A stretch of DNA of 64,000 nucleotides. It comes from Candidatus Poribacteria bacterium. GTDB taxonomy: Bacteria > Poribacteria > WGA-4E > WGA-3G. Position 1 is the stretch's first letter; each line of letters starts with the position of its first letter. Where the stretch lies: positions 40,227-104,226 of the forward strand of contig JAJEIE010000024.1 in the NCBI GenBank assembly GCA_022827625.1. The letters are read 5' to 3'. The translations under genes were made by a program, and so were the position numbers. The notes below the pieces were generated by a model. The model was not told the DNA's origin. It made no database searches and saw only the letters and a list, made by a program, of their open reading frames with translations. Of the stretch, positions 1-64,000 are shown one piece after another.

Positions 1-547
1 TCAAAACCCCTAACCACGGTGGGTTACCCGCTAAATGTTTCAGATAACCGCCTATCCCGTTCTCTTTAATAGCGATAATTTGAACGCCTAACACAGCCGT
101 TATACCGAGGGCAAGCGTTGTATTCAGGTCTGCTGTTGGGGGTTGAAGCCCGGGAATAACGCCGAGATAGTTCAGGAAGAGAATGAAGATGAAGAAGGAG
201 CCAACGAATGGCACATATTTTCTGCCGTGGTCGCCTAAAATACCACCGAAGAAATCCATGATACCGCCGACAAACACCTCTAACAGTGTTTGACCTTTCC
301 CTTCAGGTATCCGTTTCAACTTGCGAGTGGCGAAAATAAAAAATACGACTAAGACGAGAACAGCAAAGTATGTGTTAGGAATTAAATCGGGCTGATGCCA
401 CCGAGTCGGTTCTGGGATCATTTCATCCGGTAAAAGCCGTGAAATCGGGTAGAGCAAACTGCGGTGACCGTTGTCAGCTGCGAAACTCTCAGCCACTGTC
501 GCTAAACTCAGTCCCGCAACCAACCAGATAAACGATAGTTTTTTCAT
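1..547 (-). CDS. atpB: F0F1 ATP synthase subunit a (partial; C-terminus lies beyond the window start)
   Basis: Absent from the ORF track because it runs off the window. My translation from the ATG (complement of 545-547) reads MKKLSFIWLVAGLSLATVAES...PNTYFAVLVLVVFFIFATRKLKRIPEGKGQTLLEVFVGGIMDFF...FVGSFFIFILFLNYLGVIPGLQPPTADLNTTLALGI. This is a typical N-terminal part of F0 subunit a. Two small atp-type membrane ORFs precede it. Confidence 0.8.
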   Translation of the reverse strand, partial: MKKLSFIWLVAGLSLATVAESFAADNGHRSLLYPISRLLPDEMIPEPTRWHQPDLIPNTYFAVLVLVVFFIFATRKLKRIPEGKGQTLLEVFVGGIMDFFGGILGDHGRKYVPFVGSFFIFILFLNYLGVIPGLQPPTADLNTTLALGITAVLGVQIIAIKENGIGGYLKHLAGNPPWLGVL

Positions 548-625
548 GTTTTGTTATTAGTGTTTCTTAAATATAGTGGTAGTTTTGGGTGCTTTTCAAT
601 TCAAAATCAATTCGGAAACGCCACG

Positions 626-1033
626 TTATGACTGATCGGTATCCTTATTCGACAGAATCGACACCACCAAGACCATCGCCTTAATAATAATAGCACCTTG
701 TACTAAAGCGATACCTCCAGCGAGCGCGTAGACATTCATCCATTCCGTTTTAAATAGGAAATAGAGTATTCCACCCAACACTGTATATTTACCTATCGCA
801 ATGAAACCCAGTAAATACTTTGTGCGATTTGTTCTCCCAGGTTGGATAAGGCGGCGGACTACAAATTCAATTGACCAGAAGAGGCTAAGGCTGATAATGC
901 TGCCGATAAGAAAACTGGGGAGTGCGGGGCGTTTGAAGCCTAACAACGCTGCTGCAACGACGATGGTGAGACAGATTGTCAAGATATAGACCTGGCGGAT
1001 AAATCGGTCACCAACTTCCAAAACGGGACCCAT
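626..1033 (-). CDS. small polytopic membrane protein, ATP synthase protein I-like (by position)
   Basis: 135-aa ORF with about four hydrophobic helices. It lies directly upstream of atpB on the same strand. No diagnostic motif recognised. Confidence 0.45.
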   Translation of the reverse strand: MGPVLEVGDRFIRQVYILTICLTIVVAAALLGFKRPALPSFLIGSIISLSLFWSIEFVVRRLIQPGRTNRTKYLLGFIAIGKYTVLGGILYFLFKTEWMNVYALAGGIALVQGAIIIKAMVLVVSILSNKDTDQS

Positions 1034-1107
1034 CTAAATGACTCCTTTGTCAAAATAACGGCAAATCACAGTCGCCGAAATTTACCGCTTTCGGATGTTT
1101 TTGGGTG

Positions 1108-1416
1108 TTATCGTTTTTCAGAGTTTTGTGTTTGTTCTGATGTGGCGCGACGCTGTTTTTCTTGACCGTAAAGTCGCCGGTTCCAGCGCGCAACCGAACG
1201 AAACATTTCCATGAATCCGGCGGCAACCCCTATTCCGAAACCGATGTATGATCCAACTGCTGCATTGCCTAACTTTCCACCGATCCACTTACCCCCAAAA
1301 TAACCGATGCAAATCGCGAGCGCAAGCGTTATTCCAATGGAAGCGAGGTCGAACATCCCAACATTCTCATTTTTCAACGGATTGAGCCGGTGTTTGAACA
1401 TAACGGGTACTCCCAT
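1108..1416 (-). CDS. AtpZ/AtpR-like small membrane protein (putative F0F1-ATPase accessory subunit)
   Basis: Two glycine-rich TM helices (LASIGITLALAICIGYFGGKWIGGKLG and GSYIGFGIGVAAGFMEMF) followed by a basic tail. It is the first gene of the atp cluster. The true start may be internal M6 or M21. Confidence 0.5.
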   Translation of the reverse strand: MGVPVMFKHRLNPLKNENVGMFDLASIGITLALAICIGYFGGKWIGGKLGNAAVGSYIGFGIGVAAGFMEMFRSVARWNRRLYGQEKQRRATSEQTQNSEKR

Positions 1417-1496
1417 ACATAGCGTGAAAATGAGTGGGGGAACATGTTACCTCGTTAGCAACGGTATATATTATATCACAAGATTATGGAGAATGC

Positions 1497-1525
1497 AAAA
1501 AAAAGCGGGAACGCCGTGTTCCCGC
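1497..1525 (-). terminator. rho-independent terminator after the LamG gene
   Basis: Perfect 8-bp stem GCGGGAAC/GTTCCCGC (1505-1512 and 1518-1525) with a 5-nt loop. On the minus strand it is followed by a run of 8 T (A-run 1497-1504 on plus). Confidence 0.65.
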
Positions 1526-1542
1526 CTTTATACATAGATACA

Positions 1543-2343
1543 TTATCGTTTTATATTTGCCCATGTCGTGGCGAGTTTGTCGGCGGGAGAGACATCAAAA
1601 GCGTCGTCTAATCCATCTTCCATAATCTGCGTAATATCATCCTCACTGAGGACGACATTAAAAATAGCGACATCATCAATGATGCCCCTGAAGTGACCGG
1701 CATAACCGAAACCGATGAGCAAATTAAGGTTGCTGGGACTGGAATCTCCGCACGGATGTGCGCCACATTTTACCCATTTATCTTGGGCAGTAACTTCACC
1801 GTCTTTGTACATCTTGTATTCACGGTCGTCAACGTTTCTGGTCTCGGCGACATGGATCCATTCGTCATCTACAAAAGTGCCAGCGACTGGTCTGGCAACC
1901 TCTACATAGGGTTGACAGTTGGCACCGCAATCGCCCCAATAAAAACTCAATCGACCGTCTGGTTCCAATGTCAAACAGCCTTCGCCGCCGTAAGATTTGC
2001 AAACTAAGTTTTGGCGGCCGGCACTGACGCTCTCAGGTTTAACCCAGAAAACGATTGTCACATTCCCATCGAATTGCAGGGATGCATCATTACCCATATC
2101 CACAAAAGATGAGCCATCAAACTCAAGTGCCTTACCAAATTTACCATCTACCCATTTGGGTTTATTCTTGAGCTCTCCATCGTTTCCGTTTTCTGAACTA
2201 TCTTTCGTCGTATCGCCTTTCCCTTCATCAAATTTCCATATACCGACAATGGTATCAGGGTCTAACACCGCCTCACTTGAAACGGCTAATGTTCCCACAA
2301 TAAATAGCGCAGTTATACCAATCCATAACACTCTGGATTTCAT
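1543..2343 (-). CDS. secreted LamG (concanavalin A-like lectin/glucanase) domain protein
   Basis: N-terminal signal peptide. It has the Laminin_G_3-type signature WKFDEGKGDTTKDSSENGNDGELKNKPKWVDGKFGKALEFDGSSFVDMG and later LLIGFGYAGHFRGIIDDVAIFNVVLSEDDI. Paralog of 49527..50303. Confidence 0.75.
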   Translation of the reverse strand: MKSRVLWIGITALFIVGTLAVSSEAVLDPDTIVGIWKFDEGKGDTTKDSSENGNDGELKNKPKWVDGKFGKALEFDGSSFVDMGNDASLQFDGNVTIVFWVKPESVSAGRQNLVCKSYGGEGCLTLEPDGRLSFYWGDCGANCQPYVEVARPVAGTFVDDEWIHVAETRNVDDREYKMYKDGEVTAQDKWVKCGAHPCGDSSPSNLNLLIGFGYAGHFRGIIDDVAIFNVVLSEDDITQIMEDGLDDAFDVSPADKLATTWANIKR

Positions 2344-2437
2344 CTCTCGCTTCCTCCTTAGTTAATAGTTGCAGAAACGTTAGCAGGATTAGCGAAAATT
2401 GTCAAGAAAAAGATCTCTCCGTCTACCTTTGTAAATA

Positions 2438-3703
2438 TTAATTTTCAGTCCGGAGTGCGTCGGTAGGTGAAAGCCGCGCCGCCCGCATTGCAGGATAGAC
2501 GCCAAAACCTACGCCCATGACAATCGAAAAAATAACAGAAGTGAGTATCCACGGTAAGGATAACACGACGGGCCACACATCCACAACTGGCACGATCCGC
2601 ACCGCAAGCCGTGCCATCCCGTGCGCCGCCACCCAACCGCCTGCGATGCCGAGTAGCCCGCCGCAGAGACAGAGACAAATGGATTCCGTCAAGAACTGAT
2701 AAAAAATATCAATTCGTTTCGCACCGACCGATTTCCGCACACCTATCTCCCGTGTCTTTTCACCGACAGAGACGAGGCAGATATTCATGATGCCGACACC
2801 GCTGACGAACAACGAGAAACCTGCAATACTGCCCAAAGTGATTTTTATTACTTTTTGAATGTGGAAAAGTCGTCGAGCCGTCAATTTCGCTATCCAAACC
2901 CCGATAAACTCATCTTTCCCTCGGTGTCTTTTACGCAGCGTGTTTTTAACAGAATCAATAATACTGTTAATCTCTGCCCCTTTTCTAAAAAAGACGAGCA
3001 AGTAATCGACATAACGAAAGCCTTTCACCCGTTGTTGATAGGTGGTCAATGGTACAGAAATAGCGTCATCTAAAGAATACGTGTCACTGAGGCTCATGCC
3101 TTTTGTTGTCATCACTCCGATAACCCGTAACCTGATCTGCGCTTGCCGCCAATGATACCGAAGTTTCACCTCTCGTCCGATGGGCGATGCCTCCCCAAAA
3201 AGCTCCCTGGCAGTGTTAGCACCCAGGACACAGACCTGCTTTGCATTTTCGATATCGCTGTCGGAGAGGAATCTACCAACGTGAACTTCCCAACCCATGC
3301 CGGGGGCGTAGTCTGCTGTGATACCTTCTAAACGCGCTTTCGCTTGATTCCCGTTTCGGCTGCTAACAAAGGTGTTGAAGTCTTCTACTTTAGGCAAGAC
3401 ATACAGCACATCGGGGCATTCTGCCTCAACTGCGGAAGCGTCCTCAAGGGTATATCGTTCTGTCGTGCGCCGGACGAGCCGCGGTCCCTTCCAAATAGAA
3501 GTCCGTGTCCAGAATGCGATTTGGTTGGCACCGCCCATCATTTCAAGGTTTTGAGCGATGATGCGTTTCCCACCATCGCCGATAGCGATCATGCAAAGCA
3601 CACCCGCAATTCCGATGAAGATGCCGAGAATGGACAATCCTGCACGAAGCCTATTTTGCGCAAGGGGCTTCACACCCGCAGCTATAGCATCACGAAGTTT
3701 CAT
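2438..3703 (-). CDS. ABC transporter permease, MacB/FtsX family
   Basis: N-terminal TM, a periplasmic MacB-like core, and a C-terminal FtsX domain (GIMNICLVSVGEKTREIGVRKSVGAKRIDIFYQFLTES). No cognate ATPase is adjacent. Confidence 0.8.
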   Translation of the reverse strand: MKLRDAIAAGVKPLAQNRLRAGLSILGIFIGIAGVLCMIAIGDGGKRIIAQNLEMMGGANQIAFWTRTSIWKGPRLVRRTTERYTLEDASAVEAECPDVLYVLPKVEDFNTFVSSRNGNQAKARLEGITADYAPGMGWEVHVGRFLSDSDIENAKQVCVLGANTARELFGEASPIGREVKLRYHWRQAQIRLRVIGVMTTKGMSLSDTYSLDDAISVPLTTYQQRVKGFRYVDYLLVFFRKGAEINSIIDSVKNTLRKRHRGKDEFIGVWIAKLTARRLFHIQKVIKITLGSIAGFSLFVSGVGIMNICLVSVGEKTREIGVRKSVGAKRIDIFYQFLTESICLCLCGGLLGIAGGWVAAHGMARLAVRIVPVVDVWPVVLSLPWILTSVIFSIVMGVGFGVYPAMRAARLSPTDALRTEN

Positions 3704-3802
3704 TGCTGCACCTTTTTTGTCTCAGAACTCGGAAGGACCTACCGATGTGCTTGAAATCCGACAGGTCTTCGGGGATTACTAATCACCTGAATGGGTGTTG
3801 TC

Positions 3803-5551
3803 CTACCTCTGTCCCAGCACTTTCAGAAATTCTGGATCCTTTTGGACATCCGAAAACTCAGGAGTCTCAACGAAAGTCGGGTAGTATGTATCCTGATAAT
3901 TATAAGGCTCTACCATATAATCGTTCTGAGCAACCTTCAAGTGCTGTAAAGTTTTTTCTCGATCCTTCTCAGAAGCCCAGATGCTCACGGCAAGCATGAA
4001 GTGGCCATAAGGGTTGTTATTTCCCAAATCGACGGCGATTTGTAGCATCCGCGTTGCTTCGCTATACTTTTTCGACCATACCAGACAACAACCGACATCG
4101 TGAGCAGCCCAAATAAGGTTGTAGGTATTGACCGGATAACGGGCATGCTGTTTTTCTACTTCCCCTTCGATAAACGTCCTTGTATCTGTCCAGACTTGAT
4201 CGAAACGATCCCAATCTTCCTGTTTTCTATACAACAGAAGCCGATTGGTTCTTACAGCTAACCAGAATCTAAAATAATTCCGCCAACCGGGTTCACCGTT
4301 GGCACGTTCCAATTTTTCTATTTCGAGAAGTGCCACATCTAACCGGTCATTGCTTCGTAATATTTCCGCTCCCATTTGTAGAAAATCGCAACGACTGTAC
4401 TGACTCACTTTAGGGTTCTCCAAGCGTTCAGATGCCTCATTATAGAGTTGAATCCAGTCATCAATACGACCTTCCGCTGCCCAACATCCAGCGCTGGTTA
4501 GATTGGAAATGATCCTTAACACATATTTTTCTGACTGCTTGCATGCCCAACGGTAAAGACGGGTCTGCTCCGCAATAGCTTCTCGATTTCTCTCAAGAAA
4601 AGCGAGACTATTGACTAACGTGTTATGCGCCCAGAAACGCTCCGTATTATCTGAGGTCTCATCTATATACCTACGGAGTAGAGATATCCGTTTTTCCATG
4701 CCGAGTTTGCCCATATACGGGTATATCTCATCAACGGCAAGATGTGCCAATTCGGGTGTGGTTTTACCCTTAAGGGCAGCTTCAATCTCGTTGCAGGCTT
4801 CTGTAAGAATATCCGATCGTGATGCAGGATCAGATTTCACATTCTCCATGAATGCAGTGAACCTGCTACGAATTTCTTCTAATTGATTCATGATGTTCTC
4901 CTTGAGAGTATCTGATAGTTCTAAATGACCAAAGAATTCTTGATTCAAGAATTCTGAATCTGTTTGCAGACGCTTTCGCGCCCGTTGGAGTCGGCTCGTA
5001 ATTGTATTCACCGACACTCCCATGAATTGGCTGATCTCTTTCGTTGACATTTCGTCAAGATAGTAGCGTGTTACAACTGCGCGTTCATTCTCTGGCAATT
5101 TTTCCAAAAGTCTTTTCACAAGTTCATGGTAACGCTCCGTCCTCTCTGTCATCCGCTGTTCCGATATATGATGTGTATAAGAGGATTCCTCGATTTCTTT
5201 AACGGGTGTGTCCTCCAGTGATTGCATCACAGACTTTTGGCTTCGCATCCAATCAATACAAAGCCGATCTGCGATGACATGGAGCCATCCGGCAAATTGA
5301 GTGGGATTCTTGAGGGTCGGAAGTTTTTTGTATGCCCTAAGGAAGGTGTCTTGCATAATATCTTCCGCATGGTGAAAATCTTGGGTCTTCCGCCATGCCA
5401 GGGCATGAATGCTCTTTTGGTACTTTTCGACTAAGATACCAAACGCAGCGTCATCACCCGATAAGATTTTGCGGATTAGTTGAACATCGTCTTCTCTTTT
5501 CACGAAACTTTCTCCTAATGAACAGATTCGATTATGTTTGCCCTCATTCAA
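3803..5551 (-). CDS. ECF-type sigma-70 factor with a C-terminal helical-repeat extension of about 380 aa
   Basis: The N-terminal ~200 aa carry sigma70 region 2 (DIMQDTFLRAYKKLPTL...FAGWLHVIADRLCIDWMR) and region 4 (LPENERAVVTRYYLDEMSTKEISQFMGVSVNTITSRLQRARKRL). The remainder looks all-helical and TPR-like, and has no TM segment. Confidence 0.75.
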   Translation of the reverse strand: MNEGKHNRICSLGESFVKREDDVQLIRKILSGDDAAFGILVEKYQKSIHALAWRKTQDFHHAEDIMQDTFLRAYKKLPTLKNPTQFAGWLHVIADRLCIDWMRSQKSVMQSLEDTPVKEIEESSYTHHISEQRMTERTERYHELVKRLLEKLPENERAVVTRYYLDEMSTKEISQFMGVSVNTITSRLQRARKRLQTDSEFLNQEFFGHLELSDTLKENIMNQLEEIRSRFTAFMENVKSDPASRSDILTEACNEIEAALKGKTTPELAHLAVDEIYPYMGKLGMEKRISLLRRYIDETSDNTERFWAHNTLVNSLAFLERNREAIAEQTRLYRWACKQSEKYVLRIISNLTSAGCWAAEGRIDDWIQLYNEASERLENPKVSQYSRCDFLQMGAEILRSNDRLDVALLEIEKLERANGEPGWRNYFRFWLAVRTNRLLLYRKQEDWDRFDQVWTDTRTFIEGEVEKQHARYPVNTYNLIWAAHDVGCCLVWSKKYSEATRMLQIAVDLGNNNPYGHFMLAVSIWASEKDREKTLQHLKVAQNDYMVEPYNYQDTYYPTFVETPEFSDVQKDPEFLKVLGQR

Positions 5552-5698
5552 AAGGCTTAATCAAATTCCTTAAATTAAGCAATACAATACGATTCGGACC
5601 TTCTATTATTAAAGACGAAAGTTTGAGCAGAAAACGTGCATTATGGAAAAAAACCAAAAAACTGAATGTTTTAGAATTTGTTTTGTGAGTATTAGGGA

Positions 5699-5731
5699 AT
5701 AAAAAAGGGAACCGGTAAAAAACCAGTTCCC
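5699..5731 (-). terminator. rho-independent terminator after the STAS gene
   Basis: Minus-strand stem GGGAACTGG/CCGGTTCCC (one mismatch) followed by a T-run. Confidence 0.55.
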
Positions 5732-5758
5732 TGTGGACATTCTACTGGACTTCGGAAG

Positions 5759-6100
5759 CTAAACTGACAATCCAGCAACAGCAGCGTCTTCACTGTCGAA
5801 ATGTTCAAATAGATTCACCACACGACTCAGAACAATGAGATTTCTGATATGTTTTCCGACATTGATGACCCCTACGCGTCCGTGTTTCCGTGATGCAGCA
5901 GCGTATGCTTCCATCAAGGTCCCAAGACCTGAACTATCAATCCGATTGACCTGCTCGAAATTGATGAGGATACGTGGCGTATCAGAAGCCTCTATTTGTG
6001 GCAAGATGACTTTTCGTAAGTCTGATGCGGAACGTCCGCCTACCTTTCCAGTGGGTTTTAAAATCGAGATGCCATTTTGCTGGCGAATTTGCGTTGTCAT
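5759..6100 (-). CDS. STAS-domain anti-sigma-factor antagonist (SpoIIAA/RsbV-like)
   Basis: 113 aa. Contains NFEQVNRIDSSGLGTLMEAY with the conserved phosphorylatable Ser context (DSSGLG). Confidence 0.8.
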   Translation of the reverse strand: MTTQIRQQNGISILKPTGKVGGRSASDLRKVILPQIEASDTPRILINFEQVNRIDSSGLGTLMEAYAAASRKHGRVGVINVGKHIRNLIVLSRVVNLFEHFDSEDAAVAGLSV

Positions 6101-6216
6101 TTTTTTCTCCTTTTTTGTTTTTGGAATTTGTAACTGTTAATTGTTTTTTAATATTGTTCAAACGTTCACTTTAAGGATGCATTGACTTGACCCGAATTCT
6201 ATAAAAAACCGCCTTT

Positions 6217-6411
6217 TTAACGCAAATCCAAGTCCGCGTCCGTTTTGAGGAGTCTGTGGAATGTTTCAAAAGACGCTCCCCAAAGTTTCTCCTCTGTATA
6301 AGGATCGCCCGGTTCAGCTGGCACGACAGTCTCATCACAACCGAAAGCAAGGTAACCGATGCCGAAGAGTAACAAACAGACGAGGAATAGATTAATCATT
6401 AGGAAACGCAT
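6217..6411 (-). CDS. small putative lipoprotein (64 aa)
   Basis: The internal ATG at 6411 is preceded by GGAGAAAAAAA. The product MRFLMINLFLVCLLLFGIGYLAFGC has a signal peptide with a lipobox-like AFGC. The longer 100-aa ORF-track start lacks an RBS. Confidence 0.45.
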   Translation of the reverse strand: MRFLMINLFLVCLLLFGIGYLAFGCDETVVPAEPGDPYTEEKLWGASFETFHRLLKTDADLDLR

Positions 6412-6686
6412 TTTTTTCTCCTTATTAGAATAGGACTTGCATTTGAATTTGCAAGTGACAATTTTGCTGAAATTTTTCTTTTTGATCCGTTGATTTAAGT
6501 GACGCATCTTAGATGTCAAAAGGTTGCATTATTTTCAAAACGGGTGTTGAAACCAAATGATCTCAATTTGCAAGAACGGAGAGATAGGAGATGTATTCTC
6601 CAGACCCCTCAGCCTTTTCATTTTTCCTCCTTTTGCCTATATAGAGTTCGTTCAGGAAAAAAAGATAGTAAAGAATTGTCAGTTGT

Positions 6687-6718
6687 CGTTACTACAAACG
6701 AGTTCCAAAACAGTTGCA
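6687..6718 (-). promoter_or_regulatory. conserved 32-nt motif, copy A (putative promoter/operator)
   Basis: The minus strand reads TGCAACTGTTTTGGAACTCGTTTGTAGTAACG. It matches 16656..16687 at 29 of 32 positions. Confidence 0.35.
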
Positions 6719-6760
6719 TTTTTTTCATTTAAGTTGAACTGGCGTTTTATAAAAATTGAT

Positions 6761-6805
6761 AGCGAAACCCAACTTTGGATACTTTTTGGATTGTTGGGTT
6801 TCGCT
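6761..6805 (-). terminator. long hairpin after the sigma-FtsZ gene
   Basis: Perfect 13-bp stem AGCGAAACCCAAC/GTTGGGTTTCGCT (6761-6773 and 6793-6805) with a 19-nt loop, 26 nt after the stop codon. It is followed by an A/T-rich tract on the minus strand. Confidence 0.5.
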
Positions 6806-6830
6806 CTGTCTATCCGCAGTGCTGTTCGTG

Positions 6831-8042
6831 TTAATTTCGCGCCGTGCTGGCGTAAAATTCCGAGATACTTTCAACGCCGCGCAGCAGCATTTCATCACTC
6901 AAGTGAAACGCCTCGCGTATTTTCAGTTTTTGCTTATCTTCTATTGAAGCAAGCAACCGTTGATTTGGTACAACATGGACGGAGTCAGCCTTTTCTCGAA
7001 GTTCCTGCAGTCCCTGCTCTGCTTTTTCGGCACGGCGTTGCCCTTCAAAATTGAACGGACACGTCACAACGCCTACCGCTAAAGCCCCTTGCTCTTGAGC
7101 AAGAGAGGCAATCAGGGGTGCAGCGCCTCCGCCCGTTCCGCCACCCATACCGGCTACAACGAAAACGATGTCGGCATCGGCAACGACGTTATGGAGTTTC
7201 TCTCGATCCTCCTCGGCAGCCCTTTTGCCCATCTCTGGATCCGCTCCGGAATACCCCGGAGTGGTGTTAGCACCAATCAGCACGGGTGTTGCGTCATTGT
7301 GTTTGTCAAGTGCTTGCTGGTCTATATTCACTGCGTAAAATTCAATATCTGTCAAACCAGATTCAATCATCCATTTGACGGCGTTACCGCCCGCACTACC
7401 GACACCCACAACCTTGATTTTGGGGTGGAGACGCTTGGATTCTTCACGTTTAGATGACATAGTTCTCCCTCTTTCAGGTTCGACACCGAACGCCTTGCGT
7501 AGGAGTTCACGTGTCTGTCTTAACCGTGTTTTAACTGTACCTATCGCTAATCCGAGTTCAGCGTGGATCTCTTTGATACTCCACGATTCCAGATAGTATA
7601 GCACCGCGACACGTCGCACTTTATCTGGCAGGTGATGCACTGCTTCTTTTGCGTCTTCGAGGCGTTCGATTTCTCGAAAATATCCCACCGCGTCCTGATC
7701 AATGCGATGGGTTAGATCGGCATAACTGGACGGAATTTCGCCGCTTGCGTGGCGTGTGGGCGTATAGTACCGCTTACAAGCGTTGTCCGCAATGCGGTGC
7801 AACCAGCCACTAAAACTTTCGACGCGTCGGAGTTGGCTGATGTTTTCCCAGACGGCTCTCCAGATGTCCATAAGGATTTCTTCAGCGTCGCGGCGTTGTC
7901 TCGAATTTGCGATAACGACTTTCCAGATGCGAGGACTATAACGCGACATCAGTTCTGTAAATGCCAACTCATCACTTGCTTGGGCAAGCCGAATGAGTTC
8001 TTCATCTGTCAGATTAGTGTGCGTTAATAGATCGTATCGCAT
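6831..8042 (-). CDS. ECF-type sigma-70 factor fused to an FtsZ N-terminal GTPase domain (lacking the T7 loop and C-terminal subdomain)
   Basis: Residues 1-186 carry sigma70 region 2 ([16 protein letters not shown]...[17 protein letters not shown]) and region 4 ([44 protein letters not shown]). Residues 208-396 align colinearly with the FtsZ at 46202. Shared segments include [44 protein letters not shown] and VVPNQRL. There is no stop codon between the two parts. Confidence 0.85.
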   Translation of the reverse strand: [403 protein letters not shown]

Positions 8043-8144
8043 AGTAAAGTTCCCAATTGGGTTTTAACCTAAAGAGGCAGATTTTTCGCGGGGCGGTTTA
8101 AAAAAATTGAGAAGTCACATTTTTTCGATAGAGCAGGACTTCTC

Positions 8145-8166
8145 AAAAACCTCCTGTGCCAGGAGG
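8145..8166 (-). terminator. rho-independent terminator after the DUF433 gene
   Basis: The minus strand reads CCTCCTG-GCA-CAGGAGG followed by TTTTT. Confidence 0.6.
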
Positions 8167-8233
8167 AAGTGGCTTTGGCTTAGGGGGCATTAACTAACTA
8201 TTACGTGAATGATGTCTCCGGGTTGGATTTTTC

Positions 8234-8458
8234 TTAACATTGTTGTGGGTGTGAGTCGATGGCTTGGGTCAAGGCGAACTCTAAAAGGGCGATTGCTTGT
8301 TCCCGAGAGACAGAAGGGAATCCTTCAAGAAAATAGTCAAGACTCTCTCCAGCTTTTAGGTGATCAATGAGTGCCTTTACGGGAACACGAGTACCAGTAA
8401 ACACCGGTGTTCCTCCATGAATCTCAGGATCCTGATTTATCACTTGTTCTGGTTTCAT
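8234..8458 (-). CDS. DUF433 domain protein (antitoxin-like HTH)
   Basis: Contains DPEIHGGTPVFTGTRVPVKALIDHLKAGESLDYFLEGFPSVSREQAIALLE, the canonical DUF433 pattern. Confidence 0.8.
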   Translation of the reverse strand: MKPEQVINQDPEIHGGTPVFTGTRVPVKALIDHLKAGESLDYFLEGFPSVSREQAIALLEFALTQAIDSHPQQC

Positions 8459-8639
8459 TTTTTAGGGTTCTCCTTGTTATTTTTTGGAAAACAAACCTTT
8501 GATCTGCCTGAGTTACTACCTGGGGACGACCTATTAAGTTGTCCTTGCTTTTGGTCTCCAGTGTCAAGGCATCTTTACCCAAAAACTTTGATAAAATTAT
8601 ACAATTTTCCGCAGCGAGGATGCCAATCAAACTCACGTT

Positions 8640-9512
8640 TTAGTCAACATCTCCTGCCTCTAAGTATTTTAGCGGGCTTTCGATGATGTAGTCCCCCGAC
8701 TCCTCAAGAAACTGCTGCACCAGATAGACATGCCCGACACCGATAATCAGAAGGATTCGATCATCGGTAGACTCAGTGATGCGCGTCAGATTTACAAAGA
8801 TTTTGAGATTCCGTGCGTACCAAACATGGGCGAGCCAATCTGCCCCCGGATATTGGTCGCCAAGTCCAATACGGGCATCATGTATGTATGCTCGCTGGCT
8901 CGCGCGGGTCCTTACAGGGTGATTGAAGCGTATATACTTGTCAATTATCGATTCATATTTCTCAATTTTTCCTGAATCTGTCGGATCTCCGAAACGGTGA
9001 TCCTCAGGGGATCCGAAAAGGTGCTCCTGATTGTGAACTTTTGCAAACTCGCTTCGGTTTATCAAGTGATCCTTAATTTTTTCAAGGATCGGGTTTCGCT
9101 CTGGCCAATAATCTACACAATATATTGTTGAATGTCCAAACGCTTTTGCCAACCTATAGCCGATCTGATCCCCCTCGTACCGCTCAAGTTCGTATGTCCC
9201 ATTCAAATAACCTTGATACCTTTTGTTTTCAGAGGCGCAACGGCTTGGATCCAATTCAACCGCTATTTTGGTAGGTTTAAACGCTTTAAGGTGTTCAAAC
9301 ACTTGTTTAATCTCGCGCTGGCGTTTGGGCACAAGGACATCATCCGCAAAGTGCCAACTACCAAGAATCATAATTGTCGGTTTTTTCATCATTTGCTTAC
9401 TTTCTCCTGTAGATACGTCTGTCTGATTCTCGCTTGTGGCTGTGCCGGCAATAGATAGCACGGCGGCGAGTAAGGTTATGAAATAGAGTTTGCATTTCAC
9501 TAAGATTCTCAT
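8640..9512 (-). CDS. DUF5694-like protein (TraB/GumN/erythromycin-esterase-like fold), secreted; paralog 1
   Basis: I moved the start to ATG 9512, which has a GGAGAA RBS, giving MRILVKCKLYFITLLAAVLS as signal peptide. Family-like pattern: MILGSWHF...VLVPKRQREIKQVFEHLKAFKPTKIAVE...YQGYLNGTYELERYEGDQIGYRLAK...LLIIGVGHVY. Confidence 0.6.
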   Translation of the reverse strand: MRILVKCKLYFITLLAAVLSIAGTATSENQTDVSTGESKQMMKKPTIMILGSWHFADDVLVPKRQREIKQVFEHLKAFKPTKIAVELDPSRCASENKRYQGYLNGTYELERYEGDQIGYRLAKAFGHSTIYCVDYWPERNPILEKIKDHLINRSEFAKVHNQEHLFGSPEDHRFGDPTDSGKIEKYESIIDKYIRFNHPVRTRASQRAYIHDARIGLGDQYPGADWLAHVWYARNLKIFVNLTRITESTDDRILLIIGVGHVYLVQQFLEESGDYIIESPLKYLEAGDVD

Positions 9513-9689
9513 AAAATTTTCTCCTATCTGTAGATTAAACCCTTCCAAAAAGGATCATCAAATTTCAGCAACTCTGGTGGAGGGTAAAAACAAATGACCA
9601 CTTCCGCTGTAGGCACGGTTTCCCAACCGCGCCGATCGCACTGTTCCATTAATTCCAAACTTCACCTTAAAATAATGGGTTTAAAGTGT

Positions 9690-10619
9690 CTACTTCTCCG
9701 CCGCGTCCAAGTATTTCAGCGGACTTTCAACGATGTAGTCCCCGGACTCCTCAAGAAACTGCTGCACCAGATAGACATGCCCAGCACCAATAATCAGCAG
9801 GATCCGTTCGTCGGCAGATTCGGTGATGCGGGTGAGATTGACGTAAATCTTTAGATTCCGATCGTACCAAGAGTGAGCGACCCAATTAGCACCTGGATAT
9901 TGGTCGCCGTTCCCTATACGCGCGATCCACCGTATATATCGTTGATGGGACACACTTCTACCTTCAGGCTCGTTGTGGCGTATGTACATGTCAATGATCG
10001 GTTCGTATTTCTCAGGCTCAATCCAGGTTACGCCACTTTCATCTTGTATAACTTTTCCATCAGTTGTAGGCGGAGGTGGAAGAAGATGTTCCTGATTATG
10101 TGTCTTCGCGAACTTTTGATAGTCTATTAAATCCCAATCAAAACCATCTGGAAAAAAAGGGTGATTGTCTGGCCATGGCCAATAATCAACGCCATACACC
10201 TTTGGATGTTCCATCTGTTTTGCTAATCGAAATCCAATCTGGTTACCTTCCCCGCGTTTGAGTTCGTACGTTCCTTTGAGATAGGCTTGATAGTTTGCAT
10301 TGATCTCGGCATCAAATCTTTCATCTGCCTCAAGGGCTATCTTGGTAGGTTGAAATGCCTTAAGCTGTGTGACGAGTTGCTCAATTTCCTGTTGGCGTTT
10401 AGGGGCGAGGACATCATCCATTTTGTAGTTGAAGGCATCCATTCCCGGATTTGATAAGTGTCCGCTGCCAAGAATCATGACTGTCGGTTTTTGTACCATT
10501 TGCGGAGTTTCTCCTGTAGAGGAATTTGTCTGACCATCGCTTACAGCTATACCTACCGTAAATAACATACCAGCAAGTAGTACCGCTGTATAGGTTTTGC
10601 AATTTGCTAAGACTTTCAT
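9690..10619 (-). CDS. DUF5694-like protein, secreted; paralog 2
   Basis: Start moved to ATG 10619 (MKVLANCKTYTAVLLAGMLF). The C-terminal ~60 aa are nearly identical to paralog 1 (NLKIYVNLTRITESADERILLIIGAGHVYLVQQFLEESGDYIVESPLKYL). Confidence 0.6.
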   Translation of the reverse strand: MKVLANCKTYTAVLLAGMLFTVGIAVSDGQTNSSTGETPQMVQKPTVMILGSGHLSNPGMDAFNYKMDDVLAPKRQQEIEQLVTQLKAFQPTKIALEADERFDAEINANYQAYLKGTYELKRGEGNQIGFRLAKQMEHPKVYGVDYWPWPDNHPFFPDGFDWDLIDYQKFAKTHNQEHLLPPPPTTDGKVIQDESGVTWIEPEKYEPIIDMYIRHNEPEGRSVSHQRYIRWIARIGNGDQYPGANWVAHSWYDRNLKIYVNLTRITESADERILLIIGAGHVYLVQQFLEESGDYIVESPLKYLDAAEK

Positions 10620-10696
10620 AAAACGTTCTCCTATCTCTAAGGCGGTTGATAGCCCCAAAAAGGGGTTACCAAATTTCCAACAATTAGGAAAGCACG

Positions 10697-11491
10697 TTAT
10701 CGAGTTCCTGTTTTGCCTGAATCCAAGTATTGCAACGGGCTTTCTATATTATAGACCTCGGAGTCTTCCACAATCTGTTTAAGGAATCCTAAGTGCCCAG
10801 CACCGATGATTAGCAAAATACGCTCATCTTCTGATTCCGTAATTCGGGTGAGATTGACAAAAGTTTTGAGGTTCCGATTATACCAAAAATGTGCGACCCA
10901 ATTCGCCCCCGGGTACTCGTCTTGAAGACCAATTCGGGCAATCCGTAAGTAGTCGCGGAGGTTTGTGCGGATCTCTTCATCTTGGTTCTCCCGTATATAC
11001 ATGTCAACTATGGGTTCGTATTTTTCAGGCTCAATCCAGATTCTGCCATCTTCATCCTGCGTCATTTTTCCAGTAGGTGGCGGTCCCAGAAGATGTTCCT
11101 GATCGTTCGTCTCTGCAAACGCCCCGTAATCTGTCCAATGATCCTCCCGATCCTCCCGAACGATTGGATCATCGCGCAAATAATCTACACAGTGGACCTT
11201 TGGATGTCCCATCTGTTTCGCTAATCGGAATCCAATCTGGTGGATTTCATGGGGTTTAAGTTGGAAGTTGTCCTTCAGATAGGCATCATATTCGTTCTGA
11301 AGTTCAGCCTCCCAATGTGTATCAACTTCGACGGCTATCTTCGTCGGTTTGAAACGGGCAAGTTGTTCAACGAGCTGCTGAAGTTCGGCTTGGCGTTTGG
11401 GTGCAAGGACATCGTCCATTCTATAATTGATTCGATCTGCTCCCCAATTTGCCAAATGTCCACTACCCAGAATCATAAGTGTCGGTTTCAT
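10697..11491 (-). CDS. DUF5694-like protein; paralog 3 (no signal peptide)
   Basis: Begins directly at the conserved MKPTLMILGSGHL core, with a GGAGG RBS upstream. It has the same motif order as paralogs 1 and 2. Confidence 0.6.
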   Translation of the reverse strand: MKPTLMILGSGHLANWGADRINYRMDDVLAPKRQAELQQLVEQLARFKPTKIAVEVDTHWEAELQNEYDAYLKDNFQLKPHEIHQIGFRLAKQMGHPKVHCVDYLRDDPIVREDREDHWTDYGAFAETNDQEHLLGPPPTGKMTQDEDGRIWIEPEKYEPIVDMYIRENQDEEIRTNLRDYLRIARIGLQDEYPGANWVAHFWYNRNLKTFVNLTRITESEDERILLIIGAGHLGFLKQIVEDSEVYNIESPLQYLDSGKTGTR

Positions 11492-11535
11492 TTGCGTGTT
11501 TCCTCCTTAAAAATACTAATGAAAAGGCAAGCACT

Positions 11536-11982
11536 TCATTCATCTAACTCTACCCTAAGAGGAACTTTAAAGGTATTCGGATCTAAGCCTTGTGCTTTAA
11601 GATCGTCAATTGTCTCTTGTAATTCCTCACCCGTCTCTTCCAATTCGTGGATGTATTCTCTATCTTCATCGTTATGTCGAGCGATTTCGAGTTCTATCTC
11701 ATTGAGTCGCTGGAGGTCTCTGAGTAAGCCTTCATCTACGCCAACAACCCGCGGGATAATCTCTAACCACTCTTCCATAAGAGGATGTTCACCTTTGGCA
11801 AGAAGATAAAAGGCATTTTTGAGTGATTTCAATGATGCCTCTGGATCAGCGTCTTTAAGATCAAGATACTTCTGCATCATTTCCGCCGCTTTTTCCTGTC
11901 GTTTTTCTATTGGCAGTTGCAAGTAACGCTCTATAGATGCGAGATCTTCTGTCAGGGCTGCCTGCTCTGAATCACTTAGCAC
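11536..11982 (-). CDS. acidic coiled-coil hypothetical protein; probable lipoprotein whose signal peptide is frameshifted
   Basis: 148-aa ORF from a GTG. The same frame upstream reads FAFGFLGCGSDEQ (lipobox). A signal-peptide-like MRYTIVIGISLSLL starts at ATG 12083 in another frame. Confidence 0.5.
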   Translation of the reverse strand: MLSDSEQAALTEDLASIERYLQLPIEKRQEKAAEMMQKYLDLKDADPEASLKSLKNAFYLLAKGEHPLMEEWLEIIPRVVGVDEGLLRDLQRLNEIELEIARHNDEDREYIHELEETGEELQETIDDLKAQGLDPNTFKVPLRVELDE

Positions 11983-12154
11983 GATCGAAGAATTCTCTTT
12001 CGTAAGATCTTGTTCATCGCTGCCGCAACCAAGGAATCCAAAAGCAAACTAAGAGAGATCCCAATAACTATTGTGTATCGCATTGTATTCTCACTTTCCC
12101 TTTCCGGCGTGTCCGAAACGGGCGGGTACACCGACACCACCCGTTTCGCTCAAG

Positions 12155-14725
12155 TTAAAACATGCGAGACCACTTAAAATCGACTTGATACCCGCGTCCC
12201 TCTTCGAGTGCTTTCGCAAGGTTCACTCTGAAGGGACCCCCTTGGAAGCCTATACCGAGATTAACCTTGGGTTGTATCTGCTCTATGTCTTCCAAGCGAT
12301 ACCACACTTGTCCTACATCTACGAAGGGGATAAGGAATGCCCCGTCTCCTAAACTGTGAGCATACTCCAAGTTGAAGAGGAAGCCGTGGTTGCCCGCAAA
12401 TTCATAAAGCGAGTAGCCGCGGAGTGTTCCGATACCACCGATAACGAATTGACGTTGATAGGGCAGCTGCCCCGTTGCAGTCCCGACCTTTAAACGGGCA
12501 TCAACTCTATCGTCTCCGATGGGATAGTAGTGGCGGAAATGTGCCTGGAAGCGCGTAAAATCAAAATCGGAACCGATTGCAGGACTGGTGTGCTCTACAA
12601 GAAACGTGTTATACCATTCGACTGCATTTTCGCGGTTCTTAAAGTTTTCTCGGTTCTCAAAGTCGTATTTTACGTCAGTCCATCCGCGATTGTCAAAGTC
12701 GTATTTTAAGGAGATACTCCGCATACTGCCAGGGTGTATCGGCGAATTTTGCCGTCCCGCTAATTCGGGGTGTGCTGACCAATTTCTGAGATGGAAGTCC
12801 ATCGTCCGCTGCAGACTGTTGTGTTCTTCCCAAAGTACGAACGCTCCCAACGAATGCTTGATATTTGGAGATTGCCATTGAAGTGCTGTCACCCCACCCT
12901 CTCTGAGATAGTAGTCTTGGAAATCAGTGCCCCACAATGCCCGAACAAACTGCTCACTATCACTAAGCAAGAGGTCTCTGTCCCTGACGGAGGTTAACCG
13001 ATGGATTTGCGCGCTGTATATCAGGTGTGAATCTCCACCTATTGTTACACCGCCACCCGCTCGGTAATTCGTGCTTCGGCTTGAGAGCCCGTAACTTATT
13101 GTGCCGAACCAAAAGGGATCCACTGACCTATCCCTTTGTGTCCGGGAACCGGCTTCGTGAATATCAATTGAGGCAGTCGTTTCGTACCCGTTTGGCCGAA
13201 TCGTTGAACCCGATCCCGTAAAAAAGAGTGGATCGGAATGCCACCGTTTGCCGATTTCAAGTCCACCACCAATCCGCAGCCCATCAACCGATGTGAGGCT
13301 GCTGGCACTCACAGGACGGAAGAGGTCCTCACTTGATGAATTCACTACTTTAGGACGGATTGGAGTTGGTGTCAGAGAGACATTGTTGGTGCTTCCTAAA
13401 ACAGGTTCTGTTGGTTCACTGGGTTCAATAGGTTCGCTGGGTTCAGCGAGTTCTGTTGGTTCACTGGGTTCAACAGGTTCTAAGGTGTCCAACGAACCTT
13501 GCGGATCTGACAGTTTTGGCGGCAATACATGTAACCAGTGTCCGTCATTTTTATAAGTGTCATCAACACCTATATTTGACCACCAAGAACGGATACCCGT
13601 CCGGACCTGACCGCGGTCAAAGTTAATCCCCATCCGAATCGGTTCGGTTGTGTCTGGGTAATCCAACATTTCCCACGGAATTTCCATTTCCACAACCCAG
13701 CCAGTCGCATTGACGTTAGCGGCGACGTTCCACTGATCCATCCATTCGGTTTTGTTTGCCTCCTGTTTGGGAGAGCGGACGAATTTTTTGCCAATCGGGT
13801 TTGCCATGAAGAAGGTGCGATTAGAAAATCTGTGTGTGTGGAAAGGATCGATGCTGAAGGAGACCCAATCCTCTGTCATGTCAAACCTGACATGATCTTG
13901 AATTTGCCGGGCAATGATCTTATCCGGTTCGCTATCATAGAGATGCCATGCGACGTAGATGGCTTCGTTTGTGTAAATCAGTTTAACAACTGTATCATCC
14001 TCGACCGGATTTTCACTACGCGCATTTGTGAAGTTATTCGCTTCGGGGGCAATTTTCCAACACGCATCGTTAAGGGTTCCATCAATAATTGGAACATTTT
14101 CGACTTTTACAGCGAGTAACTCTCTCTGGACCGTGTCCGCAATCGATTTCGACTGCGCCTTCAGCGCATCACCGACATTGATATCCATCGCACCAAAGTT
14201 GCTCAGATTGCTAAGCAAGTCCTCGATCCGTTCTGGTGCGATTTCTCCGACGATGTTGACAAAGGTAGCTTCTCCAGATGTTTCAGGGATCACGATGATG
14301 AAAATCCCATACACCATATCTTCATCAAAAAGTAGACTAATTTCTACAACTTCACTCTCTTCCTTGATTTTGACCAGAACCTCCCAATTATCTTCCTTGA
14401 GCCTCCGCTGAAAGTAGCCGACCAATTCCTGTTCGTCGATGGTGAGTCTATCATAGGTACGAACATAAATGCCGTCCAGCATCCGAATTAACTCGGCAAT
14501 TTCCGGTGTGTTGCTCACCGATTTCGTAACCAAGTTGATAAGTTTTGCCGTTAGATTAACCTCAACTTTTGCTTCAAGCGAGGCTGGAAAATCAAAGATG
14601 ATAAGTCCTTTTCTTTCAGTTTCGTCCGCTCTGTCCTGTTGTGCAACTGCCGACTGCATCGGTATTAGCGATAAAACTAAAAACGATAGTATAAACAGCA
14701 GGACACAGTGCTTTTGCAGTTTCAT
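12155..14725 (-). CDS. outer-membrane protein: N-terminal DUF4252-like domain + CBM9/DOMON-like domain + C-terminal Omp85/DUF5916-like beta-barrel
   Basis: Signal peptide present. The DUF4252-like block (EISLLFDEDMVYGIFIIVIPETSGEATFVNIVGEIAPERIEDL) resembles the upstream gene. A CBM9-like block follows (IDGTLNDACWKIAPEANNFTN...GWVVEMEIPWEMLDY). The barrel motif is FVIGGIGTLRGYSLYEF, and the protein ends in a terminal aromatic residue (KWSRMF). Confidence 0.7.
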   Translation of the reverse strand: MKLQKHCVLLFILSFLVLSLIPMQSAVAQQDRADETERKGLIIFDFPASLEAKVEVNLTAKLINLVTKSVSNTPEIAELIRMLDGIYVRTYDRLTIDEQELVGYFQRRLKEDNWEVLVKIKEESEVVEISLLFDEDMVYGIFIIVIPETSGEATFVNIVGEIAPERIEDLLSNLSNFGAMDINVGDALKAQSKSIADTVQRELLAVKVENVPIIDGTLNDACWKIAPEANNFTNARSENPVEDDTVVKLIYTNEAIYVAWHLYDSEPDKIIARQIQDHVRFDMTEDWVSFSIDPFHTHRFSNRTFFMANPIGKKFVRSPKQEANKTEWMDQWNVAANVNATGWVVEMEIPWEMLDYPDTTEPIRMGINFDRGQVRTGIRSWWSNIGVDDTYKNDGHWLHVLPPKLSDPQGSLDTLEPVEPSEPTELAEPSEPIEPSEPTEPVLGSTNNVSLTPTPIRPKVVNSSSEDLFRPVSASSLTSVDGLRIGGGLEIGKRWHSDPLFFTGSGSTIRPNGYETTASIDIHEAGSRTQRDRSVDPFWFGTISYGLSSRSTNYRAGGGVTIGGDSHLIYSAQIHRLTSVRDRDLLLSDSEQFVRALWGTDFQDYYLREGGVTALQWQSPNIKHSLGAFVLWEEHNSLQRTMDFHLRNWSAHPELAGRQNSPIHPGSMRSISLKYDFDNRGWTDVKYDFENRENFKNRENAVEWYNTFLVEHTSPAIGSDFDFTRFQAHFRHYYPIGDDRVDARLKVGTATGQLPYQRQFVIGGIGTLRGYSLYEFAGNHGFLFNLEYAHSLGDGAFLIPFVDVGQVWYRLEDIEQIQPKVNLGIGFQGGPFRVNLAKALEEGRGYQVDFKWSRMF

Positions 14726-15417
14726 TTGTTCTCCTCCTTGTTTGAGTGATCGTTTGTTTCAGTTTCTGATTTCGGTGCTTCGTCAGGTTTTTCCGAGTTG
14801 ACCTCCGCGGGCCACCATTGGGAATTAGAAGGGTTTACTAAATCACGAAGCGTCTTGGACATCCCCTCTTCCGAACTGGATGCCATAAGGCGTCCAAATA
14901 GAGCACCAAGCTTCTGGAAGTCGATTTCCCCATAGATATTCACAAAACTCCAGCCTTCATTGTCGATAATCGTGGCGAAAATACCGTGCAGTATCCCCGG
15001 TTCTTCCGCATAGAGCAGACTGAGATTGAATTTGTCCTTAATTTTGACGATATGTTCCCACTTTTCGTCTGCAAGTATACCTTGGTAATGGTCTATGATC
15101 TGGTTGAGATCTTCCGTCTCTTTATCGTAGGCTCGGACAGCCGCGCCTTTTAGCATGTTGGCATACGCCGTATAGGCTGTCATGTCTGTGGGTGGATCTC
15201 CATCAGATTTTGGAATGCTCGCCATACCGAAATTGATAAGCAGATTGAAGAATGTTTTATCCAAGTTAATTACCATTTTGGGAGCAGATGTATCTGGCAG
15301 GTCCATCGCTACTTTACCGCGGATGGTCTCTGTTTTTTCTGTGCCGTTGGTCAGAGCATCCGCGTTTGTCAAGACACAGCTGACTATTAAAAGTGCTGTA
15401 AGGGCGAATTTTCTCAT
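14722..15417 (-). CDS. DUF4252 domain protein, secreted
   Basis: Signal peptide, then FNLSLLYAEEPGILHGIFATIIDNEGWSFVNIYGEIDFQKLGALFG. ATGA overlaps link it to both neighbours. Confidence 0.7.
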   Translation of the reverse strand: MRKFALTALLIVSCVLTNADALTNGTEKTETIRGKVAMDLPDTSAPKMVINLDKTFFNLLINFGMASIPKSDGDPPTDMTAYTAYANMLKGAAVRAYDKETEDLNQIIDHYQGILADEKWEHIVKIKDKFNLSLLYAEEPGILHGIFATIIDNEGWSFVNIYGEIDFQKLGALFGRLMASSSEEGMSKTLRDLVNPSNSQWWPAEVNSEKPDEAPKSETETNDHSNKEENK

Positions 15418-16097
15418 TGGGTTTTTCCTTTTTGTTCTGAGTTTTGGGTACCTTCTGTATTCGGAGCATTTTCGGATTCCCGGTTAAGACTATCCAAACT
15501 CCGGTGAATTGCTGATGAAATGTTCATTTTCTTTTTTAATGCCCTGCGCGAAGCTTGTTCAATCTGAACAAACGGACGCTGTGAAGCTTTATTAATCTGG
15601 GCATTTGGCAGTTTCTCGTTGACGACAACGTTGGTTCTCTCCACGGCGTAGTTCAACTTGCTGAGGGCATAATTCAAGTCCTGAGCAGCTTGCATGATTT
15701 TTTGATGCTGTTGATACTGGTAAATACCAAATGCGACAATTCCAAACAGACATGCCAACGCACCTGCGCGAACAAGTGAGAAAGTTAAATTATCCCAGAA
15801 TGTAGATAATTGAAATAACCGATGCCACCATCTTTCACCCTTATCCGGGTGGGCGCGGACATACGCCGCAACCGCATCGAAGACGGCTGGCGGCGGTTCT
15901 GGTCTTGGAAGCTCGTGTAATGCTTCGCCGATTGTTTGGGCAAAGTGAACTTCATCTTGACACGTTGGGCAGGACGTAACGTGTGCTGCTATTCTCGCGT
16001 GTGTCTCTGCATCCAACTCGTCAGCGAGATATGCCTCTAAGGTGTCCTGAACTTCCAGACAAGCTGAATCTTGAGGGCGTGAAAATTGATGATTCAT
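15414..16097 (-). CDS. anti-sigma factor (zf-HC2, single-pass membrane)
   Basis: HxxxCxxC motif (HVTSCPTCQDE), one TM segment (LVRAGALACLFGIVAFGIY), and an ATGA overlap with the sigma gene. Confidence 0.7.
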   Translation of the reverse strand: MNHQFSRPQDSACLEVQDTLEAYLADELDAETHARIAAHVTSCPTCQDEVHFAQTIGEALHELPRPEPPPAVFDAVAAYVRAHPDKGERWWHRLFQLSTFWDNLTFSLVRAGALACLFGIVAFGIYQYQQHQKIMQAAQDLNYALSKLNYAVERTNVVVNEKLPNAQINKASQRPFVQIEQASRRALKKKMNISSAIHRSLDSLNRESENAPNTEGTQNSEQKGKTQ

Positions 16098-16627
16098 CCG
16101 TTATTTCTCCAGTAGGGACGCAAGAGTTCCCGTAACTTCTTACGGGCACGAAATGCGGTTGATTTCACAGTACCTTCGGGTTGCTCTAAAACCGCTGCAA
16201 TCTCTTTGAAACTCATGCCTTCCAGTTCCCGCATAATTATCACTGAACGCATTTCTGGCGGCAATTTTTTGATCGCACAGTGTACCGACGCTTTAAGTTC
16301 CCGCTTGATGACAATTTCGTCAGGCGACGGGTTTGACTGGTGCGTGTGTCTATGCAGTAGCGTTTCGAGTTCAGTTTCGTCTCCTTCTGTTAGCGGTTCC
16401 TGAAATTTCTGCCGCTTTAGCAGATTGAAACAGAGATTCTGCGCACACTTTAGCAACCATGAACGCACGGTTTTCAGACGTAATTTGCGTCGGTGTTCCC
16501 ACGCTTTTATGAACGTCTCTTGTGTTATATCCTCAGCATCTTCTCGGTTTCTGAGTAGATATAGAGCATGCTGATAAATCTGAGCCTTGTGTTTATGGAC
16601 AAGTTCAAGGAATTGATCCTCTGTCAT
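16094..16627 (-). CDS. ECF sigma-70 factor
   Basis: 177 aa. Region 2 is EDITQETFIKAWEH...VRSWLLKCAQNLCFNLLKRQ. Region 4 is LPPEMRSVIIMRELEGMSFKEIAAVLEQPEGTVKSTAFRARKKL. Confidence 0.88.
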   Translation of the reverse strand: MTEDQFLELVHKHKAQIYQHALYLLRNREDAEDITQETFIKAWEHRRKLRLKTVRSWLLKCAQNLCFNLLKRQKFQEPLTEGDETELETLLHRHTHQSNPSPDEIVIKRELKASVHCAIKKLPPEMRSVIIMRELEGMSFKEIAAVLEQPEGTVKSTAFRARKKLRELLRPYWRNNG

Positions 16628-16655
16628 ATTGAAACTCCGCGCGTTTTGAGGTTAA

Positions 16656-16687
16656 CGTTACTACAAACGAGTTGAAAAAAAGTTGCA
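16656..16687 (-). promoter_or_regulatory. conserved 32-nt motif, copy B (putative promoter of the ECF operon)
   Basis: The minus strand reads TGCAACTTTTTTTCAACTCGTTTGTAGTAACG. It ends 29 nt upstream of the sigma start codon and matches 6687..6718 at 29 of 32 positions. Confidence 0.4.
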
Positions 16688-16963
16688 CTTTTCTGAAAAT
16701 TACCGCATAGATACAGGTGTGACGGGAGGTGTAACCTTTGTCAACCGAAATCGTATTTATAAAAATATGGGCTGGCCTGCTTATTAAGAGGCAGTTTTGA
16801 GTCCGGAAGGTTGCATAATTTTCGAGAAATGAGAGCGACCTGAATTTTCACCGCAAAAACGGCGAAACCTCTTGAAGGCGGGGTAGATTAGTTTTTTGTA
16901 AGCGGCTGTAGGGACGGAAATCTATTGATGAAGATTCCTTCCCTACCTCGGTGAGTTCTGATG

Positions 16964-17914
16964 TTATTCCCACTGAAAAACGGTGCCCAACAAACGCATC
17001 GGTGCATCGCGAAGCCATTGATATATCTGGGGTGCTTCATCAATACTTACCCGGTGTCGAATCAGCGGCGCAATCTTGACAGAGCCTTGGCGAAGCAACC
17101 GACAGAGATTTTCCAAATCATCACAAGTGAAGTGACTACACTGAAGGATGCTGATCTCCTTGTGTTGACCGACGTTAAAGGTGTAATTGACATCAAACCG
17201 TCCAGCGACTAAAAGCAGACGGCCCCGAACCTTACAGGCATGAACCATCGGTGTAACCATGTCTGGAACGCCAGCGAAATCCATAATAGCGTCAAAAGTT
17301 CCATCTTGAATCTGTGTTTCCCAACCGTCACCGCTTGTATTGATTACCTGTTCCGCTACACCGAGTTGACGCATCTGTTCTAAGCGTGATTCTTCGATGT
17401 CACAGACTGTGACGCGGGCACCCATAGCGTTGGCAATTTGCGCAGCGAACATCCCGATGCAGCCTTGTCCGACAATAAGCACTTTTTCGCCGATACGCGG
17501 GTCAATTCGGCGACAGCAATGCATTGCTACACCGGAGATACCGAAAAGGGCTGCCTCTCCAGGATCAACGTCCTCTGGCAATTTCAGGAGGAGCCCATCT
17601 TCTGGAATCGTGAACCGCTCGACATGGTTCACGCTGGCGTAGATGAGGTCACCAATCTCAAGGTGCGTTACGTCCGGTCCCGTTTCGATAACTCTGCCGA
17701 CGTTTTGGTATCCATCGGTGGTCGGCAGCCGTGTATCGGAGGCTGAATAGTTGCCACCGATGAGTTGATTCCGTTCCGTTCCGTTGGTAAGACCTGTGAA
17801 GACGGCTTGGCACAGGACTTCGTTCCCGACGGGCGGATCAGGCTCTTTCCAATCAGTAACAACAATCTTTTCACGGCGTTTATCTGGCAATAATTTAACA
17901 ACAAGTGCTCTCAC
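16964..17914 (-). CDS. medium-chain dehydrogenase/reductase (zinc-type alcohol/polyol dehydrogenase family)
   Basis: GroES-like N-domain plus a Rossmann domain with VLIVGQGCIGMFAAQIANAMGARV. Confidence 0.75.
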   Translation of the reverse strand: MRALVVKLLPDKRREKIVVTDWKEPDPPVGNEVLCQAVFTGLTNGTERNQLIGGNYSASDTRLPTTDGYQNVGRVIETGPDVTHLEIGDLIYASVNHVERFTIPEDGLLLKLPEDVDPGEAALFGISGVAMHCCRRIDPRIGEKVLIVGQGCIGMFAAQIANAMGARVTVCDIEESRLEQMRQLGVAEQVINTSGDGWETQIQDGTFDAIMDFAGVPDMVTPMVHACKVRGRLLLVAGRFDVNYTFNVGQHKEISILQCSHFTCDDLENLCRLLRQGSVKIAPLIRHRVSIDEAPQIYQWLRDAPMRLLGTVFQWE

Positions 17915-17967
17915 GATATTGATAACTCCTTACAGAAATTTTTAATACCAAATTCCGTCGGGAACTG

Positions 17968-17992
17968 GTAGGAGGGATTTCCAAATCCCGAC
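17968..17992. repeat. dispersed palindromic repeat, family B (GTAGGAGGGATTTCCAAATCCCGAC)
   Basis: The same 25-mer occurs twice in the tandem repeat at 56401..56510. The core palindrome is GGGATTT-CC-AAATCCC. Confidence 0.7.
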
Positions 17993-18090
17993 TTTCCTTG
18001 CCAACGATAGTGTAAGCGAGACTCGTAGGTTTGTCAAGAATTTTCAGCGTCTCTATTTCTATCGTGTTTCACTTTTTTGAAAAAAATCCG

Positions 18091-18119
18091 TTGACAGATT
18101 GTCAAGTTTTCTGTACAAT
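18091..18119 (+). promoter_or_regulatory. sigma-70 promoter for the aldolase operon
   Basis: TTGACA (18091-18096), a 17-nt spacer, then TACAAT (18114-18119), about 70 nt upstream of the start codon. Confidence 0.55.
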
Positions 18120-18187
18120 TCAAGTTAGAGACAATTAGTTCAGAAGTGATCGACCTCTTTTTATATATTGCACCTTAAGTAAGGAGA

Positions 18188-19072
18188 ATGGGAATGCCGA
18201 AACGCATTAATAAAGCGATCGAATTACTCGAAAATGACCTGCCTGTCTTCTACACTGGCAGTCATACAGGCGCGGCACTCAACTATGACGCAGGTCGCGC
18301 AATGGCGAAAACCTGGGCAGATTATATCAACGTCGGCATGGAACATGGGAGTTTTGATCTTGCTGGATTGGATAATTTTATGCGCGGACTCGCTGATGGC
18401 GGCCCAACGAATAGCGGACATACAACGCCAGCCGTCATTGTTGAGTTACCCGTGGATGGTATCAGCGCAGACGTGATTCGTGCCAACGGTTGGCAAATGC
18501 GGCAACTCCTCGCACGTGGGGTACATGGACTCCTGCTTTGCCACGCTGAATCTCCAGAGGCGGTCAAAGCGTTTGTTGAAGCGTGTCGGTACCCGTTCCA
18601 AACAATAGGCGTTGGGACGCAATTGGATGTCGGACGCCGCGGGTCGGCAGGACAAGGCTCCGCTGCACCTATCTGGGGTGTTTCCGCGAACGAATATCTT
18701 GAGGTCGCTGATCCGTGGCCCCTGAATCCGAAGGGTGAACTTTTGCTCGGACTCAAGTTTGAAAATAAGCGGGCGTTAGCGAACGTTGAGATTACCGCAC
18801 AAGTGCCTGGAATTGCCTTCGCAGAGTGGGGACCCGGCGATATGAGTATGTCGTTTGGCTATATGAACCCGCCAAGTCCGCGCCCACAGGAATTAGAAGA
18901 TGCCCGAAATCGCGTCTTTGCCGCATGCCAAGCCGCTGGCATTCAGTTTTTGGAGAGCACGTCGCCTGATACAATTAAGGAGAGCATTGACGCCGGGGTG
19001 CGAATTACCGGGGGTGGCGAAGAGGCGGCACGCATCGGACGCGCATACGCCGGTAGGGAAATGGCTGTCTAA
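18188..19072 (+). CDS. HpcH/HpaI-family aldolase-like protein
   Basis: Family-like blocks: YINVGMEHGSFD, GVHGLLLCHAESPEAVKAFVEACRYPF, LLGLKFENKRALANVEEI-like and IAFAEWGPGDMSMSFG. The RBS AAGGAGA fits the second ATG (18194) better. Confidence 0.6.
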   Translation: MGMPKRINKAIELLENDLPVFYTGSHTGAALNYDAGRAMAKTWADYINVGMEHGSFDLAGLDNFMRGLADGGPTNSGHTTPAVIVELPVDGISADVIRANGWQMRQLLARGVHGLLLCHAESPEAVKAFVEACRYPFQTIGVGTQLDVGRRGSAGQGSAAPIWGVSANEYLEVADPWPLNPKGELLLGLKFENKRALANVEITAQVPGIAFAEWGPGDMSMSFGYMNPPSPRPQELEDARNRVFAACQAAGIQFLESTSPDTIKESIDAGVRITGGGEEAARIGRAYAGREMAV

Positions 19073-19220
19073 CTGGCTATCGGCTATCAGGTCGCTTCGC
19101 TTTCAGCCATCAGCACGCTTCGCTTTCAGCCATCAGTAAAGACGCAAGCGTTACAGAACGCATCTTTTCTTTGCTGACCGCTGACGACTGATTGCTATTC
19201 CGCTGACCGCTGATAGCCAG
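19073..19220. repeat. 148-bp structured intergenic element with terminal inverted repeats (copy 1)
   Basis: Terminal repeats are CTGGCTATC...GATAGCCAG. Internally it has a direct 23-mer duplication (CGCTTCGCTTTCAGCCATCAG x2) and CTGACCGCTGA x2. It is related to 24857..25002. Confidence 0.5.
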
Positions 19221-19235
19221 AAAGGAAAATTTGAT

Positions 19236-19970
19236 ATGGCATTAACAGAACAGGAAATGTTGGCGGAACTCCGCAAATATGATACACCCTCGATTACGAA
19301 CGTAGTCGCTACGTATCCGGGCAGTCCTCTTTGTCTTGGACTCTATAATCCTTGGACGGAAAATTGGTATACAGATACAACAATCCGTTGTATGTACCCT
19401 GAACTCGGTGCGATTGCTGGCTATGCGGTGACGTGTGTCTACGGCGTGCCGGACCCCAACTATTCCGAACTCTCCTTTATGGATGTTATTGATGCGTTAG
19501 GTGCGTCCAAGCAGCCGACAATTCTGGCATTTGAGCAAAAGTTTCCGCCTGAATTCGAGAACAAGGTCGGCTTGGCAGGGGGCAATATGACTGCAGCGAT
19601 GAAAGCGATCGGGTGTCTCGGAGCGATCTCAAACGGGCCCTCACGCGATATTGACGAAATCCGTCCTATGGAATTCCAATATCTGTTAAGTGGCATCACA
19701 CCCGGGCATGGCGCAATGGCGGTTCAGGCTGTCAACGTCCCGGTCTCAATCGCAGGTATGGATGTCGCACCCGGCGAAATTATCCACATGGATGAAAACG
19801 GTGCGTGCAAGTTTCCTGGGGACAAACTCGAAGCCGTCCTGACCAACGTCAAGGCGTTACTCGCGGAAGAAGGGGATCGCATTGGAAAGCTCCTCTCAGG
19901 ACCGAAGACAGCAAAGCAGGTCCGCGCAATTTTCAGCGGGCACTCTTATGCGGAGGATGATGAGGAATAG
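19236..19970 (+). CDS. RraA-family protein (putative 4-hydroxy-4-methyl-2-oxoglutarate aldolase / oxaloacetate decarboxylase-like)
   Basis: Contains GGNMTAAMKAIGCLGAISNGPSRDIDEI...GDIIHMDENG-like (GEIIHMDENGACKF), the typical RraA-fold pattern. Confidence 0.65.
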   Translation: MALTEQEMLAELRKYDTPSITNVVATYPGSPLCLGLYNPWTENWYTDTTIRCMYPELGAIAGYAVTCVYGVPDPNYSELSFMDVIDALGASKQPTILAFEQKFPPEFENKVGLAGGNMTAAMKAIGCLGAISNGPSRDIDEIRPMEFQYLLSGITPGHGAMAVQAVNVPVSIAGMDVAPGEIIHMDENGACKFPGDKLEAVLTNVKALLAEEGDRIGKLLSGPKTAKQVRAIFSGHSYAEDDEE

Positions 19971-20321
19971 AGGCGTTTTCGTAACTCGCAATGCCGGTTT
20001 CGATTTTGAAATCGGCACGCACTTTTACTTCCAATTAATCTCAAAAAGTGAGAAGCACGTCAAAAATCTCAGAAAATTACTTGTGGAGGTGTAGAAAATC
20101 ATATATAATACTCAACAAGAATATTTTCAGTAAGAAATTCTCTCTAATTTCTGCCTTAGATTGTAAGCACAAATTGCTACCAAGTCCTCGATTGCGTCCC
20201 TTGTGTATTAGGTCTACAAACGGCGCGTTGCAAGGTGAACTTTATAGATTTCTAATATCGTGATGCGAATCTCACCTACCGGGTTCTTTAAAAAATAAAT
20301 AAAAACTAAACAGGATAAGAA

Positions 20322-21599
20322 ATGCACGACGTTTTTGAAACCCTGAATGAACGGGGTTTTGTTAAACAGACTACGAATGCAGAACAGGTCGCACGCCTTC
20401 TATCCGAAGGACAGGTTACCTACTATGTCGGTTTTGATCCGACAGCGTCCAGCCTGCATGTCGGGAGTCTTGTTCCCATAATGGCGATGGCACATCTGCA
20501 ACGCGCCGGACATAAACCGATCGCAATCATCGGTGGCGGCACAACCATGATCGGTGATCCGACCGACAAAACCGAGATGCGTCCGATGCTGTCACAGGAA
20601 AATATCGCAGCGAATGGAAAAAGTATTCTCACGCAGCTCCAGCGTTACCTAAATCTGGATAATGCCATAGCCGATGCGAATGATTCACAGAGTGTCTCGA
20701 AAGTAGGGCGGTTTCTCAACAACGCTGATTGGCTGCTTTCTATAAATTACATCGAGTTTCTACGTGAAATTGGTAAACACTTCCGAGTCAATGAGATGAT
20801 TAAAGCGGAGGGTTATCGACAACGACTTGAGCGCGAACTCGGACTCTCTTTTCTTGAATTTAACTATCAACTTCTCCAGGCGTACGATTATTTGTGTTTG
20901 TTTCGAGCGTATGGATGCCGTCTCCAGTTCGGTGGGGACGACCAGTGGGGCAATATCCTCGCCGGTGTCGATCTCGTCCGCCGGATTGAGGGGGCGCGCG
21001 TACACGGACTCACTTTTCCACTGTTGACGACAGCAAGCGGCACAAAAATGGGAAAAACCGCAGGCGGTGCTGTTTGGCTCGACGCTCAGCGGACATCACC
21101 TTATGAATTTTATCAATACTGGATTAACACGGATGACCGTGATGTCTCTCGCTTCCTCGCATATTTCACCTTCCTTCCGATCGACGAGGTCCGACGACTC
21201 GGAAGTTTAAAGGATGCGGCGATTCGCGAAGCGAAGCAGGTCCTCGCTTATGAAACCACACGACTTGCCCACGGAACAGCAGAAGCAGACAAAGCACAAG
21301 CCGCCTCGCGTGCTGCATTTGGCGGTGGTAATCTTGATGAGGTCGCAATGCCGACGTCGGTGATTGATGCGAATCGACTTGAGAGTGGTATTCCGATTAT
21401 GGAATTGTTTCATGAGGTTGGATTGGCGAATTCCCGCAGCGAAGCGCGACGACTCGTGCAGCAGGGAGGTGCCTACGTCAACGAAAAGCAGTATCGTGAA
21501 ATAGATACGGTCATTAGTACGAATCTGCTGCAGGATAATACCTTGCTGCTCCGCGCTGGCAAAAAACGGTATCATCGAATTATTACTAAAGAAAATTAA
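20322..21599 (+). CDS. tyrS: tyrosine--tRNA ligase
   Basis: HIGH-type motif (SLHVGSLVP), KMSKS-type motif (KMGKTAGG), YQLLQAYDY, and a C-terminal S4 domain. Confidence 0.95.
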   Translation: MHDVFETLNERGFVKQTTNAEQVARLLSEGQVTYYVGFDPTASSLHVGSLVPIMAMAHLQRAGHKPIAIIGGGTTMIGDPTDKTEMRPMLSQENIAANGKSILTQLQRYLNLDNAIADANDSQSVSKVGRFLNNADWLLSINYIEFLREIGKHFRVNEMIKAEGYRQRLERELGLSFLEFNYQLLQAYDYLCLFRAYGCRLQFGGDDQWGNILAGVDLVRRIEGARVHGLTFPLLTTASGTKMGKTAGGAVWLDAQRTSPYEFYQYWINTDDRDVSRFLAYFTFLPIDEVRRLGSLKDAAIREAKQVLAYETTRLAHGTAEADKAQAASRAAFGGGNLDEVAMPTSVIDANRLESGIPIMELFHEVGLANSRSEARRLVQQGGAYVNEKQYREIDTVISTNLLQDNTLLLRAGKKRYHRIITKEN

Positions 21600-21704
21600 T
21601 TATAACGATAGAAATTTTTTATAAGCACGCTGTCAGGCGCGCATCATCAGAAATTGGTTCTCACAGGTTCACTTTTCCCAGTGCACCAGCGAACCTAAAG
21701 AGGT

Positions 21705-24700
21705 ATGAGTATGCATAACGCCAAAGAAGGTGAGAGGAAACCAATGTCTCCGAAACATGATAACAAAGGCGATCAGGTGGGACTCACTTTCACACCCTAC
21801 TTTACGACACCCGGTGTTCACCCTTATGAGCCATTAGAGTGGGAACGCCGTGATGCCGTTATTTACAATGAGAAGGGTGATGTCATTTTTAAACAAGAGC
21901 AAGTTGAAGTCCCAGCAAGTTGGACCCAACTCGCCACAGATATTGCGGCATCAAAATACTTCCGTAAAGCCGGAGTACCCGATACGGAGGCCGAGGATAG
22001 TGTTCGCCAGTTGGTCACTCGTGTCGCGCGCACCCTCCGCCGCGCAGGTGAAGAATTGGGGGGGTATTTTGCCACCCCTGAAGATGCCCAGACCTTTGAG
22101 ATGGAGCTGACACACATCCTCGTTACACAACGCGGTGCTTTCAACTCGCCGGTCTGGTTTAATTGCGGTTTGTGGCATGAGTATAATATTGAAGGGGGCG
22201 GTGGAAATTACTATTGGGACCGCGACGCAAAGAAAGTTGAAACCACTACCAATGCGTACGAACACCCACAAAATTCCGCCTGTTTTATCCAAAGCGTTGA
22301 CGATTCTCTGGATTCCATGTTGGAACTCCAGAAATCTGAAGTACGCCTCTTTAAATACGGCAGCGGCACAGGTTCTAATTTTAGCCGTGTCCGTGCGAAG
22401 GGTGAACTCCTCTCCGGCGGTGGCGAGAGCTCGGGGGTCCTCTCTTTCCTTGAAGGCTTTGACCGGTGGGCAGGCAGCATTAAGTCTGGCGGTACTACCA
22501 GACGCGCAGCCAAAATGGTTATCCTCGACATGGATCATCCGGAGATTGTTGACTACATTGACTGGAAGTCAAGAGAAGAGGATAAAGCAAAGGCACTTAT
22601 CGCTGCCGGATACCCTGCTGACTTCAATGGTGAAGCCTATAGCACTGTCAGTGGGCAGAATAGCAACAACTCTGTGCGGATTCCTGATGATTTCATGAAC
22701 GCTTATCTGCAGGGCGACTCATGGAAAACGACCTATCGGACAAGTGGTGAAGTCGCTGAGGAGTATGATGCCAGAACGCTCATGGAAAAAATTGCCTATG
22801 CTGCATGGGCATGTGCCGACCCAGGCGTTCAATTTGATAGCACGATTCAGAAGTGGCATACTTGCAAAAATACGGATAGAATTAATGCAAGCAATCCCTG
22901 TAGTGAATACCTCTTCTTAGACGATTCTGCTTGCAACCTTGCCAGCATTAACCTCGCTAAATTCTTGGGAGATGATGACAGCTTTGACATTGACGGTTTC
23001 CGCGCGACGGTTCGTGTGTTCATCACTGCCATGGAAATTATAGTCGGTTTCTCTTCCTATCCGACCGCAAGAATAGCACAACGTTCCCACGAGTATCGAC
23101 CCCTCGGACTCGGTTACGCTAATTTAGGTGCGCTTTTGATGCGCCTTGGTATCCCTTACGATAGCGATCAGGCTTGCGCTTATGCCGGTGCCATTACGGC
23201 TATCCTCAGTGGACACGGTTATCAAACAAGCGCAGAGATCGCTAAAAGCGTCGGAACTTTTGAGGGCTATCCGAAGAATCGGGATTCGATGTTAGGCGTT
23301 ATGCAGCTCCACCGCGATGCTGCTTACAGCATTGACACTGCCGCGTGTCCACCAGATCTTTTGGACGCAGCACAAGTCGATTGGGATGTCTGTCTTGAAA
23401 AGGGTGAGCAGTGGGGCTATCGGAACTCACAGATTAGTGTTATCGCGCCTACAGGTACTATCTCTTTCCTCATGGATTGTGACACAACCGGGATTGAACC
23501 GGAATTTGCCCTCGTTAAATTCAAGAAACTCGCAGGCGGCGGATACATGAAAATTGTTAACCAGAGCGTCCGCGATGCCTTACATAACCTCGGCTACACG
23601 CTACAGCAAACCGAGACAATCATTACCTATCTCGTCGGAACGGGGACCTTTGAAGGAACACCCCATATCAATCCTGAGACGCTGAAACAGAAGGGATTCA
23701 CGCAGGCGGATATCGCTCGCGTCGCGGAGACGTTACCGAGCGCGTTTGACTTAAATCTCGCCTTTGCGCCCGGGTTCCTCGGTGAAGAGTGCCTTGAACG
23801 GTTAGGCATAACCGAGAAAGCGGCGGCAGACCCGAGTTTTAACCTCCTTTCTACACTTGGATTTAGTGAAGATGAAATTATTACCGCTGAAGAAGTCATC
23901 TGCGGCACTGGAACGGTTGAGGGCGCCCCCCACCTCTCACCGACTCACTATCCTGTTTTCGATTGTGCCGTCCAATGTGGTAAGCACGGAACCCGCTACA
24001 TAAACCACATGGGACCCTTGAAAATGATGGCGGCTGTCCAACCCTTTATCTCCGGTGCGATTTCTAAGACCGTTAATGTTCCACATGATGCGACAATAGA
24101 TGACATCAAAACGCTATATGTGGAAGCCTGGCGACGCGGTGTGAAATGCCTTGCCGTCTATCGCGACGGTAGCAAAGGCAGTCAACCCCTCTCGACCCGA
24201 AGCCAACAGGATTCGGAAAGTGAGGGAACAGATGTGACGCTATCAGATGCCGAACAACCCGCTGCCCATCCGATCAGGCGACGGTTGCCAGACGAGCGAC
24301 GCGCCATCGCACACAAATTCAGCATTGGTGGGCATGAAGGCTACATCCACGTCGGGCTTTATGAAGATGGAAGTCCTGGGGAAGTCTTCCTCCGTATGAA
24401 TAAGGAAGGCTCCGTCATTTCGGGATTGATGGACTCCGTTGCAATTCTCACTTCTGTCGCTTTACAGTACGGCGTTCCCTTAGAATCGCTGGTCAATAAA
24501 TTCAGCCACGTCCGGTTTGAACCCTCTGGGTTCACATCTAATTCTGAGATCCCAATGGCGAAATCCATTATGGACTATGTCTTCCGGTGGCTTGGCACCA
24601 AGTTTCTCTCTGGGGAACCCCAAGAGAATCAGGAAGTCTTAGACTTTGACGAGCAGATGGTACCGCCTGAAGAACTTCATCCTTTCGGACATGGAAGCAA

Positions 24701-24851
24701 CGGTGAAACGGATTCTTGGCTGGAGCGTGAGAAACAGATTGTTCTCCAACACGCAGATGCCCCGCCGTGCCCCGAATGCGGTGCACTTATGGCGAGAAGC
24801 GGGGTCTGTTATCGCTGTGCCAATTGCGGCGCGACGAGTGGTTGTTCCTAA
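21705..24851 (+). CDS. nrdJ: class II (adenosylcobalamin-dependent) ribonucleoside reductase
   Basis: 1048 aa. Active-site loop NPCSEYLFLDDSACNLASINL, plus ISVIAPTGTISFLMDCDTTGIEPEF and a C-terminal CPECG...CANCG zinc ribbon. Confidence 0.92.
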   Translation: MSMHNAKEGERKPMSPKHDNKGDQVGLTFTPYFTTPGVHPYEPLEWERRDAVIYNEKGDVIFKQEQVEVPASWTQLATDIAASKYFRKAGVPDTEAEDSVRQLVTRVARTLRRAGEELGGYFATPEDAQTFEMELTHILVTQRGAFNSPVWFNCGLWHEYNIEGGGGNYYWDRDAKKVETTTNAYEHPQNSACFIQSVDDSLDSMLELQKSEVRLFKYGSGTGSNFSRVRAKGELLSGGGESSGVLSFLEGFDRWAGSIKSGGTTRRAAKMVILDMDHPEIVDYIDWKSREEDKAKALIAAGYPADFNGEAYSTVSGQNSNNSVRIPDDFMNAYLQGDSWKTTYRTSGEVAEEYDARTLMEKIAYAAWACADPGVQFDSTIQKWHTCKNTDRINASNPCSEYLFLDDSACNLASINLAKFLGDDDSFDIDGFRATVRVFITAMEIIVGFSSYPTARIAQRSHEYRPLGLGYANLGALLMRLGIPYDSDQACAYAGAITAILSGHGYQTSAEIAKSVGTFEGYPKNRDSMLGVMQLHRDAAYSIDTAACPPDLLDAAQVDWDVCLEKGEQWGYRNSQISVIAPTGTISFLMDCDTTGIEPEFALVKFKKLAGGGYMKIVNQSVRDALHNLGYTLQQTETIITYLVGTGTFEGTPHINPETLKQKGFTQADIARVAETLPSAFDLNLAFAPGFLGEECLERLGITEKAAADPSFNLLSTLGFSEDEIITAEEVICGTGTVEGAPHLSPTHYPVFDCAVQCGKHGTRYINHMGPLKMMAAVQPFISGAISKTVNVPHDATIDDIKTLYVEAWRRGVKCLAVYRDGSKGSQPLSTRSQQDSESEGTDVTLSDAEQPAAHPIRRRLPDERRAIAHKFSIGGHEGYIHVGLYEDGSPGEVFLRMNKEGSVISGLMDSVAILTSVALQYGVPLESLVNKFSHVRFEPSGFTSNSEIPMAKSIMDYVFRWLGTKFLSGEPQENQEVLDFDEQMVPPEELHPFGHGSNGETDSWLEREKQIVLQHADAPPCPECGALMARSGVCYRCANCGATSGCS

Positions 24852-24856
24852 AGAAT

Positions 24857-25002
24857 GGCTGTCGGCTTTTAGGTTGCTTCGCTCTCAGCAGTCAGTATTT
24901 GTGACGGTTGCAGATGCTTTTCCGCCACAACGTTTTCTTGCTAATTGCCGATTGCTGAAAGTGAGCGCAGCGAACGCCCCGAGTGCTGACTGCTAACAGC
25001 CG
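24857..25002. repeat. 146-bp structured intergenic element (copy 2)
   Basis: Shares these blocks with 19073..19220 in the same order: GGCTrTCGGCT, GCTTCGCTyTCAGC..TCAG, TTTTCTTGCT and GCTGACyGCT.A.AGCC. It starts 6 nt after the nrdJ stop. Confidence 0.5.
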
Positions 25003-25008
25003 ATTTCC

Positions 25009-25038
25009 TTGTTTTTAAGTGGATAGATGGGATATAAT
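25009..25038 (+). promoter_or_regulatory. sigma-70 promoter for rnpB
   Basis: TTGTTT, an 18-nt spacer, then TATAAT (25033-25038). The predicted start falls about 6-7 nt downstream, at the 5' end of P1. Confidence 0.5.
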
Positions 25039-25044
25039 AGACAG

Positions 25045-25411
25045 GCTTGAGTTGAGTAGATGATCGCGTTCCGAATGTAGCTTACAATCGGAATGAGGAA
25101 AGTCCGGACTCCGTAGGGCAGGATGCTGGGTAACCCCCAGGAGCGGCGACGCTATGGAAAGTGCAACAGAGAGTAGACTACAACGCCTACTTTTAAAGTT
25201 GAGCGTTGTACAGGTGAAACGGTGCGGTAAAAGCGCACCAGTCCATAAGGTGACTTATGGTGCTTGGTAAACCCCATCTGGAGCAAGGTAAATGTGGGAT
25301 TTATAGAGGTGTGCCCGCCTCGTCCCCAGGTAACCGCTTGAGGTGGATGGCAACATCCATCCCAGATGAATGATCATCACATACAGAATCCGGCTTATTC
25401 TCAACTCAAGC
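25045..25411 (+). ncRNA. rnpB: RNase P RNA, bacterial type A
   Basis: P4 strands GAGGAAAGTCCGGAC (about 25095) and ACAGAATCCGGCTTA (25383-25397). P1 pairs GCTTGAGTTGAG (25045-25056) with CTCAACTCAAGC (25400-25411). Also GGTAAAAGCGCACCAG and GGTAAACCCCA elements, followed by TTTTTT. Confidence 0.92.
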
Positions 25412-27010
25412 TTTTTTAACGATTGTGTCTGGGCGGTGTTTCCGTAAAAAACCACCACCCCCCGGTGTCTCAATGCGAATAACATCGCCTTCCTCCATAG
25501 AAACAGAGGCTTTACCGGCTAACTGATGTTCTTTTTTTCCAGAAATTAACACATTACGCCCAGGCTTTCCTTGTTCTCCACCTTGTAAGCCGTAGGGACC
25601 GCGTGTCCGTCGTTCCGAAAGGATCGTGGCCTCCGCGTCTGTTAGTATCCGTAATGCTCGAACAACACCGGCACCACCCCGAAATTTACCTTTACCCCCC
25701 GTTCCGCGACGGATTGCATATTCTACGACTTGCATCGGATAGTTCGTCTCGATCGCTTCTATAGGCGTATTCATCGTATTCGTCATGTGTGTATGGATCG
25801 CATCAATTCCGTCGCTGTTCGGACGCGCACCCATGCCACCCGCAATCGTTTCGTAGTAGGTAAATTCCTTTCCGCGTGAAGCGTCATAACCGCCTATTGT
25901 GAGATTGTTCATCGTACCGGAACTCGCCGCAGGAATCTCGTCCGGACAGGCTTGTGACAACGCACCAAGTAGTACGTCAACAATACGCTGTGATGTTTCA
26001 ACGTTTCCACCGGCGACCGCTGCTGGAAATGTTGCGTTCACAACGCTGCCTTCTGGCGCAATGACCTGAATCGGCTCTAAACACCCTGCATTCGCAGGCA
26101 CATCCGCACCCGCAAGGCAGCGGAAGGTGTAAAAGACCGCCGAGAGGGTGATAGCGTAAATCGCATTGACAGAGCCTCGGACTTGCGGAGCAGTCCCAGT
26201 AAAATCGACGACTGCCGTATCACCTTTAATTTCGATCGCGACGCGGATTTCGATCGGTTCATCCGTGATGCCGTCGTTATCCAAGACATCAGCGTATACG
26301 TAGCGTCCATCGGGAATTTCCCGTAAACGCGCACGTACCATGCGACTCGCATACCCACGCAACTCTTCCATATAGGCAGCAATCTCTGTTGTCCCATACT
26401 TCGTTACCATCTCTTGTAAACGGCGTTCACCGACGCGATTCGCAGCCACTTGTGCCTCTATGTCGCCACGACGCTCTTCTGGGGTGCGTACGTTAGCGAG
26501 TATGAGTTCCCAGAGATCCGTGTTCAACGCACCGCCTCGGACGAGTTTGACAGGTGGAATACGGATGCCTTCCTGAATGACACTCGTTGCAATCGGCATT
26601 GAGCCAGGGCTCATGCCGCCAACATCTGCGTGATGTGCGCGATTGGCAACAAAGAATGCCGGTTGGTTTTTTCCCTGCTGTTCTTTCTTATCTGGAAAGA
26701 CAGGCGCGACCAGTGTAATGTCCGGCAGGTGCGTGCCGCCGCGATATGGATCATTGAGCGCAATCATATCGCCGGGTACCATCTCGGTATGCGCAATCGC
26801 AGCGAGCACCGACAACGGCATAGAACCGAGATGCACTGGAATATGTGCGGCTTGTGCCACCATTTTGCCGGTGTCGTCAAACACAGCACAAGAAAAATCA
26901 AGACGTTCTTTAATGTTAGGGGAAAATGCTGTGCGTCGGAGCGTTACACCCATCTCCTCCGCAACCGAGGTTAGCATGTTTTTGTAAAGTTCTAATTTGA
27001 TAGGATCCAT
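25406..27010 (-). CDS. hydantoinase B / oxoprolinase family protein
   Basis: [20 protein letters not shown] and [16 protein letters not shown] are hallmarks of Hydantoinase_B. No hyuA partner is adjacent. Confidence 0.85.
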
Positions 27011-27068
27011 GTTTATGACTTGTCGTTGTTATGTGAGTTTGTAGATAAGGTTGATGTTTAGAAGTTGG

Positions 27069-27097
27069 TTGCATTTTAACATTTTTTCCTATAGTAT
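27069..27097 (+). promoter_or_regulatory. possible sigma-70 promoter
   Basis: TTGCAT (27069-27074), a 17-nt spacer, then TAGTAT (27092-27097), upstream of the oxidoreductase gene. Confidence 0.35.
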
Positions 27098-27130
27098 ACA
27101 AGCAACAAACGACGATTTAGGAGGATACAG

Positions 27131-28096
27131 ATGAAGAAAGTTAACATCGCCCTAATCGGTGCCGGTGGTATGGCAAATGGCGTTCACTATCCATCCCTGA
27201 GCGAATGTGAGGATGTGAATCTCGTTGGATTGTGTGATTTAGTGCCTTCAAAACTTCAGGCGACAGCAGAACGCTTTGAGATTGAACAGACATTCACCGA
27301 CTATAAGCAGATGCTGGAAAAGACGAGTCCCGATGCGGTTTATGTCCTCATGCCCCCTCAGCACTTGTTTCCGCTTGTGATTCATTGTCTTTCCCAACAA
27401 CACCATGTCTTTATAGAAAAACCACCCGGTGTTACACTCCATCAGACGAAGGAGATGGCGCGCGCCGCCGAGAAAAACGGATGCAAGACAATGGTAGGCT
27501 TCAATCGCCGTTTCATTCCACTTTTGCAACAGGTCAAGTCGAGAGTTGAAGAACGCGGTCCAATTATCCAAGGCATGTCGACTTTTCATAAAAACTTCCC
27601 AGGAGCATTTTATTACGATGGGGTAATAGACGTTTTGACATGTGATGCAATTCATGCCGTTGATGCGCTTCGATGGATCGGTGGCGGCGAGGTGAAAGCG
27701 GTCGCAAGCGACATCAATAGTTTCTACTCCGAGCGCGAAAATAGTTTCAACGCAATCGTTAAATTTACGAGTGGTGCCTCTGGTTATCTTTGTACCAATT
27801 GGGCAGTTGGTGGACGTATTCATATATTTGAGATGCACGCACGGGAAATTTCTGCTTATATCAATCCCGATGCCGGTGGACACGCCGTGCTTCACACACC
27901 CGAAGGCATCACCGAAATCACGCCTGAGGAAGCAGCGGGTTCTGACGCAACGCATAGAGTTTACGGGTTTTATGGAGAGAGTCGGCACTTTGTGGATGCT
28001 ATTCTGCAAGACCGACAACCCGACACCTGCTTCGCGGATGCAGTCAAAACAATGGAGCTTGTGTCGGCTATCTATCGAAATCGGATAGACCCCTAA
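27131..28096 (+). CDS. Gfo/Idh/MocA family oxidoreductase
   Basis: N-terminal Rossmann motif VNIALIGAGGMANGVHYPSL, plus EKPPGVTL and the C-terminal alpha/beta domain. Confidence 0.8.
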   Translation: MKKVNIALIGAGGMANGVHYPSLSECEDVNLVGLCDLVPSKLQATAERFEIEQTFTDYKQMLEKTSPDAVYVLMPPQHLFPLVIHCLSQQHHVFIEKPPGVTLHQTKEMARAAEKNGCKTMVGFNRRFIPLLQQVKSRVEERGPIIQGMSTFHKNFPGAFYYDGVIDVLTCDAIHAVDALRWIGGGEVKAVASDINSFYSERENSFNAIVKFTSGASGYLCTNWAVGGRIHIFEMHAREISAYINPDAGGHAVLHTPEGITEITPEEAAGSDATHRVYGFYGESRHFVDAILQDRQPDTCFADAVKTMELVSAIYRNRIDP

Positions 28097-28250
28097 TGGT
28101 TTGTCATGTCAAAGTTGATGGGGGCAAAGGTCGCGAGCATGAAAAAACACCCAAGCAAAAACACTCGCTCCTACAGGTAGAGGTTTGGGAAAATAAATTG
28201 GCATGTTTCTTGCTATGCTTTAAGACAACGATCGTATTGAGACGAGGCTT

Positions 28251-29204
28251 ATGGATACGCAGCATATACCTGTTTTATGTGACAAGGTGATTGAGTTTCT
28301 CAAACCGAAAGCCGCCGGTATTTATGTAGATGGCACTGTTGGATTAGGTGGACATAGTTCCGCTATCCTGAACGCCTCTGCACCCAATGGACGTGTCATC
28401 GGAATTGATTTGGATCCTGAAGCCCTTGTTATTGCTAAGAGGAGGTTAAACGCCTTCGGCGACCGGTGCTGTTTCATTAACGGTAACTTCGCAGAAATGT
28501 CTGTTTTGCTTGAGGAACGCTCAATTTGTGCTGTAGATGGTGTCCTGCTTGACTTGGGGGTGTCATCGCTACAACTTGATACACCAGACCGCGGATTTAG
28601 TTTTAACCATACCGGTCCATTGGATATGCGTATGCGGACAGGACGCAAATTAGATGACAATCAAGAAGTTACCCCTACAGCGATGCAGGTCATCAATGAC
28701 AGTCCAAGGGACACCTTGGTTCATATTTTCAAGCGATATGGTGAAGAAAGGTTCGCGAGACGCATTGCTAACCGCATTGTTAAAGCACGGCAGCAGCTGC
28801 CTATAACGACAACGACGCATTTCGCAGAAATTGTCAAGGGTGCTGTTCCTCAAAAGACATCCAAGATTCATCCTGCAACCCGTGTGTTTCAGGCACTACG
28901 GATTCATGTTAATAGAGAGTTGGAGAATCTTGAAGCCGGTTTAGATGTCGCCATCTCACTTTTGAAGCCCGGCGGGCATCTGTGTGTTATTGCTTTTCAT
29001 TCGCTTGAGGATAGGATCGTCAAACGGCGATTTCAAAGGTGCGCGACCGCCTGTATTTGTCCGCCCAAAACCCCGGTCTGTATTTGTGACCATGAACCGT
29101 CTCTGCAGATTTTGACAAAACGTCCTATTGTGCCAGATGTGTCTGCAGTAGCGCATAATCCGCGAGCGAGGAGTGCTAAATTGCGGGCAGCGCGTAAATT
29201 ATAA
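28251..29204 (+). CDS. rsmH: 16S rRNA (cytosine1402-N4)-methyltransferase
   Basis: HIPVL, GTVGLGGHS, HSLEDRIVK and NPRARSAKLR motifs. It is the first gene of the dcw cluster. Confidence 0.92.
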   Translation: MDTQHIPVLCDKVIEFLKPKAAGIYVDGTVGLGGHSSAILNASAPNGRVIGIDLDPEALVIAKRRLNAFGDRCCFINGNFAEMSVLLEERSICAVDGVLLDLGVSSLQLDTPDRGFSFNHTGPLDMRMRTGRKLDDNQEVTPTAMQVINDSPRDTLVHIFKRYGEERFARRIANRIVKARQQLPITTTTHFAEIVKGAVPQKTSKIHPATRVFQALRIHVNRELENLEAGLDVAISLLKPGGHLCVIAFHSLEDRIVKRRFQRCATACICPPKTPVCICDHEPSLQILTKRPIVPDVSAVAHNPRARSAKLRAARKL

Positions 29205-29399
29205 TCTAAGGGTGTCAACAAAAGCGGACCAATTGGCATAATTGAGAAAAATGTACCTTAAATATGAAATTCAACGTTAAATAGACAGGAGGTTATCGCC
29301 CTTAACCAGATATAAGCGTAGGTGTGAAAGGATTGGAACATAAGGGACGGGACGGAACGTAATGTGCCTGTCCATAATTTGGACTGAGAAGCGGAATAG

Positions 29400-29723
29400 A
29401 TGCAGATATCAGATCAACATTCAGCGCGTATCACGAAACCTGAAGAAACGAAAACAAAAAAAGGATTTCCGTTGGTCTATACACTCTTGGTATTGTCCTT
29501 TTGTACTTTTGCCGGAAGTATCTGGTTTTCATCTTACGCCAAAAAAGTCGCTTTACAACGTCAACCTGTCTATGAAAGACAGAAACATCGCATTCAGGAT
29601 GAAATTTATCAACTTGAATTGGAAGAATCGACGTTAACCTCTGTTCAGAGAATTAGGAAGATCGCTACTGAACTTGGAATGGTTGAACCTACCGAGACCT
29701 CACAGATTATTTGGGACAAGTAA
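29400..29723 (+). CDS. ftsL: cell division protein FtsL-like
   Basis: 107 aa with one TM (LVYTLLVLSFCTFAGSIWF), a coiled coil, and C-terminal RIRKIATELGMVEP. It lies between rsmH and ftsI. Confidence 0.65.
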   Translation: MQISDQHSARITKPEETKTKKGFPLVYTLLVLSFCTFAGSIWFSSYAKKVALQRQPVYERQKHRIQDEIYQLELEESTLTSVQRIRKIATELGMVEPTETSQIIWDK

Positions 29724-29774
29724 TTTCGATTTCTCTCTTTCTTGAAAGGACCCGAAGCTATCTTGATTTAATAT

Positions 29775-31580
29775 ATGATAAACAAAAAGAATGACTCATA
29801 TTTATCTATACGTCGTCTTGTTTTTACATTTATTCTGATGCAGATCGGGTTTCTGTTGTTAGTGGGGAAACTATTCCAGATTCAGGTCTCTGGTGGTGAT
29901 TTACATCCCGAAGCGAATACGCGCGACTGGCTTTCTCCCCGTACAGCAGAAATAAAACGTGGAAAGATTCTTGATAGACACGGAAACGTTTTGGCACTCA
30001 GTCGCCATAGCTTGTCTGTTTATGCTGATCCAAAATATATGAAGATGGATCCACTCGCAGCTGCACAAAAATTAGCACCCGTTTTAGGGAGCCCCGAAGC
30101 GGAACTGCTTTCCCAACTCCGTCGAAAGGATAAGCGGTTTGTCTGGCTAAAGAAAGACCTTGATTACGGATGGCTGGATGAAATTCGCGCCATTGAGAAA
30201 GATATCCGCGGTATAAAATATGAAGTTGAACAGAAGCGTTCTTATCCGAAAGGTGAACTCGCCGCTCAAGTCATTGGTCATATTAACGACCAGAATATGG
30301 GTGAGGGCATTGAATATCAGTATAACAATTATCTACTGAACGCCCAGGCACGGCAAGCCGCCCATCGTGCAGCTTTGGCTCGCAACGAACCGATAAACTT
30401 ACTGACGGATGGCAACTCCACCAGTGATTACGGATACAGTGTCGTTTTGACACTTGACGAGTACATTCAATATGTCGCTGAAAAGGAGTTAGCCGCAGCT
30501 TGTCAGCAGTGGAACGCACCACGCGGGACAGTCATCGTCTTGGGATCAAAAACAGCGGAAATCTTGGCACTCGCAAGCTACCCATCTTACGACCTGAATA
30601 CCTACGCACATGCCGATGAAGAGGCGAAACGCAATATTGGGGTCTGGTTCGCGTATGAGCCTGGATCGATTTTTAAAATTATCGCGTCCTCTGCTGTCCT
30701 CAATGAACGGATCATGACATCTGCGTCGACGGTTTTTTGTGAGAATGGACGATATCGACTCTCGAACGGCAGAATTATTCGAGATGTTTCAGCGAAAGGG
30801 TGGCTAACCTTAGAAGAGGTCATACACAAATCCAGTAATATCGGGATGATTAAAATTGTGAAGCAGTTGGGGCATGAGAACTTCGCGACTTACATTGAGG
30901 ATTACGGCTTTGGAAAAACAACAGGCATTGATCTCCCCTATGAACACAGCGGGAGCCTTTTTGCAGTCAAGCGTTGGGATACCCATTCCCTCGGAGCTGT
31001 GCCTTTTGGACAAGGAATTATGGTGACACCCCTTCAGATGGTAAGCGCATTGAACGTCATTGCCAATGATGGTAAACTCCTCCGTCCATACATTACACGA
31101 GAAATTCGAGACAATAGTGGGGAAGTTATTAAAAAGATGTATCCGATTGAAGTTCGACAAGTGCTGCGCCCAGAAGTCGCAAGGCAAATGGCAGACATAC
31201 TCGTCGGGGTCGTTGAAGGTGGGAGCGGACGGCGCGCACGTGTTGAAGACTATAAGGTCGCAGGAAAGACAGGAACCGCACAAAAAGCGGAACCGAATGG
31301 CAAGGGATACCTCGGCAAAGAAGTTATGTCTTTTATGGGGTTCCTGCCGGCGGAGAACCCAGTGATTTCGATAATCGTCATGCTTGATGAACCTACAGGT
31401 GCACGCTTCAGTGGACAGATCGCAGGACCGCTCTTTCAAAAGGTTGCCACTCAAACGATACAATACTTAAAGCAAACTGAATTTTTCAGCCCTGAGATTC
31501 AAAAAACCTCCCAATACACGCCCGTTCTAACAGAAAAAGCACCAAAACAGAATCTCGCTGTGGAAGGAGGCGGGTTGTGA
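29775..31580 (+). CDS. ftsI: peptidoglycan D,D-transpeptidase (class B PBP)
   Basis: TM anchor, PBP dimerisation domain, and the motifs SxxK (GSIFKI), SxN (KSSNIG) and KTG (AGKTGTAQ). Confidence 0.9.
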   Translation: MINKKNDSYLSIRRLVFTFILMQIGFLLLVGKLFQIQVSGGDLHPEANTRDWLSPRTAEIKRGKILDRHGNVLALSRHSLSVYADPKYMKMDPLAAAQKLAPVLGSPEAELLSQLRRKDKRFVWLKKDLDYGWLDEIRAIEKDIRGIKYEVEQKRSYPKGELAAQVIGHINDQNMGEGIEYQYNNYLLNAQARQAAHRAALARNEPINLLTDGNSTSDYGYSVVLTLDEYIQYVAEKELAAACQQWNAPRGTVIVLGSKTAEILALASYPSYDLNTYAHADEEAKRNIGVWFAYEPGSIFKIIASSAVLNERIMTSASTVFCENGRYRLSNGRIIRDVSAKGWLTLEEVIHKSSNIGMIKIVKQLGHENFATYIEDYGFGKTTGIDLPYEHSGSLFAVKRWDTHSLGAVPFGQGIMVTPLQMVSALNVIANDGKLLRPYITREIRDNSGEVIKKMYPIEVRQVLRPEVARQMADILVGVVEGGSGRRARVEDYKVAGKTGTAQKAEPNGKGYLGKEVMSFMGFLPAENPVISIIVMLDEPTGARFSGQIAGPLFQKVATQTIQYLKQTEFFSPEIQKTSQYTPVLTEKAPKQNLAVEGGGL

Positions 31581-33061
31581 AGCTTCGCACGCTGCTCCAT
31601 GGATTAAATATTGTTACGACTACCGGACCGCTTGATCTGGATATTACCGGGATCGTTAGTGATAATCGAGAGGTCAAACTTGGTAATGCTTTTGTCTGCT
31701 ATCAAGGTATCAGTGTTGACAGCCACAGCTTCATCCCCGATGCGATTCAAAAGGGCGCAGTTATTGTTATTGGTGAAAAACCGATTGCCGAACTAACGGT
31801 ACCGACGCAGCAATTTACTTATGTCCAAGTCCCTAATGGACGACGCGCAATATCCTTGCTGGCTGCCAATTGGCACGAAAATCCCGCAAAGCAACTCAAA
31901 CTCATCGGCATTACAGGCACAAACGGTAAGACATCAACAGCACATCTCATATATGCGATACTCAAAGCGAGCGGACGAAAGGTGGCACTCATTGGAACTG
32001 TTGGACACCGATACACGAACGCCCGCGGCACTGAGAAACAACTACCGGCTTTTCTCACAACCCCTGATGCCTTCGCCCTCCATGCCCTCTTTAAGCAATT
32101 CGTTGAAGAAGGTGTCGAATACGTCACGATGGAAACCTCCTCGCAAGGATTGGCGCTGCAGCGACTCGCAGGACTGAGTTTCGATACAGCCGTCTTTACC
32201 AATTTTACACAGGACCATCTTGATTATCATCAAACAATGGAGGAATACCTCAAAGCGAAGCTAATGCTGTTTGAGCAGCTCGGGGATGACGGGGTCGCTG
32301 TTTTGAACGTTGATCTGCCTGTAACAAAGCGTTTCTGGCACGTTTGCGCCGATTTAAAACGTTTGATGTATGGGTTTAATCTGCAGGCAGATTTACGCCC
32401 CGGAGATGTTGAACTCTCTCGTAGCCGATTGGCGTTTACAGCATTTACGCCGTCTGGCAAGTTCCCAGTGGCGCTGCGATTGCTCGGTGAGTATAATATT
32501 TACAATGCGCTCGCTGCGATTGCTGTTGGTGTCCGTTATAATTGTTCTATTGCGGCGATTCAGGAAGGGCTCGCTGCTACTGTTGTACCGGGACGATTTG
32601 AACGCGTAGACCGCGGACAAGACTTTGCGGTTATCGTTGATTATGCACATACCCCCGACGGGTTGGAAAATATCCTGACTGCCGCGAAGCATATCACGGA
32701 ACGTCAACTGATTTCTGTCTTCGGCTGTGGTGGGGATCGCGATAACGGGAAACGCCCAAAAATGGGAAATATCTCAGCCCGCATCGCTGATTATAGCGTG
32801 ATTACTTCCGACAATCCGCGCACTGAAGACCCCGATGAAATCATCGCACAAATTGTGTCAAATTTGCCACATGACGCAAAATATGTGTGTATTTCGGAGA
32901 GGCGTGAAGCGATTCAGCACGCCATCGCGGCAGCAAAATCGGGGGATGTCATTGTGATTGCAGGTAAGGGACATGAAGATTATCAGGAAATTCACGGTGA
33001 AAGATTCCCGTTTGATGATAGGGTTGTGGCTGCAGACTTTTTGAGGATGATGTCTGAGTAA
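31577..33061 (+). CDS. murE: UDP-N-acetylmuramoyl-L-alanyl-D-glutamate--2,6-diaminopimelate ligase
   Basis: P-loop GITGTNGKTST and a DNPR motif (TSDNPRTEDP) typical of meso-DAP-adding enzymes. A GTGA overlap links it to ftsI. Confidence 0.92.
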   Translation: MKLRTLLHGLNIVTTTGPLDLDITGIVSDNREVKLGNAFVCYQGISVDSHSFIPDAIQKGAVIVIGEKPIAELTVPTQQFTYVQVPNGRRAISLLAANWHENPAKQLKLIGITGTNGKTSTAHLIYAILKASGRKVALIGTVGHRYTNARGTEKQLPAFLTTPDAFALHALFKQFVEEGVEYVTMETSSQGLALQRLAGLSFDTAVFTNFTQDHLDYHQTMEEYLKAKLMLFEQLGDDGVAVLNVDLPVTKRFWHVCADLKRLMYGFNLQADLRPGDVELSRSRLAFTAFTPSGKFPVALRLLGEYNIYNALAAIAVGVRYNCSIAAIQEGLAATVVPGRFERVDRGQDFAVIVDYAHTPDGLENILTAAKHITERQLISVFGCGGDRDNGKRPKMGNISARIADYSVITSDNPRTEDPDEIIAQIVSNLPHDAKYVCISERREAIQHAIAAAKSGDVIVIAGKGHEDYQEIHGERFPFDDRVVAADFLRMMSE

Positions 33062-33114
33062 TACCTCCGTTGTCGGCATTCATCTAAAATTTATTACAGA
33101 ACCTGCTTGGGGCT

Positions 33115-33921
33115 GTGAAAGGTTTCTTAATGATCCAGAATCTGCAAGGACAACGGACGCAGCAGCTCATACTTAATAATTTAAAAATTTCATATCAGGT
33201 CGCGGGGGATGGCGAGGTCGTTCTCCTCTTACACGGTTGGGGTGGCGCAGCGGCAAGTTTTCAGCCGGTTTTTGAATGGCTGGCGCAATCCCACAAAGTC
33301 TACGCACTGGATTTGCCCGGCTTCGGCGAAAGTCAGATACCTCCAACACCATGGAACACGTCCGACTATGCGCGGTGTGTCGCAGCTTTTTTAGATAAAT
33401 TTTGCATTCCAAAAGCGCACCTCATCGGACACTCTTTCGGCGGTAGAATTTCAATCATCCTCTCAGCCGAGTATCCTGAAAAAGTGGATAAACTGATCCT
33501 TGTTGATAGTGCTGGGATTAAGCCACCCCGAACTGCGAAATACTATTTTCGCGTCGGTATCGCAAAAATCGGTAGGTTATTGCGCCGGTCTGGAAAGTAT
33601 GGAAATCGCCTCGCAAATGCTGTGTCTCAGCGGACGGGGTCTAAGGACTATCGAGAGGCTGGCGATATGCGTGCTACGCTCGTGAAGGTTGTTAACCAAG
33701 ACCTACGTCCGCTCTTACCCCGAATTGTCGCATCTACGCTGTTAATCTGGGGTGAGAACGATAAAGATACGCCTGTGTCCTTCGGGCGGATTATGGAGAA
33801 AGAGATACCTGACGCTGGGTTGGTGGTCCTAAAAGAAGCGGGACACTTTTCATATCTTGATAAATTTCCGCAATTTTGCCGAATTGTAGCAAGTTTCTTG
33901 AAAATCGAAAACCCAATTTAA
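33115..33921 (+). CDS. alpha/beta-fold hydrolase
   Basis: HGWGGAAASF oxyanion region, nucleophile elbow GHSFGG, and a C-terminal GHFSY histidine region. The start could be ATG 33130. Confidence 0.8.
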   Translation: MKGFLMIQNLQGQRTQQLILNNLKISYQVAGDGEVVLLLHGWGGAAASFQPVFEWLAQSHKVYALDLPGFGESQIPPTPWNTSDYARCVAAFLDKFCIPKAHLIGHSFGGRISIILSAEYPEKVDKLILVDSAGIKPPRTAKYYFRVGIAKIGRLLRRSGKYGNRLANAVSQRTGSKDYREAGDMRATLVKVVNQDLRPLLPRIVASTLLIWGENDKDTPVSFGRIMEKEIPDAGLVVLKEAGHFSYLDKFPQFCRIVASFLKIENPI

Positions 33922-33931
33922 GAGTTAAAAA

Positions 33932-35605
33932 ATGGAAACAGTAAACACCACGCTTTTCTACTTCGCAACGTTAACTTGTGTAGCGAGAGCGGTCGTCAGA
34001 ACAGCACGAGGACTTCATATACTTCAACTCGACGGTTATAAAACAGGTCGATACCTGAAGTGGATAGGACAGCATCTGAAAAACTGCTTTGAGATCAGAG
34101 AGATCCTCATCGTCAGTGGCTTACTGATTCTTGCCGGCGTTATATCTCCACTGTATCCGCAGTATTACAGCGCTTGGTTTTTCCCCGGCGTATGTGTCGC
34201 TTGGAGTGGATTCCAAATTTATATGCTCACACGCCGAAAGCACGTTGAGGCGAAAAAGCCGCTCGTTTACACAGCACGGGCGAAACGCGTGTTTGGACTA
34301 TCAATCATTTTGCTTGTGGGTTTGGCAGTCGCGACTGTCTTCACAGTGAAGGGGAGTCCTTGGCGCGTCGCAGCCTTCCTGTTTAGTGAGGTGAGCGTGG
34401 TCAATTTAACGTTCGCGAATTTGCTTATCTATCCTTTGGAACGGACGATAAATGAGGCATATCTCTTTTCGGCAAGGAAGCGGATTAAAGCACTCAATCC
34501 CAAGGTCATTGGAATTACGGGGAGTTATGGCAAGACGAGTACGAAGTATATTTTGCATCGAATTTTGTCCGAAAAATTTAACACTTTAATGACCCCCGAT
34601 AGTTACAACACGCCCATGGGTATCTGCAAAGTCATTCGAGGGCAACTTGCCGCTGAACACGAGGTATTTGTCGTCGAAATGGGTGCCTATAAACGTGGCG
34701 ACATCCGCGAGTTGTGCAATTTAGCCGCACCCCAAATTGGCATTCTCACAGCCGTCGGTCCCCAACATTTGGAGCGGTTTAAAAGTGTGGAGAATATAGC
34801 CAAGACAAAATATGAGCTGATTGCGTCGCTGCCAGCCGGTGGACTCGCAGTTTTCAATTGCGACAACGAGATCTGTGCTGAACTTGCGAATAAACGGGAA
34901 CAGGGCGGTAATCCGGTGTTCCGCTATGCCACAGAACCATCTTCCAGCGTTGCGGCTTCTGAGCGTCCCCAGCTAACTGCCACCAACATTCGACACACCA
35001 ACGACGGACTCACGTTCACAGTGCATCCGTTTATTGATACGCAGGCGGCTACCGAAGTAGAGATTCGGACCCAACTTTTAGGTAGACATAACGTATCCAA
35101 TATTCTTGCCGCAATGGCAGTTGCAATGGCGTGTGGAATGACGCTTGAGGAAATTCGCGCAGCAGTTGCTAAGGTTGAACCTGTGCCACATCGTTTACAG
35201 TTGGCATCTGGTGCCGGGGGTGTCACGATCATTGACGATAGTTTCAATTCCAACCCTGTCGGTGCCGAGGCGGCGCTTGAAGTGCTCTCTGAGATCGGAG
35301 ACGGGAAAAAGGTCTTGGTGACGCCCGGTATGGTAGAACTCGGTGAGAAGGAGTATGAGGAAAATAAGAAACTTGGCGAACGTGCCGCTGATGTCTGTGA
35401 TCTCGTCATTTTAGTCGGACCTCTGCGGACGCTTCCAATTTTAGATGGCTTGAAAGCCGCCGCGTATCCGAGTCAACAGATCATTGTCGCACTCAACTTG
35501 GAAGAGGTCAAAAAACATTTAGCGACACAGGTGCAACCCGGGGATGTCGTTCTTTTTGAGAACGATCTGCCGGACAACTATAATGAAGAAAGAGCCGCCT
35601 CCTAA
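33932..35605 (+). CDS. murF: UDP-N-acetylmuramoyl-tripeptide--D-alanyl-D-alanine ligase with an N-terminal polytopic membrane region
   Basis: P-loop GITGSYGKTSTK at about aa 196, plus DDSFNSNP and PGMVELGE as in MurF. The first ~170 aa form 4-5 hydrophobic helices in place of the usual MurF domain 1. Confidence 0.8.
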   Translation: METVNTTLFYFATLTCVARAVVRTARGLHILQLDGYKTGRYLKWIGQHLKNCFEIREILIVSGLLILAGVISPLYPQYYSAWFFPGVCVAWSGFQIYMLTRRKHVEAKKPLVYTARAKRVFGLSIILLVGLAVATVFTVKGSPWRVAAFLFSEVSVVNLTFANLLIYPLERTINEAYLFSARKRIKALNPKVIGITGSYGKTSTKYILHRILSEKFNTLMTPDSYNTPMGICKVIRGQLAAEHEVFVVEMGAYKRGDIRELCNLAAPQIGILTAVGPQHLERFKSVENIAKTKYELIASLPAGGLAVFNCDNEICAELANKREQGGNPVFRYATEPSSSVAASERPQLTATNIRHTNDGLTFTVHPFIDTQAATEVEIRTQLLGRHNVSNILAAMAVAMACGMTLEEIRAAVAKVEPVPHRLQLASGAGGVTIIDDSFNSNPVGAEAALEVLSEIGDGKKVLVTPGMVELGEKEYEENKKLGERAADVCDLVILVGPLRTLPILDGLKAAAYPSQQIIVALNLEEVKKHLATQVQPGDVVLFENDLPDNYNEERAAS

Positions 35606-35761
35606 TATTGGTGTTTCAACCTCCGCTGAGTGCCACATGAACATTCAGCGTTGATTCTCTAAAATTAGTAAATATCCTTTAGTAATTCAGAACCGGTTGG
35701 AATTAACCAGAAACCACCGTGAAACATAGTGGAACGGTGACCAGATTTAATCGTTAAAAAT

Positions 35762-36967
35762 ATGTCAAAATACAATGTAGCCCTTATATTTGGTGGATGT
35801 ACACCTGAACACGAAGTCTCCATCGTAACCGCACATCAGGTTTCCCTCGCTTTACAAGAAAACCATCATGTCATCCCAATTTACGTCACAAAGAGCGGAG
35901 ACTGGTTAACAGGCGATGCCCTCGGCGATTTATCCGCTTTTACGGACGGAACGCTACCACATCCTTCCGATTTTGACAAAATTACTATCGAATTTCACCC
36001 TGAGCCAAAATTTGTCATTACCAGCAGACATTGGATCGGCAAGAACGTTCAGAAAAGGACGCGCCTTCCGATAGATATTGTCTTTCCAGCGATACACGGC
36101 ATGCATGGTGAGGATGGAACGCTCCAAGGGTTACTCGAACTGATGAACCTACCTTACGTCGGGGCAGGCGTTGTCGGTTCCGCTGTCGGTATGGATAAGA
36201 TTATGATGAAAGCGATTCTGAGTGAAAACGCGCTGCCAGTGCTTCCATATCTGTATTGGACGCGTCACGACTGGGATACCCGACGCGAGGTGGTTCTCGA
36301 AGAGGTGGCGGCGACGCTCTCCTATCCACTCTTTGTCAAGCCTGCAATGAGCGGGTCAAGCATCGGGGTCAGCCATGTTGAAAATCAAGCCGAACTCTGT
36401 GCGGCTGCCGAAGTCGCGGGACAGTACGCACGGAGGATCCTCGTCGAAAAAGCCGTTGAGAAACCGCTTGAAATCAATTGTGCTGTCATGGGACTTCATG
36501 AACCGATGCCATCTGTTTGCGAGCAGCCTGTCTCACAAGCCGATTTTCTGAGTTTCGATGATAAATATATTCATCAGGAGGGCGAAAATGCAGGAATGGC
36601 AGGTGCGGCGCGTAAAATTCCTGCACCTATTTCTGAAGAACTCACGTCACACATACAAGGTCTTGCTGCCCGCACTTTTCGGGTCTTGGATTGCGCAGGT
36701 GTCGCGCGTGTCGATTTTCTCGTGGATGCAGCGCATAACGTCTATGTGAATGAAATCAACACGATTCCTGGCTCCTATAGTTACTATCTGTGGAACCATC
36801 AGGATATTGAATTTCCAGAATTGGTATCCGAACTTATTGATCTGGCATTTAAGGCACATGCCCAGAAGAATGCGCTAACCTATACTTATACGACGAATCT
36901 CCTAAGCCAAGCCGGTGCGAGTCTCGCTAAGTTGAAAAACGGCGTGAAACTTGGGGGAACGACGTAA
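35762..36967 (+). CDS. ddl: D-alanine--D-alanine ligase
   Basis: EHEVSIVTA, HGMHGEDGTLQGLLELMNLPYVG, an ATP-grasp core, and NEINTIPG. Confidence 0.9.
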   Translation: MSKYNVALIFGGCTPEHEVSIVTAHQVSLALQENHHVIPIYVTKSGDWLTGDALGDLSAFTDGTLPHPSDFDKITIEFHPEPKFVITSRHWIGKNVQKRTRLPIDIVFPAIHGMHGEDGTLQGLLELMNLPYVGAGVVGSAVGMDKIMMKAILSENALPVLPYLYWTRHDWDTRREVVLEEVAATLSYPLFVKPAMSGSSIGVSHVENQAELCAAAEVAGQYARRILVEKAVEKPLEINCAVMGLHEPMPSVCEQPVSQADFLSFDDKYIHQEGENAGMAGAARKIPAPISEELTSHIQGLAARTFRVLDCAGVARVDFLVDAAHNVYVNEINTIPGSYSYYLWNHQDIEFPELVSELIDLAFKAHAQKNALTYTYTTNLLSQAGASLAKLKNGVKLGGTT

Positions 36968-37005
36968 TGTGCTGCTGGAAGCGTTATCGTTTTTTGTAGG
37001 GAAAT

Positions 37006-38124
37006 ATGTTTTACCATCTCCTATATGAAAACCTCGTTGAGATCTTTTCACCATTCAACATTTTTCGTTATATCAGTTTCCGAGCCATTTATGCAACAGC
37101 AACTTCGCTTATCATCGCTCTCGTCTTGGGACCTTTTATGATACAGCGGCTGAAGCAGCTACGCATCGGAGAACACATTCAGGAGGAGGTTGCCAACGCT
37201 CAAAAAAGCACTGAAAATCAGAATAAAGCCGGTGTCCCAACAATGGGAGGCGTGCTCATCATTGTCTCTGTTTTGATATCGGTCGTCTGTTGGTCGCGGT
37301 TAGACCAACCCTATATCTACTTGATGATCTTGACAACGCTTTGGTTTGGCGGGCTCGGATTCCTTGATGATTATAGCAAACTCGTGAAACAGCAGTCCTT
37401 AGGACTTCGTGGATGGCATAAAATTGGACTTCAGACCGTAGGTGCCTTGGCGATCGCAGTGTATCTTTACCAGTGGGGGGCTGCCCACGGCGGAGATGTT
37501 GTGATCCGTTCTTCGCTGAGTCTGCCATTTTTCAAAGAACTACAGCCCGATTTAGGGATATTCTTTATCCCGTTCGCGACGTTGGTGATCGTCGGGGCAT
37601 CCAACGCTGTCAACCTGACAGATGGGATGGATGGGTTGGCGATCGGGTGCACGCTCTTTGTTGCCGGTACGCTCGGTATCGTCGGATATATGACAAGCCA
37701 CAGCGAGATTGCGGCGTATCTAAACATCTTCCATCTCCCGGTTAGCGGGGAGGTTACCGCAATTTTCTGTACAGCCTTAGTCGGAGCAGGCTTGGGATTT
37801 TTATGGTATAACGGCCATCCGGCACAAGTCTTTATGGGCGATACGGGATCACTCGCTCTCGGTGCGACCCTTGGGACCGTTGCTGTGCTTATCAAGCAGG
37901 AATTTCTGCTCCTGATCGTCGGTGCTATTTTCGTCGCAGAGACACTCTCGGTTATTATTCAGGTCTGGTCGTTCCGTACATTTGGCAAGCGTGTGTTTAA
38001 GATGTCACCGATTCACTACCACTTCCTACTTTCCGGATGGAAGGAATCCAAAGTCGTTATCCGATTCTGGATTGTCGGGTTTATATTGGTCTTGATCGCT
38101 TTAAGTACCTTGAAACTGAGATAA
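37006..38124 (+). CDS. mraY: phospho-N-acetylmuramoyl-pentapeptide transferase
   Basis: GLGFLDDYSKL, NAVNLTDGMDGLA and MGDTGSLALG motifs; 10 TM helices. Confidence 0.93.
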   Translation: MFYHLLYENLVEIFSPFNIFRYISFRAIYATATSLIIALVLGPFMIQRLKQLRIGEHIQEEVANAQKSTENQNKAGVPTMGGVLIIVSVLISVVCWSRLDQPYIYLMILTTLWFGGLGFLDDYSKLVKQQSLGLRGWHKIGLQTVGALAIAVYLYQWGAAHGGDVVIRSSLSLPFFKELQPDLGIFFIPFATLVIVGASNAVNLTDGMDGLAIGCTLFVAGTLGIVGYMTSHSEIAAYLNIFHLPVSGEVTAIFCTALVGAGLGFLWYNGHPAQVFMGDTGSLALGATLGTVAVLIKQEFLLLIVGAIFVAETLSVIIQVWSFRTFGKRVFKMSPIHYHFLLSGWKESKVVIRFWIVGFILVLIALSTLKLR

Positions 38125-38148
38125 AATAAACCGTTTTATACGCATAGC

Positions 38149-39612
38149 GTGTCATATATATCACGCTTTTTCTCAAAAGAAATACACTCGCTGGGTCTTG
38201 GAAAAAAAATGAGGTTACAAGGGAAACATGTTACGGTTTTTGGTTTAAATCGGAGTGGCGTTGCCGCTGCAAAGTTGTTGCATACACAGGGTGCGATTGT
38301 CACGCTTACAGATACGCGTACATCCGAAGCGTTGTCGGCCGAAATTGCTGCGCTCAATGTGTTTTCTGAACCCGGCGCTATCCAAAAATACCTTGGAGGG
38401 CATCCGACAGCATGCATCGCTGAGGCGGATTTCATTGTTGTTTCACCAGGGGTGCCGCTGGATATTCCGATTCTATGTGAGGCACGGGCGCAGCAGATTC
38501 CAATTCTCGCCGAATTAGAAGTTGCTGCAAGGGTCTGTCCAGCACCGATTGTTGCTATTACGGGAACGAAGGGCAAATCCACCACGACACTGCTCACGGC
38601 GGCGATGTTAAAGGAGAGTGATCGGTTTACCACGGTCTGTGTCGCAGGAAACATTGGTGTCCCGCTTGCAGCAGAAGTTCAGAACCTAACAGATCAAGAC
38701 ATTGTTGTCGTTGAGGCGAGTAGTTTTCAGTTGGAAACTACTGTCACGTTCCATCCGGTAGTGAGTGTTGTGCTCAATTTTTCACGCGATCACTTGGATA
38801 GACATGGAACGATGTCTGCATATCGTGCGGCGAAACAAAAAATTACCGCAAACCAGACATCAGACGACTGGATGGTTCTCAACGGTTCGGATGTTTCCGT
38901 CAAGGACTTTGCCGCAGCGACAGCGGCAAGTGTGGTCTATTTTACAGATGAAGCCGTGCGTGAAAAAACGGCTTTTTCGGGCGTGTTTAGGGACGGTTCA
39001 GGACTTTTTACACAGTGCGATGGCGTGCGGGAGAGAATTTGTGATATAGTGGATATTCCACTGCCTGGGGCGCACAACTTACAGAATATACTCGCAGCAG
39101 CGGCGGTAGCACGAATCTTCGGGGTTACAGGAACCCAGATTCAAGCCGCACTCCAGAATTTCGATAGATCGCACCCGGCTTTGGCACACGCTTTTGAACC
39201 GGTAAGAACGCTAAATGATGTTGAGTTCGTGGATGATTCGAAGGCGACAAACGTAGCCGCTGTCAAAGCAGCGCTTGAATCAATACAAGGGCGTCAAGTT
39301 ATCCTGATAATGGGGGGCTATGATAAGGGAAACGACTATACACCGCTCTCTGAAATCGTTCAAAACCGTGTTAAAGCCGCCGTTATGCTCGGAGAATACA
39401 CGCAACAGATTGAGAAAACCCTCGCCAATGCAACACAGATTGTGAAGGCAAAGACAATGGAGGAAGCGGTACAGCTCGCCTATAGGCATGCCACACCTGA
39501 TGATGTTGTGCTCTTATCACCCGCAAATGCCAGTTTTGATATGTATACTGACTATAAAGCGCGCGGAACGGCCTTTAAGGAGGCGGTTCAAGCCCTTCAA
39601 CGCCTTAATTAG
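38149..39612 (+). CDS. murD: UDP-N-acetylmuramoylalanine--D-glutamate ligase
   Basis: N-domain VTVFGLNRSGVAAAKLL and P-loop AITGTKGKSTT. The likely true start is ATG 38209 (MRLQGKH...). Confidence 0.9.
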   Translation: MSYISRFFSKEIHSLGLGKKMRLQGKHVTVFGLNRSGVAAAKLLHTQGAIVTLTDTRTSEALSAEIAALNVFSEPGAIQKYLGGHPTACIAEADFIVVSPGVPLDIPILCEARAQQIPILAELEVAARVCPAPIVAITGTKGKSTTTLLTAAMLKESDRFTTVCVAGNIGVPLAAEVQNLTDQDIVVVEASSFQLETTVTFHPVVSVVLNFSRDHLDRHGTMSAYRAAKQKITANQTSDDWMVLNGSDVSVKDFAAATAASVVYFTDEAVREKTAFSGVFRDGSGLFTQCDGVRERICDIVDIPLPGAHNLQNILAAAAVARIFGVTGTQIQAALQNFDRSHPALAHAFEPVRTLNDVEFVDDSKATNVAAVKAALESIQGRQVILIMGGYDKGNDYTPLSEIVQNRVKAAVMLGEYTQQIEKTLANATQIVKAKTMEEAVQLAYRHATPDDVVLLSPANASFDMYTDYKARGTAFKEAVQALQRLN

Positions 39613-39630
39613 AGGATAAAAAACGCTACA

Positions 39631-40905
39631 ATGGCACGCAATTTCCAAAGACGAGACCGCAATAAGCAGAATACCTCGGCGAATGTAAAAGCCGGACGCA
39701 GTTATTGGACGAACACGCGCCCCTATAGTGTCGTCGAAGAAAACCAGAGACGCGTGACCGAGGAAACGGTTATCCCAAGACCTGGACGGATGGATCGAGG
39801 CATCATCGCACTGACTTTCTGTCTCCTTGCCATCGGTATTTTGATGGTCTACAGTTCGAGCCATCTGCTCTCTTCAAGGCACTATGACGGCTACAGTTAC
39901 CGGTATTTGCAGATACACATTGTTGCCTGTGTAATTGGCTTAACAGGGATGTTTGTCGCTTCCTATTTACCCTATAGATTTTATGCGAAGCATGCCAATC
40001 TTTTTTTAATACTTGCCTTTGTAGGCTTACTCTTGGTCTTCGTGCCAAGTTTAGGCGCGAGTGTACAAGGGGCAGAGGGTGGACGGTTTAACCGTTGGAT
40101 TCGTATAGGAAACTTACCTATCAATTTTCAACCCGTTGAATTCGCAAAAATAGCATTGGTCATCCATGTAGCGCATTTCATCAGCAGAGATCCAGAGCGC
40201 GTCAAAAGTTTCTTTAACGGTGTCCTGCCCAATATCTTGATTGTGGGTGCTGCCTTCGGATTGGTCGCAACTCAACCTGATTTTGGTTCTGCTTTCTTAT
40301 TAGCGGTGACGGTTTGTATCGTCCTATTTATAGGGGGCATCCGGATCCTGCATACATTGGCACTCGTTGGTGCCGGCGGTGGACTCCTCAGCTTCCTCAT
40401 CATTCGAGATCCTTATAGACTCAAGCGGTTCTTGGACTATTTTGCTATGTTGAAGTCACCGGATGCAACAAATTATCAGTTAACCCGATCCTTAGATGCG
40501 CTTGAGGGCGGCGGGTTCCTCGGCGTAGGCATCGACAGTAGCCTGCAGAAAATATCGCGACTCCCTTATCCGCATACGGATTTTATCTTCGCAGTGCTCG
40601 GCGAAGAATTCGGATTCATTGGTGCTGTGACGGTAACAATCCTTTTTATGTTGTTTATATGGCGCGGGTTGTATATTGCCCGACGGACAGACGACCTCTT
40701 CGCATCTCTACTCGCTACCGGGCTTACAGTCCTCATCGGTTTACAGGCATTCATCAACATCGGTGTTGTGATCGGACTGTTACCAACAAAAGGTATTACC
40801 TTACCTTTTATTAGCTACGGTGGCTCGTCAATCGTCCTCAGTTTGGTAAGCGTCGGTATACTTTTGAATGTCTCGCGGACCACCAATTCGCCGGCTAAGG
40901 ATTGA
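39631..40905 (+). CDS. ftsW: SEDS-family peptidoglycan polymerase / lipid II flippase FtsW
   Basis: FQPVEFAKIALVIHVA, PYPHTDFIFAVLGEEFGFIG and LPTKGITLPFISYGGSS motifs. Confidence 0.88.
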   Translation: MARNFQRRDRNKQNTSANVKAGRSYWTNTRPYSVVEENQRRVTEETVIPRPGRMDRGIIALTFCLLAIGILMVYSSSHLLSSRHYDGYSYRYLQIHIVACVIGLTGMFVASYLPYRFYAKHANLFLILAFVGLLLVFVPSLGASVQGAEGGRFNRWIRIGNLPINFQPVEFAKIALVIHVAHFISRDPERVKSFFNGVLPNILIVGAAFGLVATQPDFGSAFLLAVTVCIVLFIGGIRILHTLALVGAGGGLLSFLIIRDPYRLKRFLDYFAMLKSPDATNYQLTRSLDALEGGGFLGVGIDSSLQKISRLPYPHTDFIFAVLGEEFGFIGAVTVTILFMLFIWRGLYIARRTDDLFASLLATGLTVLIGLQAFINIGVVIGLLPTKGITLPFISYGGSSIVLSLVSVGILLNVSRTTNSPAKD

Positions 40906-40942
40906 GAGTTAACTTAACGTGAACTCGAGAAAAAGGTTACTT

Positions 40943-40998
40943 GTACCGCAAACTGTTAGTTTGCGAAGCACACGCCACAAACTAACAGTTTGTGCTAC
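40943..40998. repeat. dispersed hairpin repeat family A, two copies in opposite orientation
   Basis: GTACCGCAAACTGTTAGTTTGCG (40943-40965) and the reverse complement of GTAGCACAAACTGTTAGTTTGTG (40976-40998). The core is an 8-bp stem CGCAAACT/AGTTTGCG with loop GTT. Confidence 0.75.
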
Positions 40999-41010
40999 AA
41001 TTTTAATATA

Positions 41011-42207
41011 ATGGATTCTAAATTTTACGATACAAATTTATCAGACACAAATAGTCTCTATCAAACGACTGTTGAGGAATGGGCAACACAGAAAAAAGTC
41101 GTTATTGCTGGCGGTGGAACAGGGGGTCATATCTACCCTGCCATCGGGATTGCCCAGGCACTACAACGCTTAGACGCTACGGTGGATATTGTGTTCATCG
41201 GCGGTAGAGATCGCTTGGAGTCGAAGTTAATTCCACAGCACGGCTTCCGTTTCATGCCTATTTCTGTCGCTGGTTTTCCGAGACGCTTGACTTTACAGTG
41301 GGTGTCGGTTCTCTGGAAAGCCTTTCGCGGTCTCCACCAGTCGTTGCACTACATGAAACAACTGAAGCCAGACATCGTTATAGGAACTGGCGGATATGTC
41401 TCAGGACCGGTGCTTTTAGCCGGTCTCCTGCGCCGAATTCCGGTAGCTATCCAAGAACAGAACGCTTCAGTCGGTTTAACAAACGGGGTCTTGGCACGCT
41501 GGGCAAAAATGGCGTATCTCGCTATGGCATCTGTTCACAACAGCAACTCGTTCCGACACACCCCAAGTGTCGAGGTTACGGGAAACCCGATTCGTCCTGC
41601 GATCGCCACGTTCCAGAAGTCTGAGGCGACGTATCGGAAATTCGGGTTGTTTCCAGAGCGGAAAACAATCTTTGTGATGGGTGGCAGTCAGGGGGCACAT
41701 GCTATCAACGACGCGATTGTGGCGGCGCTGCCGTATTTGCTGGAATTCGCCGATCAGCTCCAAATAGTGCATCAGACAGGCGCAGCGGAGGCAGCGGCTG
41801 TTCAGGCTGTGTATCACGACAAACTTGAATCGCATCCCGAATTGCGATGTTGTGTCCAACCCTTTTTTGATACTATTGAGGAGATCTATAGTATCGCAGA
41901 TGTTATGGTGTGCAGGGCGGGTGGCATGACTGTCGCTGAAGTTACGGCTTGTGGTATCCCCGCAATTTTCATTCCTTTACCCTCGCAAACCGGGAATGAC
42001 CAAGTATTGAACGCTCACGCTGTCGCAGAAAAGGGCGGTGCGGTGGTCCTTGAACAGGGCATGTTTACAGTAGAAACCCTTGTTCAAAATCTGGTGAACA
42101 TCCTACTTGATGAAAATACACATGAACGGATGGTCGCTGCAAGTCGAGCACTCGGTAAACCCCATGCCAGTGATCACATTGCCACGTCTATTCTTTCGTT
42201 TACTTAG
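41011..42207 (+). CDS. murG: UDP-N-acetylglucosamine--N-acetylmuramyl-(pentapeptide) pyrophosphoryl-undecaprenol GlcNAc transferase
   Basis: GGGTGGHIYPAIGIAQAL and CRAGGMTVAEVTACGIPAIFIPLP motifs. I moved the start from the TTG at 40990, which lies inside the repeat, to ATG 41011. Confidence 0.9.
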   Translation: MDSKFYDTNLSDTNSLYQTTVEEWATQKKVVIAGGGTGGHIYPAIGIAQALQRLDATVDIVFIGGRDRLESKLIPQHGFRFMPISVAGFPRRLTLQWVSVLWKAFRGLHQSLHYMKQLKPDIVIGTGGYVSGPVLLAGLLRRIPVAIQEQNASVGLTNGVLARWAKMAYLAMASVHNSNSFRHTPSVEVTGNPIRPAIATFQKSEATYRKFGLFPERKTIFVMGGSQGAHAINDAIVAALPYLLEFADQLQIVHQTGAAEAAAVQAVYHDKLESHPELRCCVQPFFDTIEEIYSIADVMVCRAGGMTVAEVTACGIPAIFIPLPSQTGNDQVLNAHAVAEKGGAVVLEQGMFTVETLVQNLVNILLDENTHERMVAASRALGKPHASDHIATSILSFT

Positions 42208-42310
42208 TTGTTTTTTGTAATTAAGGTTGATTTTTTGCCTCGTAATAGGTTAAAAAATTAAAAGATATTATAATTAACTATAGTTTGGACAATTAAGGCA
42301 AAACAACTGT

Positions 42311-43678
42311 ATGTTTGGAAAAACACGGCATATTCATATTATCGGTATCGGCGGTGCTGGCTTAAGCGGTATTGCTGAAATCTTGCTTGACCTCGAATTT
42401 AAGGTGACCGGTTCGGATATCAAAAAATCTGATACAACGGAACACCTACGAAATATTGGAGCCACTGTCTTCTATGGACATGCTGCAAGGCAGATAGAAG
42501 GTGCCGATGTCGTCGTTGTGTCTCCCGCTATTCCACCCGAAAATTCGGAGCTCCTCGCTGCACAGGATCAAAAAATCCCTATCGTTAGGGGTGCTGAGAT
42601 GCTCAATGAAATTACGCGGATGCGCTATAGCGTGGCAATCAGTGGCACACATGGGAAAACAACGACGACTGCAATGACTGCCACAGTCCTGAGCAGTCTG
42701 GATCCAACAGTTGTTGTCGGCGGAAAACTCGTGGATGGCAGCCATGCCCGGAGTGGTGAAGGCGATGTCATGGTCATCGAAGCCGACGAGGCTTATGGGT
42801 CTATTGAGATGTTCTATCCGACTGTGGCTGTTGTCACATCCGTTGATGCAGACCATCTCGATTATTATCGGAGTGTTGCCGAAATTGGGGAGACGTTTCT
42901 CAAATTCATCAATAAGGTGCCTTTTTATGGCGCAGCTATTCTCTGCTTGGATGCAGAGAATATTCAGAAATTCATTCCCAGAATTGAGAAACGCTATCTT
43001 ACCTATGGGCTTGAAACTGGGGCAGATTTGGTCGCTGAAGGCATCGTTGTTGAGGGACCGACGTCCCGCTATCGCGTCCGGAAAAATGGGCATCTCTACG
43101 GTGAAGTCCATCTTAAAATGCCAGGACGGCATAATATCTCTAATTCCTTAGCAGCGATAGCCGTCGGACTTGAGTTGGATATTCCGTTTGACCAGATTCG
43201 CGAAAGACTGGAGTCCTTTGCCGGTGTACATCGGCGTTTTGAAATACTCGGTAAGGTCAATAATATTATCGTTGTTGATGATTACGCACATAACCCGGCG
43301 AAATTAAAAGCAGCCCTGAGTGGTGCCAGAGATGGTTACAAACGGCGAATCGTCGCCGTCTTTCAACCCCATCGCTACCAACGGGTCAGAGACTTGGCAG
43401 ATGAATTCTCCCGCTCCTTTTATCAGGCAGATGTCCTCATTGTTACTTCAATCTACAGTGCTGGCGAAGCACCCATTGAAAATGTCACCGCTGAAAAATT
43501 GGTACAAGCAATACAGGCACATGGACATCGACACGTCCTTTACGTACCAGACACAGATGAAATTACGAATGTTCTCATGGAGATAACCCAGCCAGACGAT
43601 ATTGTTATTACGCTCGGTGCTGGAGACATCAGTAAGGTAGGACGAGAATTTTTAGCGAGACTTCAGGCGGAAAATTAA
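42311..43678 (+). CDS. murC: UDP-N-acetylmuramate--L-alanine ligase
   Basis: IHIIGIGGAGLSGIAEIL, P-loop ISGTHGKTTTT, and DDYAHNP. Confidence 0.92.
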   Translation: MFGKTRHIHIIGIGGAGLSGIAEILLDLEFKVTGSDIKKSDTTEHLRNIGATVFYGHAARQIEGADVVVVSPAIPPENSELLAAQDQKIPIVRGAEMLNEITRMRYSVAISGTHGKTTTTAMTATVLSSLDPTVVVGGKLVDGSHARSGEGDVMVIEADEAYGSIEMFYPTVAVVTSVDADHLDYYRSVAEIGETFLKFINKVPFYGAAILCLDAENIQKFIPRIEKRYLTYGLETGADLVAEGIVVEGPTSRYRVRKNGHLYGEVHLKMPGRHNISNSLAAIAVGLELDIPFDQIRERLESFAGVHRRFEILGKVNNIIVVDDYAHNPAKLKAALSGARDGYKRRIVAVFQPHRYQRVRDLADEFSRSFYQADVLIVTSIYSAGEAPIENVTAEKLVQAIQAHGHRHVLYVPDTDEITNVLMEITQPDDIVITLGAGDISKVGREFLARLQAEN

Positions 43679-43753
43679 TCATTTTCTTGTTGTTTTGTAT
43701 TTTCTTCTCTAATCGTCTCGTTTTTATCTACAACTAAAACGGACGGCGGACAA

Positions 43754-44683
43754 ATGTTTGCTCAATCACGACGTAAAAAATATACCGCTTATGTGCGCGA
43801 GACTTCGATGCCCACAAGGCGACTTGGTAAGCATCCGAATGCCAAGGTTTACATGTACCGGCGCGTGATTTTTGCCGTCACTATTGTACTGACCTGCGCT
43901 TTTATCGCGAAGATCGTACTCAGTTTTTTCGGCACTGAATATGTCTCTTTTGAATTGTCTGGAAATGTACACTATACAGAAGGACAAATCTATGATATAT
44001 TGGCTAAACAGTTGGACAACATCGTTACAGATTCTGAAGAACAAACGGAGAACTATCTCAAAGAAAACCTGAGTTATATTAAAGAGGCACACGTTTCCAA
44101 GCGTGTAATGAAACGTTTATTCACTATTGAAATTACCGAGCGGGAACCTTTTGCCTTGCTCAGGTTTTATGCGGGCTTTAAAAATCCGCCTGTTCTCGGT
44201 ACAGGTGCTGATCAGGATTGTTCATTTTTCTTATTGGATGTTGATACACAGGTTTTGGAGCGTATAGAGGTCGGAGAAATCGGAGTGCCGGTGGATAAAC
44301 GGTTCCAAGGAATGGTTACGCTGATTGCAGCAGGTGATAAACTCCCAAAGGTTGGGGCGACCTTCCAAACTTCAGGAGTTTCTATGGCGGTAAACGTTTT
44401 AAAAAGTGCGATGCGCCAGCAACCCGAACTCGCAAGCCAGATAGAAACTATTGACGCAAGTCGCCCGCAGCAAATTAGAATGTATATTGAAACACTACCG
44501 CTGCCGGTCTGGATCGCAGCGGATGCGATTGAAACCGGGATTTATCATGCTACGTTGCTTTTAAGACAGCACAAGGGGCGTATTCTCGAACTGCTCAAAG
44601 CACATCCAGATGCGACACAACCGTACCTGGACGCAAGATTTGAAGATTCAATCTACTTAGGTGGTTATACACAGACGCAATAG
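43754..44683 (+). CDS. ftsQ: cell division protein FtsQ-like (TM + POTRA)
   Basis: Single TM (VIFAVTIVLTCAFIAKIVLSFF) and a POTRA-like IKEAHVSKRVMKRLFTIEITEREPFALL. It lies between murC and ftsA. Confidence 0.6.
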   Translation: MFAQSRRKKYTAYVRETSMPTRRLGKHPNAKVYMYRRVIFAVTIVLTCAFIAKIVLSFFGTEYVSFELSGNVHYTEGQIYDILAKQLDNIVTDSEEQTENYLKENLSYIKEAHVSKRVMKRLFTIEITEREPFALLRFYAGFKNPPVLGTGADQDCSFFLLDVDTQVLERIEVGEIGVPVDKRFQGMVTLIAAGDKLPKVGATFQTSGVSMAVNVLKSAMRQQPELASQIETIDASRPQQIRMYIETLPLPVWIAADAIETGIYHATLLLRQHKGRILELLKAHPDATQPYLDARFEDSIYLGGYTQTQ

Positions 44684-44777
44684 CGTCTATTTCGTAGATA
44701 CTGGATCGTGCGGCGTGTAAAATGCTGGTGCTCAGCCGTTTTTTAAAATACAGAAAAAGAAAATACAGAAGAAGGGA

Positions 44778-46013
44778 GTGAAAACCTACATGCCCAAACA
44801 GAATGTTATCGCAGGACTTGATATCGGATCGAGCAAAATTTCAGTAATAGTTGGGAACACCCTACACGGGAGTCAGGAAAAGATAGGGATCGTCGGTGTT
44901 GGCCATGCACCTTCCAAAGGGCTTAGAGGCGGGGTTGTCGTTGACATCAATCAGACAGCCGAAGCCATCCGCACAGCCATCTCCAGCGCGGAATTAATGG
45001 CAGGTGTCAAAATCGATTCCGTCTGCGTCGGCATTTCCGGGGAACATATCATCGGGCAAACCTCACATGGGGTCGTCTCTGTCGCCAATACTGAAATTTC
45101 GCATGAAGATGTTGAGCGCGCAATGGTAGCGGCGAAGGCGATCTCCATTCCTTCTGACCGTGAAAATCTACACGTTATTCAACAGAGTTTTGTCGTTGAC
45201 GCACAGAGTCGTATCAGAGAGCCTGTCGGGATGTCAGGGGCGCGGCTCGAAGCCTATGCCTATATTATTACGGGTGGCACAACGGCTATTCAGAATTTGC
45301 TCAATAGTATTGAAAAAGCCGGTGTGCCGATCGTTGAGACGCTCGTCGCAGCGCCGCTCGCAGCCTCCCAAGCCGTCCTCTCAAGAGATGAACGCGAAGT
45401 CGGGATCGCACTCGTTGATATCGGTGATGGCACAACTGAAATCATTGTTTATAAAGAGGATTCTATTCAACATACAGCCGTAATTCCTGTCGGTGGACAG
45501 CATATCACGAATGACATCGCGCAGTACCTAAAGGTTACCCTCCCCGAAGCGGAAGAACTGAAAATTCATCGAGGCTGTGCTTGGACGGAATTGGTGACGA
45601 TGGATGATGTACACCCGATTCCAGTCGCTACGGATGCCAAACCGCGTTTCATTGATCGATACGAACTGACGCAAATTATCGAATACCGCATGGCGGAAAT
45701 CCTTGAGATTATCGCTTATGAATTGGGGGATACGCCCCTGCCGGGAGGCCTCGTCTTCACTGGAGGCACCTCGCTCATCGATGGGCTACAAGAACTTGCT
45801 GAAACCATGCTACAACTTCGTGTTCAGATCGGCTATCCCACGGAAATACAAGGATTAACCGATCGCGTCAATCATCCGATGTACGCTGCTGGCATCGGGC
45901 TTGCGCTTTATGGTGAAAGTCTCAGACAACAAGAATATGAAAACCACATGCGCCGTCGCGGTAATACCTTCGGGGCATTTCTGCAACGTGTCAAAGAGTG
46001 GTTCGGCTATTAA
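44778..46013 (+). CDS. ftsA: cell division protein FtsA
   Basis: Actin-like ATPase motifs IAGLDIGSSKISV, VDIGDGTTEIIVY and VFTGGTSLIDGL. ATG 44790 is an alternative start. Confidence 0.9.
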   Translation: MKTYMPKQNVIAGLDIGSSKISVIVGNTLHGSQEKIGIVGVGHAPSKGLRGGVVVDINQTAEAIRTAISSAELMAGVKIDSVCVGISGEHIIGQTSHGVVSVANTEISHEDVERAMVAAKAISIPSDRENLHVIQQSFVVDAQSRIREPVGMSGARLEAYAYIITGGTTAIQNLLNSIEKAGVPIVETLVAAPLAASQAVLSRDEREVGIALVDIGDGTTEIIVYKEDSIQHTAVIPVGGQHITNDIAQYLKVTLPEAEELKIHRGCAWTELVTMDDVHPIPVATDAKPRFIDRYELTQIIEYRMAEILEIIAYELGDTPLPGGLVFTGGTSLIDGLQELAETMLQLRVQIGYPTEIQGLTDRVNHPMYAAGIGLALYGESLRQQEYENHMRRRGNTFGAFLQRVKEWFGY

Positions 46014-46054
46014 ATCCACAAACTACGCAGCTTCGCCTTAACTTACAGGAATAC

Positions 46055-46083
46055 TTGACTTAACGCGTCTATTAGCGTATAAT
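46055..46083 (+). promoter_or_regulatory. sigma-70 promoter immediately upstream of ftsZ
   Basis: TTGACT (46055-46060), a 17-nt spacer, then TATAAT (46078-46083). This implies a leader of about 110 nt. Confidence 0.6.
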
Positions 46084-46201
46084 TTAACATGAAAAAGCAA
46101 ACCCAATGAAAGTTATTACGGAACCTCAGCCTGGAAATTGGGGCTATAACGATAGGAGGAATTAGGTTGCTGTGGCTTACGGATAGTAACTGAAATCCAA
46201 C

Positions 46202-47506
46202 ATGATAGAATTTGAACAAGAAGAATTTGAAAACTTACGCGCCAAAATCAAGGTCATTGGTGTTGGTGGAGCGGGTGGGAACGCTGTCAAACGGATGATT
46301 GAAGCAGGACTTACCGGCATAGAGTTTTACGCTGTTAACACAGATCAGCAAGCACTCCTGACCTGCCGTGGCGCCACGCAAATCCAGATCGGTGTGAACA
46401 CGACTGAGGGCTTGGGCTCCGGTGCGAACCCTGATGTGGGTAGAAAAGCCGCTGAAGAAGACAGAGAGCACCTGCAAACTATCGTCGAAAATGCCAACAT
46501 GGTCTTTATCACCGCTGGGATGGGCGGCGGCACGGGGACCGGTGCAGCCCCTCTTATCGCTTCGCTCGCACGAGAACGGAACGCACTGACTATCGGCGTT
46601 GTAACCAGACCCTTTAACTTTGAAGGACAGCGTCGCGCCGACCAAGCCGAAGCGGGACTCGATGAACTCCGCGCCGCAGCCGACTCTGTTATTGTTGTAC
46701 CCAATCAACGGCTCATTGACACAATGGACAGGAAACTCCCCATCCGAGACGCATTTCGTATCGGAGACCAGATCCTCCTCCACGGCGTTCAAAGCATCTC
46801 TGACATCATCACCGAAGCTGGCGAAATTAACGTTGACTTCGCTGATGTTGAATCCATTATGCGTGACGCAGGGAGCGCACTCATGGGAATGGGACGCGCA
46901 ACAGGCGACAATCGCGCCCAAATCGCTGCTGAACAAGCCATCAGCTCTCCGCTGCTCGAACAGACGAATATCGCTGGTGCTATCGGGATGATCGTCAACA
47001 TTACCGCACCCCCTGATTTTATGATGCATGAACTTGATGAGGCAATGCAGGTTATCAAAGATACCGCCATCGATGCACAAATTATCTTTGGGCTTGTTTA
47101 CAAAGATGAATTGGAACTCGGCGATGAAGTCCTTGTAACTGTCATCGCAACAGGTTTCGATGCGGATGAAGATCATATCTTCGGCGGACAAGAGAGAGAA
47201 TACGGCTCCCGGTACGCAGATGTAGATACGTATCAGAGACAGCCAGCGCCTGCACACAATCAATATACGTCAACCCCCGGCAGGACGCGACCCGGTGCCG
47301 GCAGAACCCCATCGAATAGATCTGTTGCACCCGTTCGTGGGCGCAGACCCAACGTCGAACCCCCTATGGAGCAAGAGGAGCAACCCCCGCAGCCGCGGCA
47401 AACCAGACCGTCGCGTGGGAAAGAAAAGTCACGGCAGCGCAGTGGTACGGATTGGGAAATCCCAGCATTCCTCCGCGTTCAAAAAAGAGGGCAGAACAAC
47501 AAATAG
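46202..47506 (+). CDS. ftsZ: cell division GTPase FtsZ
   Basis: KIKVIGVGGAGGNAV, tubulin signature GGGTGTGAAP, T7 loop NVDFADV, a long Pro/Arg-rich linker, and the C-terminal peptide DWEIPAFLR. Confidence 0.97.
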   Translation: MIEFEQEEFENLRAKIKVIGVGGAGGNAVKRMIEAGLTGIEFYAVNTDQQALLTCRGATQIQIGVNTTEGLGSGANPDVGRKAAEEDREHLQTIVENANMVFITAGMGGGTGTGAAPLIASLARERNALTIGVVTRPFNFEGQRRADQAEAGLDELRAAADSVIVVPNQRLIDTMDRKLPIRDAFRIGDQILLHGVQSISDIITEAGEINVDFADVESIMRDAGSALMGMGRATGDNRAQIAAEQAISSPLLEQTNIAGAIGMIVNITAPPDFMMHELDEAMQVIKDTAIDAQIIFGLVYKDELELGDEVLVTVIATGFDADEDHIFGGQEREYGSRYADVDTYQRQPAPAHNQYTSTPGRTRPGAGRTPSNRSVAPVRGRRPNVEPPMEQEEQPPQPRQTRPSRGKEKSRQRSGTDWEIPAFLRVQKRGQNNK

Positions 47507-47583
47507 AAATTACCTCTATATTTTCTTCCTATCAGTGCCACTTTTTAGTTAAGCGGGGTTTCTAACCCCGACGCGTAAGCCCT

Positions 47584-47617
47584 AAAGTAGCCTCGACCCC
47601 GTTATTGAGGCTACTTT
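47584..47617 (+). terminator. hairpin downstream of ftsZ (possible terminator)
   Basis: 11-bp stem AAAGTAGCCTC/GAGGCTACTTT with a 12-nt loop. There is no clear T-run. Confidence 0.35.
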
Positions 47618-47690
47618 ATGAACTCAAGTCACACTGCTTTTTCTTTACCGGCGCGTTTTTACGTGCACCGTACGATGTCCGAGGATAACT

Positions 47691-49415
47691 GTGGACTTAC
47701 GTCAACATTACCAACATCTCCGCAGCGAAGAACACGGCGGATATAATAATTTCAGGAAACCGAACAAATTTGCACTCGTCTATCCGAGTACTTACGAACT
47801 CGGCATGTCGAGTCTCGGTGTTCAAGTGATCTATGCGATCCTCAACAGTCGAACCGATACCGCTTGCGAACGGGTCTTTGTGCCTGAATCTCAACATCTT
47901 CGCCAACTTGTTAAGCAGAAAAGTCCGCTTTTCTCATTCGAGACGCAGACAGCACTCAATAGATTTGATATTGTTGGATTCTCTGTCTCCTTTGAATCGG
48001 ACTATGTGAACATCCCGCGGACGTTGGAACTCGCAAACATTCCACCGCTTGCCGAAGATCGCACAGAATGGGATCCGCTCATCATCGCGGGTGGTATCAA
48101 TATCGCTTACAATCCTGAACCGATTGCGGATTTCGTTGATGTCTTCGTCGTCGGTGAGGCAGAACTTGTCGTCCATCAACTCATGGCACATTTTGACGAG
48201 TGGCGGCAGCGTCGGGCACCCAAGCGCGAGTTGCTTGAAGTGCTTGCGACTGTGCCAGGACTCTATGTCCCCAGTTTTTATGAGGTGACGTATCAAGATG
48301 ATGGCACTATTGAGGCTGTCTCTCCAAAATCCGGGGTGTCCCCCCAGATTCGCGCAGGTGCCGTTCCTAAACTTGATGATGTTGAGACGTGTACACATAT
48401 CCATACCCCACATACTGAATTCTCAAATGCACATCTTATTGAAATCGTGCGCGGCTGCGGGCGACAATGCCGTTTCTGTGTTGCCGATTACGCACGCCGA
48501 TGGCCACGGCACCGCTCCGTAGAGAGTACACTTGCCCTCGCAGAACGGGCACGCGGCATTACGGACAGAATCGGACTCGTCGGTGCCTCGATCTCTGACC
48601 ATCCCCACATCGATGAGATCGCTTCAGGTCTCGTCGCGCGTGGGTTCCGTATCTCTTGTGCTTCACTTCGTGCTGAAACCGTCCGTGCCCCTTTACTCGA
48701 CGCACTCGCAGACAGCGAACAAGGAACAATCACGATCGCACCGGAGGTCGCAACGGAAGAACTCCAAAAGGTCGTCAATAAAGCGATCCCACGCGAACGG
48801 CTTTATCACGTCTTTGAGGAAGCATTGAAACGCGATATTCTCAATCTCCGTCTATACTTTCTTATCGGGGTCCCACAGGAAACCCCAGCGGATGTCGAGG
48901 CTATTGTTGAGATGGCAAAGGAGATGCGCACCATATTGCTGCCACACGCGAAACGGACCGGCAGGATGGCGCGTATCAGTTTTACCATTTCTCCGATGGT
49001 ACCGAAACCCCATACGCCTTTCCAGTGGGTCGCGATGGAACCCCCCAAAACCATTGCCCGAAAACTTGACTTTTTGAAACGCGAAATTAACGCGCTCGGT
49101 AGCATAAAGGTTGGCTCTGCCAGTGCCAGACTCGCACACCAAGAAGCCGTTTTCGCACGCGGTGATCGGCGGCTTGGAAAGGTTATATTAGAACTCGCAC
49201 GCGGGACATCGTGGAACCAAGCCTTCCGTCAATATGGACTGTCACCTCATTTTTACGCCACCCGTGAGCGTCCGCTGCATGAGGTCAATCCGTGGGATCA
49301 CCTCGACCTCAATGTCAAACCCCAGTTTTTGCAACTTGAATTCCACAAGCAGGAAAAAGGGTTTATGACCAGTGCTTGTGACACAACCGTCTGTAAAAAG
49401 TGCGGTGCTTGCTAA
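47691..49415 (+). CDS. radical SAM protein with an N-terminal B12-binding-like domain
   Basis: CxxxCxxC cluster motif in RGCGRQCRFCVADY; 574 aa; GTG start. Confidence 0.8.
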   Translation: MDLRQHYQHLRSEEHGGYNNFRKPNKFALVYPSTYELGMSSLGVQVIYAILNSRTDTACERVFVPESQHLRQLVKQKSPLFSFETQTALNRFDIVGFSVSFESDYVNIPRTLELANIPPLAEDRTEWDPLIIAGGINIAYNPEPIADFVDVFVVGEAELVVHQLMAHFDEWRQRRAPKRELLEVLATVPGLYVPSFYEVTYQDDGTIEAVSPKSGVSPQIRAGAVPKLDDVETCTHIHTPHTEFSNAHLIEIVRGCGRQCRFCVADYARRWPRHRSVESTLALAERARGITDRIGLVGASISDHPHIDEIASGLVARGFRISCASLRAETVRAPLLDALADSEQGTITIAPEVATEELQKVVNKAIPRERLYHVFEEALKRDILNLRLYFLIGVPQETPADVEAIVEMAKEMRTILLPHAKRTGRMARISFTISPMVPKPHTPFQWVAMEPPKTIARKLDFLKREINALGSIKVGSASARLAHQEAVFARGDRRLGKVILELARGTSWNQAFRQYGLSPHFYATRERPLHEVNPWDHLDLNVKPQFLQLEFHKQEKGFMTSACDTTVCKKCGAC

Positions 49416-49462
49416 AAAAAGTTATCGGTGCCTAATAGCCGACGGTTGTGGATTGCGTATTT

Positions 49463-49485
49463 GTAGCGCAAACTGTTAGTTTGCG
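49463..49485. repeat. dispersed hairpin repeat family A
   Basis: GTAGCGCAAACTGTTAGTTTGCG. Confidence 0.75.
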
Positions 49486-49526
49486 TCTTAGACGACTGAC
49501 AACTCTTACTAAAGGAGGAACTCACT

Positions 49527-50303
49527 GTGGGCAAACTCAAACAATTTATAAGACTGTTTGTTACGGTATGTGCGGTGCTAACCTTTACAATCCCTTTATA
49601 TGCAGGATTAGATGATAAATCCCTCGTTTTATACCTCTCCTTTGATGAAGGAAAAGGAGGGAATGCTGCGGACGGTTCTGTACACGGACACGAGGGTGAA
49701 CTTATTGAAAATCCATCATGGGTAGATGGACAGTTTGGCAAGGCTTTAGAGTTTGACGGCACGAAGCAACAATATGTCATCGTGCCTATTAACGACACTT
49801 TGCAGTTAAGAGAAGAGTTTTCTGTCGCCTTTTGGGTGAAGCGTGGCAAGGCACAAATTCGGGACTGGAACTACATGGTGGCTGCTGGTAGCTTGAAGTG
49901 GGCAACGATTTTTCAGAACGCCAGTAGTAACACCTTTTTCTGGTCAACATCGGGTGGTGCTTGGGCACAGAAAGCCGTCAGCGATGACATCCAACCTGAA
50001 GACTGGGTCCATTTAACGGTGACACACGATACCAAGTCAAAAGTCGTCATCTACAACGACGGCAAAGAGGCGGGTGGTGGCGCGAAACCGCCTCCTGTTG
50101 ATGAGATTGACGGCTCTATTATGGTCGGTGCGAGACACCCGGGGGAGGAATTTTTCACGGGTATCATCGACGAAGTGTTTCTCTTCAATCGGATTATCAC
50201 TGCGGCAGAAATCAGCGACATCATGAACGGCGATTTTCTACCCGTCGAACCCGCAGAAAAACTCACCACAACGTGGGCGAGTATTAAAACGGATCGCGAT
50301 TAG
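49527..50303 (+). CDS. secreted LamG domain protein (paralog of 1543..2343)
   Basis: GTG start with an AAAGGAGGA RBS, then a signal peptide. Contains LSFDEGKGGNAADGSVHGHEGELIENPSWVDGQFGKALEFDG and FFTGIIDEVFLFNRIITAAEI. Confidence 0.75.
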   Translation: MGKLKQFIRLFVTVCAVLTFTIPLYAGLDDKSLVLYLSFDEGKGGNAADGSVHGHEGELIENPSWVDGQFGKALEFDGTKQQYVIVPINDTLQLREEFSVAFWVKRGKAQIRDWNYMVAAGSLKWATIFQNASSNTFFWSTSGGAWAQKAVSDDIQPEDWVHLTVTHDTKSKVVIYNDGKEAGGGAKPPPVDEIDGSIMVGARHPGEEFFTGIIDEVFLFNRIITAAEISDIMNGDFLPVEPAEKLTTTWASIKTDRD

Positions 50304-50382
50304 CTATTCGCTTATCGCGGTTCGCGTACCGCGGTTCGCGGGAAGAGGTCTGCGGTAGACGGTTTGCGGGAAGCGGAAACGT

Positions 50383-51528
50383 ATGCTAAAATATGTCACC
50401 ATATTTATCCTCTTCAGTGCCTTTGAAATCTCTGCTTTATCCGATCCCGCACCTGCCGAAAAGCACTATGCGCAAGCCTCTGCTTATCACGCCATTGGCG
50501 AGTTTGCGCAAGCCATTGCCGAATACAAGAAAGCCATCACACTCGACCCAAACTCCCCTATCTTCTACAATAGACTGGGTGTTGCATACGCCGAACTGAA
50601 GCAATACGATGCCGCACTTGATGCCTATCAGGCGGCGGTAGCACTGTCGCCTATGACACCTGAGCCGCACTATAATATCGGGTTGGTTTATCTCAAGAAA
50701 GGGGACCTTCCGCATGCCCTTGAAGCGTTTAAACGTGCGGTTGCCCGAAATTCAGAATGGGAGGCTGCCTATACTGGACTCGGTGAAGTCTACTTGAAAC
50801 AAGGTCGTTTTGAACAGGCGGGGCTCTCCTATAAAAAAGCCGTCCACCTCAATCCGAAGGAGGCTGGCGCAATTTTGGGGTTGGGTAAGGTCTATGTTAA
50901 GCAGGATCGCTTGGCGGACGCAATTACGACCTTTGAGAAAGTAATCGAAATTCAGGTCGATCATACAGAGGCACATTACCAACTCGCACAAGCCTACATC
51001 AAACAAGGGGAGAAGGAGAAAGCCGCCGCAGCGATGGCGTTCTTCAAAGTCCTCCGTCAGACGGACCCGCTCGTTCAGGAAGCCGAGATGTGGGTGAACA
51101 GACATCCGAATGACGCAAGAGGCTATAACAACCTCGGTATCGTCTACCTCGCCCGTCATCGCTTTTCGGATGCCATTACCAACTATAAGCGTGCAATCTC
51201 TCTTAATCCCACCTTAGCCACTGCCCATTACAACTTGGGGCATGTTTATCATAAACAGGGAAAAATTAAGGGCGCGATCGCAGCCTATCGCGAGGCACTC
51301 ACTGTTGATAATACACTCGCCATCGCCCATAATAACATCGCCGTTTGCTATATAGAATTGGAATCCGACCTTGATAAAGCACTGCTTCACGCCCGAACGG
51401 CTGTCCAACTTGCGCCAACTGAAGCAAATTATTGGGATACCCTTACCCAAGTTTGCACCCTCCGTGGATTGGAGGATGAAGCGCGCCATGCCCGTGAGAA
51501 GCGGGAAGCCCTTTCTCAAGAAGAATGA
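50383..51528 (+). CDS. tetratricopeptide (TPR) repeat protein, secreted
   Basis: Signal peptide followed by about 9 consecutive 34-aa TPR units (A..Y..AI.L.P....A.YNLG pattern). Confidence 0.85.
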   Translation: MLKYVTIFILFSAFEISALSDPAPAEKHYAQASAYHAIGEFAQAIAEYKKAITLDPNSPIFYNRLGVAYAELKQYDAALDAYQAAVALSPMTPEPHYNIGLVYLKKGDLPHALEAFKRAVARNSEWEAAYTGLGEVYLKQGRFEQAGLSYKKAVHLNPKEAGAILGLGKVYVKQDRLADAITTFEKVIEIQVDHTEAHYQLAQAYIKQGEKEKAAAAMAFFKVLRQTDPLVQEAEMWVNRHPNDARGYNNLGIVYLARHRFSDAITNYKRAISLNPTLATAHYNLGHVYHKQGKIKGAIAAYREALTVDNTLAIAHNNIAVCYIELESDLDKALLHARTAVQLAPTEANYWDTLTQVCTLRGLEDEARHAREKREALSQEE

Positions 51529-53225
51529 GATACCTCTGCTATATTCTCTTTGCTCTCAACCTTACGCCTTACATTTCTGCCGAAGTCCAATTCGTCGATG
51601 CAACGACCGCTGCAGGAATCGACTTTCAGCATGTTGATGGCAGAACCGGTGAGAAATATCTCATCGAAACCCTCGGCTCTGGTGCACTCTTTTTCGATTT
51701 TGACCTTGATGGGCACCTTGATCTTTACATAGTCAATGCCACGCATATCCCACCGCCGATCGACGGAAAATCCGTTCAAACAGAAGAACTCCCACAAAAT
51801 AGGCTCTATCGGAACAACGGGGACGGCACTTTTACTGACGTTACGCACAAAGCAGGCGTTGGAGATACCGGCTACGGTGTCGGATGCGCTGCCGCTGATA
51901 TCGACAACGATGGCTATCCCGAAATCTACGTAACAAACTTTGGACAGAACCGACTCTATTACAACAACGGCGATGGCACCTTTACGGATATAACACAGAA
52001 AGCAGGTGTCGGTGATGCACGCTGGGGGACCAGCTGCGCTTTCCTCGATTACGATTTGGATGGGGACTTGGACCTATACGTCGTCAACTATATGAAGTTT
52101 TCTATCGCTGAAAACCGATGGTGGGAGACCCGTGGCATCAGAACCTATTGTAGTCCAACGGATCAGATTGCTGGGAGCCATTTTGTCAGTGAATCCGATA
52201 TTCTCTACCGCAATAACGGCGACACCACCTTCACCGATGTCACCCAAAACGCGGGCGTTTCGCATCGCGCCCTCGGTCTCGCTGTCGCTGTGGGAGATTA
52301 TGACAATGACGGTTACCCGGACATTCACATCGCCAACGATATGGAAGCCGATCAATTTTACCGCAACAACGGCGACGCGACTTTTACCGAAACCGCTGAC
52401 CTGACCGGCACCGGCTACGATGGGAACGGTTTCCCGGGAAGCGGGATGGGGAGCGCGTTCGGTGATTACGATAACGACGGCTATCTCGATCTCGTCGTCA
52501 GTAACGCCTCAGCCCTCCCAGTGATCCTTTATCGAAACGAGAGAGCAGCGTTTTTTACGGATGTCTCTTTTATCTCAGAGATTGGCGCAGCCACGCTGCC
52601 TTATTTTAAATGGGCAGTCGAATTTTTCGATTACAACAACGACGGTCTCCTCGACCTTTTTGTTGCGAATGGGCATCTTCAGGAGAACATTTCACTTTTC
52701 TCAGACAGTACGTATCCACAAGCAGATTTACTTTTCCGCAATACACGCCAACAAGACGGCACCTATCGCTTTACGGACACTTCTGCTGAAGTCGGACTGA
52801 CCCAACTCCCCAAGCAGGTGAGCCGCGGTGCAGCGTTCGGAGACTACGACAATGACGGCGATATTGATATTTTCCTGAATAATTCCAATCAACCCGCAGT
52901 GCTTCTCCGAAATGACGGGGGTAACAGCAAGCATTGGCTTACTGTCCAACTTACTGGAACGCAAAGCAATCTATCGGGCATTGGTACAAAGGTATTTGTA
53001 AAGGCAGGAGATCTATCACTTTTCAGGGAGATACGTAGTGGTGCGAGTTATCTGTCGCAGAGCGATCTTCGCGTGCACTTTGGACTCGGCGAGAATGCGA
53101 TAATTGATACCTTAGAAATTCGTTGGCAAAGCGGGCATAGGGATCAATTTTCTAATCTAAAGTCAAACCAGATTCTAAGCGTTAAAGAAGGGCAAGGAAT
53201 TATAAACGGACAAAAAATAAAATAA
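51525..53225 (+). CDS. CRTAC1-family protein (FG-GAP/VCBS repeats + ASPIC/UnbV domain)
   Basis: Repeated LYRNNGDGTFTDVT...DYDNDGYxDLxVxN units and C-terminal RSGASYLSQSDLRVHFGLG. An ATGA overlap links it to the TPR gene. Confidence 0.85.
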   Translation: MRYLCYILFALNLTPYISAEVQFVDATTAAGIDFQHVDGRTGEKYLIETLGSGALFFDFDLDGHLDLYIVNATHIPPPIDGKSVQTEELPQNRLYRNNGDGTFTDVTHKAGVGDTGYGVGCAAADIDNDGYPEIYVTNFGQNRLYYNNGDGTFTDITQKAGVGDARWGTSCAFLDYDLDGDLDLYVVNYMKFSIAENRWWETRGIRTYCSPTDQIAGSHFVSESDILYRNNGDTTFTDVTQNAGVSHRALGLAVAVGDYDNDGYPDIHIANDMEADQFYRNNGDATFTETADLTGTGYDGNGFPGSGMGSAFGDYDNDGYLDLVVSNASALPVILYRNERAAFFTDVSFISEIGAATLPYFKWAVEFFDYNNDGLLDLFVANGHLQENISLFSDSTYPQADLLFRNTRQQDGTYRFTDTSAEVGLTQLPKQVSRGAAFGDYDNDGDIDIFLNNSNQPAVLLRNDGGNSKHWLTVQLTGTQSNLSGIGTKVFVKAGDLSLFREIRSGASYLSQSDLRVHFGLGENAIIDTLEIRWQSGHRDQFSNLKSNQILSVKEGQGIINGQKIK

Positions 53226-53234
53226 ATGTTGTGA

Positions 53235-54185
53235 TCACAAATCAACAAGCCAATTGGATAAAGATGCAACTTGATCAGGATTTGTCAAGTTCGCCGCGTT
53301 TTCCAATGTCCTATCTTCAAGTTGGTTCCAGATTTCCGCTGCCATGCTGTCAACAATAACGGCTCCTATGAAAAAGAGATCTGGCGATAGATTGTGACTG
53401 GCAAAAGCGGTTCTGATGCGCGTCAACGCAGTTTGAGCAGTCTTCCAATGTTCATCTGCGCCTGCCGGATCAATTCCGCCTTTCAGTTCTCCGAAGGCGA
53501 TAAATTTCTCAGGCATCCTATAAGTTTCACGGTTTACTTCGTTTGGTGGGCAACGGAGTAGACAAATATCTATATTTTTTTGCACAAGCGGTATTGTTCG
53601 ATTGTAAATCAGTGTGCGTGTTTCCTTATTTTTTTCCCAGCTAAGCCCCTTGAGACTCAATTCTATATCTGCAGTATTACTTGTTCCCTTAATCCATGTG
53701 TTACTCGCAGCGTTAAGCCACTGATAAGAGGTTTCGGTTAGCGTCAGGGTAGAAACGATTGATCGGGTGAGTTTTCTTTCTGCCAATTTACCTGCCATAT
53801 TTCGCATTGAACCGCCGAGTGAATCCCCGCGTGTCAGCAGAAAACGATAAACCAATTCCTCAACAAAGTTCGTGCCTGCCGGTTCTAAAAATTTCTCTAT
53901 GAAATCTTGAATTGCGCCCGTTTGATCTTTCTCTGTAGTCTGCTTGGTTGCTTTCTCCGAAAATCCCGATGCGGTTAGTAAAGCAGTCCGTATGCCTTCT
54001 ATTTCGAGCAGCGCGTTAGGACGTTTTGCACGCGTAGCTGAAACTTTCAATGCGCGTGCTTGTTCAACAAAGGGGGTTGCACGACGACTCCTTTCCAAAG
54101 CCAATGCCACAAAACCTGCACGAATTTCTTCAGGAGCGGTTATAAGATCTGCGCCAGCGGATAAATGTTGGAGATATGGCATCAT
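53235..54185 (-). CDS. putative type II restriction endonuclease (by context)
   Basis: The ATG at 54185 follows a GGAGAAAAAG RBS and overlaps the methyltransferase stop as ATGA. A possible PD-(D/E)xK-like core is IAFGELKGGIDP. I could not recognise the family. Confidence 0.45.
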   Translation of the reverse strand: MMPYLQHLSAGADLITAPEEIRAGFVALALERSRRATPFVEQARALKVSATRAKRPNALLEIEGIRTALLTASGFSEKATKQTTEKDQTGAIQDFIEKFLEPAGTNFVEELVYRFLLTRGDSLGGSMRNMAGKLAERKLTRSIVSTLTLTETSYQWLNAASNTWIKGTSNTADIELSLKGLSWEKNKETRTLIYNRTIPLVQKNIDICLLRCPPNEVNRETYRMPEKFIAFGELKGGIDPAGADEHWKTAQTALTRIRTAFASHNLSPDLFFIGAVIVDSMAAEIWNQLEDRTLENAANLTNPDQVASLSNWLVDL

Positions 54186-55633
54186 CTTTTTCTCCAAACG
54201 TATACGCATTTCCGAAGCGGCACACGCCCGTATGCCCCCATCTGTTGACTGCTATTCCCTTTTTTCCCGGGCACAATAAGAATATTTTCCACCTCGAAAC
54301 CCAATGTTTGTGCGATGTCAGATAGAATCATATCTACAGATATGCTCACACCGGCGTAACGCACGTTGTCATTAACCATAAAGAGGCGCGCATTTGGCTT
54401 TAGAACACGGGCACACTCACCGATAACACACGCCATTTCGGAGAAATACCCACGAACCATCCTCGGAATGCCGCCGTTATTTAACGTGCCAGATGCTTTT
54501 TCATGTTCAAGGTAGGTACATATTGTTTGTAGTAATTTTTGTTGATTAGCTGCTTCTATAAAGGGAGTCCACTGCGGACATATTTTTAATAAATCTTTTT
54601 CTCGATTTTCCACAGTGCAACTAAGCATCTCTTGCCGCAGCCTTAAAACTTCCGCTTGTGTCAAATCCAACATAGCGAGTTCAAGCGCGTAGGTCCGGGT
54701 GTAATCGTAACGGTTGCAATAAGGGGGTGAAGTTACGATCGCACCATAAGAGGCTTTTTCAAGGGTAGGAAGGATTTCGAGACATGAGCCTTTGAATAAA
54801 CGAATATCCGCCGCGATCTGTTTGACAGGGAAAAGTGTTGCGGGTCGTTCAGCGTCACGCACATCTGATAAAATTTCTTTAAGTTTGGCGGTTATCGCTG
54901 TATCAAAATCAAGGATTTTTCCTTTATTGAAAGCCTTGGTCCCCGGCCGTCGTTTGCCTGACCGGGCATCCCAGCGCAAATACTGCCCATCTTTTCGTGT
55001 ATAGCTAATATCTTCTAAGATGCACAAGAGTGCCAAACGTAAGATAGCTTGAGCGTTCTCATTCTCTTGTTGGATGGCACTTCTGTATCTTTCGATCGCT
55101 TCTACTGTTTCTGGTGGATAAGCGTTCTCTGTGATCCGGATGGTACTGAATGGAAGTCTTTCTGAGCATGCCTTCCAAGGAAGGGAGGTTATCCAACGCT
55201 CGATTGTGCTGGTGTCCTCTGCTGTCAGTTTTCTTTTTGATAAGAGACGGGCGCGGATAATTTCCTGACCGATCGGTAGTAATTCTATACCATCGGCGGG
55301 AATTCCTTGGGAACTTGCCGCAAACAGAGTTGTCCCTATTCCGGCAAATGGATCAAGCACCTTTCCCGATATGCGTTCTTTGTAGCTGCCGAGAAAATAT
55401 TCAACAAGTCCTGCTGAAAAGGCTTCCTTGTATTTGTACCAACCGTAAGCGGGTTTGTCTTTATTTCCTTGAAAACTCACGGTTTTTCGGGACAAAAACA
55501 AGGCTGTCGAGAATTGTAATTTGAAGTTCTCAGCGAGTTCAGCATCGAGTGCTGCGATTTTATCGCGGAGTTTGTTAGTTTCTGGCTGGGTTTTATTTTT
55601 CTCAGATGTCATAAGTCTTTTATTCTTCCCCAT
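54182..55633 (-). CDS. DNA methyltransferase (N6-adenine or N4-cytosine)
   Basis: AdoMet motif I VLDPFAGIGTT and catalytic motif IV TSPPY (IVTSPPYCNRYDY) about 200 aa later. I trimmed the start to ATG 55633, because the longer ORF-track start overlaps the upstream epimerase gene. Confidence 0.8.
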   Translation of the reverse strand: MGKNKRLMTSEKNKTQPETNKLRDKIAALDAELAENFKLQFSTALFLSRKTVSFQGNKDKPAYGWYKYKEAFSAGLVEYFLGSYKERISGKVLDPFAGIGTTLFAASSQGIPADGIELLPIGQEIIRARLLSKRKLTAEDTSTIERWITSLPWKACSERLPFSTIRITENAYPPETVEAIERYRSAIQQENENAQAILRLALLCILEDISYTRKDGQYLRWDARSGKRRPGTKAFNKGKILDFDTAITAKLKEILSDVRDAERPATLFPVKQIAADIRLFKGSCLEILPTLEKASYGAIVTSPPYCNRYDYTRTYALELAMLDLTQAEVLRLRQEMLSCTVENREKDLLKICPQWTPFIEAANQQKLLQTICTYLEHEKASGTLNNGGIPRMVRGYFSEMACVIGECARVLKPNARLFMVNDNVRYAGVSISVDMILSDIAQTLGFEVENILIVPGKKGNSSQQMGAYGRVPLRKCVYVWRKR

Positions 55634-56384
55634 CCGGAATCTCCGGCCAATTATGTTCCGGTGAATACCCCAACGCCTCTTTTCCTGGGTGCCATGCAAA
55701 ACGAGAATCCGCACGTCCCGCAACGGCGTTATAAGCACCGTACTTAACCGTCTCCGTCTCAATCGCACACGCAACACATTGTGCAACATCCCTCGGATCG
55801 ACATAAACAAACCAAGGTGCCGTCACAACGTCAGGCACCGTCGGACCCGGATTCTGTCCATCACCCGCAATCACACCCGGACGGACGTGGATGACGTCCA
55901 ACCCGTGTGCCTGATGATACGCCGCACCGATCTGCTCACCAAGATACTTCGACAGCGAATAGTAGAGATCCCCCGGACCAAACACAAAATCATCATCGAC
56001 GTGGTATGGCAGTTTGGCATCGGGTGCAGGGTGACACGCCGAAATACTCGAAATGTTCACCAATTTTTGCACACCTTGTTGCACACAGGCTTCCGCTACG
56101 TTCCACGTGCCTTTCACCATAACGTCCGCAAAGAGCGAAGCAGGTTTGCCTGACCGTCCCCGCACCAAAGCGACGAGATGCACAACAGCATCCTGACCGG
56201 CACACGCCGCTTCGACTTCAGAGGGGTTTGTTACGTCTGCTTTGATAAAAGTTGTGTTGGGAAATGAACCCTCGGGTGCAACGATGTCGGTTAGCGTGAG
56301 TTGGTAGGCGTCCTGCAACCGATCAATAATAAATCGCGCCAAGTATCCACTTGCACCCGTAATCAGAATCTTTTCAATAGGCAT
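55620..56384 (-). CDS. NAD-dependent epimerase/dehydratase (extended SDR)
   Basis: ILITGASGYLARFI glycine-rich motif and YSLSK (YxxxK) catalytic motif. Confidence 0.8.
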   Translation of the reverse strand: MPIEKILITGASGYLARFIIDRLQDAYQLTLTDIVAPEGSFPNTTFIKADVTNPSEVEAACAGQDAVVHLVALVRGRSGKPASLFADVMVKGTWNVAEACVQQGVQKLVNISSISACHPAPDAKLPYHVDDDFVFGPGDLYYSLSKYLGEQIGAAYHQAHGLDVIHVRPGVIAGDGQNPGPTVPDVVTAPWFVYVDPRDVAQCVACAIETETVKYGAYNAVAGRADSRFAWHPGKEALGYSPEHNWPEIPDGEE

Positions 56385-56400
56385 CAGTGTCTATCCTATG

Positions 56401-56510
56401 GTTCTTTATTTTTTCTGTAGGAGGGATTTCCAAATCCCGACTTCTTATACATCTGGTTCTTTATTTTTTCTGTAGGAGGGATTTCCGAATCCCGACTTCT
56501 TATACATCTG
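56401..56510. repeat. 2 x 55-bp tandem repeat, each unit containing a family B palindrome
   Basis: The unit GTTCTTTATTTTTTCTGTAGGAGGGATTTCCAAATCCCGACTTCTTATACATCTG is repeated with one mismatch. Confidence 0.85.
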
Positions 56511-56546
56511 GATGCCTGAACTTGTTCAGGAAAAGTATTTGAACCT

Positions 56547-56888
56547 CTAAACAAAAGGAGCTTCCGTCTCATAGAGCGCAGCGTTATAGCCGACAAGAAA
56601 GACATCCCCGCTCCTGACCGTAGGCGCACGGAGACTTCCGCTGCGTCCCAGCACCACCTTTAGGATCGCTTCTTGCGTGTCTTCAGTCGGCACAAAGGTT
56701 TCAACGCGCCGCCCTTTCGCAACAACGATACGTTCCGCACCGCCCATTAATTCCCATACCGCCCCTGCCTCCATTTTCTCTTTTCGAGCATCCGTACGGC
56801 TTTCCGCTTGTAAGTTGTGTGTGTCAAGTAACTCTTGCACTTTTTTACACGAGTTTCAGCCATTCCGAAAATAAATCCAATCTATCAT
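56547..56888 (-). CDS. ArsC/Spx-family thioredoxin-fold protein with in-frame TGA at the CxxC position (candidate selenoprotein, UxxC)
   Basis: The ORF track gives only 56547..56840. Extending the same frame upstream gives AAGGAG, 8 nt, then ATG (56886-56888), and MIDWIYFRNG-TGA(56856-56858)-NSCKKVQELLD...SLRAPTVRSGDVFLVGYNAALYE. This is the ArsC-family pattern with Sec/stop where the first Cys is expected. Confidence 0.6.
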
Positions 56889-56919
56889 CACAATTTCTCC
56901 TTACTTTGACATCTCTTGT

Positions 56920-56942
56920 GTACCGCAAACTGTTAGTTTGCG
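56920..56942. repeat. dispersed hairpin repeat family A
   Basis: GTACCGCAAACTGTTAGTTTGCG. Confidence 0.75.
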
Positions 56943-56963
56943 TATTCTGCCCACAATTTTTTT

Positions 56964-57025
56964 GGATGCCCCAACTTGTTGGGGACGCGAGACAGTGAAA
57001 CACTCCCGAACAAGTTCGGGCATCC
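56964..57025. repeat. 62-bp composite palindrome, family C
   Basis: GGATGCCCCAACTTGTTGGGGA ... TCCCGAACAAGTTCGGGCATCC. Each arm is itself a palindrome. Related copies lie at 56510-56530 and 62541-62585. Confidence 0.65.
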
Positions 57026-57060
57026 GGACATGGGGTATTACGGGTCCTGAATACCTTTAG

Positions 57061-58068
57061 CTAAAGATCCTTCACACGAATAAATCTACCAGTCCCACGG
57101 CTCTGAACAGCTGCGTCGATGAGCGCAAGCGTCTCAAGTCCGTCAGAGAACGGCGAACGAATTAACGTCCGATCACCCGTTTCAATCGCCCGCAACCATG
57201 CGCCTATTTTGCCCAAATTCGGATTGTTTTCGGAGACCATCGGTTCATCAACCGTTTCCCCATTCAAATAACCACGAATCGCGTTCTCTCCCATATTCGC
57301 CTGTAAGCGTAAATGCGGTCCGACAACCTCGACCTCAAAACTGAATTTTTCCGTGCCACAATGATTCATGTGCGTGCCAAAGACCCCGTTATCCAGTTGA
57401 TACGTCATCTGGATCGCGTTTTCAGCATCAAATTCCGTGCGTTCCAGCCCCATATTCTTTATTGCCAAGGCGTGCGCCTGCACCGGTTTCGGGTTCCCCA
57501 TAACGAACCGTGCGCAGTCCAACACATGCACCGCCTGTTCAGGCAAGGGACCCCCGCTGATCTCATACTGCAGAAACCACGGCGACATCCGGAAACTCAA
57601 GTAATAATCAACAGTGCAAACCGTCCGTACCAGATGCACCGTTTCCGAAGCAATCAACGCCTTCAACCGTTCATAGAGCGGATGATACCGGAGTTGAAAT
57701 CCAACAGCGGCAATAACGTCCGCTTTCTCAATACAGGCGAGACACTTTTGACCCTCAACCATGTTCAAGGCAGGCGGTTTTTCGACCATCATCGGAATAC
57801 CGCGATCGCACGCCATCTGGATAGGTTCAAAACGAATAGGGGGTGGCGTTGTAATCACCACCCCGTCCATCTCTACCTCGAAAAAAGCGTCCAATGCCGT
57901 CGTCGCAAGTTCAGTGTCGGCGTGTGTCGCGAGTTCGCGCGCCGCCGCAAGCCGCGTATCGTGAACAGCAACGACTTTGGCACCGTAGTTGGTCACCGCG
58001 CCATGATGATGTCGGCCCATATTACCAGCACCGATAATACCTATCGCTAACGGTTTTTGATGCATCAT
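57061..58068 (-). CDS. Gfo/Idh/MocA family oxidoreductase
   Basis: LAIGIIGAGNMGRHH Rossmann motif and EKPPALNM. The start is set to ATG 58068, which forms an ATGA overlap with the upstream stop. Confidence 0.8.
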   Translation of the reverse strand: MMHQKPLAIGIIGAGNMGRHHHGAVTNYGAKVVAVHDTRLAAARELATHADTELATTALDAFFEVEMDGVVITTPPPIRFEPIQMACDRGIPMMVEKPPALNMVEGQKCLACIEKADVIAAVGFQLRYHPLYERLKALIASETVHLVRTVCTVDYYLSFRMSPWFLQYEISGGPLPEQAVHVLDCARFVMGNPKPVQAHALAIKNMGLERTEFDAENAIQMTYQLDNGVFGTHMNHCGTEKFSFEVEVVGPHLRLQANMGENAIRGYLNGETVDEPMVSENNPNLGKIGAWLRAIETGDRTLIRSPFSDGLETLALIDAAVQSRGTGRFIRVKDL

Positions 58069-58778
58069 TCTTCCTTCAATTGACCCCACGTCAGAGATAA
58101 TTTCCCACTTGGTTCAACCGCCATCGGATCTCTACCGCCATAAATCTCAAGTTCATCAACACGAGCACCCGCATTCGCGCGTATATGGAGACGCAACCAG
58201 CGTGCCTCCACATCTTTGAAGGTGAACTCAGTCGTTTCGCTAATCGGATCACCCTTGTGTGTGTAGACTTTTGTCCATGTGTTCGCGTCCGAGTTTGGAT
58301 CGGCTTTCGTAGTTGCTACGAGGATATCAAAGTCAACGGTTGTCCGATCCACAAACCCTTGTGAGTGATCGCTACCGAATATGATCCGATTCACATTCGC
58401 GACGTCGCCCATATCAATCTGCGCCCACCCCGGTATCGCACCGATGATCCAGCTCCGGCAGTTATTATAGAAACCGTCGTTGAGGTATTCAGTGCAGTGC
58501 CGGCGTGGACACCAGCCTGCTATCTGTGAAGACGCTTCCGCCGTCGCATCTTTCAGGAGTGCCAAGTTCGGTTCATCGTCCCGAACCGTCGGCACGAATT
58601 CCGGTCCCGGCTTACCGCCAGCCTCGCAGGCATCCGTTGCCGCTTTAATATCCTGTTCCTTGAATTCGTAACGTCCAAATTTTTCAGGTCCCTGGTCTTC
58701 TTCATGGATTGCGAAGACAGTCGGTGCCCCCATTAGCATCACCAGCATCACAATCCCCAAATATGTTATCCATCTCAT
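58065..58778 (-). CDS. secreted F5/8 type C (discoidin/CBM32-like) domain protein
   Basis: Signal peptide. Contains GWAQIDMGDVANVNRIIFG...FTFKDVEARWLRLHIRANAGARVDELEIYGG, typical of discoidin domains. Confidence 0.7.
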   Translation of the reverse strand: MRWITYLGIVMLVMLMGAPTVFAIHEEDQGPEKFGRYEFKEQDIKAATDACEAGGKPGPEFVPTVRDDEPNLALLKDATAEASSQIAGWCPRRHCTEYLNDGFYNNCRSWIIGAIPGWAQIDMGDVANVNRIIFGSDHSQGFVDRTTVDFDILVATTKADPNSDANTWTKVYTHKGDPISETTEFTFKDVEARWLRLHIRANAGARVDELEIYGGRDPMAVEPSGKLSLTWGQLKEE

Positions 58779-58914
58779 TGTCTGTTCCTCCGTTTGTCTG
58801 TTGTAGCGTGATTACCAAATCCCGCGCCAACGGTGTGTAGGGTGCAAGTTATCATGCTTCCGGCATAATTTCTATTATACCATAATCTATTTCTCCCTTC
58901 AACCCAGAACCCTT

Positions 58915-59106
58915 CAACCCAACGTGCGATGAATCGCACTACTACGAACAGATGTTTGTTAAGGGAGAGGTGTCTACTCAACCCAACGTGCGATGAATCG
59001 CACTACTACGAACAGATGTTTGTTAAGGGAGAGGTGTCTACTCAACCCAACGTGCGATGAATCGCACTACTACAAACAGATGTTTGTTAAGGGAGAGGTG
59101 TCTACA
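58915..59106. repeat. 3 x 64-bp perfect or near-perfect tandem repeat (iteron-like)
   Basis: The unit is CAACCCAACGTGCGATGAATCGCACTACTACGAACAGATGTTTGTTAAGGGAGAGGTGTCTACT, starting at 58915, 58979 and 59043. Each unit contains the palindrome GTGCGAT-GA-ATCGCAC. Confidence 0.9.
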
Positions 59107-59219
59107 TAATGCTAAGCTTTACTGTAGTTTTCGGATTTTTGTCCATTTTAATCGGAGATCGCAGGTAGGAGCTTGCTGCTATAGGAAGGAGTCAGGATAA
59201 GGACGTGAACGCTTTCGTT

Positions 59220-62171
59220 CTAAAGTTCTGGGAGCCTATAAACACCCCGGCGAACCTTTACAATTTCACCGGTGTTTACAAGGCGGGTGAGTTCTGTATT
59301 TATTGCTTTCGGATGTCCTTGAATACGCGCCGCGAATTCCGGTGTTCTTTTTTCGCCATCAGCGAGAAGTGCGAGAATTTGCTCGCGGAACGGAACACGT
59401 GCGATTTTCCCACCCCTCAGTTTTCGCAACACTCGGTTCGCCTGCCTTGGGGAGCATCCGAGAACCGCCTCGACCTCTTTTCTGCTGGATTCAGGTGTGA
59501 GAGTGTCGCGTTCGGTCTCAAAGCGTTGGCGTGTCGCTATGACCTCGGAAAGTTTGTCTAACCCACCGGCGACATCGAAATCTTCCCAGTCAAAAAGAAG
59601 GGTTTCCGGTCTATCGGTGATCTCAGGAATTCGCAAGCCTGTAATCCACATAATTTTCTTGTTGGTTTCCAAACGGTGTAGCTGCGCCAGCCCTGTCATC
59701 CGTGTGAACATATCGGTGACCTCTTTTTCATAAACGCTTTGGACGCGTGCGTCTTTGTAACGGTAGGATTCAGGCTCCATTTCATAAGAGAGGGGTTTCT
59801 CGTCGTTTCCGAACAAGATCCGAGTGCGCTTCAAAATGGCGCGGGGCCCTATTTCCGGCAAGCCAACTATCCAGATAACCTGTGCCTCTTGAAAAGCGAT
59901 TTCCAATCCCGCCTCCCTCCGAAAACCCATCAGGAAACAGACGTTCTCATTTTTCGCGATATTGTTCAGCTGTTCAGTTGCGTGATCATAGGTGATAATC
60001 CCATGCTTAATATTCGGATCCCTTTCAATTTCGGTTTGGATCCTCCAGAAAATGCGCTTTCCAGTTTCAGATATCCCGAGAACGTCCCAGGTGTTGTCGA
60101 GTTCTAAAATTGCTTCCATTGGATAAATACCCGTACGCATCTGAAAAACACGGTTTCCGGGAACCCACGCCCGCGGTTCGGTGTCAAGGATCTCGGTTTT
60201 CTCATCCAAGAAGGCTTGATGTAGATGTCTGCCTTGGAGCGTCGCGGAAGGGACCAATAGGTATCTGACGCTCGAATGGAGGACCGGCGGCATCCAAAAC
60301 TGTAGCACTTCGTCCTCCCATTGCATCGGAGCATCAGCGTTTCGCGTGTAATGCGCGAAGAAACGCTTGAGTTGATGCCAAACTGTCCAGTTTGGATTTC
60401 CACGGACCGTCTGGGACATCTGTTCGATGATTTCTGCTTCCAGCCATTCAAACGTCTGTACCGCCATTCTGAGACGTTTGATGAAGTCGACATGGGATTT
60501 GTTTCTAATTTCTACTGCATTCAGCAGAAATGTGGCAAATTTTCCTAAGGCACCGCCTTGCCAGTCGGCAACCCACGCCTTCAATGTGGTTTTTGAGAGT
60601 TCGTATTCAAGAAACAGTTGATTCTCTCTTCTGGCACTGATGAGACAAAGCCGCTGTGTTTCATCGCCCCCTTCGAGAAGTTGTTCGGCTATTTTTGCGT
60701 ATTGTGGGTCCAAGAACAGACGACGATCTTCTAATATTTGTGCATTTCCCACATTTCGGTTTTGAAGCAGTTGTGCTGCCGCTGCCGCCAGCGCATCATT
60801 TGGAACGTTTAAACAGATGGCGCCATCATTACGCAGAACGGATTCTACTTCCGGGTCCTGTTCTGCGTCTGGCTGTGTAATAAATCCAAGAACGCGTGCG
60901 TTCCTATCAAAAGCGCGCTGTACCTGCGTGCTAATTGCTTCGCTGGTCTCATGCATCTTTTCTGTAGGGTCGGACTTCTGTAACACCGGTGGCGGACGTT
61001 TTATGCCCAGCGGACTGAGTTTCCCTTCCCGAATGGCAAGCACCTTAGCGTCTATCGGCAGCCCCGTCGCGGGGACCGGCGGTAGGATACCTGTATCGTT
61101 CCAAACATCTGTTATGAGCGTTGCCGCCGTCGGCAGTCCCGTGTCATCTGTCGTGGCACGTATCCACACACCCTCCTCGTTCTCCCACAATGATACCTCT
61201 ATATCGCCGATCGCCGCCCCTTGCCGCTTCCAATAGTGAAGTCCATCCGCTTGTCTGACGTAAGAAAATCCGCGCTTGAAAAACGCCTCTTTGGCAAGGT
61301 CAAGTTTAGCCGATCCGAGAGAGTAGGGTGCCTCGGGAATGCTCTCCTTACGTCGTTTGCTTTGGAGCACAGGTTCGTGGAGTTTCGCGCGAAGCGCGTC
61401 AAGAGGCGCAAAGAGTACCTCTTTAGCAATTACAGGTGGCTCTAACAGATTTCCGAGCAGAATTTCATAGCGCGCATCCCAGCAATTGTGTCCTTTTTCG
61501 CCAAAAATTTCGAGATACGCCTCGTGTTGGTCGGGATTCTCTGCGGTCGGTGTGCCTTTACAGACGTACAACCGTGCCTGCTGGGTGTCTGGGTGCAGGT
61601 ACCCCGGTATCCGACAAGAAAAGCGGAGCCCACCCGACTTTGACAGCGTCAACAACGGATTCGCAACTGCGCCAACAAGTGCTTGAACACAAGCAAGCAC
61701 GGCATCAGGGGCGGTACAGAGTGCTTCATACTTAAAATCGATGTCATGCCATGATGCCCCATCGCGTGCCGATGGCAGACCCGTATACAGATGAATTCCC
61801 CAAGACTTGTGCCATCGGATGGCACTCCAGTCTATTGCCTCTTGGCGTTTCAAAAACCGCTCACCCCCAAAAGAGCGCGGGGGACGGTCGGTTTCAGGGG
61901 CACGCCCTATCGGCATAAAGGAAATACCCACCGCCTCCAAGTCTTGAAGTGCGACAGGGTATCCGTGGGCACAGTAGACTGTGAAATGGTATGGAAGCCC
62001 TTTGTAAAGCCGAGGCGTTATGGTCGTCTTCCGTTGTTTAAGTGGGTTCGCGCGCCGTTCGTGGCAGCGGGCGATTATATCTTGAAAGAGATTGGTTGTC
62101 ATTGGCATCACAATCAGGCGATTTTTTATCCTTGGACGGAATAAATTTCGGCGCGTCTGTGGCAAACTCAC
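59220..62171 (-). CDS. large orphan protein: N-terminal primase-polymerase (AEP)-like domain, unknown central region, C-terminal HTH/winged-helix
   Basis: 983-aa uninterrupted ORF. N-terminal blocks resemble Prim-Pol motifs: GIHLYTGLPS...WHDIDFKY (DxD), LTLSKSGGLRFSCRIPG (sGG.H-like, with R in place of H) and YLEIFGEKGHNCW. The C-terminus VLGCSPRQANRVLRKL...INTELTRLVNTGEIVKVRRGVYRLP is HTH/wHTH-like. No Walker A motif seen. The start is uncertain (GTG 62171 or ATG 62108). Confidence 0.55.
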   Translation of the reverse strand: MSLPQTRRNLFRPRIKNRLIVMPMTTNLFQDIIARCHERRANPLKQRKTTITPRLYKGLPYHFTVYCAHGYPVALQDLEAVGISFMPIGRAPETDRPPRSFGGERFLKRQEAIDWSAIRWHKSWGIHLYTGLPSARDGASWHDIDFKYEALCTAPDAVLACVQALVGAVANPLLTLSKSGGLRFSCRIPGYLHPDTQQARLYVCKGTPTAENPDQHEAYLEIFGEKGHNCWDARYEILLGNLLEPPVIAKEVLFAPLDALRAKLHEPVLQSKRRKESIPEAPYSLGSAKLDLAKEAFFKRGFSYVRQADGLHYWKRQGAAIGDIEVSLWENEEGVWIRATTDDTGLPTAATLITDVWNDTGILPPVPATGLPIDAKVLAIREGKLSPLGIKRPPPVLQKSDPTEKMHETSEAISTQVQRAFDRNARVLGFITQPDAEQDPEVESVLRNDGAICLNVPNDALAAAAAQLLQNRNVGNAQILEDRRLFLDPQYAKIAEQLLEGGDETQRLCLISARRENQLFLEYELSKTTLKAWVADWQGGALGKFATFLLNAVEIRNKSHVDFIKRLRMAVQTFEWLEAEIIEQMSQTVRGNPNWTVWHQLKRFFAHYTRNADAPMQWEDEVLQFWMPPVLHSSVRYLLVPSATLQGRHLHQAFLDEKTEILDTEPRAWVPGNRVFQMRTGIYPMEAILELDNTWDVLGISETGKRIFWRIQTEIERDPNIKHGIITYDHATEQLNNIAKNENVCFLMGFRREAGLEIAFQEAQVIWIVGLPEIGPRAILKRTRILFGNDEKPLSYEMEPESYRYKDARVQSVYEKEVTDMFTRMTGLAQLHRLETNKKIMWITGLRIPEITDRPETLLFDWEDFDVAGGLDKLSEVIATRQRFETERDTLTPESSRKEVEAVLGCSPRQANRVLRKLRGGKIARVPFREQILALLADGEKRTPEFAARIQGHPKAINTELTRLVNTGEIVKVRRGVYRLPEL

Positions 62172-62424
62172 GCTAAAAATATTTATGAGATGTTCACAAA
62201 CTTCACATTCTCACATCAGTTAGTAGTGTGTATTATTATATCAAAAATCTCCGCTTAGGTCAAGTTTTAAATGAGCGTAAAGTCAATAGGCATCAGGCTT
62301 TAAGCGATAGTTAGGTTGGGACGTATTTGATTTTGAAAGTAGATAATAATAGCGTATATCCTGATCAAACGTTTTCGGTAATTCGAGATTTCCCGCAAGC
62401 TCCGGTAGGCGCGGTTAGTCTTTT

Positions 62425-62447
62425 GTACCACAAACTGTTAGTTTGTG
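62425..62447. repeat. dispersed hairpin repeat family A (variant)
   Basis: GTACCACAAACTGTTAGTTTGTG. A half copy in reverse orientation lies at 62623-62635. Confidence 0.7.
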
Positions 62448-62748
62448 TATAGACTTTGTACCGAAAACTAAATCGGTATTTTTTCCCGGAAGCCCGGATT
62501 TAGTATGGGGCGAGACTAAATCCGGGCCTTGTATTACATTCTTGTTCGGAACAGATCGGGCAACCCCGAATAAATTCGGGCTTCCAGATATTAGGACATT
62601 ACCAAATTAATAAATCTTCATACAGTTTGCGGTACAAAACCTTTCTGGAGAATGAACGCCTTTCATTAAAAACAGGGGTCTGATCCCCTAAAATTTTGTA
62701 AATAGCAACTTAATGTTGCTGATTTTTATCAAAATATCTTATTTTTTA

Positions 62749-62777
62749 TTGATTTTTTGTAAAAATTTGCGTATAAT
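62749..62777 (+). promoter_or_regulatory. sigma-70 promoter in the long AT-rich spacer
   Basis: TTGATT (62749-62754), a 17-nt spacer, then TATAAT (62772-62777), about 245 nt upstream of the next ATG. Confidence 0.45.
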
Positions 62778-62909
62778 TTGTAGTTGGATAAGGATATTAC
62801 TATTTTAATCCTAAAATATATATAAAAATCGACCTATTATAACCAAAGAGGTTTGTTATTCCAAGCGCATCGGCATCCGCTATGCTGTCAACATCTAAAG
62901 CCGCCCAGT

Positions 62910-62932
62910 GTACCGCAAACTGTTAGTTTGCG
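62910..62932. repeat. dispersed hairpin repeat family A
   Basis: GTACCGCAAACTGTTAGTTTGCG. Confidence 0.75.
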
Positions 62933-63022
62933 TGCGTTAGATTTTCTGCTTTTCTCGGCATTACCGAGTTAAATTCTTAATCCGCATTTAAGCGATATTT
63001 ATTTTAAAACGGGGTGAACATC

Positions 63023-64000
63023 ATGAAAAAATTGCTGCTCTCTCTTATCGTTTTAGGATTACTCATCAACTGGATGCCCACGTCTGCCGAAGCAGATGCG
63101 CCGGTAACAAACATTCCTTCGATAACAAGGACGCAGTCGGGGGTATTTCATGCCGCCATTATTTTCGGCGAAGCTGTAGACGGTTTTACACAATCGGATA
63201 TTACACTAAGTCCCAGCGGTCTGGCGAGTGTGACGCGTTTCACTGGTAGTGATGGTGATAGCCAATATACAATCCAAATAACACCAGCCGATGGGCAGGA
63301 AGGCACGTTGACGATTTCAGTAGCAGCGGATGTCGCAACCGCAACTACCGGTGGCGAAGGGAACCAGGCTGGATCGGGGACGGTAGCGATCGATACGCTG
63401 GGTTCTACGCTAACAATTACGCCGCCAACAGGGACGCCGACGGGAGCATTTGATGTGACATTTGCGTTCGTTCCAACAGTGACCGGTTTTGCACAGGACG
63501 ATATTGTAGTAACGAATGGTGCACGCGTGACGAGCTTCACTGGTAGTGATAATGACACCTCCTATACAGCAACAATAATACCTAAGGTTACAGGGAACGT
63601 GCAAATCAGCGTGAGTGCGGACAAAGCACAGGATGACCTTGGAAATGGGAACATCGCAGCATCCGCTACGGTAGCAGTCGACCTGCCGCATGGCATAATG
63701 GTGATGGAGCCCGACGACGGACCGCATAACGCCGCTTTTGAAGTGATGATTATGTTCACTGAAACCGTGGGCAGTTTTACAGCAAGTGATATTACGTTAA
63801 GCCCGAGTAGCCTCGCGACCGTGACGAGTGTCACAGGGAACGAACCGACGTATACAGCCACAATCACACCGGCTAATAATAAGAGCGGCGATGTGGACAT
63901 CTCCGTGGCGGCAGGTGCTGTACAAGACAGTAATAGCATGAACTATCCCGCCTCAAATACAGTGACGGTGGCGGTAGACACGGAACGTCCAACGGTGGAC
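63023..64000 (+). CDS. secreted repetitive Ig-like (Big-type) surface protein, partial (continues past the window end)
   Basis: Absent from the ORF track because it has no stop. My translation from ATG 63023 gives MKKLLLSLIVLGLLINWMPTSAEA (signal peptide). Modules of about 90 aa follow, each reading F.V.I.F.E.V.GFT.SDITLS...VTS.TG....YT.TITPA..G.V.ISV.A....D..GN.N.AS..V.VD. Confidence 0.7.
   Translation, partial: MKKLLLSLIVLGLLINWMPTSAEADAPVTNIPSITRTQSGVFHAAIIFGEAVDGFTQSDITLSPSGLASVTRFTGSDGDSQYTIQITPADGQEGTLTISVAADVATATTGGEGNQAGSGTVAIDTLGSTLTITPPTGTPTGAFDVTFAFVPTVTGFAQDDIVVTNGARVTSFTGSDNDTSYTATIIPKVTGNVQISVSADKAQDDLGNGNIAASATVAVDLPHGIMVMEPDDGPHNAAFEVMIMFTETVGSFTASDITLSPSSLATVTSVTGNEPTYTATITPANNKSGDVDISVAAGAVQDSNSMNYPASNTVTVAVDTERPTVD

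Follow-up and report, generated by a model that had tools for sequence, protein, structure and literature searches.

A conserved Poribacteria gene joins an ECF sigma factor to a truncated FtsZ GTPase domain and probably also yields the FtsZ module alone

Introduction

The control of sigma factors and that of FtsZ have each been studied in depth, but we know of no natural protein that covalently joins a sigma factor to FtsZ, and of no natural "half-FtsZ" cap. Our search of the literature on Poribacteria ECF sigma factors, on sigma factors combined with PF00091 and on FtsZ fusions found no published account of a sigma factor fused to FtsZ. Such a fusion is encoded in the window, the 64-kb stretch of Poribacteria DNA analysed here as a whole. 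The locus raises the question of whether this gene is real, which proteins it makes, and what half of an FtsZ could do on a sigma factor. Its features suggest that gene control and cell division are directly linked in a way not yet described.

Results

Domain architecture of the fusion

The original prediction described a single uninterrupted 403-aa ORF. We found this ORF at 6831..8042 and corrected its orientation to the minus strand; it encodes an ECF sigma factor, a linker and the FtsZ N-terminal module (FtsZ-N), and ends at the stop codon TAA (6831..6833). The peptides quoted for the fusion and for FtsZ, the Shine-Dalgarno sequence AGAGGGAGA and the M195 ATG were all present in the sequence. 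Pfam and NCBIfam profile searches showed the expected combination of a complete ECF sigma factor and an FtsZ GTPase domain, with Sigma70_r2 at residues 31-93, Sigma70_r4_2 at residues 131-180 and the Tubulin/FtsZ GTPase domain at residues 208-366 (E 1.3e-40), while the Pfam search gave no match to FtsZ_C (PF12327) in the fusion protein. Sigma region 2 (residues 31-93; 7764..7952, minus strand) matched PF04542 with 36.8 bits (cut-off 24) and was modelled with a pLDDT of about 80. Sigma region 4 (residues 131-185; 7488..7652, minus strand) matched PF08281 with 37.1 bits (cut-off 25.7) as well as PF04545, and the NCBIfam model TIGR02937 (sigma70-ECF) scored 65.9 bits (cut-off 42.9). The presence of sigma2 and sigma4 only, with ECF profiles above threshold, places the protein among the ECF (group 4) sigma factors; the NCBIfam profiles gave no equivalog-level match of its sigma part to a named ECF.

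The C-terminal extension beyond the sigma core comprises 209 aa and includes the FtsZ N-terminal GTPase domain with helix H7 (residues 208-396; 6855..7421, minus strand). We compared it with the bona fide FtsZ of the window, which lies outside the element at 46202..47506 on the plus strand (434 aa, Tubulin and FtsZ_C domains) and adjoins ftsA in the dcw cluster. BLASTP gave 127 identical residues of 200 (64%, E 8e-63), close to the two-thirds estimated by eye, and aligned fusion residues 198-396 with FtsZ residues 5-202. TIGR00065 (ftsZ) scored 231.7 bits, below its cut-off of 295.2, and was covered only at model positions 8-206 of 353. The T7 loop and C-terminal domain are missing as predicted, since the alignment does not run past FtsZ residue 202 and FtsZ_C is unmatched. 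One detail did not hold: the protein had been thought to end inside helix H7, and it instead stops just after H7, where the T7 loop would start.

The two halves are separated by a junction (residues 186-207; 7422..7487, minus strand) that is predicted to be disordered and houses an internal ribosome-binding site. The linker of ~20 aa had a pLDDT <50 at residues 187-204 in the AF2 model. AF2 modelling of the full fusion, from a shallow alignment (53 sequences above 74% identity), gave a pTM of 0.47 and no confident geometry between sigma and FtsZ-N.

The fusion is an intact gene in a phylum-wide family

We recovered an identical protein from an independently made read assembly (Logan) and from a contig of 569 kb. 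The same uninterrupted frame was present in 81/81 relatives with an identity range of 45-100%, complete long-read chromosomes included, although this and the other 81/81 counts below are inflated by the phylogenetic non-independence of the 81 genes. Together, the independent assembly and the open frames rule out an assembly chimera or a missed stop or frameshift, including the join between residues ~186 and 208 on which the original prediction would have failed. A recent truncation or pseudogene was also ruled out: no FtsZ remnant was found downstream of the fusion stop in any frame, the DNA identity to ftsZ is 67%, dN/dS is 0.16, and the truncated forms make up one clade (91/100). Strong purifying selection acts on both halves, with dN/dS values of 0.108 for sigma2, 0.108 for sigma4 and 0.157 for FtsZ-N.

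A search for other sigma plus FtsZ-N architectures, as originally proposed, turned up a phylum-wide family of at least 120 protein clusters (90% identity) from 80 species-level genomes, all of them Poribacteria. The carriers of the fusion gene are sponge-associated Poribacteria. In a neighbour-joining tree with support counted by splits over 100 bootstraps, the Z modules and Poribacteria FtsZ formed one clade in 95/100, in line with the proposal that FtsZ-N is a paralog of the lineage's own FtsZ, and all truncated FtsZ forms fell into a single clade in 91/100.

Promoter-like motif, leader and terminator-like elements

The start codon (ATG 8040..8042) is preceded by a short conserved 5' leader (...GGTTAAAACCCAATTGGGAACTTTACT; 8043..8069, minus strand) with a weak SD-like GGGAA at 8050..8054. 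Upstream of it lies the promoter-like motif TTTTTTTAAACC-N18-CTCTTTA (8070..8106, minus strand), a candidate autoregulated ECF promoter composed of a -35-like TTTAAACC (8095..8102, minus strand) and a -10-like CTCTTTA (8070..8076, minus strand); TTTAAACC-N18-CTCTTTA stands about 35 nt 5' of the ATG and has no CGT-type -10. A terminator-like hairpin CCTCCTGGCACAGGAGG with a T-run (8150..8166, minus strand) closes the DUF433 gene that precedes the fusion gene and insulates the latter. Past the stop codon, a second terminator-like element (6750..6805, minus strand) consists of a 13-bp perfect stem AGCGAAACCCAAC / GUUGGGUUUCGCU with a 19-nt loop, followed by AUCAAUUUUUAU; its RNA fold reached -25.5 kcal/mol (z = -5.06), and 0/200 shuffles were equally stable. 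The sigma-FtsZ-N gene is one self-contained, conserved Poribacteria gene with a promoter-like motif, a CDS and a terminator-like hairpin.

Alignment of the upstream regions showed that the promoter motif is kept 5' of both subfamilies although their flanks differ. The exact motif has one copy in the 64-kb window, and a second window match at 28913..28945 with 2 mismatches is within chance expectation. Across Poribacteria loci totalling about 1.5 Mb, 74/77 motif matches stand 5' of fusion genes. A metagenome-wide scan for the exact motif returned AT-rich noise: among the matches listed, 1/80 loci was a genuine fusion promoter. From these occurrences, the promoter-like motif appears specific to the fusion gene family, and its restriction to the fusion gene in the 64 kb and the about 1.5 Mb of related loci leaves autoregulation as the one target that the data suggest. 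Another sigma factor could use the fusion promoter.

An internal start probably yields stand-alone FtsZ-N

The internal Shine-Dalgarno AGAGGGAGA (7464..7472, minus strand) lies 3 nt 5' of the M195 ATG (7458..7460), and M195 aligns by BLASTP with the N-terminus of FtsZ. The internal ORF M195-N403 (6831..7460, minus strand) is predicted to give a stand-alone FtsZ-N of 209 aa, and its ATG is invariant in 81/81 genes. An SD core (GGAG/GAGG/GGGG) is retained in 81/81 relatives while the encoded residues vary. The internal SD averaged -9.06 kcal/mol vs -2.8 for the background, beat synonymous resampling in 81/81, and was stronger than the SD at the 5' start (mean -4.0 kcal/mol). The junction is the gene's highest synonymous-conservation peak, with a dS of 0.36 vs about 0.9 elsewhere (a 2.5-fold depression) and a dN/dS of 0.62; since the linker is predicted to be disordered, this conservation is not structural.

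A stand-alone homologue, P0129 (212 aa, 17 contigs), occupies the same syntenic slot as the fusion. A relic sigma tail and a stop codon, then an SD and ATG, lie upstream of it, and P0129 is nested in subfamily A (95/100). Read from this arrangement, one lineage has deleted the sigma part and kept FtsZ-N alone, which, with its occurrence on 17 contigs, indicates that FtsZ-N works without sigma. Because the junction SD and ATG are conserved as nucleotides in 81/81 genes, free FtsZ-N is probably also made from the internal start. Separate production of FtsZ-N, at first a guess, thus gains support from the 81/81 SD and ATG, the resampling, the synonymous-conservation peak and the FtsZ-N-only lineage.

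Part of this evidence would also suit an incidental read-through, in which sigma and FtsZ-N are functionally a two-gene operon whose stop codon was lost and whose covalent link is neutral: M195 lines up with the natural FtsZ start and has its own SD, the linker is disordered, and FtsZ-N is able to exist alone. We consider this explanation very unlikely, because the frame stays open in 81/81 genes at 45-100% identity with no restored stop, and the sole break removed sigma entirely. Moreover, the combination of no stop and an internal SD recurs in an unrelated sigma-DnaN family, which argues for selection on the link.

FtsZ-N keeps the nucleotide pocket and one polymer face

FtsZ-N contains GTP loops T1-T6 and lacks the T7 loop, the C-terminal domain, the linker and the C-terminal peptide. 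The module keeps 57/64 near-invariant FtsZ N-domain positions, T1-T6 loops included, and its model matched FtsZ N-domains with an rmsd of 2.7-3.8 Å. Of the parts of an FtsZ, it has the N-terminal GTPase domain, nucleotide loops T1-T6 included; it lacks the T7 synergy loop with the GTPase-activating C-terminal domain and, ending at N403, the FtsA/ZipA-binding peptide. Among the short forms, the top-face residues are retained at F138 in 63/63, T66 in 62/63, R143 in 59/63 and D46 in 54/63. These four residues have roles in longitudinal FtsZ-FtsZ contact (PMC5414002; PMC8936486). To judge by its residues, FtsZ-N keeps the GTP pocket and the "top" longitudinal face without the whole "bottom" (T7/C-terminal) face. 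In subfamily A, the T4 signature GGGTGTG is changed to GGGTGAG, or to GGG in the window copy, which in addition has the substitutions R29->W and T45->I and has lost one residue of the T3 loop. In the window orthologue, GTP binding or docking could be weaker as a result.

Immediate neighbours vary across about 60 loci, and no anti-sigma gene was found as a conserved neighbour, which fits regulation via the C-terminal extension. The gene shows two marks of an extension-regulated ECF, an extra C-terminal domain and no cognate anti-sigma gene. In one form of such regulation, FtsZ-N would never contact FtsZ: the GTP/GDP-binding extension would fold onto sigma2/sigma4 as a sensor and anti-sigma in cis, like the SnoaL, TPR or Cys-rich extensions of ECF41/42/44, and free FtsZ-N would be an anti-sigma in trans. 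ECFs that bear a C-terminal extension and lack an anti-sigma partner form a recognised class (PMC8999054, PMC7826278), the missing neighbour and the conserved GTP loops agree with it, and the SD and ATG sit exactly at the start point of a translationally coupled anti-sigma gene. We nevertheless regard this explanation as unlikely. F138 (63/63) and T66 (62/63) are invariant or nearly so, lie away from the nucleotide and are known for longitudinal contact only, and the long form described below has lost F138 (0/15). A dedicated anti-sigma factor would have no purpose in the lineage that retains FtsZ-N after deletion of sigma, and the AF2 model, a weak argument, shows a disordered tether and no docking.

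Sister genes and genomic neighbourhoods

The family has sister genes encoding sigma-FtsZ(full)-DnaE proteins of ~1430 aa. In this long form the T7 loop (N-x-D-F-x-D) is intact, and F138 and Q48 are kept in 0/15. At least 3 MAGs have both the short and the long form; no long form was found within the 64-kb window. The two forms might be partners, the short form and sigma-FtsZ-DnaE closing into a non-polymerising heterodimer that unites two sigma modules and a DnaE-like polymerase. Their faces are complementary, with F138 in 63/63 and no T7 loop in subfamily A vs an intact T7 and F138/Q48 in 0/15 of the long form, and the MAGs with both forms and the shared promoter motif point the same way. However, one type accounts for most of the 80 loci, the window's 64 kb hold no long form, and the FtsZ-N-only lineage and the 64% identity suit housekeeping FtsZ at least as well, so that we think a partnership of this kind quite unlikely.

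Sigma-DnaN genes adjoin the sigma-FtsZN gene in 26 loci, and the same or related sigma modules are also joined to paralogs of FtsZ, DnaE and DnaN and to WD40 repeats. Conserved genes around the fusion loci encode ABC transporters, DUF5694, DUF5916, peptidases and the ATP synthase operon. The neighbourhood of subfamily B is conserved and metabolic (TIM-barrel, enolase-superfamily, SDR, TatD, ABC permease, Uma2 and WD40 genes), with no dcw-like cluster and no functional clue. The second gene downstream of the fusion in the window resembles a STAS anti-sigma antagonist.

Sigma modules on paralogs of several essential machines and on WD40 repeats could also mean that FtsZ-N, like the DnaE and DnaN paralogs, is an integrated decoy, the copy of an essential protein that serves as bait for phage or toxin inhibitors whose binding frees or activates sigma for a defence or stress regulon; bait fidelity would likewise require conserved native surfaces. 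Nevertheless, the conserved genes nearby are the transporter, DUF, peptidase and ATP synthase genes listed above and not defence genes, most of the known inhibitors of FtsZ act on its C-terminal domain or peptide, both absent from this bait, and a strong internal RBS yielding free bait would blunt the sensor. We rate a decoy as highly improbable.

Discussion

The reading that we favour, with middling confidence, is that FtsZ-N caps the growing end of FtsZ filaments and tethers sigma to the state of FtsZ, through two products and autoregulation. One mRNA would give two proteins, sigma-FtsZN (403 aa) and free FtsZ-N (209 aa). GTP-bound FtsZ-N would dock by its native top face on the bottom end of housekeeping FtsZ, where T7 is exposed, be it on a single monomer or where a filament grows, the presumed partner being the window FtsZ at 46202..47506. 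Because FtsZ-N has no bottom face of its own, it would act as an end-cap or poison. FtsZ grows at its bottom end, where T7 is exposed; mutants altered in the bottom face are toxic, and MciZ, MipZ and MinC act on this face. The cap would be a natural counterpart of the toxic bottom-face FtsZ mutants and of plus-end cappers of the MciZ/MipZ type. In the fused form, docking would tie sigma to FtsZ, FtsZ would stand in for the anti-sigma factor that is missing, and the number of free FtsZ bottom faces would set how much sigma is available. The sigma factor may drive its own promoter, so that activation would raise both products. Free FtsZ-N and sigma-FtsZN would then compete for FtsZ ends, which would couple a transcriptional response to slower or arrested division in a switch-like way.

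If FtsZ-N docks on FtsZ ends, it would be a genetically encoded plus-end capper made from FtsZ itself, and a cytoskeletal polymer would act as an anti-sigma factor. Together with sigma-DnaN and sigma-FtsZ-DnaE, docking would be evidence for a general wiring of transcription to cell-cycle machines. A wider and more doubtful proposal is a "machine-tethered" sigma class in Poribacteria, in which ECF modules are fused to half-competent FtsZ paralogs (top only, or bottom with DnaE) or to DnaN paralogs, each with a selected internal start that frees the paralog. The housekeeping polymer or clamp would serve as anti-sigma or co-activator, and in the case of sigma-FtsZN the free cap would act back on division and arrest it, a bistable switch for growth control in the symbiont. 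If such a class exists, transcription would read the state of the divisome and replisome directly. Docking of FtsZ-N on FtsZ ends would also open a way to study how sponge and coral symbionts that resist culture hold back their own division, and the predictions can be checked with recombinant proteins and heterologous reporters although the organism is uncultured.

Among known systems, two forms made from one gene by internal in-frame initiation occur in CheA (long and short), ClpB and IF2. An internal in-frame SD and ATG would likewise give a full-length protein and a C-terminal isoform here, but the short isoform of CheA, ClpB and IF2 is a shortened enzyme, whereas the Poribacteria short isoform would be a distinct module, FtsZ-N. 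In phage T4 late transcription, the sigma factor gp55 is tethered with gp33 to the gp45 sliding clamp. There too a physical bond holds a sigma factor to a subunit of a replication or division machine, which is directly relevant to the sigma-DnaN genes beside sigma-FtsZN in 26 loci; in T4 the link relies on a phage clamp and is not covalent, whereas in Poribacteria the sigma factors are covalently fused to paralogs of cellular proteins. In Bacillus sporulation, sigmaF activation depends on the state of FtsZ and the septum via the FtsZ-binding protein SpoIIE. SpoIIE is a phosphatase in a partner-switching cascade, whereas the putative FtsZ-binding module in Poribacteria is an FtsZ fragment fused straight to sigma; the STAS-like gene downstream in the window is a further point in common.

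Like MciZ, MipZ, MinC, SulA and the engineered bottom-face mutants, FtsZ-N is predicted to target the T7/H10 C-terminal face, the growing end, and to block elongation. Those inhibitors have unrelated folds and the engineered FtsZ proteins are point mutants, whereas the Poribacteria protein appears from its sequence to be a natural half-FtsZ with a native top interface, and its putative cap is covalently joined to a transcription factor. Also close in design are the ECFs with C-terminal extensions, namely ECF41 (SnoaL-like), ECF42 (TPR) and ECF44 (Cys-rich), reviewed in PMC8999054 and classified in PMC7826278; FtsZ, tubulin or GTPase extensions are unmentioned in the text of this non-canonical ECF review and of this ECF reclassification. 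The Poribacteria fusion shares with them a sigma2-sigma4 core plus a C-terminal domain and the lack of a conserved anti-sigma gene next to it, and it has a candidate autoregulated promoter. It differs in that a truncated GTPase domain of FtsZ makes up the extension, in that its tether is predicted to be disordered and not packed, and in that the extension is probably also translated alone from an internal ribosome-binding site.

The fusion gene and its conservation
σ-FtsZN, an ECF sigma factor joined by a linker to the GTPase half of FtsZ (FtsZ-N), was encoded as predicted by one real, uninterrupted ORF of 403 aa (6831..8042), which lies on the minus strand. Pfam searches of the 403 aa identified Sigma70_r2 (residues 31-93), Sigma70_r4_2 (131-180) and the Tubulin/FtsZ GTPase domain (208-366, E 1.3e-40), with FtsZ_C absent. 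NCBIfam agreed: the ECF sigma model TIGR02937 matched at 65.9 bits (cut-off 42.9), while the FtsZ equivalog model matched at positions 8-206 of 353 only, at 231.7 bits, under its cut-off of 295.2. Judged by these profile thresholds, the gene belongs to the ECF sigma family, and its product can be placed among the ECF factors that carry C-terminal extensions. It does not qualify as an FtsZ, since tests for the T7 loop, the C-domain and the C-terminal peptide showed each of them to be absent. Residues 198-396 aligned by BLASTP with residues 5-202 of the window's own FtsZ (46202..47506, adjoining ftsA) at 127/200 identities (64%, E 8e-63), bearing out the colinear, about two-thirds identical match read by eye. 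The original prediction placed the truncation inside helix H7; the T7 loop and C-domain are indeed missing, but H7 is complete, because the protein runs on for six residues beyond the final H7 position of the alignment and stops at the point where a T7 loop would begin.

An artefactual join was rejected, because an independent Logan read assembly carries the identical protein, as does a 569-kb contig, and the family is phylum-wide. Database searching brought up at least 120 clusters (90% identity) that shared 74-97% identity with the query; all the matches listed were 399-419 aa long and had the three domains of σ-FtsZN, and the sole public name, where one was given, was 'sigma-70 family RNA polymerase sigma factor [Candidatus Poribacteria bacterium]'. 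The suggested search for other sigma and FtsZ-N architectures thus recovered a family across Poribacteria. A one-genome-per-species scan gave at least 120 relatives, and the best 80 of 120 were all Poribacteria MAGs with full-length matches at 45-95% identity, many from sponges or corals and complete chromosomes among them. The dN/dS ratios (0.108 for σ2, 0.108 for σ4, 0.157 for FtsZ-N) indicate strong purifying selection on both halves.

Related forms and history
Searching related loci exhaustively without profiles, and calling their ORFs, separated three forms. Two are short: the window type (subfamily A, about 400 aa) and a more divergent type (L062, L069, L074). The third, the long form (subfamily B, about 1430 aa, at least 12 genomes), joins σ to full FtsZ (N and C domains) and a DnaE-like polymerase running from PHP to HhH, without the OB/τ-binding end, in one ORF at each locus (L064 9986-14293, L065-L068, L070, L072, L073, L076-L079). 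Its T7 loop (N-x-D-F-x-D) and the DnaE motifs PDIDIDF and K-x-D-x-LG were intact, and the FtsZ→DnaE joint had no internal start. A few σ plus full-FtsZ versions measured 587-657 aa, and short and long forms occurred together in at least 3 MAGs. The long-form neighbourhood was conserved and metabolic. Two σ-DnaE variants, P0127 and P0280, had the FtsZ module precisely missing.

In a neighbour-joining tree of N-domains (100 bootstraps), all sigma-fused FtsZ parts (Z modules) grouped with Poribacteria FtsZ at 95, all H7-truncated forms made one clade at 91, and all Z modules came together at 57. The tree supports FtsZ-N as a paralog of the lineage's own FtsZ, as first proposed, and indicates that the duplication is old and the truncation one event. 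A fresh duplication or broken gene was ruled out by a DNA identity to ftsZ of only 67% and by no FtsZ remnant in any frame 3' of the fusion stop. A short FtsZ-like protein, P0146 (308 aa, 4.8-Mb contig), branched between Poribacteria FtsZ and the Z modules and may represent another FtsZ paralog in the lineage. P0139 (L082 660-2030, GCA_004196255.1, 2-kb contig) was a distant (35%) singleton with σ and FtsZ-N; its FtsZ part grouped with a different FtsZ, P0144 (96/100), and was unrelated in sequence from the T7 loop on. It may represent an independent origin of the architecture, or a chimera.

Gene unit and neighbours
The upstream DUF433 gene ends in a terminator-like hairpin (8150..8166), and a motif, TTTTTTTAAACC-N18-CTCTTTA (8070..8106), lies about 35 nt 5' of the fusion ATG. 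This motif was kept ahead of short and long forms in unrelated flanking DNA, occurred once in the 64-kb window, and, across Poribacteria loci totalling about 1.5 Mb, preceded fusion genes in 74/77 matches. It is a candidate autoregulated ECF promoter. No further targets were found in the window or these loci, and a metagenome-wide scan gave noise only. A 13-bp perfect hairpin with a U-run (6761..6805 (-), z = -5.06) follows the stop. The directly flanking genes differed among genomes, and no conserved anti-sigma-like partner was found among the neighbours compared. The fusion gene is a self-contained unit.

The hairpin arm GCGAAACCCAAC resembled intergenic sequence 5' of a stand-alone FtsZ-N gene (L083 about 5885-5915) and may be a dispersed repeat or terminator element of Poribacteria. 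DUF5694 proteins (265-320 aa, cluster c3) flanked the fusion gene as tandem paralogs in many genomes, here at 8640..9548 (-) and 9690..10658 (-). Downstream of σ-FtsZN, a STAS-domain (anti-sigma-antagonist-like) gene (5759..6100, minus) directly precedes a gene for a 582-aa ECF sigma with a long helical C-terminal extension (3803..5551, minus). Paralogs of this 565-600-aa type formed tandem arrays in many loci.

A further fusion, σ-DnaN (about 575 aa), joins another ECF sigma in frame to a complete DnaN β-clamp with all three domains. It was seen at L015 4882-6606 and in 25 more loci (cluster c9), mostly 2-4 genes upstream of σ-FtsZN, and is absent from the 64-kb window. The σ-DnaN genes carry different upstream elements. 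They too have a GGAG SD and ATG where DnaN naturally begins (mean -7.7 kcal/mol), and their sigma module is 50% identical to that of the 582-aa protein. P0128, publicly annotated 'DNA polymerase III subunit beta', combined an FtsZ-type sigma module with DnaN domains 2-3. The σ-FtsZN-type sigma module evidently takes many partner kinds, because it was also fused to long WD40 β-propeller extensions (P0132, P0135, P0138, P0143, P0145; 700-900 aa), with 53-59% identity through residue about 202.

An internal start and two predicted products
M195 aligned with the natural FtsZ N-terminus. Its ATG was invariant in 81/81 family members, which are phylogenetically non-independent, so that such counts are inflated; a GGAG/GAGG/GGGG core stood at -5 to -12 in all 81, while the residues encoded over it varied (ERGRT, IREGI, EGVRI, IGGNA, IRRKT, TKENT and others). 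The predicted SD:anti-SD energy averaged -9.06 kcal/mol, against -2.8 at other in-frame positions and only -4.0 at the σ start, and beat synonymous-codon resampling in every gene. The junction combined relaxed amino-acid constraint (dN/dS 0.62) with a 2.5-fold lower synonymous rate (dS 0.36 vs about 0.9) and the gene's highest synonymous-codon identity (0.89 vs 0.65 ± 0.08). AF2 predicted disorder at residues 187-204 (pLDDT below 50), so protein structure does not explain this conservation. We infer that the mRNA yields both σ-FtsZN and free FtsZ-N, a design well supported by these gene comparisons.

A natural experiment supports the two products. P0129, a stand-alone FtsZ-N of 212 aa on 17 contigs (public label 'hypothetical protein'), occupied the syntenic slot of the fusion gene (L083 6001-6639, also L084 and L085), preceded by a σ-tail relic ('EVEP'), TAA, an SD and then ATG, and nested within subfamily A (95/100). 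With the SD and ATG kept throughout the family, the early idea of separate FtsZ-N production has gained ground. A stop between σ and FtsZ-N was found in 0/81 genes, which suggests that the covalent link, too, is under selection; this count, and the recurrence of the design in σ-DnaN, make a neutral read-through fusion very doubtful.

A second, smaller peak of synonymous conservation covered codons 36-49 within σ2 (about 7896..7937 (-); identity 0.82-0.85 vs gene mean 0.65) and could be a nucleotide-level element.

Retained contacts and proposed mechanism
FtsZ-N kept 57/64 near-invariant N-domain positions, including nucleotide loops T1-T6 and H7; the chief change was T4 GGGTGTG → GGGTG(A/G)G. 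The C-terminal half of the model matched solved FtsZ N-domains at rmsd 2.7-3.8 Å over about 190 residues, and the nearest solved structures by sequence were S. aureus-type FtsZ, whose numbering we use. S. aureus T66 and F138 lie at the 'top' longitudinal interface, where mutation blocks polymerisation (PMC5414002); being away from the nucleotide, they serve as a literature discriminator for polymer-contact retention. D46, Q48 and R143 of the lower subunit touch the T7 loop of the upper subunit (PMC8936486). The short form (subfamily A) retained F138 in 63/63, T66 in 62/63, R143 in 59/63, D46 in 54/63 and Q48 in 44/63, and lacked the T7 loop; the long form had 0/15 (S/A/T), 9/15, 14/15, 15/15 and 0/15, respectively, with the T7 loop intact in most.

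That F138 and T66 are invariant, and that one lineage kept FtsZ-N without σ, both argue against a purely cis GTP-sensing or anti-sigma extension that never contacts FtsZ, which we consider rather unlikely. From their retained and lost contact residues and T7 loop, short and long forms are putatively complementary half-competent FtsZs. Such complementary faces suggest docking on the long paralog instead of housekeeping FtsZ, a reading that is distinctly improbable. The window orthologue had extra changes (R29→W224, T45→I240, a one-residue T3 deletion, GGGTGGG), and with these it may bind nucleotide or dock less well.

To the observed architecture, its conservation, the internal RBS and the retained top-face residues we add a proposed mechanism involving FtsZ itself. 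According to PMC8936486, incoming FtsZ monomers use their GTP-bound top face to join the growing end, which is the bottom end with T7 exposed, and bottom-face mutants are toxic. MciZ, MipZ and MinC act on the same C-terminal face of FtsZ (PMC9897490). FtsZ-N has the native top face but lacks a bottom face, and so would be expected to join the growing end and block it. GTP-bound FtsZ-N is predicted to dock on exposed FtsZ bottom faces; free, it would act as a filament cap or poison, and fused, it would tether σ to FtsZ, so that FtsZ would stand in for the missing anti-sigma factor. Positive autoregulation and competition between free and fused FtsZ-N would couple a transcriptional response to slower division in a switch-like way. 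We regard this docking, capping and tethering scheme as a whole as evenly balanced between right and wrong. An integrated decoy for FtsZ-directed inhibitors is highly improbable, as most known inhibitors aim at the FtsZ part absent here and defence context was not seen around the fusion gene.

Comparison with known systems
σ-FtsZN resembles other ECF factors that carry C-terminal extensions and differs in extension type. The ECF reclassification paper (PMC7826278) and the non-canonical ECF review (PMC8999054) do not mention FtsZ, tubulin or GTPase extensions, nor do they describe a disordered tether or a separately translated extension. Literature text searches returned nothing relevant on Poribacteria ECF factors or FtsZ-fused sigma factors. 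σ-FtsZN is a real, conserved architecture, apparently undescribed so far, and its suggested mechanism is plausible. If tethering to cell-cycle machines were confirmed, a principle of a wholly new category would be a realistic prospect. In function, the proposed FtsZ-N would resemble plus-end cappers of the MciZ/MipZ type and engineered bottom-face mutants. Conceptually, σ-FtsZN is akin to the SpoIIE-FtsZ-σF coupling, and its σ-DnaN neighbours to T4 gp45-gp55.

Follow-up and report, generated by a model that had tools for sequence, protein, structure and literature searches.

Operons in which an ECF sigma gene is followed by genes for a single-pass anti-sigma factor and an exported periplasmic protein are known from RpoE-RseA-RseB of E. 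coli and AlgU-MucA-MucB of Pseudomonas. There, the third protein, of the RseB/MucB type, binds the periplasmic domain of the anti-sigma factor and gates its proteolysis upon envelope signals. On the other hand, in FecA-FecR-FecI and the SusC-like transducers of Bacteroides, the gene adjoining the anti-sigma/ECF sigma pair encodes an outer-membrane beta-barrel with an N-terminal periplasmic extension. A further likeness comes from Porphyromonas gingivalis (Bacteroidota), whose cassettes PG0214-PG0218 and PG0985-PG0987 are each co-regulated as a unit in transcriptomes. Both contain a sigma gene followed by those of a small membrane protein and of a DUF4252 protein, the latter small, free and without any reported fusion to Omp85 or CBM9. 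Finally, the Omp85 superfamily (TamA, BamA, TpsB/FhaC, PlpD, 'noNterm') shares a 16-strand barrel with a C-terminal aromatic residue and two signatures, (V/I)RG(Y/F) in loop L6 and (F/G)xDxG in strand beta-13 (PMC4490367).

We analyzed a window of 64,000 nucleotides from Candidatus Poribacteria and found elements of all these systems in one minus-strand operon of four genes, encoding an ECF sigma factor, a zinc-finger anti-sigma factor, a DUF4252 protein and an 856-aa fusion (Table 1; ORF coordinates as in the initial annotation). The source bacterium is uncultivated and sponge-associated. The three junctions all read ATGA, as had been annotated, and each has a Shine-Dalgarno-like purine-rich stretch a few bases 5' of it (GGAGA, AAGGAAA and GGAGGAG). 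These overlaps indicate an operon with possible translational coupling only, and the co-translation in fixed stoichiometry that had been deduced from them does not follow. With a crude gene call, 4-nt overlaps are possible at seven of the 43 co-directional neighbour pairs of the window, three of the seven lying in this operon; three in a row are an operon mark and nothing exotic.

Table 1. Features of the sigma operon and its promoter-like elements in the window
Feature	Position	Strand	Basis or remark
Promoter-like element GTGCAAC-N16-TGTAGT	16660..16688	-	near-invariant 5' of sigma gene
ECF sigma factor, 177 aa	16094..16627	-	Pfam Sigma70_r2 E 5.9e-15, Sigma70_r4_2 E 1.2e-18
Single-pass anti-sigma factor, 227 aa	15414..16097	-	Pfam zf-HC2, one hydrophobic segment
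Anti-sigma cytoplasmic zinc-finger (ZAS) domain	residues 13-47, 15957-16061	-	
Anti-sigma TM helix	residues 103-126, 15720-15791	-	
Anti-sigma periplasmic tail	residues 127-227, 15417-15719	-	
Free exported DUF4252 protein, 231 aa	14722..15417	-	Pfam DUF4252 33.2 bits vs gathering score 23.9
Fusion protein, 856 aa	12155..14725	-	Pfam DUF4252, CBM9_1, Omp85, each above gathering score
Fusion signal peptide	residues 1-29, 14639..14725	-	ends AVA/QQ
Fusion DUF4252 domain	residues 55-170, 14216..14563	-	Pfam PF14060 E 5.6e-10, 39.9 bits vs gathering score 23.9
CBM9-like (DOMON-type) domain	residues 214-393, 13547..14086	-	Pfam CBM9_1 31.4 bits vs gathering score 23.4
Pro/Glu/Ser-rich linker EPVEPSEPTELAEPSEPIEPSEPTEP...	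residues 404-468, 13322..13516	-	composition, low pLDDT
Omp85-superfamily beta-barrel	residues ~469-856, 12158..13321	-	~16 strands, C-terminal Phe
LRGY (L6 motif)	12413-12424	-	Omp85 loop-6 signature
FVDVG (beta-13 motif)	12311-12325	-	Omp85 signature
Promoter-like element, second copy ATGCAACTGTTTTGGAACTCGTTTGTAGT	6691..6719	-	same motif

The top NCBIfam match of the sigma factor is NF058625 (PG0214/GFO_1088 family ECF sigma), at 121 bits just below the cutoff of 130; the protein thus belongs to the same broad family as the Porphyromonas sigma factors, from a different phylum. The anti-sigma factor is of the zf-HC2/ZAS type (Pfam E 2.9e-8, 34.1 bits against a gathering score of 22.2), whereas matches to the RseA type are weak and sub-threshold, and it is not FecR-like. 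All of 18 orthologs have C13 and the motif H39-x3-C43-x2-C46. In its periplasmic tail, too, the protein is conserved in all locus variants, as expected with a constant partner, and this tail is a candidate docking site. Next comes the free DUF4252 protein, with a signal peptide (~1-21), the DUF4252 domain (50-172; AF2 core pLDDT 71-94) and an acidic disordered tail. Its orthologs form about 100 clusters and come from Poribacteria wherever the source is named.

The fusion begins with a signal peptide, read from the sequence (hydrophobic segment at residues 2-29). A DUF4252 domain had been proposed for its N-terminus, with a profile search set beforehand as the refutation test, and Pfam supports it. 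The two similar blocks noted earlier lie at residue 128 of the fusion and residue 130 of the free protein, and the two domains are 30% identical over 179 residues (E 8e-18). The middle domain is CBM9-like, as had been suggested: besides the Pfam match, Foldseek retrieves the Thermotoga CBM9 structure 1i82 (E 6e-7, TM 0.66). The linker holds 12 Pro, 10 Glu and 10 Ser per 65 residues, with pLDDT <50; since neither its sequence nor its length is conserved among orthologs, a precise role as a molecular ruler is unlikely. Confidence for the model of the whole fusion is low (pLDDT 57).

For the C-terminal part, an Omp85/DUF5916-like barrel had been proposed, and only the first half of that label holds. 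Pfam Omp85 matches residues 679-812 (38.3 bits against a gathering score of 24), with NCBIfam Omp85_fam at E 2.9e-12, well below that family's cutoff. The predicted structure has 16 strands; Foldseek matches it to TamA, BamA and Sam50 (E 1.9e-8 and TM 0.60 against the barrel-only TamA structure 4n74). In a profile alignment LRGY and FVDVG align to VRGY and FVDQG of TamA, and neither motif varies among 43 homologs. The barrel sequence quoted in the initial annotation, FVIGGIGTLRGYSLYEF, was located at residues 760-776, and Phe is indeed the last residue. This is a true Omp85/TamA-like barrel. DUF5916 was rejected, given the lack of any Pfam match to it, the Omp85 score and the two motifs. The DUF5916 comparison does touch the CBM9 domain, which is 57% identical to that of Poribacteria members of the CBM9-DUF5916 outer-membrane proteins ('carbohydrate binding family 9 domain-containing protein'); these, too, have CBM9 N-terminal to a large beta-rich region, but the latter is DUF5916 and they have no DUF4252 domain. 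Unlike the Omp85 superfamily, the fusion carries DUF4252, CBM9 and a Pro-rich linker N-terminally instead of a POTRA domain, which Pfam, searched to E = 1, did not detect. Its architecture is absent from the 10 Omp85 subfamilies catalogued in PMC4104836, and its gene lies within a sigma/anti-sigma operon. With the FecA and SusC-like systems the fusion shares a ligand-binding element, here putatively the CBM9-like domain, with a glycan as ligand in Bacteroides. It differs from them in that the barrel has 16 strands instead of the 22 of a TonB-dependent receptor and that Pfam finds no STN signalling domain, plug or TonB-dependent receptor domain in the fusion.

The operon is confined to Candidatus Poribacteria, where it is conserved together with its overlaps. 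All 14 Poribacteria loci have ATGA at the sigma/anti-sigma junction, and 13 of the 14 have it between anti-sigma and next gene; between the DUF4252 and fusion genes, three of the five related loci with both have ATGA, as in the window, and two have a 12-nt gap. Of 14 species-representative loci whose sigma-to-fusion cassette is complete, eight lack the free DUF4252 gene, and in these the fusion lies directly 3' of the anti-sigma gene. We defined the orthologous locus by a shared flanking dehydrogenase, a 177-aa sigma factor and a zf-HC2 anti-sigma factor of about 220 aa. There, the product of the gene right after that of the anti-sigma factor is in all cases exported and has DUF4252 as its N-terminal domain; the gene is usually ATGA-coupled. 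Attached to this domain are CBM9-Omp85, CBM9 only (plus the relic of a barrel), DUF5694 or nothing. The constant core is thus sigma factor, anti-sigma factor and the DUF4252 protein immediately after it. Given the variable fusion partners and the missing free gene, the conserved element is the DUF4252 domain adjoining the anti-sigma factor, and the barrel is one of several interchangeable attachments. A second operon type encodes a sigma factor, a zf-HC2 anti-sigma factor, two or three free DUF4252 proteins and then a DUF4252-Omp85 protein without CBM9.

A chain from outer-membrane sensor through periplasmic DUF4252 and anti-sigma factor to sigma factor had been proposed. Its physical basis stands, as a predicted outer-membrane protein carrying DUF4252 shares the operon of the sigma/anti-sigma pair. 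A linear relay through the free protein is not general, because its gene is missing from those eight loci and because the barrel is lost at two loci (L016/L017) and replaced by DUF5694 at another (L026).

Upstream of the operon, the conserved block reads in full AAAAGTGCAACTTTTTTTCAACTCGTTTGTAGTAACGTTAAC and ends about 30 nt before the sigma start codon. TGCAAC-N16-TGTAGT is nearly invariant 5' of the sigma gene or rearranged operon wherever a locus includes that region, against an identity of only 58-80% between the encoded proteins, and it is found again in independent metagenomes. Its shape is similar to that of the SigW ECF promoter, TGAAAC-N16-CGTA. The motif is probably a promoter, and its conservation favours autoregulation of the operon. 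The second copy precedes two genes, one for an exported protein of 64-65 aa and one encoding a STAS domain (5759-6100), an arrangement also seen at metagenome loci L029, L031 and L038, and could mark a possible regulon member.

The reading that we favour, with a confidence somewhat short of even, is an autoregulated switch of ECF sigma factor and membrane anti-sigma factor with periplasmic DUF4252 as third, constant component. The working model is gating as by RseB on RseA: DUF4252 would sit at the periplasmic tail of the anti-sigma factor and protect it or control access to it. In the established Omp85 topology the N-terminus of the 16-strand barrel is on the periplasmic side, and the N-terminal domains of the fusion are probably periplasmic. 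DUF4252 itself probably acts in the periplasm, because free DUF4252, DUF4252-DUF5694 and barrel-less DUF4252-CBM9 proteins carry signal peptides only. One copy would thus be tethered to the outer membrane, the linker joining DUF4252 and the CBM9-like, putatively ligand-binding domain to the barrel, and changes in the outer membrane or periplasm would alter the presumed contact between DUF4252 and anti-sigma factor. Candidate signals are a CBM9 domain occupied by an envelope or imported glycan, where CBM9 as sensor is conjectural and its ligand entirely hypothetical, or failure of barrel assembly. The sigma factor, once released, would transcribe its own operon and a few other TGCAAC-N16-TGTAGT promoters. 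Free DUF4252 would be an optional paralogous partner that may pair or compete with the tethered copy. The operon departs from RseB systems in several respects: DUF4252 does not have an RseB/LolA-like fold, the third component is joined to a barrel of the outer membrane, and none of the four genes encodes a site-1 or site-2 protease. The second operon type repeats the same logic and counts for the switch; outside Poribacteria, a link is given by PG0214 as the best family of the sigma factor and by the DUF4252 gene in each of the operons PG0214-0218 and PG0985-0987.

Co-transcription would suit an effector equally well, and with Omp85 lid-lock motifs so strictly conserved the barrel may still be a transporter or insertase and not just an anchor. 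One would then have a TamA/BamA-type insertase or translocase with unusual periplasmic substrate-handling domains, induced by the sigma factor under envelope stress; DUF4252 would be chaperone-like, CBM9 would bind glycan or lipid, and the DUF4252 proteins would be stress products without control over the anti-sigma factor. We consider this rather unlikely. Both lid-lock motifs are invariant, as an active Omp85 would show; Omp85 proteins are known members of ECF envelope-stress regulons, BamA in the E. coli sigma-E regulon being one (PMC1312014); Sam50 works without POTRA and 'noNterm' Omp85 proteins are known (PMC4104836, PMC11358297). Moreover, further DUF4252-Omp85 paralogs of Poribacteria are found in PA14/DUF4159 loci without an adjoining membrane anti-sigma gene. 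However, if the protein were an effector, one would not expect its gene to be start-stop coupled right after the anti-sigma gene in all variants when the 'catalytic' barrel itself can be exchanged or missing, and the Bacteroidota cassettes keep DUF4252 with sigma and anti-sigma factors without any barrel.

It is quite improbable that the barrel moves its own DUF4252-CBM9 passenger to the surface through the disordered linker, as in type Vd secretion by PlpD, for an ECF-controlled module of adhesion or glycan capture in which CBM9 binds glycans of the sponge host or the environment. Poribacteria are sponge symbionts with abundant carbohydrate-active genes, and CBM9 modules classically bind carbohydrates outside the cell (1i82). 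The order of passenger, linker and Omp85 barrel is like that of PlpD (PMC4104836), and related proteins with the order CBM9, POTRA, Omp85 parallel its patatin, POTRA and barrel. Nevertheless, PlpD-type export uses the POTRA domain that the fusion lacks by Pfam, the homologs with a signal peptide and no barrel place DUF4252 in the periplasm, and in their solved structures the barrels of BamA and TamA have no opening to the outside (PMC4104836).

Finally, that the fusion is a lineage-specific accident of domain shuffling, localising DUF4252 at the outer membrane with no signalling meaning while control lies wholly in the cytoplasmic, redox-type zinc finger of the anti-sigma factor, would fit the invariant ZAS H-x3-C-x2-C and upstream Cys, the direct sensing of thiol oxidation by soluble ZAS anti-sigma factors such as RsrA, the frequent shuffling at the orthologous locus and a CBM9 that looks borrowed from neighbouring CBM9-DUF5916 genes, but it is slightly less probable than self-export to the surface: the three-domain architecture persists, with invariant motifs in each domain, in over 90 clusters with identities down to 50% and is therefore under selection, an independent DUF4252-Omp85 operon type without CBM9 exists, and a purely cytoplasmic sensor would not need a conserved periplasmic tail.

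Altogether, this operon represents known ECF envelope signalling in a new form. Cassettes of sigma factor, anti-sigma factor and DUF4252 protein have a barrel-tethered DUF4252 here, and its place in a sigma operon gives a testable idea of what DUF4252 may do.

All four genes lie on the minus strand of the window exactly where the initial annotation had placed them. At each of the three junctions the start and stop codons overlap as ATGA, closely preceded by a Shine-Dalgarno-like stretch. A crude gene call over the whole window counted 43 co-directional neighbour pairs; 7 of them have a possible 4-nt overlap, and 3 of these 7 belong to this operon. Three successive overlaps are a clear operon signature, though not an exotic one. 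The sigma/anti-sigma overlap is kept in 14 of 14 related loci and the one between the anti-sigma and the next gene in 13 of 14; of the 5 related loci with both a DUF4252 and a fusion gene, 3 have ATGA at this junction, as does the window, and 2 have a 12-nt gap. This conservation supports co-transcription, and the genes are probably translationally coupled, but the overlaps do not establish the fixed stoichiometry that had also been read from them. No intrinsic terminator was predicted 3' of the fusion gene on the minus strand. The fusion gene is followed, after 172 nt, by an acidic ORF that has no counterpart in Pfam. Of the loci fetched, only L003 shares this ORF (84% identity), 1.2 kb downstream of its fusion.

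Genes and promoter-like motif copy of the operon and its surroundings in the window
Feature	Position	Strand	Length
ECF sigma	16094-16627	-	177 aa
Anti-sigma	15414-16097	-	227 aa
Free DUF4252 protein	14722-15417	-	231 aa
Fusion protein (DUF4252-CBM9-Omp85)	12155-14725	-	856 aa
Acidic ORF	11536-11982	-	148 aa
Three tandem DUF5694 paralogs	8640-11491	-	302, 322, 264 aa
ECF sigma-FtsZ fusion	6831-8042	-	403 aa
Second promoter-like motif copy	6691-6719	-	
Small exported protein	about 6217-6411	-	64-65 aa
STAS domain protein	5759-6100	-	
ECF sigma with helical C-terminal extension	3803-5551	-	582 aa

The operon sigma factor is made of the Pfam regions Sigma70_r2 and Sigma70_r4_2 and no others, which is the composition of the ECF type (group 4), and its length falls in the range of that group (about 170-200 aa). 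It scores 96.7 bits against TIGR02937 (cutoff 42.9). Its best NCBIfam match, NF058625 (the PG0214/GFO_1088 family), reaches 121 bits, below the cutoff of 130, so that the protein is related to this family without being filed as a member. The anti-sigma contains a zf-HC2 domain (34.1 bits against a Pfam gathering score, GA, of 22.2), and its zinc motif H39-x3-C43-x2-C46 is, together with C13, invariant in 18 orthologs. Motif and domain place it in the zinc-finger (ZAS) type of anti-sigma factors, as a putative inhibitor of the sigma factor. It has a single transmembrane helix (residues 103-126), and of the roughly 100 residues of the periplasmic tail that follows, the first 85 or so are well conserved in the 18 orthologs.

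Profile searches confirmed, above GA, the DUF4252 and CBM9 domains that had been proposed for the fusion. The DUF4252 profile (PF14060, GA 23.9) matches the free protein with 33.2 bits and residues 55-170 of the fusion with 39.9 bits, over nearly the whole of its 125 positions in both cases, and the two domains share 30% identity over 179 residues (E 8e-18). Both proteins start with a signal peptide. Cys14 of the free protein, which might mark it as a lipoprotein, is conserved, but in most orthologs this cysteine is buried in the signal peptide's hydrophobic core and a signal peptidase I site of the GHA/Q type follows. The AlphaFold model of the free protein (62 sequences) has a confident core at residues 31-179 (pLDDT block means mostly 71-94, but under 60 in a loop at about 61-80), whose predicted secondary structure runs beta-alpha-alpha-beta-alpha, then four beta strands and a final alpha helix. 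RseB and MucB have a LolA-like two-domain fold, from which DUF4252 differs: no likeness to RseB or LolA was seen in this model. A sequence search found no DUF4252 homologue of solved structure. In the literature searched, DUF4252 appears only in gene tables, with no dedicated study, and no match joined Poribacteria with an ECF sigma factor.

The middle domain of the fusion (residues 214-393) matches CBM9_1 (PF06452; 31.4 bits against GA 23.4) and, by Foldseek, the Thermotoga CBM9 module 1i82 (TM 0.66, E 6e-7). Both profile and beta-sandwich fold are thus those of CBM9, with carbohydrate binding as a putative property. The domain shares 57% identity with that of the Poribacteria CBM9-DUF5916 proteins, which suggests domain exchange inside the lineage.

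The C-terminal part had been described as an Omp85/DUF5916-like barrel, and only the first half of this description stands. Residues 679-812 match Pfam Omp85 (38.3 bits against GA 24). The AlphaFold model of the whole fusion (43 sequences) is of low confidence, too low to judge domain packing (pLDDT 57.2, pTM 0.40). In this model residues 469-839 contain 16 strands, and residues 387-467, which include a Pro/Glu/Ser-rich linker, are disordered (pLDDT < 50). Searched with Foldseek, this low-confidence model matched the TamA, BamA and Sam50 barrels (E 1e-8 to 1e-6 for TamA and BamA), best of all the barrel-only TamA structure 4n74 (E 1.9e-8, TM 0.60). The two motifs that mark Omp85 proteins are (V/I)RG(Y/F), located at the loop 6 (L6) tip, and (F/G)xDxG, located in the wall of the barrel (PMC4490367), and the fusion has LRGY at 768-771 and FVDVG at 801-805, both invariant in 43 homologs. 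The family profile alignment sets GGIGTLRGYS on GGDQSVRGYD of TamA and PFVDIGQVW on TamA TFVDQGNAF, from which the barrel sequence FVIGGIGTLRGYSLYEF singled out in the initial annotation is the Omp85 L6 region. With a 16-strand C-terminal barrel, the profile match and both signature motifs, the fusion belongs to the Omp85 superfamily. DUF5916 (PF19313) was rejected, giving no Pfam match at E <= 1; the DUF5916 paralogs share the CBM9 domain only.

Pfam POTRA, POTRA_1 and POTRA_2 gave no match in the fusion at E <= 1, and its scores against NCBIfam BamA and Omp85_fam are far below the cutoffs. Without a POTRA the protein is not a member of the BamA, TamA, TpsB or PlpD groups. A POTRA hidden in residues 404-535 was considered and rejected, since Pfam is blank there at E <= 1 and the region is disordered or of low confidence in the model. 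TonB_dep_Rec, Plug and STN have no Pfam match in the fusion either, which sets it apart from FecA-type TonB-dependent transducers. The published catalogue of Omp85 subfamilies includes patatin, metalloprotease, WD40-like, lipid-anchored and noNterm forms, and mentions no carbohydrate-binding or sigma-linked one (PMC4104836).

We then define the orthologous locus by three shared genes, those of the upstream zinc-dehydrogenase, the sigma and the anti-sigma. Without exception, the next gene after the anti-sigma codes for an exported protein whose N-terminal domain is DUF4252, and the remainder is variable. DUF4252-CBM9-Omp85 stands alone after the anti-sigma in loci L002, L007, L009-L012 and L014, as well as in L008, where the contig ends within the sigma gene; a free DUF4252 gene precedes the fusion in the window, L001, L003, L004, L013 and L015; L016 and L017 have DUF4252-CBM9 only (424 aa, an intact ORF in L016), with a barrel relic 3.6 kb downstream; in L026 the free DUF4252 is followed by a DUF4252::DUF5694 fusion; and L027 and L028 have two free DUF4252 genes. 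The relic of L016 (10883-10966) is an in-frame stretch of 28 codons from the Omp85 L6 region (TLRGYSLYEFVGNHGFLFNLEY). It is a remnant of the lost fusion barrel, now separated from the DUF4252-CBM9 gene by other genes, including a WD40 gene. A second, more distant operon type (L019, L040, L041) contains sigma, zf-HC2 anti-sigma, 2-3 free DUF4252 genes and a DUF4252-Omp85 gene without CBM9. As DUF5694 takes the slot of the barrel fusion in L026, joined to DUF4252, it is probably functionally tied to the system. Three tandem DUF5694 paralogs are located immediately downstream of the window operon; the one tested (9690-10658) matches Pfam with E 5e-48, and two GxxH-like motifs, seen by eye in the paralogs, are reminiscent of the TraB/GumN/TIKI superfamily.

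More than 90 clusters of full-length homologs of the fusion were found at 50-95% identity, all named ones being Candidatus Poribacteria, as are all 18 of the loci that come from genomes of species representatives. In a library with 1.84 billion representatives, one entry (P0059, 827 aa) essentially accounts for the complete three-domain architecture. Three further groups in this library have the same barrel at 30-48% identity, namely DUF4252-Omp85 without CBM9 (P0123, P0126, P0140, P0141), DUF4252 with a POTRA-like element and Omp85 (P0134), and CBM9-POTRA-Omp85 (P0165, P0169, P0224); of the CBM9-less fusion types, that of P0126 alone carries a Poribacteria name. Poribacteria DUF4252-Omp85 paralogs are also present in PA14/DUF4159 loci, near sigma factors with large C-terminal extensions. 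In L020, L022 (GCA_022821495.1) and L024 (GCA_022823125.1) a module of PA14, barrel, PA14, second barrel and DUF4159 is repeated. Its first barrel is Omp85-like (about 764-773 aa); the second (about 780-830 aa) matches Pfam DUF4252 and Omp85 in L020 and L022, with no Pfam match recorded in L024. The module lies downstream of giant ECF sigma fusions, to BNR/sortilin in L022 and to a C-type lectin in L024, and shows a lineage-specific expansion of barrels and sigma fusion proteins.

A block of some 35 nt, AAAAGTGCAACTTTTTTGCAACTCGTTTGTAGTAACGTTAAC, precedes the sigma start by about 30 nt and is near-invariant across loci whose proteins share only 58-80% identity. It reads as a promoter-like TGCAAC-N16-TGTAGT, close in form to the ECF promoter of SigW, TGAAAC-N16-CGTA. 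The second copy in the window, with an identical 18-mer (AACTCGTTTGTAGTAACG), precedes the genes of a conserved small exported protein (MRFLMINLFLVCLLLFGIGYLAFG...) and of a STAS protein of the anti-sigma antagonist type. A metagenome scan found the motif before sigma operons in L030 and L034 and, three independent times (L029, L031, L038), before the small-protein/STAS pair; in L016/L017 it precedes the rearranged operon and a WD40 gene. Two species have the motif as a tandem pair with a spacing of about 68 nt (L007:4654-4748, and upstream of sigma in L009), the second copy retaining GTGCAAC...TTTGTAGT without the following AACGTTAAC. This pattern is compatible with a putative autoregulated ECF promoter and a small regulon, of which the small-protein/STAS pair is likely a member, unless it is part of a sigma cascade.

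The window has three ECF sigma genes in a stretch of about 13 kb. In one, Sigma70_r2 and r4_2 are joined to an FtsZ/tubulin GTPase domain at the C-terminus (E 1.3e-40 for Pfam Tubulin), a form also present at L002:8788-9903 and conserved in other Poribacteria genomes, where a CBM9-DUF5916 outer-membrane protein often follows it. We know of no described sigma-FtsZ fusion. The helical C-terminal extension of the 582-aa sigma, about 380 residues long, has no Pfam match.

Each kind of component in this operon is known (ECF sigma, ZAS anti-sigma, DUF4252, CBM9, Omp85), and the sigma/anti-sigma/DUF4252 cassette is itself a known, uncharacterised module. Bacteroidota commonly have such cassettes. Among them is the pathogen Porphyromonas gingivalis, whose cassettes respond to oxidative, nitrosative and iron stress; there is a DUF4252 gene in each of the Porphyromonas clusters PG0214-0218 and PG0985-0987, which behave as co-regulated units. 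A link beyond Poribacteria is provided by the PG0214 family, which is the best NCBIfam match of the window sigma and whose cluster also has DUF4252. What is new is an Omp85 architecture with DUF4252, CBM9 and a linker in place of POTRA, encoded inside a sigma/anti-sigma operon, together with a natural domain-swap series that assigns DUF4252 a likely role. Altogether, the invariant trio of sigma, ZAS anti-sigma and DUF4252, the conserved anti-sigma tail and the free exchange of partners suggest that DUF4252 serves the switch as its periplasmic interface, with the C-terminal modules of the fusion as apparently interchangeable anchoring or sensing parts.

The N-terminus of a 16-strand barrel is periplasmic, and the barrel-less homologs have signal peptides only, so the N-terminal domains are most likely periplasmic. 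In the window, one DUF4252 copy is tethered, with a CBM9-like domain, to an Omp85 barrel by the 65-residue linker. We tentatively favour, with a confidence just short of even, this model of a tethered third component. It overlaps with the signalling chain of the initial annotation, from an outer-membrane sensor through free DUF4252 and anti-sigma to sigma, but the free protein does not hold as a necessary relay, and the barrel would be dispensable. On the other hand, the fusion could be an Omp85 effector under the control of the sigma factor; its lid-lock motifs are intact and sigma-E/BamA provides a precedent (PMC1312014), and we nevertheless consider this unlikely. That it is a type-Vd-like, self-exported surface CBM9 protein appears quite improbable. 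Least probable is that the fusion is a passive anchor and that redox control is confined to the cytoplasm, via the ZAS domain.

A wider reading, which we find rather doubtful, is that DUF4252 would be an unrecognised, widespread periplasmic partner of ZAS membrane anti-sigmas in Bacteroidota and Poribacteria, wired in the latter to Omp85 as a TonB-independent trans-envelope device reporting the assembly or ligand state of Omp85/CBM9 directly to an ECF sigma. The mechanism is inferred at every step, for a host that has not been cultivated. The "Rosetta-stone" pattern, with DUF4252 fixed beside the anti-sigma and Omp85, CBM9, DUF5694 or nothing as its partner, points to the interface role of DUF4252, and the Poribacteria loci supply concrete DUF4252/anti-sigma pairs for testing. 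If the tether truly signals, it would represent a second route, besides TonB-dependent transducers, by which a barrel in the outer membrane is coupled to an ECF sigma factor.

Follow-up and report, generated by a model that had tools for sequence, protein, structure and literature searches.

The gene at 56547..56888 on the minus strand of a Candidatus Poribacteria contig, within the 64-kb window (the whole stretch of DNA that was analyzed), raises the question of whether an in-frame TGA near its 5' end is a stop codon or a codon for selenocysteine (Sec). The mechanical list of open reading frames (ORFs) gives a 97-aa GTG-initiated ORF alone at 56547..56840 (minus strand), as had been noted in a preliminary description of the locus; that description proposed that the same frame continues upstream through the TGA, which would replace the first Cys of a CxxC motif in a redox protein related to ArsC and Spx. 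The comparative evidence assembled below makes it very probable that the gene encodes a 113-aa thioredoxin-fold selenoprotein of the NCBIfam family NF041106, with UGA at codon 11 decoded as Sec by means of a small hairpin at 56821-56840. Considered separately, the TGA at 56856..56858 almost certainly encodes Sec, insertion being read here from sequence conservation.

Reading Frame and Translation Start

By translation, the full CDS (56547..56888, minus strand) comprises 113 codons including Sec, followed by the terminal stop TAG at 56547-56549. The start ATG (56886-56888) lies behind a Shine-Dalgarno (SD)-like AAGGAG at 56897..56902, with an 8-nt spacer; nine codons between the ATG and the TGA complete the peptide MIDWIYFRNG, and translation through the TGA gives the product MIDWIYFRNG-U-NSCKKVQELLD...ETEAPFV. 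The motif U-N-S-C occupies residues 11-14, with the TGT of Cys14, the predicted resolving Cys, at 56847..56849. The preliminary description had given the ribosome-binding site, spacer, ATG and flanking peptides in the same form, and each of its coordinates was correct on direct reading.

The codons ahead of the TGA carry the signature of protein-coding sequence. Across 69 Poribacteria sequences, codons 2-10 have a pS of 0.55 and a pN of 0.049 (pN/pS = 0.09), and pN/pS lies between 0.06 and 0.24 downstream of the TGA; as the amino acids are fixed despite plentiful synonymous variation, codons 2-10 are taken to be translated. Arg8 is a 100% conserved amino acid for which the Poribacteria orthologs use five different codons, and the upstream peptide M[IV]DWIYFRN[SG] is conserved among them. 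In the 68 orthologous loci from Poribacteria, this ATG is likewise preceded by GGAGG/AAGGA-type sites.

According to the 97-aa model, translation would start at the GTG (56838..56840) and the upstream ATG...TGA would be a short uORF or a non-coding leader; this is what gene callers produce for almost all orthologs, and the GTG ORF is intact. The model is nevertheless highly improbable, as codons 2-10 evolve as protein and the ten residues upstream of the TGA are covered by the NF041106 match, aligning to profile positions 1-10. The SD site precedes the ATG and not the GTG, upstream of which no SD-like sequence was found on direct reading; the 97-aa form would also lose strand 1 and the active-site turn seen in the structural model of the homolog P0037, described below. 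The GTG codon is really that of Val17 and supplies the opening three bases of the 5' arm of the predicted SECIS; codon 17 is GCN (Ala), a non-start codon, in most non-Poribacteria members of a 121-sequence alignment. Finally, the upstream stop is always TGA and never TAA or TAG. The gene at 56547-56888 was almost certainly mis-called short, and sequence comparison points to a true gene of 113 codons with Sec at position 11.

Conservation of the TGA and the Cys Homologs

A protein search returned 379 relatives, nearly all of them short calls of 96-97 aa from Candidatus Poribacteria MAGs; several 97-aa Poribacteria orthologs are already named 'ArsC family (seleno)protein' in GenBank. A scan of species-representative genomes yielded 69 loci, from 68 Poribacteria species (66-96% identity) and one member of the Desulfobacterales (42% identity). 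With the window included, codon 11 is TGA in 70 of 70 genome sequences, and TAA, TAG or a Cys codon in none; the terminal stops of the same 70 genes are TAA (48), TAG (18) and TGA (4). A metagenome scan with a profile of the non-Poribacteria members added 80 further loci, of which 77 could be evaluated; TGA occupies the Sec column in 76 of the 77, behind a conserved xDWAYLRKG peptide. Cys14 is encoded, by TGT or TGC, in 69/69 Poribacteria sequences, and this Cys codon is near-invariant family-wide.

Such conservation bears on the possibility that the TGA arose by nonsense mutation or a miscalled base in an ordinary CxxC gene, leaving a pseudogene or an assembly error. One window cannot rule out a single-base sequencing error; however, 69 independent genome assemblies share this TGA, as do 76 metagenome contigs, the frame is intact and under constraint both 5' and 3' of it, and the RNA element that follows covaries, which leaves this explanation with practically no likelihood.

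The family is a small one, with 264 representatives at 50% clustering. Among the members fetched, 18 representatives (e.g., P0174, P0181, P0137 and P0142) have Cys at the Sec column in the form C-x-[ST]-C, 21 database entries (P0028, P0037 and 19 others) have "W" at this column, and the remainder are mostly cut off just 3' of the TGA. TGA forms and 18 Cys forms at one column together provide the classical Sec/Cys pairing. Two of the marks by which a selenoprotein gene is recognized are thus found: a conserved in-frame UGA with coding conservation on both sides, and Cys homologs aligned to the UGA. The alignment of homologs places the CxxC column where the preliminary description had predicted it, with Cys or TGA there; the proposal that TGA replaces the first Cys of the motif is borne out by the 18 Cys representatives, the conserved TGA, and the alignment to the CxxC of Spx presented in the next section.

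The "W" entries are the one observation in favor of a global reassignment of UGA to Trp or Gly in the organism; they are best explained by gene callers using a UGA=Trp table. This reading is exceedingly unlikely, as the non-TGA homologs have Cys and not Trp at the column, and as TGA is the stop of 10 of the 42 large window ORFs apart from the selenoprotein gene; these well-supported ORFs, which include ftsW, an ftsI-type PBP and an ECF sigma factor, end where their profiles expect, with profile matches reaching the C-termini. The earlier statement that TGA is an ordinary stop elsewhere, with no global recoding, therefore holds.

Family Assignment and Fold

With U entered as C, the product matches NF041106 with E = 3.6e-35, scoring 120.8 bits where the curated cutoff is 85; protein residues 2-106 align to profile positions 1-107 of 107. 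A full-length score and a U/C-x-x-C motif near the N-terminus, the features expected of a member, are both present. Matches to other families are weaker: the Pfam ArsC family PF03960 falls short of its threshold (13.7 vs 24 bits, E = 0.083), as does TIGR01617 arsC_related (14.4 vs 75); Pfam Glutaredoxin gives a sub-threshold match (E = 0.0058), and TIGR00014, the glutaredoxin-coupled arsenate reductase, gives no match at E <= 1.

The structure was modeled on P0037, a full-length homolog 74% identical to the product, using a 30-sequence alignment; the AlphaFold model has a pLDDT of 95 and a pTM of 0.87. The Sec column is residue 11 of this model, placed between strand 1 (4-7) and helix 1 (12-23). 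In a Foldseek search Spx structures rank at the top with a TM of about 0.5, and approximately 84 of 111 residues superpose on Spx/YffB/ArsC structures. The family profile finds Spx among PDB sequences at E = 0.0012; in this alignment the Sec column coincides with the first of the two Cys in the Spx C-x-x-C, and LRAP/VGFN aligns with LRRP/IGFN. The model therefore has the arrangement that defines the ArsC/Spx/YffB fold, a thioredoxin-like core in which the redox Cys position follows strand 1 and precedes helix 1; the product belongs to a distant branch of this group and falls outside Pfam PF03960 by score. Assignment to a selenoprotein of the ArsC/Spx-like thioredoxin-fold group, as first proposed from the sequence, is upheld by the NF041106 match, the Spx profile alignment and the fold model.

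In comparison with the Spx/YffB/ArsC structures (PF03960; 3l78, 1z3e, 1rw1, 3gkx, 3rdw), what is shared is the alignment of Sec with the first Cys of the CxxC in Spx; the differences are the sub-threshold PF03960 and TIGR01617 scores, the TM of only about 0.5, and a beta-hairpin in the middle of the protein, at residues 53-65 in the P0037 model.

The Predicted SECIS Element

Two hairpins can be drawn in the coding sequence 3' of the UGA, and they are mutually exclusive. The proximal one (56830..56855, minus strand), put forward in the preliminary description as an unproven SECIS, spans +1 to +26 after the UGA; the distal one (56821..56840, minus strand) sits 15 nt further 3' and spans +16 to +35. 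The distal hairpin has a 7-bp (4+3) stem with one 3' bulge: its 5' arm GUGCAAG (56840-56834) is followed by the loop AGUUA (56833-56829), which starts 22 nt after the UGA, the 3' arm CUUG (56828-56825), a bulged A (56824) and CAC (56823-56821). Covariation, frozen synonymous sites and bacterial SECIS geometry all mark it as the predicted SECIS.

In free RNA the proximal hairpin is slightly more stable than the distal one (-7.4 kcal/mol in context vs -5.9 kcal/mol); on its own it folds at -6.4 kcal/mol (z = -3.7). Within Poribacteria alone both hairpins are near-invariant and unclearly separated, with RNAalifold favoring the proximal one; since the Poribacteria set did not separate them, distant homologs were needed to decide. 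The covariation test was made on a gap-free alignment of 121 distinct sequences from all lineages, with 500 shuffles. For the distal hairpin no shuffle of the 500 was as high as the observed value on any measure: 86.5% of cells are paired (78.4 +/- 0.7 in shuffles), 6 pairs are changed on both sides (2.8 in shuffles), 77 cells carry double changes (35.6), 16 further standard pair types occur (11.9), and the covariation score is 0.287 (0.168). Slid registers of the same hairpin all score far lower on the 121 homologs. The third position of codon 17, which is silent, covaries with codon 22, the pairs being G-(A)C in 58 sequences, U-A in 23, C-G in 10 and A-(A)U in 5; all four apical pairs form in 116 of the 121 sequences, closing loops of AGUUU (55), AGGUU (34), AGGUA (6) and AGUUA (5). 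The hairpin is so conserved within Poribacteria that nearly all of this covariation stems from other phyla.

As a SECIS, the proximal hairpin was rejected, being indistinguishable from shuffles on the 121 homologs and likewise on 70 sequences. Values as high as those observed were reached in 32 of 500 shuffles for paired cells, 231 for changes on both sides, 134 for double-change cells, 457 for further pair types and 101 for the covariation score; the inner pairs fail to form in roughly half of the 121 sequences. What stood of the preliminary proposal is that this segment folds; its role as the SECIS did not. Since the proximal hairpin begins 1 nt after the UGA, established ribosome footprints imply that it would lie within the ribosome and be unwound while the UGA occupies the A site. 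The distal hairpin is the minimum-energy structure once the first 12-16 nt have been removed.

Synonymous variation in the Poribacteria sequences provides a second line of evidence. Over codons 16-23 pS drops to 0.105, compared to 0.55-0.73 elsewhere; codons frozen over the distal hairpin include Gln18 (CAA, 69/69), Asp22 (GAC, 69/69) and Thr23 (ACA, 63/64), and Leu21 is CTT in 69/69 although six codons are possible. The synonymous sites of Ser13, Cys14, Arg31 and Ala34 vary freely. The frozen sites coincide with the distal hairpin and extend past the proximal one.

The bacterial SECIS model specifies a 3-9 nt loop, a 4-16 bp upper stem, a UGA-to-loop spacing of 16-37 nt, a G at loop position 1 or 2, followed by G or U, and a folding energy <= -7.5 kcal/mol (PMC13188914). 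The geometry of the window hairpin agrees with it, having a 5-nt loop AGUUA with G at position 2, followed by U, and a 22-nt spacing; its energy of -5.9 kcal/mol fails the last requirement. The Poribacteria versions have a median of -7.0 kcal/mol, with 1 of 53 passing -7.5; those of other lineages have a median of -8.35 kcal/mol, with 40 of 68 passing. Compared with the canonical bacterial SECIS (the bSECISearch consensus, E. coli fdhF type), location within the CDS just 3' of the UGA, the 5-nt loop with G-U at positions 2-3, the 7-bp stem with a 3' bulge and the 22-nt spacing are the same; the folding energy differs, as does the lower stem. A candidate lower stem, alignment columns 9-12 with 39-42, was rejected as unconserved (55% paired). 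Rfam gave no relevant match at gathering or E-value thresholds. Two Cys-form genes (L150, L151) retain just 3-5 of the 7 pairs and adopt other folds, which, two genes being a weak control, is consistent with the hairpin being required in Sec forms alone. The SECIS of this NF041106-type gene is predicted to be the hairpin at 56821-56840.

Proposed Decoding and the Sec Machinery

In the proposed mechanism translation would begin at the ATG behind AAGGAG, and the UGA at codon 11 would be decoded as Sec by SelB and Sec-tRNA(Sec); SelB would be recruited by the hairpin, a small coding-sequence element 16-35 nt past the UGA with G-U in its AGUUA loop, after which the ribosome would proceed through to the TAG. 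If this is correct, the SelB of Poribacteria would operate with a 7-bp SECIS that is AU-rich and unusually weak, its energy failing the canonical threshold.

No part of the machinery is encoded at this locus: NCBIfam and Pfam scans found no selA, selB or selD among the 42 large window ORFs, nor do sel genes occur in the flanks of 60 orthologous loci; the 64-kb window holds no tRNA, and tRNA-Sec is also absent from the 60 loci. SelA, SelB and SelD are indicated for all three Poribacteria genomes in a published table, with SelA/SelB/SelD COG counts of 2/1/1 in bin70, 4/1/2 in bin44 and 2/1/1 in WGA-3G (PMC5649159, Table S4); a WGA-3G contig (L022) from the species-representative scan carries the TGA ortholog. 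Sponge symbionts are noted to be enriched in SelA and SelB (PMC5649159), and Sec-type group 4 hydrogenases have been described in Poribacteria (PMC13582414). A crude scan of the window for TGA-joined ORFs with redox motifs gave no other convincing selenoprotein gene, and little literature on Poribacteria selenoproteins was found.

The same hairpin might instead direct recoding of the UGA as Cys by a tRNA(ReC)/SelC*-type tRNA, making the product a CxxC and not a UxxC protein. tRNA(ReC)-like genes occur in some genomes with SECIS-containing genes, where UGAs may be read as Cys (PMC13582414), and nothing in the window discriminates between Cys recoding and Sec. This alternative is very unlikely all the same: a minority of genomes were found to have tRNA(ReC), and these had canonical SelC as well (PMC13582414); Poribacteria genomes carry the SelA, SelB and SelD COGs (PMC5649159); and since a plain TGC or TGT would suffice for Cys, the fixation of TGA in 68/68 Poribacteria species is difficult to account for unless Sec confers an advantage.

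Predicted Function and Relation to Known Selenoproteins

In the Sec-containing product, Sec11 would cap the N-terminal end of helix 1, with Cys14 one turn on, and the protein would act as a selenol/thiol oxidoreductase cycling through a selenenylsulfide (U-x-x-C). Such a selenenylsulfide-forming oxidoreductase is the most likely function, a best guess suggested by the U-x-x-C at the N-terminus of helix 1 in a thioredoxin fold. There is a slim chance that the protein is instead an Spx-like redox sensor, in which a selenenylsulfide switch would control another protein, possibly RNA polymerase, and not an enzyme of the arsenate reductase type; if so, it would represent a selenocysteine-based regulatory switch.

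The kind of gene is already known, as NF041106 is a curated family and comparable proteins were reported from Deltaproteobacteria in 2006 (PMC1794560); with Poribacteria orthologs already so named, the novelty of the gene is low. NF041106 ('ArsC_rel_Se_1') is listed as 'arsenate reductase-like protein, UxxC' in a 2026 review of the prokaryotic selenoproteome (PMC13188914). The window protein shares with it the full-length match, the single Sec in an N-terminal U-x-x-C, the mix of Sec and Cys forms and the GenBank name, and differs from it in nothing essential; the Poribacteria SECIS is AU-rich and below the usual energy threshold, and the public Poribacteria gene models are cut to 96-97 aa. 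Earlier reports describe 'ArsC-like' and 'distant ArsC homolog' selenoproteins in Deltaproteobacteria (Zhang et al. 2006, PMC1794560) and 'arsenate reductase' selenoproteins from the Sargasso Sea (Zhang & Gladyshev 2005, PMC1088965). These have in common with the window protein an ArsC-related thioredoxin fold with Sec replacing the N-terminal redox Cys, and a SECIS in the form of a small hairpin that follows the UGA directly and has G in its apical loop. In the Sargasso 'arsenate reductase' family (COG1393/TIGR00014) the motif is U-x-x-S, against U-x-[ST]-C in the family of the window gene.

The gene at 56547-56888 opens no new biological question; its practical value lies in annotation, since nearly all public Poribacteria models are 96-97 aa long or carry Trp at the Sec position, and both conceal the active site. 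The comparative data also locate the family's predicted SECIS, fixed throughout a sponge-symbiont phylum, in agreement with the enrichment of Sec machinery among sponge symbionts that had been reported before.

Genomic Neighborhood

The selenoprotein gene lies in a co-directional block conserved across Poribacteria. Its upstream neighbor is a Gfo/Idh/MocA oxidoreductase in 60 of 68 loci; the downstream one, likewise in 60 of 68, is an SDR/epimerase. There are no ars genes and no ars operon context at the locus, and the neighbors offer no hint of function. The spacing upstream of the gene varies: in some species the stop of the upstream gene abuts the ATG, and in the window a 172-nt spacer contains inserted palindromic repeats.

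Database forms and surroundings of the selenoprotein gene

The family of the ArsC-like selenoprotein (56547-56888, minus strand; predicted Sec11) is entered in public protein sets in three wrong forms, seen in the database relatives P0028, P0037 and P0123-P0135 and in others. The first is truncated after the TGA, and is 96-97 aa long in Poribacteria; the second begins with the codon that follows the TGA (MSCKK..., MTCKR...), and the third covers the full length, with Trp in place of Sec. The Poribacteria Sec forms differ in gene context from the two reachable homologues with Cys at the same column; in both of these Cys-form loci (L150, 926-2947; L151, 420-662) a Peptidase_S9 (prolyl oligopeptidase-type) gene lies directly upstream of the homologue.

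In the window, the gene is bracketed by three exact copies of the palindrome GGATGCC-YSAAC-TT-GTTSRGG, located at 56510-56530 and 56964-56984 on the plus strand and at 57005-57025 on the minus strand; a weaker copy lies at 62565-62585 (minus strand). The stems vary with compensatory changes (CTGAAC/GTTCAG, CCCAAC/GTTGGG, CCGAAC/GTTCGG), and the chance expectation for the matches is ~0.06. Beyond the window a copy was found only in the closest relative, L001, among 149 fetched loci; the palindromes look like lineage-specific REP-like elements that have enlarged the intergenic spacers. Immediately past the 3′ end of the gene, read on the minus strand, there is also a 55-nt unit present twice in tandem (56399-56508), the two being 98% identical; each unit contains the inverted repeat GGGATTTCC(A/G)AATCCC.

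Other features of the window

Two minus-strand genes at 53235-55810 look like a type II restriction-modification system; one encodes a BsoBI-family endonuclease (PF09194, 2e-141), the other a protein with a DNA methylase domain. The methylase ORF is 542 aa and shares ~190 nt with the upstream epimerase ORF; its true start is probably further downstream, as orthologues align across only ~479 aa.

The 403-aa ORF at 6831-8042 (minus strand) carries an ECF sigma-70 factor, with Sigma70_r2 (residues 31-93) and r4 (131-183), followed by an FtsZ/tubulin GTPase domain (208-366); the TIGR00065 match (1.5e-68) is limited to FtsZ profile positions 8-206, and the canonical ftsZ is a separate gene at 46202-47506. 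It looks like either a fusion between a sigma factor and the N-domain of FtsZ or an ORF that was joined wrongly. In the 582-aa ORF at 3803-5551 (minus strand) an ECF sigma domain spans residues 16-198, followed by a C-terminal extension of ~380 aa outside any assigned domain. Family scans of the 983-aa ORF at 59220-62171 (minus strand) returned no match other than a short AbiEi_4-like C-terminus.

The division and cell-wall (dcw) cluster occupies 28251-47506 of the plus strand and comprises rsmH, ftsI, murE, murF, ddl, mraY, murD, ftsW, murG, murC, ftsA, ftsZ; murE and murF are separated by an inserted alpha/beta-hydrolase/lipase-like gene (33115-33921), and MurF has an N-terminal extension of ~175 aa. 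The sole Rfam match at gathering level in the window is the bacterial class A RNase P RNA, located at 25048-25412 (plus strand; 292.5 bits).
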